A stretch of DNA of 63,961 bases, counting the filler, from Reclinomonas americana ATCC 50394 (lineage: Eukaryota), in the NCBI GenBank assembly GCA_048213135.1. It is 6 parts of 4 records of this genome, joined end to end, with 100 filler letters (N's around TTAATTAATTAA, not from the genome) between each part and the next. Parts side by side here need not be neighbours in the genome. Positions count along the whole stretch, not along the records: positions 1 to 14,471 come from PS015129.1; 5 more parts are not named here. One strand, given 5' to 3'. The notes beneath the pieces are model-generated. The model was not told the DNA's origin. It worked only from the letters and a program-made list of their open reading frames with translations, and made no database searches. Both the position numbers and the translations under genes were made by a program. The stretch's first letter is position 1. Every line of letters begins with the position of its first letter. Shown here piece by piece: positions 1 to 63,961 of this stretch.

Positions 1-175
<175 letters not shown>

Positions 176-200
176 CTCACGAACTCTGGTGCACCGGCAG

Positions 201-1156
201 GATCAATGCCCCACCCGTGTACGACGGCGACGAGAGAGTACATCGAGCGGCAATGTCGGCCGCCGCTCGTGAGCGTGGAATGGCGCCGGGTTTGCGTCGA
301 CAGGTGCTGTCGTTGATTTTGGAGTCGCCCGAGTCGGCATCAATTGATCCGGCCGTGTTGGCCGAGAAACTGCATTTGCCAGACGTGGCGACGGCGTGGT
401 GCGAGTTGGACTCGCTAGCACGTCATGGTGCGCACCTGTGTTGTTGTATTATGCCGCGTGTGTACTCTCCCTGGGCTCAAGTAGTGTCGATCTTTTGTTT
501 TCAGGTCTACTGGTGCGTGTGGTGGGCGACTGCTTCAGCCAGCTTGCCGTCGGCGACAATCTGGACGGCAGTCAGGTGCACCAACTTCCGAGTGGCCACA
601 CAGTACCCCTGCGCTTCGTGATGCCACGTGGTGCACGGGCGGTCGTCGAGGAGCGGTTGAGGCGCGATCCGGCCCCCGTTCGTGTCCGCCTACGGCTGCC
701 GAACGGCCTCGTGCGGCCGTGCTCGTTGCAGCTGCGTGACTTTGGGTGAGTGGAGGGAAAGGGAAGTTGAGGAGTTCCGATATTTGCCAACTGCGTTCGT
801 GCGCGCCAGCATGGAGGAACTGCGGTCGGAAATCGCTCTCAAGTGCCGCGCCCCCGAGGCCCTGGATGAGAGGCGGGCCATCTACACAATCACAAGAGAT
901 TGCGGTGGTCAAGAGGACGCCGACGGCGATGACGACAACGACGGCGACGACGATGATGACGAGGACAAGAAGGGGAGCAGAAATCGGACCGCACCCCGGA
1001 ATATTGTCGGCTCCGAGGTGACGGCCAACGATGTGAAGCTGGTGCGGGAGGGAGGTGTCGTGGGGCGGGGTGAGCCAGTGTGATTCTTATCCTCTTGTGT
1101 CACAGTTGGTTCCGGAGACGGTGCTGGCAGTTGAGCCACAGCTATTGCAACGATGA
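201..1156 (+). CDS. Hypothetical protein, last four exons; possible C-terminal ubiquitin-like fold
   Basis: Exons ~201-427, 505-745, 810-1041 and 1106-1156 join in frame through GT-AG introns (DQCPPVYDG...LARHG/LLVRVVG...VRVRLRLPNG...DFG/MEELRSEIALKC...DVKL/LVPETVLAVEPQLLQR*). The fold call is an impression only. Confidence 0.6.
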
Positions 1157-1880
1157 ATCTGAGGTTGCTGTTGTGAGCATGCGCGTGTATTCACTGTACT
1201 TCAATGCCATCACAGTACAAGCTGGCACGTGTATAAGCATGCCAACGCAAGTGTGCGTGCGGGCGCTGGCGGTGGCGATTCGGTGTTGGACGATGGCGAT
1301 TCTTCCGAGTGACTGTTCGGCTCTTTCGTGTTTCGTATCGTTGCGCCACGCCTCGCCCGAGAGCGTGAGGGGCAGAGAACAAGACGAATCGCGGAGTATG
1401 TGGGGGTGCGAGAGAGGACGGTTCACAGCGGACTGCAATAGCAGCGTGCGGAAGATGCGGCGTCCGTAACGGCTACTTCCCATTCTGCGCGCGCACGCCC
1501 CCTCCACACGCGTGCACACGCACGCGCTCCGCACCACCCGCGTGCCTCTGTGTGTGTGGAGGATTCCCCCCACACTCCCGACGAGCATCCGCCACACACA
1601 CACGCGCAGGCCTTTCCGCAGCGCGACGGCGGCGCATTCTGCATCTTCTCCGGAACAGTGTTATTGCAATTGCTGCAGATGGCAAATCCCACTGCCTGCC
1701 TCACCCAGTGTGTACTGCCGTCGGATCACCAGCATCAACAACGAGAGGGCGGGGAGCATAGGAGAGAGACTGAGAAAGCGGTCCTCGGAAAAGTGACCGT
1801 TTGCTTGATTTCGCGCGCATTCGAATTTGTCAATCAAACAGCACAAATTTTTTCGTCATCCCCATCGGAGAGCGCATAAC

Positions 1881-2533
1881 ATGTCGTCGCCCGTCTCAAC
1901 AACACCCTCATCGCCATCCATGTCCTCCGCTCCGCCTGTCACTGTCGGAGTCGCTGCGGCTGCTGCTGCGGCTGCTGCTGCGGCTGCCGCCCGCAAGCAG
2001 AAGCGTGGGCGCCAGGTGTGTGTGAGCGCGCGCGGAAAAGGAGTTTGCAATCGCGTCATCGCTCACCTCTCTCTGCCCCTCTCCTCCTGCACAGAATGTC
2101 ACTCGTGCGTGCTTGGCCTGCCGGAAGTCACAGTTGCGTAGTGGTGCTGTGTGTGTGCGGGAGGCAGTTGTGATTTGTTTCTTTTCCGATCGGAAGTCCC
2201 TCTGTGTGTTGCTGTGCTTCTCGGGCCTTGTCGCAACGGTTGTTCCGTGAGGCGCGAAAACTAATTTGCACTCCCTTGTGTCTTGTCTTTCTCCTCGCCT
2301 ACACACACCTACACACACCCACACACGCACTGCTGTGGGGTGTGTCTGTGTGTGATCACTCCTCGCTGTCGTCAGCGGCTATTTTTCTCTGGACTCCGAC
2401 GTGTGGCAACCACTCGCTGCTTTTGGTATACTCCGTCCGCGTTGCTTACCCTCGCTCTGTCTCCCTCTCCCCGCAGTCTGGCGTGCGACTTTGGCCGACC
2501 ATGCCGTCGCTGCCTGCAAAAGGGCATTTGCTG
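1881..2533 (+). CDS. Zn(II)2Cys6 binuclear-cluster transcription factor, 5' part
   Basis: Exons 1881-2015, 2095-2132 and 2477-2533 splice to RKQKRGRQNVTRACLACRKSHLACDFGRPCRRCLQKGIC, the CxxC-x6-C-x5-CxxC pattern with a basic leader. The rest is lost at the 2543 gap. Confidence 0.88.
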
Positions 2534-2676
2534 GTGAGTGTGNNNNNNNNNNNNNNNNNNNNAATGCGTGGTGTTGTTGTTTTTGTGCGACCGTCGACGA
2601 GAAGGCAGTCGCATTACGATTCTTCCTTCCCTGCGCTGTCCTCTGTCAGTCGTTTCTCATCTCTCCACCTCTCCAG

Positions 2677-3813
2677 GTACACGCAGTGGACGAGACACTG
2701 TCACCCACCGACCGCGCAGAGTGTCGCTCCCTGATTGGCTACGTACACGATCGACTGGCACCCTGCATCTCCTTCTTGTGGTGCAGCATCGAGCGTTTCG
2801 TTGACGCGCCCATGAATGCGATGGCTTGCAGCGTGCTGACACACGCACGCACGCACAGAGAACTGGGATTCACAAGTGTTCCCGGCGTTGTGCGAGCACG
2901 TGTCGTACTTGCAGTCGTGGTATGTACCGCAGCGGATCTACAGGTTTCACAAGAAGCGGCTGGAGGCCTCGTCGCACTATTTCACCCTCGTCGGGTCGGT
3001 GACAACCACCGAGGTCAGTCGGCAGCTGCAGTGTGTGTGCTCGACGCGCCGCACCCGTTCATTAATCGCTTCGGCGGGCAGGTGGTGAGCACGGCTCGCG
3101 AGGCGTTGCAGGTGCTGAACGAGCGCCTGGGTGACAAGAGCTTCTTGTTTTCACGCACTCGACCATCGTCGGCCGACGCCGTGGCGTTTGGCCTCCTGGC
3201 GTGCATACGCCAGCCGAACTTCCTCGTGAATCCCCTGCTGACCTTGCTGCGCGATGAGGTGTGTGTTGTGACGATGTAGTGGCAGTCGCCTTGCGCCGTC
3301 CTGCTCACACATTGTGTGTCGCTGCAGTTCCCACGCCTGTTCGACTACTACGACCGCCTCTCCGGGCAGTACTTTACCGACATGGAGGAACTCCGACGAT
3401 CCGAGAAGTGCGCACTTCGATCTCCACTCCTTCATTCATTGGCCTGTTCACCCCCTCACCGCTCCATGCAGGAAATCCCCCATTACCACTGGTGCCAAGC
3501 CGGGAGAGGAGGTGAGCGGGTCGAACCCCGACGAGGACGAGTATGCGAGGAATCGCAGATTTGCCTTTTGGTTGGCATGTTGCGTGATGACTTGCACCCC
3601 ATTCCTCCGCCATCGTCGCCATGCTCATTCGTTGTGGTAGTGGGCGGCCTGGCGACCTATGTGGTGGCCCAACTAATGAGCGAGTGGGAGAAGCACGATC
3701 CGGCCATGGGGCGCGTGCGGCATCCAGCCGTCAAGGAGGACGATGAAGAGGACGATGACGGCGGGGACGACGACGACGACGATGACGACGACGATGATGA
3801 TGATGACAATTAA
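2677..3813 (+). CDS. Metaxin-1/Sam37-like mitochondrial outer-membrane protein (GST-C-like domain plus C-terminal TM), N-terminus missing
   Basis: Spliced product contains LSPTDRAECRSLIGYVHDRL...ALQVLNERLGDKSFLFSRTRPSSADAVAFGLLA...FPRLFDYYDRLSGQYF, then RNRRFAFWLALGGLATYVVA (TM anchor) and an acidic tail; TAA at 3811-3813. Confidence 0.85.
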
Positions 3814-3917
3814 CAACAACAGCAACGACAGCAGCAGCACCGCAGGCACATGAATGTGTTTGTGGCCTTTCACGAAAATGAGAATGCATCGAGTCCTTGT
3901 TGGGTGTGAGAAACGCA

Positions 3918-6900
3918 CTACTGCATGTCGTGGAAGGCAGTGGCCAGGGACATGGCATGCTTGGCATGAGCGAGTGCGGTCTTCAGTCGATTCCGTGCGT
4001 ACACCACCGGGCAGTCGATGGAGGTGCACTCGACTGGTTCGAAGCGAACTCCCATCGAGCCCGCCTCGCATGCGCCACAGACGGTGAACAGATCGTGTTG
4101 CTTCTTGTCCAGCATGCGCAATCGGGCCGCCAAGTACGGCAGGTACGTGTCGGCCTTGGCACACCGCTCACAAATGTCTGCCCCGGCGGTCTCCGCCTGC
4201 ACCACGATCCACGAGTCAGTCGAGCTCCCTCTCCATGTACACACACACACATACACACGCAACGTCGCATGCCAGGCAACGCCGTGGCGTGTAAAACTCG
4301 TCAATGGTGCGCGCCTTGCGACCCTCCGACGCCTTCACTGATCGTCGTCGTCGCCACTTGACATCGCGAACCACATGTGGGATGACTCGCCACCACTCGG
4401 CCACGCTCATACCCGACTGCGCCAAACACGCGAAGGCATGTGAGCGTGATACAGCGTGCACGCTTTCATATTTAGGCACTCACCACTCCCAGCACGCGGT
4501 CGAGGGCCGGCAGAATCTGTCGCGTAATGTAGTAGTAGGCGTCCACTCGGCGGTCCTCGCGCAACGCATCCGCCGGATCGTACACGCACTCAGACGGACG
4601 CTGCCCTGGCTCGCCGAGAGTCACCACAAAGGGCACGCGCTGCAGGCGGCCAGCATGATGATCAGTGCGCTTTCTATATTTCCACCCTCTCCTGACTGCC
4701 TACGTACCTCTCCGTACGTGGGTTCCGCACGCCGATCCTTCTTCATCTTGTTCGCGGCCACCAGCACGGCAAACGGCTTGGTTCCGCGTTCGCTGCACAT
4801 ATCGCAGATGCATAAATGGAACGGAGAGACACGTCGACAACCCAAGACAGCACAGCACAGCACACCTGTAGCTTCCCATGCGCACAGTCTTGAAAAAGAC
4901 AAAGTCCATCAGCGACACGTCGCCACGTTGAATGCGCTGCAGCTGCGAGACGACGTAGTTCTTGACACGCGTGCAGTCGAGAGTGCCAAACAGAATGCTG
5001 CGCACACATGTGTCGCGTCATGATCAGCCAAAAGCCACAGTGCGCACAGTCGGTGCATCTCCAGCACAACTCACCGAAGTGCATTGTGCATCATCTTGAC
5101 CGTGGCTGGGCACTGATCGCGACGAATCGTCTCGATGCCCTTGGCGTCCAGTGTCGGCACTTTTTGCGACTGCGATTCGTAGCACTGGCCAACGTAGCGC
5201 TTCTTGGTCACCATAATCGATGGCAGGTACACCTTCTCCAGTTGCAGCTTCATCGGCGGTGGGTGGCGTGCCGTGACGGCGGCGACAATCTCTCGACCGT
5301 ACTCAAACGCCCGCTCCAGACTCGCTCCACGCATCAGCACAAACACGCTGTCTGTGTCGCCGTACACAACCCGTGCATTCCACTGCGTGGGCGTACACAC
5401 AATGAACACACGGAGTAGATGAAGGAAGAACGAAAAACAGGTGCACACGCACCCGTGGCTCGCCCTCAATGACACGCACAGCATCCTCCAACGCCGCTCG
5501 CCCGTACGCCACAATCGAGTCGGCAATGTCGGAGCATGGCATGCGACCGGAGAACGATGCCGAGGTGTAGCCGTAGGTGACGTTGGCGATCATTTTGAGG
5601 CCAAACTGGCGCGAGTCGAGAATGCGATGGAGGACGCGGTTGCCCTTGGCGCGCTTCATCGAGCGCTTCACCATGACGCGTGTGTCGAGAATCTCCTTCA
5701 GCATGCGTGGCAGCACGCCCTCCCTCACCTCCTTGTTCAAGTAGATGATGCCGTTGGGCGACACTGCACAATGAGGGAAGGAGCACACAATGAAAACAAG
5801 AAAACCACATGCCGCATGCCAAGTGCAAGCGAGATCGCACCGTGCAGGTGCTCGCCAAACTGGGCCAGTGTGCCCGGAGGCAGCTCGTACTGCTCCATGG
5901 CACCGAGTCGCTTCGGGCCGAGCCGCGCCTTGCCCAGCACAGTGGAGAAGCTGCGGGTTGCGTGTTAGCGAGGAGTGCACACGACAGTGGACACATTGGC
6001 GACGCACCACAAGTTGTGTCCGATGACAATGGACGGATACAGGGAGCGAAAGTCTAGCACCGCCACAGGATCCGTGTACAGCGCCGAGTGCGGCTCCATC
6101 ACCAACGGAATCACCTCGATGGCATTCTGATTCGACACTTGCGCTTTGGACGGCGACAGTGCAATGTACCCCGACGGCTTGGCGATGCGCAGCATCATGC
6201 TCTCCACGCGATACTGCGAACCACGGGAGACTACGTTGAAGAACTCGATGCCGTAGATACGAGCCAGCTCACTGAGTGGTGCACACGCAGTAAGCGAATC
6301 GTGAAAGCTGCAGTCATCGAAAACGCGGCCAACCTGGTACGATTGATGACATCGAGCTCCAGGAGCACACGAAAGGTGAGTGCGATGCGCCACACGAGCA
6401 GTCGCAGAACACGCTGATGCAGGGACGGTGCTGTCGGCCGCTTGTACCACTCGTTCAACACCTCCCACGTATACGCCGGCACACTGGGCGACGGAGAGAG
6501 AGAGTGATGTGAGCTCACACTCTTGTACGACAGCGACAGATGGCGCAGGCAACCGCACCGTCGGCGCAACACCTCCCACACAATCGATTCGAAGGAGTAG
6601 GAGAAGAGGTTGAGCTCACCGCGCAGCATGCGACACACATTGAGGACGATACGGCCCGTCACACGGATGCCACTCTGTTTCCGTCGGCCCCACTCGTCCA
6701 CGTCCACTCTGGCGCCCCCCACATGCATGTAGTGAGCTTTCGAACAGGATGTAAATGATCCTCTGCCACACACGCAACTTGGCTGGCGCGTTGCCGAACT
6801 TGGGTCGCACGCGGAAACGCGAGAGAAACTCGCACAAGTTGCCCCAACCTGTGTGCAGGGCCACTTAAGTGCGCGCACAAGAGTGACACACGCGCGACAC

Positions 6901-9900
6901 AAATAATCACGAACCGCACATCCAACAGCGCTCAAACAGATAGCCCAACGAACGCTGCTGTATCTCGAAGCCGCACAAGACGTCAGGATCGGTGACGCGC
7001 ACAATCTCGATGAAGCGGCCAAACATGGTTCTGCGAGACACCATCTCATGTGAGGTGGCATTCTCCCGAAAGGCAGGCAGGCTGGCAAGGAAGGGGGGTG
7101 GCGCACTTTTCATCCTCGCAGTGTACCACATGAGTGACACCCCACCGCGACACGCCCGACGTGCTGCGATAGCCGACAGGCTGCGGTGGCACGGCGTCGT
7201 TGATCAGCAGACACATGAATTTGCTTGGCGTGTCGGCCTCGATGCACTCGGTGGTGTTGTACAGCGCCAGACAAATCAACAGCACAGGATCCAGTTCCGG
7301 GTCCGGCAGCAAGTCTCCTCGTGAATCCACTACCCCCCAAGCAGTCAGCAAAGACAACGGGGTAAACAAAAGAGGACTCGCGATGACGAAACTGTGCGTG
7401 TCCACGCAGAGGCAGCGCAAGTGCGGGATCAACAGGCCGGATTCAGTGCGTGCTTTCTCGGCCGGTTGGGCCTTTTGCTGCTGACGCCGTTCAGCCTTTT
7501 CGTTGACCACCTCATGAACGGGTACCTTTGAATCGCGTGGCGGCCCAACCCCGTCATTGGCGCTGGCCATGGTTGGCGCACTCAGCACCTGCGACGGATC
7601 GTAGACCGCCGTTGGCAGGGCGTCGGCCACCGCCATGTCCACGCCAGGTGCCTCGGCGAAAAACTGGACCACTTTCTCGGGTCGCGGAAGTGGAGCTGCC
7701 ACGTACGAGCTGGGCGTGGTGGTCACAGCGGCCGCCAGATCGACCAGCAGTTCGGCGTTGGTGGGCGGTCGTCGTGCCGGAGTCAGCGTCCTGCGCCACA
7801 GCAACGCACTGACGTTTGGCGGGCGGCGCTGACGCTCCTGCACTGCGCGCATGACTCTGCTCATGGCGCCACCAAAGGCCACCGTGATGGCCGGTGGCAG
7901 GCACGTCGGCAACAAGCAGCGAGTGACCGGTGCCACACCGTAGCGCTCTTGCACCTTGTACACGCTACGCGGATTGCCAATGCCGCTCTCCGATCGACTG
8001 CCGCCCGTCACATGTGGTACATCGGCCTCCACCGTGTAGTGTGCAGGCTGCAGTGCGCACACGACTTGAGTGGACGACAGGGACTTTGAGAGGGGGAGGG
8101 GGCGCTCACCTTGTTCTCAGTGTACAAATGTCCCTGCAATGTCAGCGAGGCCAGCAAGTCGGCGTTGGGCGGTGGCCGCAGGGCCGCCGATAGCCGTACA
8201 TGCTGGCCACGAAATCGCGAAATGGGGGCAATCTTCATCCACGGCACGCGTGGTGCAGGTGGCGGTGCTGGCGGTGGCAAGAGAGGCGGCGACGGAGCAG
8301 CAGGAAAATCCTCCGCCGCTGCCTCGCCCGACGGATTCAGCTCCAGGCGCCGCACAGCAGTGCGCGTGAACGGCATCGCTGCGCGCGAAACCAACAGCTG
8401 CGACGGCGAGTCGCCAAGCTCGCCGAGCACTTCACGGATCGGTCGGCGAGTGGGCGACGGCTCTGCCAACGAAATCATCGCCGGCGGCTGCACGAGCGGC
8501 GGCGACAAGACGGGAGTGACAGGCGACTCTTCGTCCGATCCGTGCGCTGGTGTAGCAGCAACTGCTGGTGGTGGTGGCGGAGGTGGTGGCGGAGGTGGAG
8601 GTGGTGCGGGTAACGGTACTTGCTCCAGAGAGGCCAATAGGCCGCGTGGCGGAGCAGCGGTCGGTGGCGGTGCAGCGCGCTCAGCCACACGCATCGCACT
8701 CATGCGATTGACCATCGAGGGTGGCGCGCCAGTGGGTGCGCGGAACGACGAGCTGCCGGGAACTGTCGTCGGCGGTCGTTGTTTTGCTGTGGGTGCTGAA
8801 GGCCGAGCAGGTACGACAAAGCGGCCGGCAGTGGCGTCGCGCTGCTCCTCGTCCGACCGGCGCAACATCTCAAGCATGGACACGCGCGAGGACGATGCTG
8901 AGCGCATCGGCGGTGGCGGTACAGCCGGCGGCGGAGGAGGAGGAGGGGGAGGAAGAGGCGAGGGGGGACGTGGTGGTGGTGGAGGAGGAGGTGGTGGTGG
9001 AGGTGCAGCGTCCACTTCCACTGGCTGCACGGGCGACTTGGCCGCTCGTTGCATCAGCACCTCATCAAAGCGACGGCTGATGGCAGGATGGTCCCACTGC
9101 GACAGCGAGTCAAAGTCGTCCACTGTCGCCGGCGGGGCCGGTGTGGATCCCACATCGGGTGACGGTGTGCGTGAACTGGACGCTGCCGGGGTCGTGGCTG
9201 TGGCTGGACTCGGCGTCCGTCGACGATGTCTGACCGTCGGCGGCAACGCCTGCGTCAGGTCCGGCACCTCCAGTGACGATCGCTTCCGATTCTGTCGTCG
9301 AACGTGGCGGAATGGGCTCGCCACAGTTGCCGCCGCCGCCGCCGCCGCCGATGACGACGACGATGACGACGACAACAACGTCGCAGCTGGTGAGGGTGGT
9401 GGCAACGGTGCAGGTGGAGGCATGCGTCGAGCGGCAATCTCCTCTGCGGTGAGAGCACGAGCAGCTTCTGGCTCATCGTCTTGCCCGTCCAGTTGCGAGA
9501 GTATGCCGAGGCGCTGCAATCCAGTTGTCGCGCTGGGTGGTCGCACCGCGATGCCGACGACAGCCGGCGATGATGAAGACGGCCGCGCAGCAGATTCGTA
9601 CTCCACATGGACACGTGCACCACCTCTGTCGCTCAACAAGCCCCCATCAAACTGCAACTCTGGCAAGATCTCCTCATCTTCAAAGAACGGGTCCTCCTGT
9701 TGCGTGCACTCTTTCAGCAAGCGAACCTATATAGCCAGCGCGAAGAACTGCAGCACATAAAACTCGCCTCTGCCAGGGGATCGCTCGGAAATCCAAACTC
9801 GTCATCCGTGTCGTCCGCCTCTCGGTCCTCCTCATGCTCCTCCCCGCCCTTGGCATCCTTCCACGACCGCTTACGGTCGGGCATCATTGGGCTGCATCGG

Positions 9901-11636
9901 TGACACGTTACGTACTGCGATAAAGTACGACAGAGAAAGGGGGCGACGCACAACAACGCACATGGATCGCAAGTATTCTCGTTGACTCTGCGACAGCTCC
10001 TCGTGCCAACGAGCAGCCTCACGTTCCTCACGCTCCACTCGTCGACGAGCCGCCTCCCCGGATCCACGAACAGCAAGTGGAGACCGCACGGCTGCACCGC
10101 CCCCCTCTTCATCGTCCTCGTCGTCATCGTCGTCATCGCCACCGTTCTCTTCCTCGTCACTCTGTCATTTTTCACGAATGAGCAACAATGAACACCGCGC
10201 GTCGAAGAATGGGACCAACTCAACATCCAGCTGTCGCATCCAGTCGAGAATCTCTCCACTTTGCGCGTCGCCACCGCCCTGACTGGCCTGCGATGAGACC
10301 GACAGACTGCCGGCGGTGACGGCGGCAGCCGCAGCCGCACTCTGGCCACCAGCCGCCGCAGCCGCACTGTCCTCTCGAATCAGCTCGAGCATGTGCTCCT
10401 GCCATGCGCTGGAGTTCACGGGGTACTTTGTGTGAACACACAGCACGCACGTATGCATGCACACAATGGCGCGCACCGTTCAATCGGTGTCTGGGAGGTG
10501 CGCGGTACGCGCTCAGGAGTGGGACTCGGTTGCGAAAACTTGACCTCCTCCTCACTGCCGCCGGTGGCCGCCAGCTCGGCCACACGCCGACCTCGCTCTT
10601 CCTGCCAAATAACGAATGAGGGCTCACGGATGCTCAACAAGTGTGAAACAACCATAACTCCGCACCCTCCACAAGCCGGCCAGGCTCTGCACGAGCTTGC
10701 TGTCGGCGGCACACTTGCGAATGTCGGCACGTGACAAGTCGAGCCGGTTGAGAATGTCGTCGGCCCACACGTCGCCCTCGAACCGACAATGACTCTGCTT
10801 GGCAAACTCGTTTACCCAATCGGAGGCCAGCGGGTCGGGACGTGATCGCCAGTGCACGGCGGTCTTGGGCATGCGCACCGTGTCCATGCCGTAGATACCG
10901 TGGTCGATCATGAACTGCAGCGCGTACGGCAAGTGCGCCTCGCACGGCTGGAACGGCACGCCGAATGCGCCACCGAGGAGCAGCGCCGCCACTCGGCTCA
11001 CAGCATTCGGATCGTACAGCAGAATCTGGTAGTAGAGCGCCTGCACTGGCGAGAAGCCGTAGAAAGGCCAGCCACGAATGACCCGCACATCGTGCACATG
11101 CTGCGTGGGACCCGACGCCGGCCGCGCATTCCACGTGGCCGTGCCGGTGGCGGCCGTCTTCTCCAGGTTGAGATTGGACAGCAGCTGCGCCTGTTCCGTG
11201 GCCATCTTCGAGTCCACGGCCTCGGCCAGTGTGCACGCCAGTGCCCAGATCACTGCAACGAATGAGCACAAGAGAGAGAGGGAGGAAGGAGGGCGGCGAC
11301 TCAACATTCATCGGAATCACTGCTGTTTTGCGGAATGCGTGTCGATCGCATCCCGTGCAACGTCGCCAGCAGCTGCGACACGGGCGGCACCGGTACAAAC
11401 AAGTACGGAAGCGCCCCATGAATGTGCAGACACATGGAGCTCGACGGCGGCAACTGCGACCGCAAAGACGGCATGGCTCCGCCACCGCCCACTGCAAGCA
11501 CAGGTTCCACAAAGTACTCGCCACCACCACTGGAGGAGGAAGCAGCAACTGGATCGACATCATCCATCAACTCGGCCGGCAACTCAATGCTTCCGCTCCC
11601 ACTGCTGGCAGTCGGCACTTGCAGCGACAACGATCG
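3918..11636 (-). CDS. REV3: DNA polymerase zeta catalytic subunit (B family), about 22 introns, extreme N-terminus in the gap
   Basis: Motifs CLHIHGALPYLF, EAHLPYALQFMIDHGIYGM, SRGDLLPDPELD, SRGSQYRVESMMLR, VLDFRSLYPS, LKMIANVTYGYTSASFSGRMPC, VVYGDTDS and KKRYVG; C-terminal CysA (CLAC...CERC) and CysB (CGAC...CTSIDC); long Pro/Ser-rich middle exon at 8110-9726. Confidence 0.97.
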
Positions 11637-11668
11637 CTGCAAGAAGCATCAGCCATCTGATCAAAGAG

Positions 11669-11712
<44 letters not shown>

Positions 11713-12305
11713 GCACNNNNNNNNNNNNNNNNNNNNNNNNNNNNNNNNNNNNNNNNNNNNNNNNNNNNNNNNNNNNNNNNNNNNNNNNNNNNNNNNNNNN
11801 NNNNNNNNNNNNNNNNNNNNNNNNNNNNNNNNNNNNNNNNNNNNNNNNNNNNNNNNNNNNNNNNNNNNNNNNNNNNNNNNNNNNNNNNNNNNNNNNNNNN
11901 NNNNNNNNNNNNNNNNNNNNNNNNNNNNNNNNNNNNNNNNNNNNNNNNNNNNNNNNNNNNNNNNNNNNNNNNNNNNNNNNNNNNNNNNNNNNNNNNNNNN
12001 NNNNNNNNNNNNNNNNNNNNNNNNNNNNNNNNNNNNNNNNNNNNNNNNNNNNNNNNNNNNNNNNNNNNNNNNNNNNNNNNNNNNNNNNNNNNNNNNNNNN
12101 NNNNNNNNNNNNNNNNNNNNNNNNNNNNNNNNNNNNNNNNNNNNNNNNNNNNNNNNNNNNNNNNNNNNNNNNNNNNNNNNNNNNNNNNNNNNNNNNNNNN
12201 NNNNNNNNNNNNNNNNNNNNNNNNNNNNNNNNNNNNNNNNNNNNNNNNNNNNNNNNNNNNNNNNNNNNNNNNNNNNNNNNNNNNNNNNNNNNNNNNNNNN
12301 NNNNN

Positions 12306-14381
12306 CTCCTGCAAGTGGCGCCAGTGGAGGCGCACTCGCTCAATGCCCAGATCCGAAACCGGGCAGTACGCCGCCGACACACGGCGCAGATTCACCAGCG
12401 TGCGCAGCTGGTGCCAGCCAAGGTCACCGATTGCCGTGCGATCCAGCGTCAGATCGGTCAATTTCACAAAACGGCTCAACGAGGCACACGCGTCGTTGGT
12501 GAGCGTGCAGTCGTGCACATTGAGAGTCTCCAGTTCCACGAGCCCTATTTGTAACAGTCAGCACGCAACGGGGATAAAAGAAGAAGGGGAGGACGCAACC
12601 GGCGAGGGCGGCCAGGCCAACGTGCGTCAACTTGGTGGAGCCGGCATCCAGGTGGCGCAGTTTGCGCAGTCCGGCGAGGGCGGTAGAGAGGCCGCGATCG
12701 GTCAGCTTGAAACAAAACCCGACGCTGAGCCACTCCAAGGATGTCAAAACTGCGTGTTGAGACACCGAGTTAGCAAGCGCACCACAGTGTATCCAGATAG
12801 CCGAGTGGCGAACACACGCAACATTGCAGCGCCGCAATGGCCGCATCGTTCAGCTGCGAGCACTGCTCGAGGTCCAGCTTCACAAGGTCCTCACAGCCTG
12901 AGTGAGAGGGACACGATGAGGCAAGGCGACGTGTCTGTGCAAACCCCCTCTCCTCTCCCTCAATGCACACCTCGCAGACCCATGAGACCGTCGGTATCAA
13001 AAGAGGTGCAGCCCTTCAGCGACAGGGACTGCAGATGCGTGTGCGCTGCGAGCAATGCCAGCAAGAGAGGAAGCACAAACAGCCGTGTCAGCCGCGCGCT
13101 CCGCCACCACCACCGCCACCAACACGTGAAAGCAGGCACGCACCTCCAATCGCACACAATCCCTCGTTCGAGATGTCGGAGCAAAAATCGAGACGCAAGT
13201 GCCTCAGGTGCTTGGAGATGCACGACAGATCCGAGCCCTTGTGCACGCAACACAGCCGTCAACACGCGTAAACTTCATCACCCGCTCACATCCACGCACA
13301 TACCTGCACTTTGACGCAGCCAAGGAGCGACACGGTCTCCAACTCGGGCAAACCGTACAGATACGCGACACCACTGCACAGAAGCTGTGTCAACGCTAAG
13401 CACACAGTACCGGCCCGAATCAATCACACGCAACGAGTCCTCGAGAGCGTCGCAGTTGACAAACGACAGATTGGTGAGGTACGGGAAGTGAGCCACCAAC
13501 TGCCGCACATACTCGGCGTCGGTCTCCTCCGATCGCACATTCAACGAGGGTATACTGCACAGACGCGTGAGTGTGCTGGAATGGCGGCCACAAAAACCAC
13601 CACAACCGCCACGCAACTACAGGCCGTCGAATGCCGGCAACACCTGACGCGACAGCTTGCGCTTCTCACTCAACACGCGCAGCATCTCCGACACCACATG
13701 CGGTGGCAAGGTCGACACCTGCGCGCGATCCAGCAGCGCAAAGTGCTGCAGGAGCCACACAATACACAGATGCGCCAGTGTCTGTGCGCGCGAGGGGCGA
13801 GAGGGAAAAGAGTGTGAGAAAACGCGCCGCCTGTCCGAATCGCGGGATAACTCAACAACAACAGCGAGGAAAGGGGAGAGAGAGAGAGAGAACAGGGGCA
13901 CGCGGGAGAGACAGTTGCGCGTGTGTGTGCGCCACCACCGCCTCATGTCGCACACGGATATGGCGATCATTGTTCTCACCTGACCACCCTCATGCCCCCT
14001 CACAGACTCCTCATACAACTCCTCCGCCGCGGTCAACGTGTTGCGACGCTCGACCGCACACGAGTCGCCTCCACACGACGCACCTCCGTCCACCTCACTG
14101 CTCACATCGTCGGCCCACAGCACCGACGATGCCACAGAAGATGACGATGAAGAAGACGACGACGAGGATGAGGCCGGCGACAGAGGCAACATGAGCAGCA
14201 GTGAAGGCGAGGGCGCGTCTCGCAGAATGTCCACTGAGAACGAGTGCTGCATGGAGCCATCGCCACCGGGAGTGCTCGAGGCGCGACGGCGGTTGCCTCC
14301 AAGGCGGGAACCCGATGAGGACGACGAGGAAGAGGAACGGCCGTTACGGCGTCCACGAAGGCACCCACACAGTGCGCCCAT
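12306..14381 (-). CDS. RNI-like/AMN1-type LRR protein with N-terminal acylation motif and BC/Cul2-box-like segment; 3' end in the gap
   Basis: MGALCGCL start; TLAHLCIVWL...LPPHVVSEML; Cys-containing LRRs (LTNLSFVNC, LETVSLLGC, LQSLSLKGC, LVKLDLEQC, LEWLSVGFCFKLTDRGL, LETLNVHDCTLTN). Confidence 0.85.
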
Positions 14382-14515
14382 CCTGTGACAAAAAAACGGA
14401 GCAAGCGACGGAGCTGGCAGAGGGAGAAGTAGGTGGTGGCGCGCGGATGCCCGTTCGTTAATATGCGATGGNNNNNNNNNNNNNNNNNNNNNNNNNNNNN
14501 NNNNNNNNNNNNNNN

Positions 14516-14527
14516 TTAATTAATTAA
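14516..14527. other. Artificial scaffold linker TTAATTAATTAA between N runs (also at 39665-39676, 47406-47417, 56798-56809, 62816-62827)
   Basis: An identical palindromic 12-mer with stop codons in all six frames, always flanked by similar N runs. Confidence 0.95.
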
Positions 14528-15804
14528 NNNNNNNNNNNNNNNNNNNNNNNNNNNNNNNNNNNNNNNNNNNNTGTCAGAGAGAGAGAGAGAGAAGAAAGTT
14601 AGACTGACCATGCTTCTTTGCTGGCTGCTTGGGCCGAGCCGACGCACAGCACCAGCAAGAGTAGTGACGCGAGAAGCGTGACAGCAGTGGCGCGAGGCGA
14701 CATGGAGGAGGGAGAGGGAGAGCCGAAAGTCCGCGACGAATATTCATTTGTGGGTCAGTGTCGAGTGATTTCAATGTCGAGGTCCGAAAACACGACTGCA
14801 GAGTGGCGCGCGCCCCTGGTTAGAGAGATGTGTTGCGTGGGGCACTGAGGGTGCCAGGAGGGATGCTGAGTGCAACTCAAGCACCTGCGGTTTTCCAAAT
14901 GCGTACATTTCTGCCGGCATATCAACATCCGCAGAGCTGAGAGTGCCACGCTGGCCATGGCAGGTTGAAGCCAAAGACTGGTGTGAGGCCGCCTCACATG
15001 TGGAATTCGCACTGGCGACCTATTGCAAGTCTCAGGCGCAATATTGCCGACAGCTTTGCAGACTTCGACGATCGTGAGACCGTCAACAAGCTTTCGTGGC
15101 CAGGTGAACCGGTAGGCAGATGCTTACACACCCCCACTCCGACTGTGGTCCACAAACAAGGACGTGCTGCCTGCAAGCAAGTCGCAGTTGAAAAAAAGTC
15201 GTACTCCGAAATACCGGCAGCATCTTACAAAACCACGATGCGATCTTCGCGAGAGTGCTTTCGCAGCTCGAGCGAGATGAGAAGGACCAAGCTGCCAACG
15301 TTGGGTTCGCTAATAAAACTTGCATCGCCCTCGCGCGATACAGCTGCAACTTCGAATGTACACCTCACGGTACGCGAAAATGAGCAGTCCGATGTTGATT
15401 GCCTTTGCCACTCTGCTTTGCATGGCCACCTCCACTCAAGCGAGGATCAGCTGCAGCATTCTCTCTCTTTCCATGATCAACACCTACAACGCACAGGGCG
15501 ACCAAAAAGTCGAACAACAACTGGTATTCTCATGTATGCGATCGATCTCCGCACACAGCCGCTGCCACAGGTGCACGTCGCCACCCCGCCAGCCACACAG
15601 CAAACAACTCCATTGCCCCTTGGTTTGACCATCGACGGAGGTGCAATTGACGATGCCGTCGAGGGTCGGACTTGACCATACCAAAATGAGGTGGGCCAGC
15701 ACAGTGTTTTAGTGGTTTTGTGGGAGACGTCGTAGATTGGACACTTGCACACACACCCTACACCCACACCTACACCTACACCCTACATCACACACATCCT
15801 ACAC

Positions 15805-17289
15805 ATGGAGGCCATCGCAGTCCTGTCGACGGTGGCGGCGGTCGCGCGCACCTCGTCCCATCACGACACATCATCATCTTCCAACTCCAGCACTGGCGGT
15901 GTTCCAGTGTCCGCAGTACGCCTCTCACCCGATGCCACACTCGTGGCTGTGGCGCTCACCGACGGCACTGCCTTGGTGATGCCAGTCAGTGGCGCCAGCA
16001 GCGAGGCAAGCATTGTGTTGCCGACCCCGAGTATGATCATGTCCTCGGCGGCGGCACAACGTGCAGAGCTCTCTGTCGGTGAGTGCCTCCACTCCCACCC
16101 TCTCTCTGCGTCTCCCTTATCTCTGCCGCTCACACACACACNNNNNNNNNNNNNNNNNNNNNNNNNNNNNNNNNNNNNNNNNNNNNNNNNNNNNNNNNNN
16201 NNNNNNNNNNNNNNNNNNNNNNNNNNNNNNNNNNNNNNNNNNNNNNNNNNNNNNNNNNNNNNNNNNNNNNNNNNNNNNNNNNNNNNNNNNNNNNNNNNNN
16301 NNNNNNNNNNNNNNNNNNNNNNNNNNNNNNNNNNNNNNNNNNNNNNNNNNNNNNNNNNNNNNNNNNNNNNNNNNNNNNNNNNNNNNNNNNNNNNNNNNNN
16401 NNNNNNNNNNNNNNNNNNNNNNNNNNNNNNNNNNNNNNNNNNNNNNNNNNNNNNNNNNNNNNNNNNNNNNNNNNNNNNNCGCGCGCACCCCATCTTCTTC
16501 TTCTTGGTCTCGAATGTTTCGACTCATCTCCCCTCTTCCTTCCTCCACAGCCGGCAGCTGCTTGCATACCACCATGAACAACACGGCGGCCGTGTGCACT
16601 GTCGATGTCGTCAACAACGTCATCGCCACGGGCTCACGCGACCGCTCGGTTCGCGTGTATTCACTGACCGCCGATCTCGCACTTGCCTCGTCCTCGTCGT
16701 TGACGACTGGCGAGTCGTCGTCGTCGTCCTCGGTGGCGGCTGACGCTTCTGCATCGACCGCACCGGCGGCGGCGGCAGCGGTGGTTGTGCCGCCCGAGTT
16801 GCGGGTGCTGAGTGGCACGGAGAAGCTGGCCTGCGTGTTGCTGAGATGGTCGCGCTCCAACGCGTTGCCCGGCACTGGCGCACGCGGTAACATTGACGTG
16901 CGCCTGGCACACCGCCGCGGCCCCAACGCACACGTGGACATTCTCGGCCCGCACCGCGCCCCCGTCATTCCGCTCGGCGACGACCAGTTTGGCTGCGTGG
17001 TCGAGGCCCTGGAGGAGGGCGTGCACGAGTTCCGCTTGGAGGCGGTGAGTCGCACGTGCCACTATCTCACTACTTGTGGCTCCCTTTCCTGACGTGCGTT
17101 CCGTTGCAGCGCTCGGCTGAGGTGTCGGCAGATCCGGTGGCCGCCGGCGGCCACTTGTCGTGGGCTCACGGTCCGTGGACCGCATTCCAGAGCGCTGGCA
17201 TTCCCGCGTGCCGCGTTTCACTCGCGCGCATCGACGCATTTACGGCGGTGCTGGAGTGGGATCCTTCTGTTTTCCAGCTGCTGTCCAAG
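15805..17289 (+). CDS. WD40-repeat protein, partial
   Basis: VSAVRLSPDATLVAVALTDGTALV and AAVCTVDVVNNVIATGSRDRSVRVYSL WD blades; GT-AG introns starting at 16079 and 17045. Confidence 0.75.
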
Positions 17290-18266
17290 GTTGGTGGCAC
17301 CAACACAACACGTGTCGCTTGTTTGTTTTGTTTTCGGCAGCATCCCCGCCACTTGTGGCGCGCGGAGTGTTTGCTTCACGTCATGCATCCCCCCATTTGC
17401 AGGTCGCACGGAAGAATGGTGGCACGCTGTGTCATGTGCCACAGTTTTCGTATCGTTTTTTATTTGTTNNNNNNNNNNNNNNNNNNNNNNNNNNNNNNNN
17501 NNNNNNNNNNNNNNNNNNNNNNNNNNNNNNNNNNNNNNNNNNNNNNNNNNNNNNNNNNNNNNNNNNNNNNNNNNNNNNNNNNNNNNNNNNNNNNNNNNNN
17601 NNNNNNNNNNNNNNNNNNNNNNNNNNNNNNNNNNNNNNNNNNNNNNNNNNNNNNNNNNNNNNNNNNNNNNNNNNNNNNNNNNNNNNNNNNNNNNNNNNNN
17701 NNNNNNNNNNNNNNNNNNNNNNNNNNNNNNNNNNNNNNNNNNNNNNNNNNNNNNNNNNNNNNNNNNNNNNNNNNNNNNNNNNNNNNNNNNNNNNNNNNNN
17801 NNNNNNNNNNNNNNNNNNNNNNNNNNNNNNNNNNNNNNNNNNNNNNNNNNNNNNNNNNNNNNNNNNNNNNNNNNNNNNNNNNNNNNNNNNNNNNNNNNNN
17901 NNNNNNNNNNNNNNNNNNNNNNNNNNNNNNNNNNNNNNNNNNNNNNNNNNNNNNNNNNNNNNNNNNNNNNNNNNNNNNNNNNNNNNNNNNNNNNNNNNNN
18001 NNNNNNNNNNNNNNNNNNNNNNNNNNNNNNNNNNNNNNNNNNNNNNNNNNNNNNNNNNNNNNNNNNNNNNNNNNNNNNNNNNNNNNNNNNNNNNNNNNNN
18101 NNNNNNNNNNNNNNNNNNNNNNNNNNNNNNNNNNNNNNNNNNNNNNNNNNNNNNNNNNNNNNNNNNNNNNNNNNNNNNNNNNNNNNNNNNNNNNNNNNNN
18201 NNNNNNNNNNNNNNNNNNNNNNNNNNNNNNCGATAATGGAGTGGGTGGGAAGCAGAAAAAACTCAC

Positions 18267-20174
18267 CTGCGCCACTCGGCGGCCTCGATCGTCGAGAATG
18301 TCGGCTGCGTTCGCTGGATTGTCGCGCGGTGTCAAGCGATTGAGGTTGTCGGCAATCTTCATCTCCAACTCGGTGTTTTGCCAGATGGCTCCATCGGTCA
18401 CCTCTGGCCACGACAGCGTCGGTTCCACAGCGTCGCTCGCTGCGTTCGACACACAAGTAGGGTGAGCAACTATCGTTAAAACTTGTTCTGTGTCTGTCAG
18501 TGGAGGCAGACGAAACCTGGAGCACTCGGTGGTGGCCGCTGTCGCAGCGATGGAGTGCCGACTGACGATCCGCGGCGTGCACTGAGCAGACCCATGCCAG
18601 TGTTGGCGACACCGGACTCCCACGACACCTGACCGGGAATGAGCGGCACCACGTGCATGGCGTTGCTCTTGCGTTTCCTGGCCACCACTGGCGGTATGAC
18701 TGGCAGGCGCTTCTTCTTCTTCTTCGGCACCGGTGCGGGCTCTGCGGGTTTCCGGCGCACCTTGGCCACAGTGCGCCTTGTCGGCATGCTCTTCTCCGCC
18801 CTCTCCTCCTCCTCTTGTGCCACCTCGCTTTCGTCATCCTCTTCCTCGTCTTCCTCCTCTTCGTCTTCTTCGTCATCATCATCGTCATCGTCGTCACTGT
18901 CATCCTGTTCGTACGCGGCCAGCAAGTCACGCGTCTTGTCGATCAGCACTCGGCCAAACAGGCCGCGCCACGTCAGGTTGACCACGTGGCTGGCCGAGTA
19001 CTTGTTCACAATGTAGCTGTGAGGGGCACGTCGGTGAGGTGAGCAACAACACCACACAAAATGAGATGGGGGTGAAGAGAGCGCAACTCTCGCAAAAACG
19101 TCTCGAGCATCTTGTCGTGCTCCAGACTGCGCAAGAACGCCAGCTGCTCCGGCGTCGGTGCCGTCCTCAGCTCGCCATTGCTGGACTGGCGCGACAATAC
19201 CTCCAGCGCCGACTGCAACCGCATGGCCTCCTCCGCCGACGCGTCGCCAATCACCTCCTGAATGCGATTCTCCCAGTATGCGTGGCGGCCGGGCGTGTGC
19301 AACAGCTTATCCCGCCGCATCTCCTGATACACCTCCAGCAGCGCACGAAGGCGCGCGGCATCCTTTTGCCACGCCTCCGCCAATTGTCGCAGATCCTCGT
19401 CCTCCAGCTCCACCACTGCCGACTGAATCGTCTGCAGGCGAGAGAACGACTCAAGCGCACTCTCCAAATACTCGACCGCGGTCGGCAGCACCGGAAGCAC
19501 CGGTTTCGTTTCGCACACACTCTGCACGTCATTGTCGACCGACTCTGCGCGCGCGCGAATGATTGAGAACCGCAGCAGACAAACCTCCTTCAGTGCTGTT
19601 CGAGAATAACAATACCATCGTGTACTCTCCGGATCCAATCATTCAACGAGGCGACTCCATCATCGCGACACTTGACACGCTCCAACGCGGCCTTCCTTCT
19701 CTCCGTGCGCCACTCCTTGTAGCACTCCTCGCTAAACGTATCCGAATCCAGCGACAAGTTGTCCTCCTCATCGTCCGCGCCTGCTGCTGCGTCCCGAGGT
19801 GCGCTATCCTCCTCCTCCAACAGTAGCAGGACAGAATCATCACTATCCGCAACCGGCGGCACCGTCGGTGTCGTTGATTGGTTCGGCTCGTCATTGATTG
19901 GCGGCGGTAACGGAATTGGCGAGAGGGTGACGACGGGTTGCGGCGACGCGTCGAGCACCACACTCAGATCGATCAACAACGCCGACGAAGATGGTGGCGG
20001 CGTGCTCGGCAACATCAGCAACAACGTCTCCTTCTTCTGTGCATCCTCGTTGTCTGCGAGGGTGTAGTCGACGACCGCCGCGAGTGGCTGACACGAATCC
20101 TCTTCTTCCTCCTCTTCGTCACTGAGCTGCCACGGTCTCACTTCGCCCACACTCGCATTGACTGCGAGATCCAT
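18267..20174 (-). CDS. Hypothetical protein with acidic tracts, a helical region and a PKKKKKR NLS-like motif; 3' end in the gap
   Basis: Long coding-like segments (MDLAVNASV..., EYLESALESFSRLQTIQSAVVELEDEDLRQLAEAWQKD..., VPKKKKKRLPVIPP) separated by short introns. Confidence 0.6.
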
Positions 20175-20807
20175 GTCTCTCTCGCTCGTGTGGGGGACAA
20201 TTGAATCTCAACGAAAAATTTAACCGAAAACGATAGCTGTAGACGGGTCTACAGTGGGAAGTGCGGGAAAGGTGAATCGAAGGGAAATCAAAGGCAAAGT
20301 ACCTACAACAGCAGCAGCTTAAAGAGTAGAAACAGAAATACAGCGGGACGATGATCATCAGCTTGAGAAACTCAGACATCACGGAAACAGTGAGACAAAC
20401 CAAAAATGTCAATTTTTGGCGCCGGCCAAGCAAACAAAGTAAAGCCGGGTCCGGATCCGTGGAGCAAGCAAGGAAGTGGAGGCGTCGCCATCGGCGGTGA
20501 GGTTGAACAAAAGAGAGCTTGTCGCGTTGTTGGTACCGGTGAGACTCATTTCTGCAGTCAGTTGTTTTGTTGCAGCAATGATTCGCGAATTCGAACGTGC
20601 AAGCTGCATCGCAATGCAGCGAACCATGGATTTGGTACACTTGCCTAGCTGCTCTGCTGTGGCTTCTTCTCCGTTTCGAGTGAGATTTCACAGAGTCTAC
20701 AGTCGGGTTTACAGTAAGAAATGTTGAGCGATCGTGCGCGTGGCAATCGCGGTTCGGGTCGCGCGAGTGCGAGTGCGCCAAGTGGGAATGCCAGTGCGGT
20801 GCAGCAG
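20175..20807. promoter_or_regulatory. Putative bidirectional promoter region
   Basis: AT-richer ~630 bp between divergent ATGs at 20174 (-) and 20808 (+). No specific element identified. Confidence 0.4.
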
Positions 20808-22044
20808 ATGGCGGTGGATTTTCAAAGTCGCGTGCGCCTGGGCAAGACGCATTTGAGTAATGTTGCGTGGCGCATGTCACACACGCACTCGCACGCGAAG
20901 AGGGGAAGGGAGAGAGCGAGGAAGGAGGGTGGGGAAGGAGGAGGAGAGTGTGTGAGAGAGAGAGGAGAGGAGGAGAAGGGGAGTGAGGAATATCTGCATG
21001 CATTCTCTCTCACACATGCACAGAGAGAGAGAGAGAGAGAGGAGGAGGAGGAGGAGAGTAGTGNNNNNNNNNNNNNNNNNNNNCTTCCCATCTCTCTTTT
21101 CTCTCTCTCTGTCTGTCTCTGTCTCTGTCTCTCACACACGAAGAGAGAGAGAGAGATAGCTACGAAGAGGTGATGGGCGCGACCTGCACTCATAACACAT
21201 CTTCTCCCGTTCACAATGCACGTGAGTTCATGCATGCAGCCATGCTCTCTTCTCCCACTCTCTGTCCACGTACACACGAAGAGAAAGGCGTGAAAAGGCA
21301 TGCAGCAGATTGACAATGCAAGTGTGATTTGCATGCAGTCAACGTTTCTCTCTTCTCTTCCTCTCTCCCCCTCTCCTCTCTCCCCCTTCGCTCACGTTCC
21401 CCTCTCCGTGTCCACACAGACGGAAACCATCTCCGCCGCCGACGCTCTCCGCTCCCACGGCATCGACAACTCGTTCACCATTGACAAGTTCGCCGAGAGC
21501 TTCCGCATCGAGTTCAACCCGCCGAGTGCCGACGCGGTGGCCTCCAGCGACGATCGCCGCCTCAACCTGGTCTTCGACATGATCAACATTGATGCGCCGC
21601 TGGCCAATGCGCTGCGGAGGGTGATGTTGGCGGAGGTGCCGACAATGGCGATTGAGCGAGTGGTGGTTGTTGATAACACGTCGATTGTCGCCGATGAGGT
21701 GCTGGCGCATCGGTTGGGTCTGGTGCCGCTGTTGGTGGATCCCCGGCAGTTTCAGTTTCCAAGGGAGGGGGCGTTGACGAGTTGCGGATGAGGAAGGGAA
21801 AGGGGAAGGGAGGGGGAGAAGGGAGAGGGAGGAGGAGGAGGACGAGGAGAGAGAGAGAGAGAGAGAGTGTGTGTGTGTGTGTGTGTGCGTGTGTGTGTGT
21901 TTCTTGTATTCTTCCATGGCATCCTCTTAGCGGGGCCTCCTCTTCTCGAATCATCACATGGCGTCTCGTTTGCTCTGCAGCATTTGCAAGCGTTTTGATT
22001 CGCCATCTCACTGGCACAAAAGCTGCACAGATCCTCTCCCAGAG

Positions 22045-22091
<47 letters not shown>

Positions 22092-24279
22092 AGAGAACGA
22101 GGAGAGAAGAAGAGNNNNNNNNNNNNNNNNNNNNNNNNNNNNNNNNNNNNNNNNNNNNNNNNNNNNNNNNNNNNNNNNNNNNNNNNNNNNNNNNNNNNNN
22201 NNNNNNNNNNNNNNNNNNNNNNNNNNNNNNNNNNNNNNNNNNNNNNNNNNNNNNNNNNNNNNNNNNNNNNNNNNNNNNNNNNNNNNNNNNNNNNNNNNNN
22301 NNNNNNNNNNNNNNNNNNNNNNNNNNNNNNNNNNNNNNNNNNNNNNNNNNNNNNNNNNNNNNNNNNNNNNNNNNNNNNNNNNNNNNNNNNNNNNNNNNNN
22401 NNNNNNNNNNNNNNNNNNNNNNNNNNNNNNNNNNNNNNNNNNNNNNNNNNNNNNNNNNNNNNNNNNNNNNNNNNNNNNNNNNNNNNNNNNNNNNNNNNNN
22501 NNNNNNNNNNNNNNNNNNNNNNNNNNNNNNNNNNNNNNNNNNNNNNNNNNNNNNNNNNNNNNNNNNNNNNNNNNNNNNNNNNNNNNNNNNNNNNNNNNNN
22601 NNNNNNNNNNNNNNNNNNNNNNNNNNNNNNNNNNNNNNNNNNNNNNNNNNNNNNNNNNNNNNNNNNNNNNNNNNNNNNNNNNNNNNNNNNNNNNNNNNNN
22701 NNNNNNNNNNNNNNNNNNNNNNNNNNNNNNNNNNNNNNNNNNNNNNNNNNNNNNNNNNNNNNNNNNNNNNNNNNNNNNNNNNNNNNNNNNNNNNNNNNNN
22801 NNNNNNNNNNNNNNNNNNNNNNNNNNNNNNNNNNNNNNNNNNNNNNNNNNNNNNNNNNNNNNNNNNNNNNNNNNNNNNNNNNNNNNNNNNNNNNNNNNNN
22901 NNNNNNNNNNNNNNNNNNNNNNNNNNNNNNNNNNNNNNNNNNNNNNNNNNNNNNNNNNNNNNNNNNNNNNNNNNNGAGAGAGAGAGAGAGAGAGGCTGTG
23001 TGCGTTTATTTGTGTGGCTCTGTGTGTGGGTGATTGTGCTGCTCTTGCACCGATGTGTCTGTGCGCTCACCAGAGAACAGAGGTGAAGTGTGCATGTTTG
23101 TGTTCCTGTGCTTGTCATGCTGTATTCTGTGGTCGCCGTAAAGAGAGATAGACGCTGTGTGTTTGTGTCAGTCGTGTCTGTGTTCTCGAGAGATTCTGCC
23201 CTTGCATGCGTTGCTGTGGTTCACCCTGCCCCTCTCCCCACAGTTTTCGCCAGTGGCCACCGTGAGCTATCGAATGCACCCCGAGATTCATGTGGCTCCC
23301 GATCTGGGACCAGCGTTGGCGGACCAGCTGGTGAAGATGTGCCCGACTGGCGTGTTCGAGATTGATGATTCAGGAGGTGCGTGATGTGAATGTGTGAGAG
23401 AGAGAGAGAGAAGAGGAAAGTGGAAGTGAGTGAGTGAGTGAGAGTGTGTGTTGTGGCCCTGAGATATCGTCTTCGTGAGTGCATCCTCGCGACCGTCTTC
23501 ACCCTCCACAGCGAAGGCAAATCCATCCGTGTGTGAGAGAGAGGGGAGAGTGAGCGAGAGAGTGAGGGCGATGAACAGCGTGTTATTCAATCTCCCTCCC
23601 TTGTTCACAGTCTCCCTTTCCCTCTCCACAGTCTCCCTTTCCCTCTCCAGAGTCTCCCTTTCCCTCTCTACAGTCTCCCTTCCCTCTCCATCGTCTCCCT
23701 TCCCTCTCCATCGTCTCCCTTTCCTCTCCACTGTCTCCCTTTCCTCTCCGCACTCTCCCTTCCCCTCTCTACCGTCTCCCTTCCCCTCTCTACCGTCTCC
23801 CTTCCCTCTCTCTCCACTGTCCCCCTTCCCTCTCCACCACCGTCTCCCTTCCCTCTCCACTGTCTCCCTTACCTCCCTTCCCCCTTTAGACACGGTGACA
23901 GCGGTCGCTGCGTACCCCCGCAACTGCACCTCGTGCCGCGAGTGCATTCGACACGACGGGTGGACATCGCGCGTGCAACTCAACAAGATCAAGACGCACT
24001 TCATTTGTTTCGTCCGCCCGCGCCATCTCATGTCTCCCTTGCCCCTGCACTCACATTGTCGTCGCAGTCTCTGTAGAAAGCACGGGCATGTTTACGGCGG
24101 CCGATGTGGTGCTGGAGGCCGTCAAGGTGCTGCGTCAAAAGTGTGTGACAGTGCTGGAGGCGCTCGACAAGTTTGTCGACGACCAGGAGCAGCGGGATGC
24201 GGTGGCGATGGATGCCGACGAGGCGGGTGATGACGATGACGACGATGACGATGATGATGAGGACGAGGACGACGAATAG
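20808..24279 (+). CDS. POLR1C: RNA polymerase I/III shared subunit RPAC1 (AC40); middle exons in the gap
   Basis: FDMINIDAPLANALRRVMLAEVPTMAIE...NTSIVADEVLAHRLGLVPL; FSPVATVSYRMHPEI; CPTGVFEI; PRNCTSCRECIR; HFIFSVESTG; TAG at 24277-24279. An alternative upstream in-frame ATG lies at 20721. Confidence 0.95.
23605..23885 (+). repeat. Intronic ~21-22 bp pyrimidine-rich minisatellite (TCTCCACAGTCTCCCTTTCCC-like)
   Basis: About a dozen degenerate tandem copies in an RPAC1 intron. Confidence 0.8.
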
Positions 24280-24411
24280 ACTGGAGGGGGTGACTGGAGA
24301 TTAAAACGCGCTCCGCTTGTTATTTAGGTAGCCACATAACAATTCCTCACCAGAGTGTGTTCATTCACAACAACAGCGCGCTGAGATTTCCTATCATAAT
24401 TTTTAACCATC

Positions 24412-38081: not shown

Positions 38082-39357
38082 GGCTCCTTCATCGAATCCG
38101 GCGAAGAAGAAGTCTTCCAGACCGAAATGATTGAGATGTTCTTCGAGCCAGTCACTCCGGCGCTGACTGTCGGCATTTGGACCTTCAACGACGTGAACGA
38201 GGTGGTCGATTCGCTGTCACTCGGCGCGCAACCGCAGAACACCAACGGCAGCATCAAGCTCTCGATGGACTCTGAAGTGTGAGTTCTTGATGGGATATCA
38301 CTGGATGCTCGTTTGTTTGTTTGTTTTAACCTTGCTGCTTCGCAGTGGTTTCCGCGCGGAAATCGACTTTTCGCAGCTGGAATCGTCACTGTGCACGATT
38401 GCGCTGGTGGTGCTTGATCGCGATTCACGGCCAATCGCTTCGTCCAACACAATCGGACGCGTGCTCACCGTGCGCAACATGATTACGCAAGGTTTGAGAG
38501 GGTCGTGGCGAGTGCGCGAGGGTGCAGTGCTGAAGTCTTATGTATTTTTCGCGACATCAGTGAGCACCAAGATGCATGTGCTGGCCGAGGGCGTGCCCGG
38601 CCTGCTCATTGGTGTGCTGTCGATGCTCAACTCGAACCCATGTTGGGCGCTGCGATGCCTGCAAAAGAGCACAAAGCGGACTCTGCGTGAGTCGGCTGCG
38701 CTGGCGCAGGAGCTCACGGCGGCGGTGATCAACTTGCCGCCACCACAAGGTGGGTGATTGCACGAGATCAAAAGGCCTTGCATGTGCTGACACATACTTT
38801 TCCCATCACCGCCACAGCCGCCATCTCCAAGGTCATTCGGTATGTCGACGAGCCTGAAGTTGATACCGCCGAGGAGCAACGCAAGAAGATTGCGTCGCTG
38901 ATCAAGTTGGAGACCGAGCGGCTGCTCATCAACGCCACCGTCATGTACCCGTCAGATCTCGTCAATCCACAAGGTGAGTGTGTTATTTCGCAAGCCGTGG
39001 TGGTTTGTTGACTGTGTGTGCTCACTTTGTTGCTCAGGTGTGCGTGTGGCCAGTGCTGCGCTTTTGCGAGCGTTGCTGCACTGGCGCGCGTTTGATCACG
39101 CCAAGTCGACGTTGTTGGAGCGAGTCGCGGACGCGCTGGCGTATGTGCTGGGAGTGCGTATTTTGTTTGCACTCCGCCTGTCTCTTCCAGAATCTGACTT
39201 GTGTATATTTGACAGGGCAAGCATCTGTCGGGCATCACGTCGGTGGTGCAGAGTGCACAGGTGACGGTCGATTTGATTCGTCTCCTCGACGGCACATTCA
39301 TGCACTTGGTGAACCGACCAGCGGAGCCGCTGAATGTGAAGACGGACCGCACGTTGC
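38082..39357 (+). CDS. Multi-exon coding region, possibly a TerD-like beta domain followed by helices; may continue the 30356 gene
   Basis: In-frame exons: ALTVGIWTFNDVNEVVDSL...NGSIKLSMD...AEIDFSQLESSLCTIALVV...GLLIGVLSMLNSNPCWALRCL. Confidence 0.5.
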
Positions 39358-39439
39358 GTGCCGAGGGGGAAGGGAGGGAGGGAAAGAGAGCGAGGGAGGG
39401 AGGGAAGGGAGAGAGAGGGAGGGAGAGAGAGCCCAGCAA

Positions 39440-39620
39440 GACAGAGTGTCCAGCGACAGAGTGTCCAGCGACAGAGTGTCCAGCGATGCAGAGAGCGTCC
39501 AGCGATGCAGAGAGCGTCCAGCGATGCAGAGAGCGTCCAGCGATGCAGAAAGCGACCAGCGATGCAGAAAGCGTCCAGCGATGCAGAAGCGTCCAGCGAT
39601 GCAGAAGCGTCCAGCGACAG
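39440..39620 (+). repeat. ~15-19 bp minisatellite AGCGTCCAGCGATGCAGA
   Basis: About 10 tandem copies at the scaffold end. Confidence 0.9.
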
Positions 39621-39735
39621 NNNNNNNNNNNNNNNNNNNNNNNNNNNNNNNNNNNNNNNNNNNNTTAATTAATTAANNNNNNNNNNNNNNNNNNNNNNNN
39701 NNNNNNNNNNNNNNNNNNNNTCAGTAGCTCTCTCT

Positions 39736-39779
<44 letters not shown>

Positions 39780-39853
39780 GACTTATCCAATGCAATCACT
39801 CTCCCCTTTCCCCCTTTGCCCCCTTTTCCTTTCCCCCTTCCACCACTCCTCAC

Positions 39854-40036
39854 CAATCGACGAGCATTCCACGTTCTCTTCGCGGCGGCATTGTAGGCGG
39901 GCGCCGGCGGAGGCCACAGCGCGGCAAACACCAGCAGCATGCTGGCGCCTGTCATGACGGCGAGTCCAGCCAGCTGCGAGCGCTCTTCTGTGCTGGCCAG
40001 GGTGACAATGGAGCGGAGGTCGTCGACGACTGACAT
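39854..40036 (-). CDS. First exon of a membrane protein (truncated at the scaffold end)
   Basis: MSVVDDLRS...LAGLAVMTGASMLLVFAALWPP (TM-like), followed by a GTGAGG donor. Confidence 0.5.
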
Positions 40037-40793
40037 GTTGATGTGTGTGTGTGCGTGAGTGAGTGAGTGAGTGATGAGAGTGTAAGAGAGAGAAGATTCG
40101 ATGGATCGATGTTCGGATTGATTGGTTTCGAACTAGATTGTAGATTCTTCTGGAAATAACAAACAACTTTACTAATCCCAACAGCAGCACAACTGCATGA
40201 TGATCGCTGTTCTGAGTGAGCACCAGAAACTGAGACTTCACACGGAAACAAGAAGAAGTAGACGTCGTGATGTCCTGCTGGCGTTTACGTTTCGTTCTTC
40301 AGGAGCAACCCACGGCTCGTGACAAGCAGGCAACAGATGAACAGATGAGCAGCCACCTCCAACCCTTCCGCGCAGATAGTCATGGCAGCGGAAGATTTTG
40401 TTCGCTGTCGGATTCGAACAACCTGCATGCAGGACAACTCTAATATGCGTCGCATGGCCAGTTGGCGAAGCGGACTGTGACACAAGCACTTGATCACTCT
40501 ATCACTCTCTTCCCATTGCTGGATGATTGCGCACATCACTTGTTACAGCCGTTCTGATCTCTTCTTATGAATTTCACTTCCCTCGTCCCCCTCCTTAGTC
40601 TCTCATCGCTCCTTCAGAATGCATGTGTTCATTTGCAACAACAAGCCAACCAATCATACTCGGATCCCGTCGAGGGGAGCGAGGGGAAGGCGAGTTCACA
40701 CAAAGACAACAAAGGGGTAGTAAGAGGCAAAACGCGTGAAAAAAGGGGAGAAGAGAAGAAATTGGCCAAGAGAGGACCCGGAGGTGGCAAGGG

Positions 40794-43700
40794 CTAGACA
40801 GGAAGGCCCTCACAGATACCGTAATTGCATACCCCAGCGCAGCATTCGCTATTGTCGTTGCAGCTCACGTTCGCAGCGCCGCAGGTGGCACTGCAAACCG
40901 AATAAACACAAAAACCTGAGCAACAATCAGCGCCGCTCATGCACGGGTCATTCAGCGCGCCACCGGTGCACGCCGGCGTGCACGTGTTGTAGGTGCATGA
41001 ATTCGAGCAGCATTGTCCGCTGGACGAGCAGCTGGCACCATCTGTCGCGCACGCGCACCGCGCAACGCCAGTGGATGTGGAGCACTCGCTGCCCTCGGCG
41101 CACTGCGCAATGATCGAGGTGGTGCCGTAGACGCACGTCAGCACCGCACGGCGGTTCAGCGAGCACGTCGTGGTGCCGTCGGGCAGCGTGCACACGCCGC
41201 AGTCGGAGCCGCCGTAGCCGGTGGGGCATGTGATCGGAGCGCCCTGCGCCGCACGACCAATCGCCACCCACGTCACGTACACAATGTCCGACACGTCCGA
41301 GCCGCTGGCGTTGTACGAGATCGCCGTCACGTAGTCCTCGTTGCCGAGGCGCCTGGTGGTGAACTGCAGCGACGACTGATCGACGCGGTTCTGCACAATG
41401 ACTGCCGACGACTTCCAGCCGCGCAGGAACAGCTGAATGCCAAGGGTGGCGCGCAGCAGGCCGTTGGGGGTCGACGACGTCACCAGGCTGGCCGTCTGCG
41501 TGGTGGCGGCGCCGGGGTGGGTCGTTTCTGGACAAAAGTATTTTAGACAAAATTTCGCAAATGCAGAGGTGGGTGACAGGACGCACCACCCGACAGCATG
41601 ACAAAGCCGCTGTTGTTGGTGTTGTCGGGGCGAGTCGGCGCCACAGCAAAGCGCGCAGACACCGCCTCCATGCGCGAGTCGCCGCTCACCGTGCCCTTGA
41701 TGACAAAGCTGGTGCGCGACGCCGAGCTGCTCGACAGCGAAAAGTTGTCACCGCGAACGCGTCCGTCGTTGCCGACAGCCGACTTGCGGATCGACAGCAC
41801 ACCAATGACGGCCACGGGAATGGCCGGCACCGACGCAAACTGGTACGCCGACGACACGCTCACCAACTGCGCAGACGGGGAGTGAGTAGTCTGACCAAGA
41901 GGCAAGAATCTCCAAACAGACACGCAACAGATGGGCTGTTCTTGTTCAGCGCATCCGTCACCCACGCCTTGCTTGTCAGCGTGCGCTGACCGTCCATCGA
42001 CAGAGCATTGGTCTGGTGCACGTAGTACGCCAGATAGCCTGTATCATGGAAAAGAGATGAGCCACCTTGCCGTGCCTTGTCCTCTATCGCAGTGAACGCA
42101 ACTCAGAGTGATGGTGGGTCCCACTTGCCCGGAAGTCGACACACCGTAGCAACGAGTCGACATCCTCGCCACAGTCACCACCGGCTCAGCGCAGAAGGCA
42201 AAGGTGCCGTCAGCCGGCTCGTTGGCCAGAGTGGAAATCGGCGCGGCCTGCTGGTTGCCGACACTGGCAAAACCGATCAAGACACGCGGGCGGCGGAAGA
42301 ACTCGCTCGCAAACGTCAACTGAATGGTGGTGGTCGTCACCGCCAGTGTCGACATGCTCGGCTTCGCCACGTCAGCGGCCAACGGAGTCGATGTGGGAGT
42401 GGGGGCGCTCGTGTTGAGACCGCCGTCGGTCATGAAGCCGGAGACAAACGACTCCTCCGCCGATTCGTACGGTCCGTTGTTGGCCGCCACACACAACTTG
42501 TAGGCACCGCCACCGCGAGAGCCGTTCGGGGTGATGTTTGCGCGGAACAGGCGGCAGCCGGTGATGAACTGGCACGCATCGGCGCCGCTGCGCGTAAACA
42601 CCGCACCGACACTGCCCGTCAGCGTCGAGTAGTCCGACAGGGTGGAGCAGTCGGCGCCGGCCGGAACCAGCTTGAAGCTCGTGCAGTCGGTGAGGTTGTC
42701 AGCCGACGAACCAATCACGATCGAGTTGGCACTGCCGTACTTGAGCACGGGCGGATTGGCAAAGGAGACCACGGGGGTCGACGAGGCAGAGGTGACAACA
42801 ATCGGGACCGTTTGCAGGCGGTAGACGGCGGTGCCGCCGGCCTGGAACCTACAAGAGGGGAAGGGTGAGAGGGGGAAGGGGAAGGGAGCAGGAGAAGGGA
42901 AGGGAAGGAAAGGGAAGGGAAAGGGGGGAAGGGAAAGGAAGGGGAAGGAAGGGGAATGGAAATGAAGCGAGAGGACAGGAACGGGGAAGGGGAAGGGGGA
43001 AGAAAGGGAGACGAGGACAAAGAGCGACAGCGGCACAAAAATTGTGGTATAAAGGATAAAGATGCCTGACAACAGCACCAGCAAAAGGGTTGGAGAAAAA
43101 GAAACAACAGCGCTAGACAGATAGAGGCGGCCAACGGAGATGCACGGAGAGTTGATCATAAAAAGGAGGGAGACGCCAGACACGCGCAGCACCAAAGAGA
43201 TGAGCATAACAATACCTGTCACTACCCTCCTTCTCTCTCTCTCTCCCTCCCTTCCCCCACGTGGACGCAACTTGCCACACAGATAGTACACGCCCGGCGA
43301 CGCCAGCGTGCAAGAGCCAGTCGCCGTCGCACCCAACGCGCCCTGCGCAAACGAGGCACCAGTGGCCACCGAGAACACAGCCTGGAGACCAGACGGGTCG
43401 CTGGACTGCAGCGAGGCGCTCGAATTGGGCGCCGCCGCGCCGCTGCAATCCGCAGCGGCGTACAGGCCAAACGAGCCACCGGCGCCCAGCTGACGGTTGG
43501 CAAAGTGCTGGCCGGCCACCGTCAGGCGGTAGTCGGCGAGACCGTTCACCAGCTGCGGCGAGCGGCTCTGCGTGTTGATGGTGTCTGTGTGACGGGAAGA
43601 TGATGAGTGTCCATGAAAGTCGACATGTTTCTGATCTGATGACCACTGCACGCAACAGACAAACACAGTGGCCACATACTCGTTGCGGGCGGCCGTGCCA

Positions 43701-44338
43701 GCACCGTCAACGTCAATGCACAGGTAGCGCTCACCGCCGTTGCCGTCGCCCGACGCATTGAAGGTGAGCGAGGCGGCGGCGTTGGAGTTGACGACAGTGG
43801 TGGGAGAGGTGCCGGTGCACGAGCGGTCGAGGAAGAGAGTGGCGGTGGAGGAAGTCGACCAGGCGATAGCCGAGCCAGTGACACTAATGTTCACGATCTG
43901 ACCAGCGACACCGGCCTTGATGGCGATGTTGCTCGGAGAGATGACTGCGCCAACAACAAAAAAAAAGGAGTCAACGGCCAGGAAAAAGAAGTGTCGAAAA
44001 AGGACAGGAGGAGCCAAAGGCGGGAAACCAGCAAACATGCTTGGAAAATGCACACAGCGCGCGCGAGCCAGGCACGTGCACGGTTGCAATGACACAGCCA
44101 AGTAAATCGACGAGAAAAAAAAAGGCGCGAGAAAAGTTGCGCGGGAAAACAAATGCAACAAACAAAAATATGCAGCAGATTGCGCGCGAAAATGTTGAGT
44201 GGGTGCTTGCGTGTGAACGTGTGTGTGTGTGTGTGTGAACTCACATGCGGCGGATGCAGTGCTGCACAGCACAGCAAGCGAGAGCAGTGCGACGAGGCAC
44301 AGCGCGGAGGCGGAGCGGAGGAGAGTGGGGGCCGACAT
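40794..44338 (-). CDS. Secreted modular protein: signal peptide, Ig-like beta repeats, three H-type-lectin-like domains, EGF-like motif, three cystine-knot-like repeats
   Basis: MSAPTLLRSASALCLVALLSLAVLCSTASA; LTFASEFFRRPRVLIGF...LSYLAY; YQFASVPAIPVAVIGV...SRTSFVI...ARFAVA; ...VYVTWVAIG; CPTGYGGSDC; three C-x6/8-C-x5-CC-x3-C-x4-C units; TAG at 40794. Confidence 0.8.
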
Positions 44339-44388
44339 GTTTGCCACACTCTGTGCGCGCGCACACACACGAGGACAACTGTGAGATG

Positions 44389-44427
<39 letters not shown>

Positions 44428-44727
44428 TGTGTGACACACAGAGAGAGCAAAGAGTTGAGGAGAGAGCACAGTGTGCGTGTGTAAACGAGAGTGAGTGTTG
44501 GGGGAAAAGATAGACGAACGTGTGAAACCATCGTGCAGGAAGCGGAAAAGGAAAGAAGGCTGTACCGAGGGAGAGGGGGGAGGGAGAGAGGAGACAAGAA
44601 GGAAACGTGCGGGTGAGGAGGTGCAACGCGGAGGCATAGTGTTCGCTCACCGACCTCAGCAAAAATGAAATATCAATTGTCTGTCTGTTCGCCGGAAGCG
44701 GTGGGTGGACTTGTCTTCATTCTCAAT

Positions 44728-47191
44728 TCATTCCTCGTCTCCCAATCCACCCATCAGATTCGCCATACTCCTCGTCGTCACCTCTCTCCTTGACCGCGTG
44801 GATCGAGTGCCACCGGCCAGGGGCATTACGACATCTGCACTCATGGCAGACGCCATGGACGGCTCTTCTTCCTCTGCCTCCTCCTCCTCCTCCTCCTCGT
44901 CCTCTTCATCCCGGTTCCTCGCACCACGGCGTTTCCGTCGCGGACTGTCCACCCGCATCCGTGACACGGCTCCTCCGACCTCGACCGCCCCGCCGTCCTC
45001 GCCATCGCGCCCGGGACTCTCGTCGGGCACCAGGGCGCGAGAGGCCACTGCCGCCACGTCCTTCACGGAGCGAATGAGTTGTCGGGTGACCAGCGACTGC
45101 AGCACACGTTGTGCCGTTGCCGTCAGTTGTGAAGGCGCCGACGCAGTGGCCGAGGCGTTGAGGCCGAGCTGCTCGGCCCACGACTTGGTGCGGTGCACCA
45201 GTTGTGCCAGCGCATGCCGACACGTCGGCACGTACTCCAGGAAACAGAATCCCTCGCACGAGAAGCACGAGAGTGCACGCACCAACTCGAGTGCCTCGTG
45301 AACCGCCCGGCATCGCGACGCATGCGACGACGACCGCATGTACACCTCCAGTTCGGCCGACGACATGCGCTGCAGCACCCCGTCGACAGCCTCCTCCTGC
45401 TGGTACGCGAAGTCGACCAGACGGACCACCAGCTGTTCGCACAGCGAAGGGCCGCGATTCGAGCCACCGCCACCCCCACCTGCAGCCGCCCCAGCAGCAG
45501 CAACCGCGGCGGCGGCGGCGGGATTACCACCGCCATTGGTCGTGGCCGTTTGTCGAATCATGGGTGATCGCTGCNNNNNNNNNNNNNNNNNNNNNNNNNN
45601 NNNNNNNNNNNNNNNNNNNNNNNNNNNNNNNNNNNNNNNNNNNNNNNNNNNNNNNNNNNNNNNNNNNNNNNNNNNNNNNNNNNNNNNNNNNNNNNNNNNN
45701 NNNNNNNNNNNNNNNNNNNNCTATCTTCAACATTCTCTTCTCCGCACTTCCCGAAGTCATTCGCGCGCTCTTCTCAGGCCCACTGTTCCCCTCGCATCGT
45801 CCTCGCCATTCTCATAGACCTCATCAACAACCTTACGCATCACTTGACATCTTTCCCCTCATCTCAACCTCCAACCCATTCATCATCCCAGAATTCTCTC
45901 CTTTCACGACTCCTTCTCTTCCCCCTCACTTCCCAAGTCATTCACGTGTTCTTCTCAAGCCCCACTGTTCCCCTCACATCATCCTCGCCATTGCCATTCA
46001 CCATCAACAACATTTCCCCTCACTCTACTTCTCCTTTCCCCCTCGTCTCCTGTTCCTCTCATCCCCCTCGTCTCCCTCTCTCATCTCCCTTGATCACTCA
46101 CCAACGACTGCCACACATCACGCTGCAAGTGCGCCTGCACCGGCGCCCCAGCATCGCCTGCTCGTGGCGTGTGTAAGAAATAAAACAAACAAACGCACAC
46201 GTTAATTAAAGGAAACGCACCCGCCAGAGACACACGGTCGCGACTGCCACTGGCCATTGTGCTCCGCGGACCGAGCCGATTGCTGGACTTGGAGAACGCG
46301 CCAACTCCTTACCACGCGCCATGTCAGTACACAACAAACGTCACGCAGAAGCGCATGAGCCGACGCATCCTCACCTCCATCACTCTTATCAGCGGCTTCA
46401 CCCTTGCCTCTACCACCACCATTATCGGCGTCATCGTCCTCGTCGTCATCATCCATCATGCCCACCGAGATACTCGACCGCCGATTGATCGGCGGCGGCA
46501 ACACCAGCTCCGCCAAGTGCCGGTCGTTGAGGAGACCAGCAAAGACGCGCACTGCCAGCGCACGCACCAGCATCGGTGACTCACGCGCAAATATCAACGA
46601 CTCCAGCGTCCCCGACGAAATCAGCAGCTCGGCCTTGCGCAACCGTCGACACTTGCTCATCAGTGGCACCAGGCGCTCCATGCACTGCAGTGTCTCCACC
46701 ACGGCATTCGACTCCCTGTCGCCGGAGACCGACAACATTTGCAGCACTTCACAGAGCAGCGGTACACAACTGTGATTGGCGCGCGCGAGAGAGTGAATGA
46801 ACCACCACCAAAGGCCAAGAAAAACAGTGATAAAGGCGCACGCACTTGGGACTCTCGGAAACAGCCGCCTTTTGATCGGCATCCCACACAAACGAGTCGA
46901 GCAGCGAAGAAAAGTGCGGCACTCGTCTCTTGTCGGTGAGCACAAAGTCATTCACACCGTCCAGCGACGCCTTGGCCGCCATGTAGTCCACCACGAATTC
47001 CTCCACGTCTTCCACCTGGCACGACAGGGCGCTCGAGATGGAAGCGCTGGTGAACTGCGATGGAGGGGAGGGGGGAGGGGAGATGAGGCAAGAGAGAGAG
47101 AGAGAGAGAGACAACAGATAACCGAGGAAGACCTTGACGGGGGTTCGCTGCACTCCGCGGATCTTGATGCGCGATGAGAATGCCACGGAAT
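44728..47191 (-). CDS. Helical-repeat (ARM/HEAT-like) protein, 3' exons; possibly the C-terminal half of the ATRIP-like gene
   Basis: VLQMLSVSGDRESNAVVETLQCMERLVPL...LVRALAVRVFAGLL; SLCEQLVVRLVDF...AVHEALELVRAL; acidic tail; TGA at 44728. Confidence 0.55.
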
Positions 47192-47461
47192 CTGCAAAGC
47201 GCAATAGTGTAAGATCTCCGCGAACGAGAGACAATTGTCTCCCACTCTTCATGCCTCATTCTCACTATCTGTGTTCATACTACAACAAATACATTCACCA
47301 ACAAACAAGCAACAGCTGTCTTGATGACCAAGTTCAACCGTATCCAAAACATCAACACAAANNNNNNNNNNNNNNNNNNNNNNNNNNNNNNNNNNNNNNN
47401 NNNNNTTAATTAATTAANNNNNNNNNNNNNNNNNNNNNNNNNNNNNNNNNNNNNNNNNNNN

Positions 47462-47563
<102 letters not shown>

Positions 47564-47779
47564 TCTTCTTCTTCTTCTTCTTCTTCTTTCTTTCTTCTTC
47601 TTCTTCTCTCTCTCTCTCTCTCTTCTTCTTCTTCTTCTCTCTTCTTCTTCTTCTTCTTTTTCTTCTTTCTCCTTTCTCTCCCTCTTTCTTTCTTTCTTCT
47701 CTCTCTTTCCCTCTATCTCTCTCTCTTTCCCTCCCTCCCTCCCTCCCTCCCTCACCCCCTCCCCCTCCCACCCACTCAC

Positions 47780-50700
47780 CTGCGTCACCATCTCCTCCGA
47801 CATTGCCGCACCCTGCCTCTGCTGTGTGTACAACAACTCCAGCGAGCTGCGCTTTCGCGTCACTGGGGTGGCTCCTCGCTTCCCCTGCGACACCAGACGC
47901 TGGCCCGAGTTGCGCAGTTGCGAGTTGCGCTGCATCAACAGCTGACTCTGAAACACCTCGCGAGGCGTCGACACTGCGCCCGGCGTCGCGCTACCGCCAC
48001 CACCACCGGACCTTGGTGGTGGAGTCTCTGGCCCGACGACACTGCCGCCGCCGACCTGTGTACCGCCGACGGTGATTGCCTGCAGCATCGCCTCCTTGCG
48101 CTCTCGATCCTCCTCAATCTCCCGAATCCGCTCGTCGCGAAACTTGATTTGCGCCCGCACATTTTCCACACTCTGCAACGACTCCAGTCGCACTCGCTCC
48201 ACCTCGGCCTCCTTCAGCTTCTCCACATCTCGGTACTGCCGTCGCAAATTGAACAGCTCCTTGTCACGTGACTGCAACGAGCCCTCCAGCACGCGGATCT
48301 TGCCCTCGCGCACACTCAACTCGTCGTCGCGATGCTTGAGTTGCATGTCGAGCTCGGCCAGCTTGCTCTCCAGCGCTTGCAGACGGTCCGTGAGGATCTT
48401 GTCGACCTTCGCGCCGCCCGTGGCTGCTGCCGCCGCGAGGGGAAGTGAGAACCAGAAGAAAAATCGAGCAAACCATGGACATTGGCGCACCTTGAGAGAC
48501 TGGAGAATCCGCCCGTGCGGTGGCTTGGTTACCACGTCCGCGAGATGGCGAAATCGGCACGGCGCTGGGATTGGCAGCGGCGGTCGCCATTCGTGCCGTC
48601 GATGCGGGATCTGCCATGCTGTGCTGCTGCTCTGGCGGCTGCAAAGGTGACGGCGGTGTGGGCGGTGGAGGCGGGACCAGTGATGATGACGACGGAGAGG
48701 CCTGCGGCACGCTCGCCGGTGGCTGTTGTGGAGGTGCGGGCGGTGGACGGAGGGAGCCGGCAAACAGCACCGGTGACATGACAGAGGGCGTTGGCTGCGG
48801 CACGACCTGTCGAGCGGGCATGAGAAGAGAATAGATACCAAGGGAGGAGGGAAAACAAGCAACCTGTGGCGCCGACGACGACGACACTGGTGATGACGAA
48901 GGCACCGAGGACTCGGTGGGACGAAGCAGGTCGCCCTCCATGTCGTCGAGATCCATGGCGCGCCAGTCGATGCCAGCTGCGTGAGGAGAAGTGAGAGGAG
49001 AGGCGACAGGAGAGGGGAGAGGAGAAGGGAGACGAGAANNNNNNNNNNNNNNNNNNNNNNNNNNNNNNNNNNNNNNNNNNNNNNNNNNNNNNNNNNNNNN
49101 NNNNNNNNNNNNNNNNNNNNNNNNNNNNNNNNNNNNNNNNNNNNNNNNNNNNNNNNNNNNNNNNNNNNNNNNNNNNNNNNNNNNNNNNNNNNNNNNNNNN
49201 NNNNNNNNNNNNNNNNNNNNNNNNNNNNNNNNNNNNNNNNNNNNNNNNNNNNNNNNNNNNNNNNNNNNNNNNNNNNNNNNNNNNNNNNNNNNNNNNNNNN
49301 NNNNNNNNNNNNNNNNNNNNNNNNNNNNNNNNNNNNNNNNNNNNNNNNNNNNNNNNNNNNNNNNNNNNNNNNNNNNNNNNNNNNNNNNNNNNNNNNNNNN
49401 NNNNNNNNNNNNNNNNNNNNNNNNNNNNNNNNNNNNNNNNNNNNNNNNNNNNNNNNNNNNNNNNNNNNNNNNNNNNNNNNNNNNNNNNNNNNNNNNNNNN
49501 NNNNNNNNNNNNNNNNNNNNNNNNNNNNNNNNNNNNNNNNNNNNNNNNNNNNNNNNNNNNNNNNNNNNNNNNNNNNNNNNNNNNNNNNNNNNNNNNNNNN
49601 NNNNNNNNNNNNNNNNNNNNNNNNNNNNNNNNNNNNNNNNNNNNNNNNNNNNNNNNNNNNNNNNNNNNNNNNNNNNNNNNNNNNNNNNNNNNNNNNNNNN
49701 NNNNNNNNNNNNNNNNNNNNNNNNNNNNNNNNNNNNNNNNNNNNNNNNNNNNNNNNNNNNNNNNNNNNNNNNNNNNNNNNNNNNNNNNNNNNNNNNNNNN
49801 NNNNNNNNNNNNNNNNNNNNNNNNNNNNNNNNNNNNNNNNNNNNNNNNNNNNNNNNNNNNNNNNNNNNNNNNNNNNNNNNNNNNNNNNNNNNNNNNNNNN
49901 NNNNNNNNNNNNNNNNNNNNNNNNNNNNNNNNNNNNNNNNNNNNNNNNNNNNNNNNNNNNNNNNNNNNNNNNNNNNNNNNNNNNNNNNNNNNNNNNNNNN
50001 NNNNNNNNNNNNNNNNNNNNNTGCGTTCACCACCGAGAGCGGAGCTGCTGGTGGGGACCAGGCGCGGCGAGAATGGCTTGCGTTGCTGCTGCTGTTGCTG
50101 CTGCTGCTGTGACGCCGATGGCACTGGTGGCGGCTGTGGTGGCGGCAGAGAGGAGGCTGGAGCACGTGTGGACGAAGGCAGTGGCTGAGGAGCAGGCAGC
50201 GAAGATGCCGCCGATGCTCCCCTCCCTCGGCCAGCAGCAGCCGACGACGACGACGACGACGACATGCCGGGAGGAGGTGGGAGCTGTGGCCGTGTGGCGG
50301 AGCTGCTGGGCGGCGCGTAGCGCACAGATCGCGAGCCGACATTGCCGGCGGCACCGGCACCGGCAAGGTTGGCGGTGGAGCCGACGCTTTGCGATCGCCA
50401 CTGATTGCTCGGCAATTGCGACAGGGCGGACGAGGAGGTGCCGGCGTGCGCCGTGGTCGGTGGCGCACTGCGAGTTGAAGTCTGTGAGGCCATTGTGCCG
50501 CTCTGTCGTCGCTCCATCTTTTTGTACTGCAGACGGGCGGGGAGAAGGGAATGAGAGTGTGGGTTGTGTGCGCGGGGGGGAGACGAGATGTGGGGATGTG
50601 GACGCACGATCTCGGCCAATTGCTCCTCGCCAATGTCCTCGAAATCGAGATCACCAAAGTCGTCCTCCTTGAGCGAGACGGCGGAGGAGGGGGCCATGGA

Positions 50701-51286
50701 GGGGCGCACTAAATGGGGGAAGGGGAGGGGGAAGGGAAGGATGAGGGAATAAGAAGAAGAGAACAGAAAGAACGTAAATGAAGAAAGGATAAATGAAGTG
50801 GAATGGGGGGAGGGAGTGAAGGGGGAAGGTTAGGGCAAACAAGACAGACAAGGCGGGAACGAGTTGCTGAAGAAGAAAAACTGAAGGAGGAAATGATTAG
50901 AAGAAGAGGGACGAGAGATGCGTCACAGAGAAGCTTGCACAAGGGGAAAAGAGGGTACACGCAGCGATGGAGAGGGGAATTGGTAATGAGGGGATTGAAG
51001 GAGAGGGTCGGGGAAAGAGAGAGGGCGAGTAGAAACAAAACTGACAAGGAGGGACTGCGATGGGAGAAGAGAAAAGGAGAGAGCGGAAGACATTGGAGGC
51101 AGAGAAACATGAGCAAAGGCACGCGGAGAAGAAGGCTGCATCTGTTTCCAGTTCAAGACACGCAACAAGTCGACGACTGGCCACCACCACCCCCTGATGA
51201 CGCCACCGCCGCCGCCATGGCAGCCGCCGACGCTCCAGTCACCGGTGAGGCCATGGACGCGGGAACAATTGATAATGCGCCGGAAG
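47780..51286 (-). CDS. ATRIP/Rad26/Lcd1-like protein, N-terminal part
   Basis: Acidic motif EDDFGDLDFEDIGEEQLAEI and coiled coil DDELSVREGKIRVLEGSL...VENVRAQIKFRDERIREI resemble the ATRIP K-x-GEI-x-ILR...L-x-FKD-x-E pattern (compared from memory). Confidence 0.62.
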
Positions 51287-51558
51287 CTGCGAATGGGTGG
51301 GTGGGTGAGAAGAGGGGAAGAGGGGGGGAGAGAGAGAGAGAGAAGAGGGGACAGAGAGAGAGAGAGAGAGAGAGAGGAGGGAGGGGGAGGGGAGGAGGAG
51401 GAGTGTTGTTAGTAGTAGACGACGACGACGTACGTACGTAGTGGTGGTACGGTACTTAACGTAAGTACGACTACGTACGACGTAAGTACGTACGTTACTT
51501 NNNNNNNNNNNNNNNNNNNNCGACGACGGACGGACGGACGACGACGAGAGACGAGTAC

Positions 51559-51648
<90 letters not shown>

Positions 51649-63961: not shown

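What the first reader, a model, noticed from the sequence alone, without database searches (positions are those of the whole stretch)
3918..11636. Donor register tracks the last exon base: G| with the normal motif, A/C/T| with the shifted motif
Seen: 28 of the 30 shifted donors follow a non-G exon base (exceptions 12599 and 26811). In REV3, 15 of the 17 ordinary-register donors I assigned follow G, and all 5 shifted ones follow A, C or T. Ordinary donors after non-G do exist (aa|GTGCGC at 7096, at|GTGCGT at 9961), so this is a bias rather than a rule. Inference: |GTTGCGT superimposes on G|GTGCGT, so the intron's +1 G may stand in for the missing exonic -1 G in U1 pairing. That would free exon ends from splicing constraint, with cleavage set 1 nt upstream of the U1 register.
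Basis: partly seen in the sequence, partly recalled or inferred. Interest (0 to 1): 0.78.

Follow-up and report, generated by a model that had tools for sequence, protein, structure and literature searches.

The report
Two splice-donor registers, one shared motif
In this intron-dense eukaryotic scaffold about six in ten introns start G|GTGCGT-like and about four in ten start |GTTGCGT-like, which is the same seven-letter signal cut one base earlier, so only the first kind needs a G as the last exon base.

Summary
The region 3918-11716 (minus strand) is REV3/DNA polymerase zeta, with 22 short GT-AG introns. I built a gene model that never sees the exon's last base and corrected REV3 by homology. 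This gave 78 introns of 47-96 nt. In the ordinary register, G|GTG[C/A]G[T/C], 31 of 48 follow G. In the shifted register, |GTTGCGT-like, 5 of 30 follow G (Fisher p=5e-5). The bias persists outside REV3 (18/33 vs 5/24) and among ORF-breaking introns only (29/44 vs 2/24).

- Shifted donors do not avoid G. Their -1 base matches background (15-24% G). What disappears is the G preference.
- A T at +3 does not define the class. G|GTTCGT, G|GTTCGC and CAG|GTTGGC are ordinary-register donors and follow G.
- Only 21 of the 33 exact GTTGCGT sites are predicted donors.

The two motifs align as one 7-mer, G-K-T-G-C-G-T, with equal total match (5.5 vs 5.4 of 7). The shifted class is stricter downstream.

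The best reading is U1 pairing in a +1-shifted register, which is rare in humans but here covers about 38% of introns. This is inferred: no U1 gene or RNA data were available.

The parts
3918..11716 (-). REV3 / DNA polymerase zeta catalytic subunit gene. 22 introns. The 5' end runs into an N gap.
   Evidence: An exon matches Pol zeta at 60-65% identity. tblastn with 10 orthologs. Pfam DNA_pol_B, zf-C4pol and POL3_N. The curated model gives one ORF of 2105 aa.
11637..11716 (-). REV3 intron, ordinary motif GTGCGT. The -1 base is lost in the gap.
   Evidence: Not counted.
11253..11305 (-). REV3 intron, shifted: t|GTTGAGT
   Evidence: Gapless alignment DSDE-LIWALACTL with orthologs
10602..10665 (-). 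REV3 intron, ordinary: g|GTGCGG
10409..10476 (-). REV3 intron, ordinary: g|GTGCGC
10162..10224 (-). REV3 intron, shifted: t|GTTGAGT
   Evidence: Lies in an unconserved protein region.
9892..9961 (-). REV3 intron, ordinary after non-G: t|GTGCGT
9711..9763 (-). REV3 intron, doubtful: a|GTTTTATG with an AAG acceptor
   Evidence: Model only. Unconserved region. Counted as shifted-type.
8048..8109 (-). REV3 intron, ordinary: g|GTGAGC
7330..7392 (-). REV3 intron, shifted variant: a|GTTTCGT. In-frame, stop-free, 63 nt, TAG acceptor.
   Evidence: Gapless LCVDTH-MDSRGDL against 8 orthologs
7031..7106 (-).
   Evidence: VVHCEDEK-TMFGRFIEIVRVTDPDV matches orthologs
6849..6914 (-). REV3 intron, ordinary register with +3 T: g|GTTCGT. 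An alternative donor lies at 6926 (t|GTTGGAT).
   Evidence: Only 6914 gives the ortholog spacing ERCWMCGWGNLCEFLSR
6709..6778 (-). REV3 intron, shifted: a|GTTGCGT
   Evidence: The flanking protein region is variable.
6484..6558 (-). REV3 intron, ordinary: g|GTGCGG. In-frame, stop-free, 75 nt.
   Evidence: Gapless VLRRR-VPAYTW
6272..6333 (-). REV3 intron, ordinary register with +3 T: cag|GTTGGC
   Evidence: Gapless INRT-SELARIYGIEF
5951..6007 (-). REV3 intron, ordinary: g|GTGCGT
5764..5840 (-). REV3 intron, ordinary: g|GTGCGA
5383..5452 (-). REV3 intron, ordinary: g|GTGCGT
4998..5074 (-). REV3 intron, ordinary: g|GTGAGT
4793..4865 (-). REV3 intron, ordinary: g|GTGTGC
4640..4707 (-). REV3 intron, ordinary: g|GTACGT
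4417..4483 (-). REV3 intron, ordinary: g|GTGAGT
4197..4263 (-). REV3 intron, shifted: c|GTTGCGT
   Evidence: The junction falls right after the conserved CxxC-D (CLACD)
2795..2858 (+). shifted variant: c|GTTTCGT
   Evidence: model
3579..3640 (+). shifted: t|GTTGCGT (TAG acceptor)
   Evidence: model
12545..12599 (-). shifted after G (exception): g|GTTGCGT. LRR gene, TAG acceptor.
12750..12822 (-). shifted: t|GTTGCGT. LRR gene. The split codon is TTT.
   Evidence: (motif-blind pass)
13374..13434 (-). shifted: c|GTTGCGT
13555..13617 (-). shifted: a|GTTGCGT
18440..18516 (-). shifted variant after G: g|GTTTCGT
19017..19087 (-). shifted: a|GTTGCGC
24007..24067 (+). shifted variant: t|GTTTCGT
   Evidence: relaxed model only
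26743..26811 (-). shifted after G (exception): g|GTTGCGT
27406..27464 (-). shifted: t|GTTGCGT
31458..31523 (+). shifted-type, weak: a|GTTACGC (TAG acceptor)
34382..34448 (+). shifted: t|GTTGCGT
34785..34855 (+). shifted: c|GTTGCGT
35413..35474 (+). shifted: a|GTTGCGT
36064..36147 (+). shifted: a|GTTGCGT
36516..36586 (+). shifted: a|GTTGCGC
41867..41928 (-). shifted: t|GTTGCGT
42039..42102 (-). shifted: a|GTTGCGT
43585..43656 (-). shifted: t|GTTGCGT
48807..48863 (-). shifted-type after G: g|GTTGCTT
58330..58410 (+). shifted-type, weak, after G: g|GTTATGG
60042..60120 (+). shifted: c|GTTGCGT
60799..60856 (+). shifted-type: t|GTTGGGT
13238..13303 (-). Hand-found ordinary intron: cag|GTATGT. It contains the non-donor GTTGCGT at 13251.
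   Evidence: An LRR unit reads through in frame. Not in the counted set.
13046..13143 (-). Hand-found ordinary intron: g|GTGCGT
   Evidence: Not in the counted set.

Best explanation
The window comes from a GC-rich, intron-dense eukaryote. Its U2-type GT-AG introns are short (median 66.5 nt) and use one 5' recognition element, G-K-U-G-C-G-U. The cut falls before the first GU of that element.

- If the second letter is G (GGUGCGU), the first G belongs to the exon. This is the ordinary donor G|GUGCGU, and the exon must end in G.
- If the second letter is U (GUUGCGU), the first G is the intron's +1. This is the shifted donor |GUUGCGU, and the last exon base is free.

The most likely mechanism is that the 5' end of U1 snRNA pairs with the same seven letters in both cases. 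In the second class U1 then sits one base further into the intron than usual. This is the '+1 shifted register' shown for rare human sites. The cleavage position is fixed later at the GU by the catalytic spliceosome (U6/U5/Prp8). The base pair lost at the U opposite the U1 C that normally pairs with +1 G is paid for by tighter matches downstream.

Shown here: the two classes, their superposition, the -1 G contrast, the equal total match, and the tighter downstream consensus.

For: - -1 G contrast: 31/48 ordinary vs 5/30 shifted, p=5.1e-5. The model scores donors on intron positions +3 to +9 only. The contrast is robust in subsets.
- The ordinary class is enriched over a background of 23.8% G (binomial p=2.4e-9). 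The shifted class equals background.
- Superposition and equal match: mean matches to GGTGCGT in the common register are 5.52 vs 5.40 of 7.
- Compensation: the shifted class has C 25/30 and T 26/30 where the ordinary class has C 26/48 and T 27/48. Exact GCGT occurs in 17/30 shifted vs 5/31 ordinary-with-G. Mann-Whitney p=0.0024.
- The shifted donors are real introns. 24 of 30 break the ORF if retained. 29 of 30 have no in-frame ordinary-looking GT within 15 nt. Several were already picked by a motif-blind first pass.
- REV3 junctions at 11305, 7392 and 4263 align without gaps to orthologs.
- GTTGCGT is 3.1 times its Markov expectation (33 vs 10.5). GTAGCGT, GTCGCGT and GTGGCGT sit at 0.7-1.1 times.
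- Both classes share length (65.9 vs 68.5 nt) and pyrimidine content, and a CTCAY/CTGAC branch-like motif (21/30 and 31/48).
- Shift vs bulge: a -1 G would add about 3 kcal/mol to a bulged register, yet no G enrichment is seen.
- The shifted register is an established U1 mode in human cells (Tan et al. 2016, PMC4856993, passages and section 18).
Against: - There is no U1 sequence and no RNA-seq. The reader of the motif and the exact cut are inferred.
- Within the ordinary class, donors lacking -1 G do not show tighter downstream matches (2.88 vs 2.87, p=0.65). A pure pairing-energy model would predict that they should.
- With the standard U1 5' end printed in PMC4856993, the shifted consensus pairs very weakly (-1.5 kcal/mol) and C at +4/+5 is a mismatch. 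The model therefore needs a changed U1 or another reader of that C.
- A background-like -1 base is also what false-positive donors would give. The shifted set rests on a self-trained model outside REV3.
- Shifted and bulged registers have nearly equal computed energies when -1 is not G (+1.8 vs +2.2 kcal/mol with the standard U1 5' end; -6.1 vs -5.7 with the hypothetical matched one).
- Frame and homology cannot exclude a cut one base later at both ends.
Confidence: 0.55

Rival explanations
1. Bulged-U register. U1 pairs in the normal register with +1 G and +2 U. One of the two U's bulges out and GCGU pairs one step later. The exon's -1 base still faces the U1 C that normally pairs with -1 G.
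For: This register is validated for some human sites: bulge +2/+3 at 68 of 201,541 sites (section 18 of PMC4856993). Its computed energy is about equal to the shift when -1 is not G.
Against: It predicts at least as strong a -1 G preference as in ordinary donors, because a G would add about 3 kcal/mol. Observed: 5/30, which is background level.
Confidence: 0.13
2. Two U1 species, or one non-standard U1. A variant U1 whose 5' end is fully complementary to GUUGCGU serves the second class, or the standard one here already is that. Each class then has its own perfectly matched reader, and neither is 'shifted' in an energetic sense.
For: About 38% of introns (30/78) is a lot to leave to a mismatched mode. 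The strong C (25/30) is unexplained by the standard U1 5' end. Variant U1 genes exist in humans (titles and abstracts of PMC3561869 and PMC10870369, listed).
Against: Nothing in the window bears on it. No U1 hit was found, even at E<=1. The equal total match to one 7-mer and the compensation pattern fit a single reader.
Confidence: 0.15
3. Annotation artefact. Many GTTGCGT 'donors' are chance motif hits that a self-trained model paired with some AG, so their -1 base looks like background.
For: The donor model learned the motif iteratively. 12 of 33 exact sites are not confirmed donors, and 4 of the 21 predicted ones lack a normal partner. 6 of 30 shifted introns are not ORF-breaking.
Against: - The excess is 3.1-fold and specific to T.
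- 24/30 are ORF-breaking, and in that subset the contrast is stronger (2/24 vs 29/44).
- Three REV3 junctions are homology-checked.
- The motif-blind pass already chose at least nine such sites.
- The introns have the typical 53-84 nt lengths and CAG or TAG acceptors.
Confidence: 0.05
4. Different origin rather than different recognition. The second class descends from a mobile intron family (introner-like) that carries GTTGCGT and inserts at sites without regard to G.
For: Introner families with their own donor motifs exist in Micromonas, where canonical donors are AG|GTGCGT (PMC3879977, passages).
Against: All-against-all comparison of the 78 introns gave only 15 short hits. These were 12-14 nt exact matches plus one 33-nt match at 85% identity. 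They do not group by class. Length, acceptor and branch-like motif are the same in both classes.
Confidence: 0.04
5. The -1 G of ordinary donors is not read by U1 at all. It could be contacted by U5 loop 1 or Prp8, or be a relic of insertion into G|G sites. On this view the shifted class simply lacks it for unrelated reasons.
For: There is no compensation within the ordinary class when -1 G is missing.
Against: It does not explain why the motif that lacks -1 G is exactly the ordinary motif moved by one base, with a G in the equivalent place.
Confidence: 0.08

Closest known systems
+1 shifted-register recognition of atypical human 5' splice sites by U1 snRNA (Roca & Krainer 2009, as described in Tan et al. 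2016, PMC4856993)
   Same: [quoted passage not shown] The tested oligo 'Shifted +1' is ACA|GUCAAGUAUA, the same geometry as H|GUUGCGU here.
   Different: It is rare in humans. All curated noncanonical registers together are 2.1% of 201,541 sites. Here about 38% of modelled introns (30/78) are of this type. The core here is GCGU, not AAGU. It was proven in humans with suppressor U1s, whereas here it is only inferred. I could not read the 2009 paper itself (not held).
Bulge +2/+3 register of human 5' splice sites (Roca et al. 2012; Tan et al. 2016)
   Same: The donor has an extra U after GU, followed by the normal downstream consensus.
   Different: That register keeps the -1 contact. Here the -1 G preference is gone. 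The 2012 paper is not held. The counts come from section 18 of PMC4856993.
AG|GTGCGT donors of GC-rich green picoalgae (Micromonas canonical introns, PMC3879977)
   Same: Same ordinary consensus, including C at +4 and G at -1 (passage).
   Different: The passages I read mention no GTTGCGT class. Introns there carry the branch motif 43-52 nt from the acceptor, against about 20 nt here. Nothing shows the window is from that group: its REV3 exon is no closer to the one green-algal hit (Ostreobium, 62%) than to plants or animals.

Membership tests
U2-type GT-AG spliceosomal introns | GT at the 5' end and AG at the 3' end, and removal restores a continuous reading frame | tested here: met
   GT and AG were imposed by the model. 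68 of 78 introns break the ORF if kept (24/30 and 44/48). The curated REV3 model gives one 2105-aa ORF that aligns with orthologs.
U2-type GT-AG spliceosomal introns | Branch-point-like motif and a C/T at -3 upstream of the AG | tested here: met
   CT[CG]A[CT] lies in the last 45 nt in 52 of 78 introns, with the A a median 20 nt from the 3' end. C at -3 in 73 of 78.
+1 shifted U1 register 5' splice sites | The site matches the species' donor consensus poorly in the normal register and well when moved by one base | tested here: met
   Column-by-column superposition. Matches to GGTGCGT are 5.40 of 7 in the shifted frame against 5.52 for ordinary donors.
+1 shifted U1 register 5' splice sites | The exon -1 base no longer contributes (its U1 partner is taken by +1 G) | tested here: met
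   -1 G in 5/30, equal to background
+1 shifted U1 register 5' splice sites | Pairing to the U1 5' end in that register, shown by the U1 sequence and compensatory mutants | not testable with these tools
   No U1 in the window. The only contig collection open holds bacteria and archaea.
+1 shifted U1 register 5' splice sites | Cleavage at the GU, one base 5' of the canonical position relative to the U1 helix | tested here: inconclusive
   Frame and homology fix the donor modulo 3. A cut one base later at both ends keeps the same frame. Only the junction residue at 7392 (M vs R, where orthologs have A/V) leans towards |GT.
Bulged-U (+2/+3) register sites | The -1 G contact is retained, hence a -1 G preference at least as in ordinary sites | tested here: not met
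   5/30 vs 31/48. The computed gain from -1 G is about 3 kcal/mol.
U12-type (minor) introns | Donor /RTATCCTT | tested here: not met
   None of the 78 donors listed has it. The motif itself is recalled, not taken from a call.
Introner-like mobile intron families | Sequence similarity along the intron between copies | tested here: not met
   Only 12-14 nt chance-size matches and one 33-nt match at 85% identity among 78 introns

The most novel reading that the evidence does not exclude
In this organism the shifted register is not a rare tolerance. It is a second, selected, genome-wide way of marking introns (about four in ten), served by a co-evolved U1. That U1 would have either a 5' end changed to pair with the conserved C (predicted ...ACG[C/U]ACC...), or a second U1 variant perfectly complementary to GUUGCGU. 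This would let introns sit after any codon base and would uncouple exon ends from splicing constraint.
Probability: 0.25. Interest if true: 0.8.

Novelty: new variant of a known kind. Interest (0 to 1): 0.6.

Why it matters
If it holds genome-wide, this would be a natural system in which a noncanonical U1 register is used by a large fraction of introns rather than about 2% or less. That would make two old questions directly testable:

- How far the U1 helix position and the cleavage position can be uncoupled.
- How much the -1 G requirement constrains coding sequence at exon ends.

It also matters for annotation. Gene finders trained on a single donor matrix would miss or mis-phase about four in ten introns here. 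My own first models misplaced several.

Tried and rejected
1. G avoidance in the shifted class. It is not significant: 5/30 against 23.8% or 15.1% background, p=0.52 and 0.8. Even 2/24 in the ORF-breaking subset stays close to the 15.1% seen before GTT. I ran no test on that subset.
2. Using +3 = T as the class marker. I replaced it with a register rule after homology showed that G|GTTCGT (6914) and CAG|GTTGGC (6333) are ordinary-register donors.
3. Compensation inside the ordinary class (no -1 G means a tighter core). It appeared in a small hand count but not in the full set (2.88 vs 2.87, p=0.65).
4. Intron phase. The shifted class has phases 7/17/6 against 20/15/13, p=0.079. This is suggestive only.
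5. Exon -2/-3 against -1/-2 composition, to tell shift from bulge. These positions are too close to background to discriminate.
6. Duplex energies with the standard U1 5' end. They do not explain the conserved C and do not separate shift from bulge when -1 is not G. A hypothetical matched U1 gives the same near-tie.
7. Finding U1 or any snRNA in the window. There was nothing at gathering score, and at E<=1 only sub-threshold miRNA, snoRNA and cis-regulatory look-alikes, mostly on repeats.
8. Naming the organism or finding relatives for orthologous-intron comparison. The 890-aa ORF at 42047-44716 has no relative. The REV3 exon hits only distant orthologs at 65% identity or less. Pfam found four families on 445 ORFs.
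9. A small within-gene substitute for that test. Four same-phase introns between LRR units have -1 base and class G/ordinary, G/ordinary, T/shifted, G/shifted (13143, 12970, 12822, 12599). Three of the four fit.
10. Literature.
   - The motif-string search returned 7,197 papers with primer-like matches. Only the listing of 25 was seen, and none was relevant.
   - 'shifted register' + U1 + splice site gave 8 papers.
   - 'shifted base-pairing' gave 38 papers, 15 listed.
   - A protist-directed search gave 4 papers.
   - GTGCGT + intron + donor gave 21 papers.
   - None of the listings or passages I read describes a species with a major shifted-type donor class. Supplements are closed, so splice-site logos in supplementary figures (for example Micromonas fig. 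S1) were not seen.
11. The ten exact-motif sites without a normal partner. No convincing 45-110 nt intron was found. They are left undetermined.

Full report
**What the region is.**
- One exon (window:5074-5376:-) matches Pol zeta proteins from animals, plants, fungi and protists at 60-65% identity.
- Ten orthologs give colinear tblastn matches from about 11450 down to 3942.
- Pfam finds DNA_pol_B, zf-C4pol and POL3_N on its exons.
- No closer relative turned up. A second search with the 890-aa ORF at 42047-44716 found nothing.
- No RNA family reaches its gathering score in the window. At E<=1 only sub-threshold miRNA, snoRNA and cis-regulatory look-alikes appear. There is therefore no U1 gene to read.

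**How introns were called.** No annotation or transcript data exist here, so I wrote a small gene model.
- It allows only GT...AG introns.
- It uses codon log-odds trained first on the REV3 matches and then on its own output.
- It applies an intron length prior.
- Its donor score uses only intron positions +3 to +9, split by whether +3 is T.
- The last exon base is never scored, so the test below is not built into the model.

The motif-blind first pass already placed donors on GTTGCGT, GTTGCGC or GTTGAGT at nine or more sites. Examples are 13617, 12822, 34382, 43656, 41928, 19087, 36516 and 11305.

The final relaxed pass predicts 99 introns in 23 genes. I dropped those touching an N run or outside 45-110 nt. 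I then corrected REV3 by alignment to eight orthologs.
- Three model introns (7145-7082, 6272-6214, 6926-6849) were replaced by 7106-7031, 6333-6272 and 6914-6849.
- One in-frame, stop-free intron (6558-6484) was added.
- A second in-frame intron, 7392-7330, had been found by the relaxed pass and is confirmed by a gapless alignment.

This leaves 78 introns, listed. Two more ordinary donors that I found by hand in an LRR gene (13303 and 13143, both after G) are not in the counts.

**The observation.** Exact GTTGCGT occurs 33 times on the two strands and is preceded by T14, A8, C7, G4.
- The named exceptions (12599, 26811) and the ordinary donor at|GTGCGT at 9961 are as stated.
- The donor given as 7096 starts at 7106.
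- Of the 33 sites, 21 are donors in my model, and 2 of those follow G.
- Six sites lie in unannotated sequence, and six are antisense or intronic.
- Ten of the exact-motif sites have no convincing 45-110 nt partner. 'Thirty shifted donors' is therefore an overcount of exact-motif donors, although motif variants bring the class to 30 in my set.

In curated REV3, 13 of 15 ordinary donors follow G and none of 6 shifted-type donors does (p=5.2e-4). One further donor abuts the gap.

Window-wide figures:

| Set | Ordinary after G | Shifted after G | Fisher p |
|---|---|---|---|
| All 78 introns | 31/48 | 5/30 | 5.1e-5 |
| Outside REV3 | 18/33 | 5/24 | 0.014 |
| ORF-breaking only | 29/44 | 2/24 | 3.3e-6 |
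| 55-85 nt only | 31/44 | 5/28 | 2.5e-5 |
| Strict motifs GTGNG vs GTTGNG | 25/38 | 2/22 | 2.9e-5 |
| Cruder +3 T vs not, stricter model | 26/38 | 6/31 | 7.7e-5 |

**Three corrections.**
- First, the background frequency of G before a non-donor GT in predicted coding sequence is 23.8% (n=1780), and before GTT it is 15.1% (n=298). The ordinary class is strongly enriched (binomial p=2.4e-9). The shifted class is indistinguishable from background (p=0.52 and 0.8). The signal is the loss of a G preference, not a preference for A, C or T.
- Second, +3 T is not the class marker. G|GTTCGT (6914), G|GTTCGC (27318) and CAG|GTTGGC (6333) keep CG or GG at the ordinary distance and follow G. I therefore classed donors by where the G[C/A]G[T/C] core sits.
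- Third, a variant GTTTCGT recurs four times (2795, 7392, 18516, 24007). One of these is homology-confirmed.

**Are the shifted donors real?**
- GTTGCGT is 3.1 times its second-order Markov expectation (33 vs 10.5). GTAGCGT, GTCGCGT and GTGGCGT are at 1.1, 0.7 and 1.0.
- 24 of 30 shifted introns break the frame or carry an in-frame stop if retained.
- Only 1 of 30 has an in-frame GT with an ordinary-looking core within 15 nt.
- REV3 junctions at 11305 (DSDE-LIWALACTL), 7392 (LCVDTH-MDSRGDL) and 4263 (after CLACD) align to orthologs without gaps. The junction at 6778 lies in a variable stretch.
- The two classes share mean length (65.9 and 68.5 nt) and pyrimidine content before the acceptor (0.61 and 0.64), and a CTCAY/CTGAC motif about 20 nt from the 3' end (21/30 and 31/48).
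- The introns do not form sequence families.

One caveat cannot be removed here. Moving both the donor and the acceptor by one base keeps the same frame. Frame and homology therefore fix the donor only modulo 3, and the GT-AG rule does the rest.

**What the two classes have in common.** Aligned on the core, both are G-K-T-G-C-G-T.
- Ordinary: G 31/48, G 48/48, T 48/48, G 40/48, C 26/48, G 45/48, T 27/48.
- Shifted: G 30/30, T 30/30, T 30/30, G 23/30, C 25/30, G 28/30, T 26/30.
- The mean number of matches to GGTGCGT is 5.52 and 5.40.
- The shifted class, which cannot match at the second position, is tighter downstream. Its mean core match is 3.40 against 2.87 (Mann-Whitney p=0.0024). Exact GCGT occurs in 17/30 against 5/31.
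- Against a simple energy-budget view, ordinary donors that lack -1 G are not tighter (2.88 vs 2.87, p=0.65).

**Mechanism.** The simplest account is a single reader of the 7-mer, with cleavage before its first GU.
- The known reader of -1 to +6 is the 5' end of U1 snRNA.
- A mode in which every pair is moved by one position, with cleavage still at the GU, has been demonstrated for rare human sites. I read passages and section 18 of Tan et al. 2016 (PMC4856993). The original 2009 paper is not held.
- The competing bulged-U register keeps the -1 contact. Nearest-neighbour energies give shift and bulge about equal stability when -1 is not G, and about 3 kcal/mol extra for the bulge when -1 is G. 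This holds with the standard U1 end and with a hypothetical matched one. The missing G enrichment therefore argues for the shift.
- The standard U1 end does not explain the conserved C, and it pairs with the shifted consensus at only -1.5 kcal/mol. I therefore predict either a changed U1 5' end or a second U1 variant in this genome. That is untested.

**Comparison with what is known.**
- In humans, all curated noncanonical registers make up 2.1% of 201,541 donors, and the bulge +2/+3 class numbers 68. Here 30 of 78 modelled introns (38%) are of the shifted type.
- The ordinary consensus AG|GTGCGT is known from Micromonas (PMC3879977, passages). Those passages mention no GTTGCGT class.
- My searches found no description of a species with such a second major donor class. 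The searches are limited, supplements are closed, and the organism is unknown to me.
- I rate this a new variant of a known kind: real in the sequence, mechanistically plausible, and awaiting a U1 sequence and junction reads.

Noticed in passing
window 7330-7392 and 6484-6558 (minus strand): Two REV3 introns are multiples of three (63 and 75 nt) with no in-frame stop. ORF-based calling reads straight through them, and only ortholog alignment exposes them.
   Followed up: yes
all 78 modelled introns (list): Every non-CAG acceptor (TAG at 3579, 7392, 12599 and 31458; AAG at 9763) belongs to a shifted-type intron. The ordinary class has C at -3 in 48 of 48, the shifted class in 25 of 30. I did not run a test on it. 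It could be a real coupling or could reflect weaker calls.
   Followed up: partly
window 12306-14252 (minus strand): A leucine-rich-repeat gene is built largely as one repeat unit per 74-75 nt exon. Same-phase introns between units fall in both donor classes: 13143 and 12970 after G are ordinary, 12822 after T is shifted, and 12599 after G is shifted.
   Followed up: partly
window-wide: The intron length distribution is very narrow (median 66.5 nt, interquartile range 62-73, range 47-96 in the counted set). A CTCAY/CTGAC motif lies about 20 nt from the 3' end.
   Followed up: partly
window 8110-9710 (minus strand): A 1.6-kb REV3 exon encodes long proline, glycine, serine and acidic low-complexity runs with no counterpart in orthologs. 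It brings the protein to more than 2100 aa.
   Followed up: no
window 52499-52934: A (GAGT)n array of about 111 copies inflates the counts of GTGAGT-type strings on the plus strand: 89 of 119, and AGTGAGT at 65 against 10 expected.
   Followed up: yes
window 26336-26596; 39473-39617; 23591-23875: Tandem repeats of 27 nt (9.7 copies, 91% match), 19 nt (7.7 copies) and 20-21 nt (about 13 copies). The 27-nt array overlaps an ORF that some model passes called as a gene.
   Followed up: no
window 14472-14571, 39621-39720, 47362-47461, 56754-56853, 62772-62871: Five pairs of 44-N runs are each separated by exactly 12 bases. This looks like an assembly or masking artefact.
   Followed up: no
window 30215-30367 and 55297-55464: Sub-threshold matches to many unrelated miRNA hairpin families occur on both strands (best 38.5 bits against a gathering score of 80). 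The second locus overlaps a 69-nt repeat present in 1.9 copies. They are probably palindromic low-complexity sequence.
   Followed up: no
window 9763-9767 (minus strand): Just upstream of the doubtful donor a|GTTTTATG lies gag|GCGAGT, a possible GC-AG donor in another phase. My model allows only GT donors, so GC-AG introns were not assessed.
   Followed up: no
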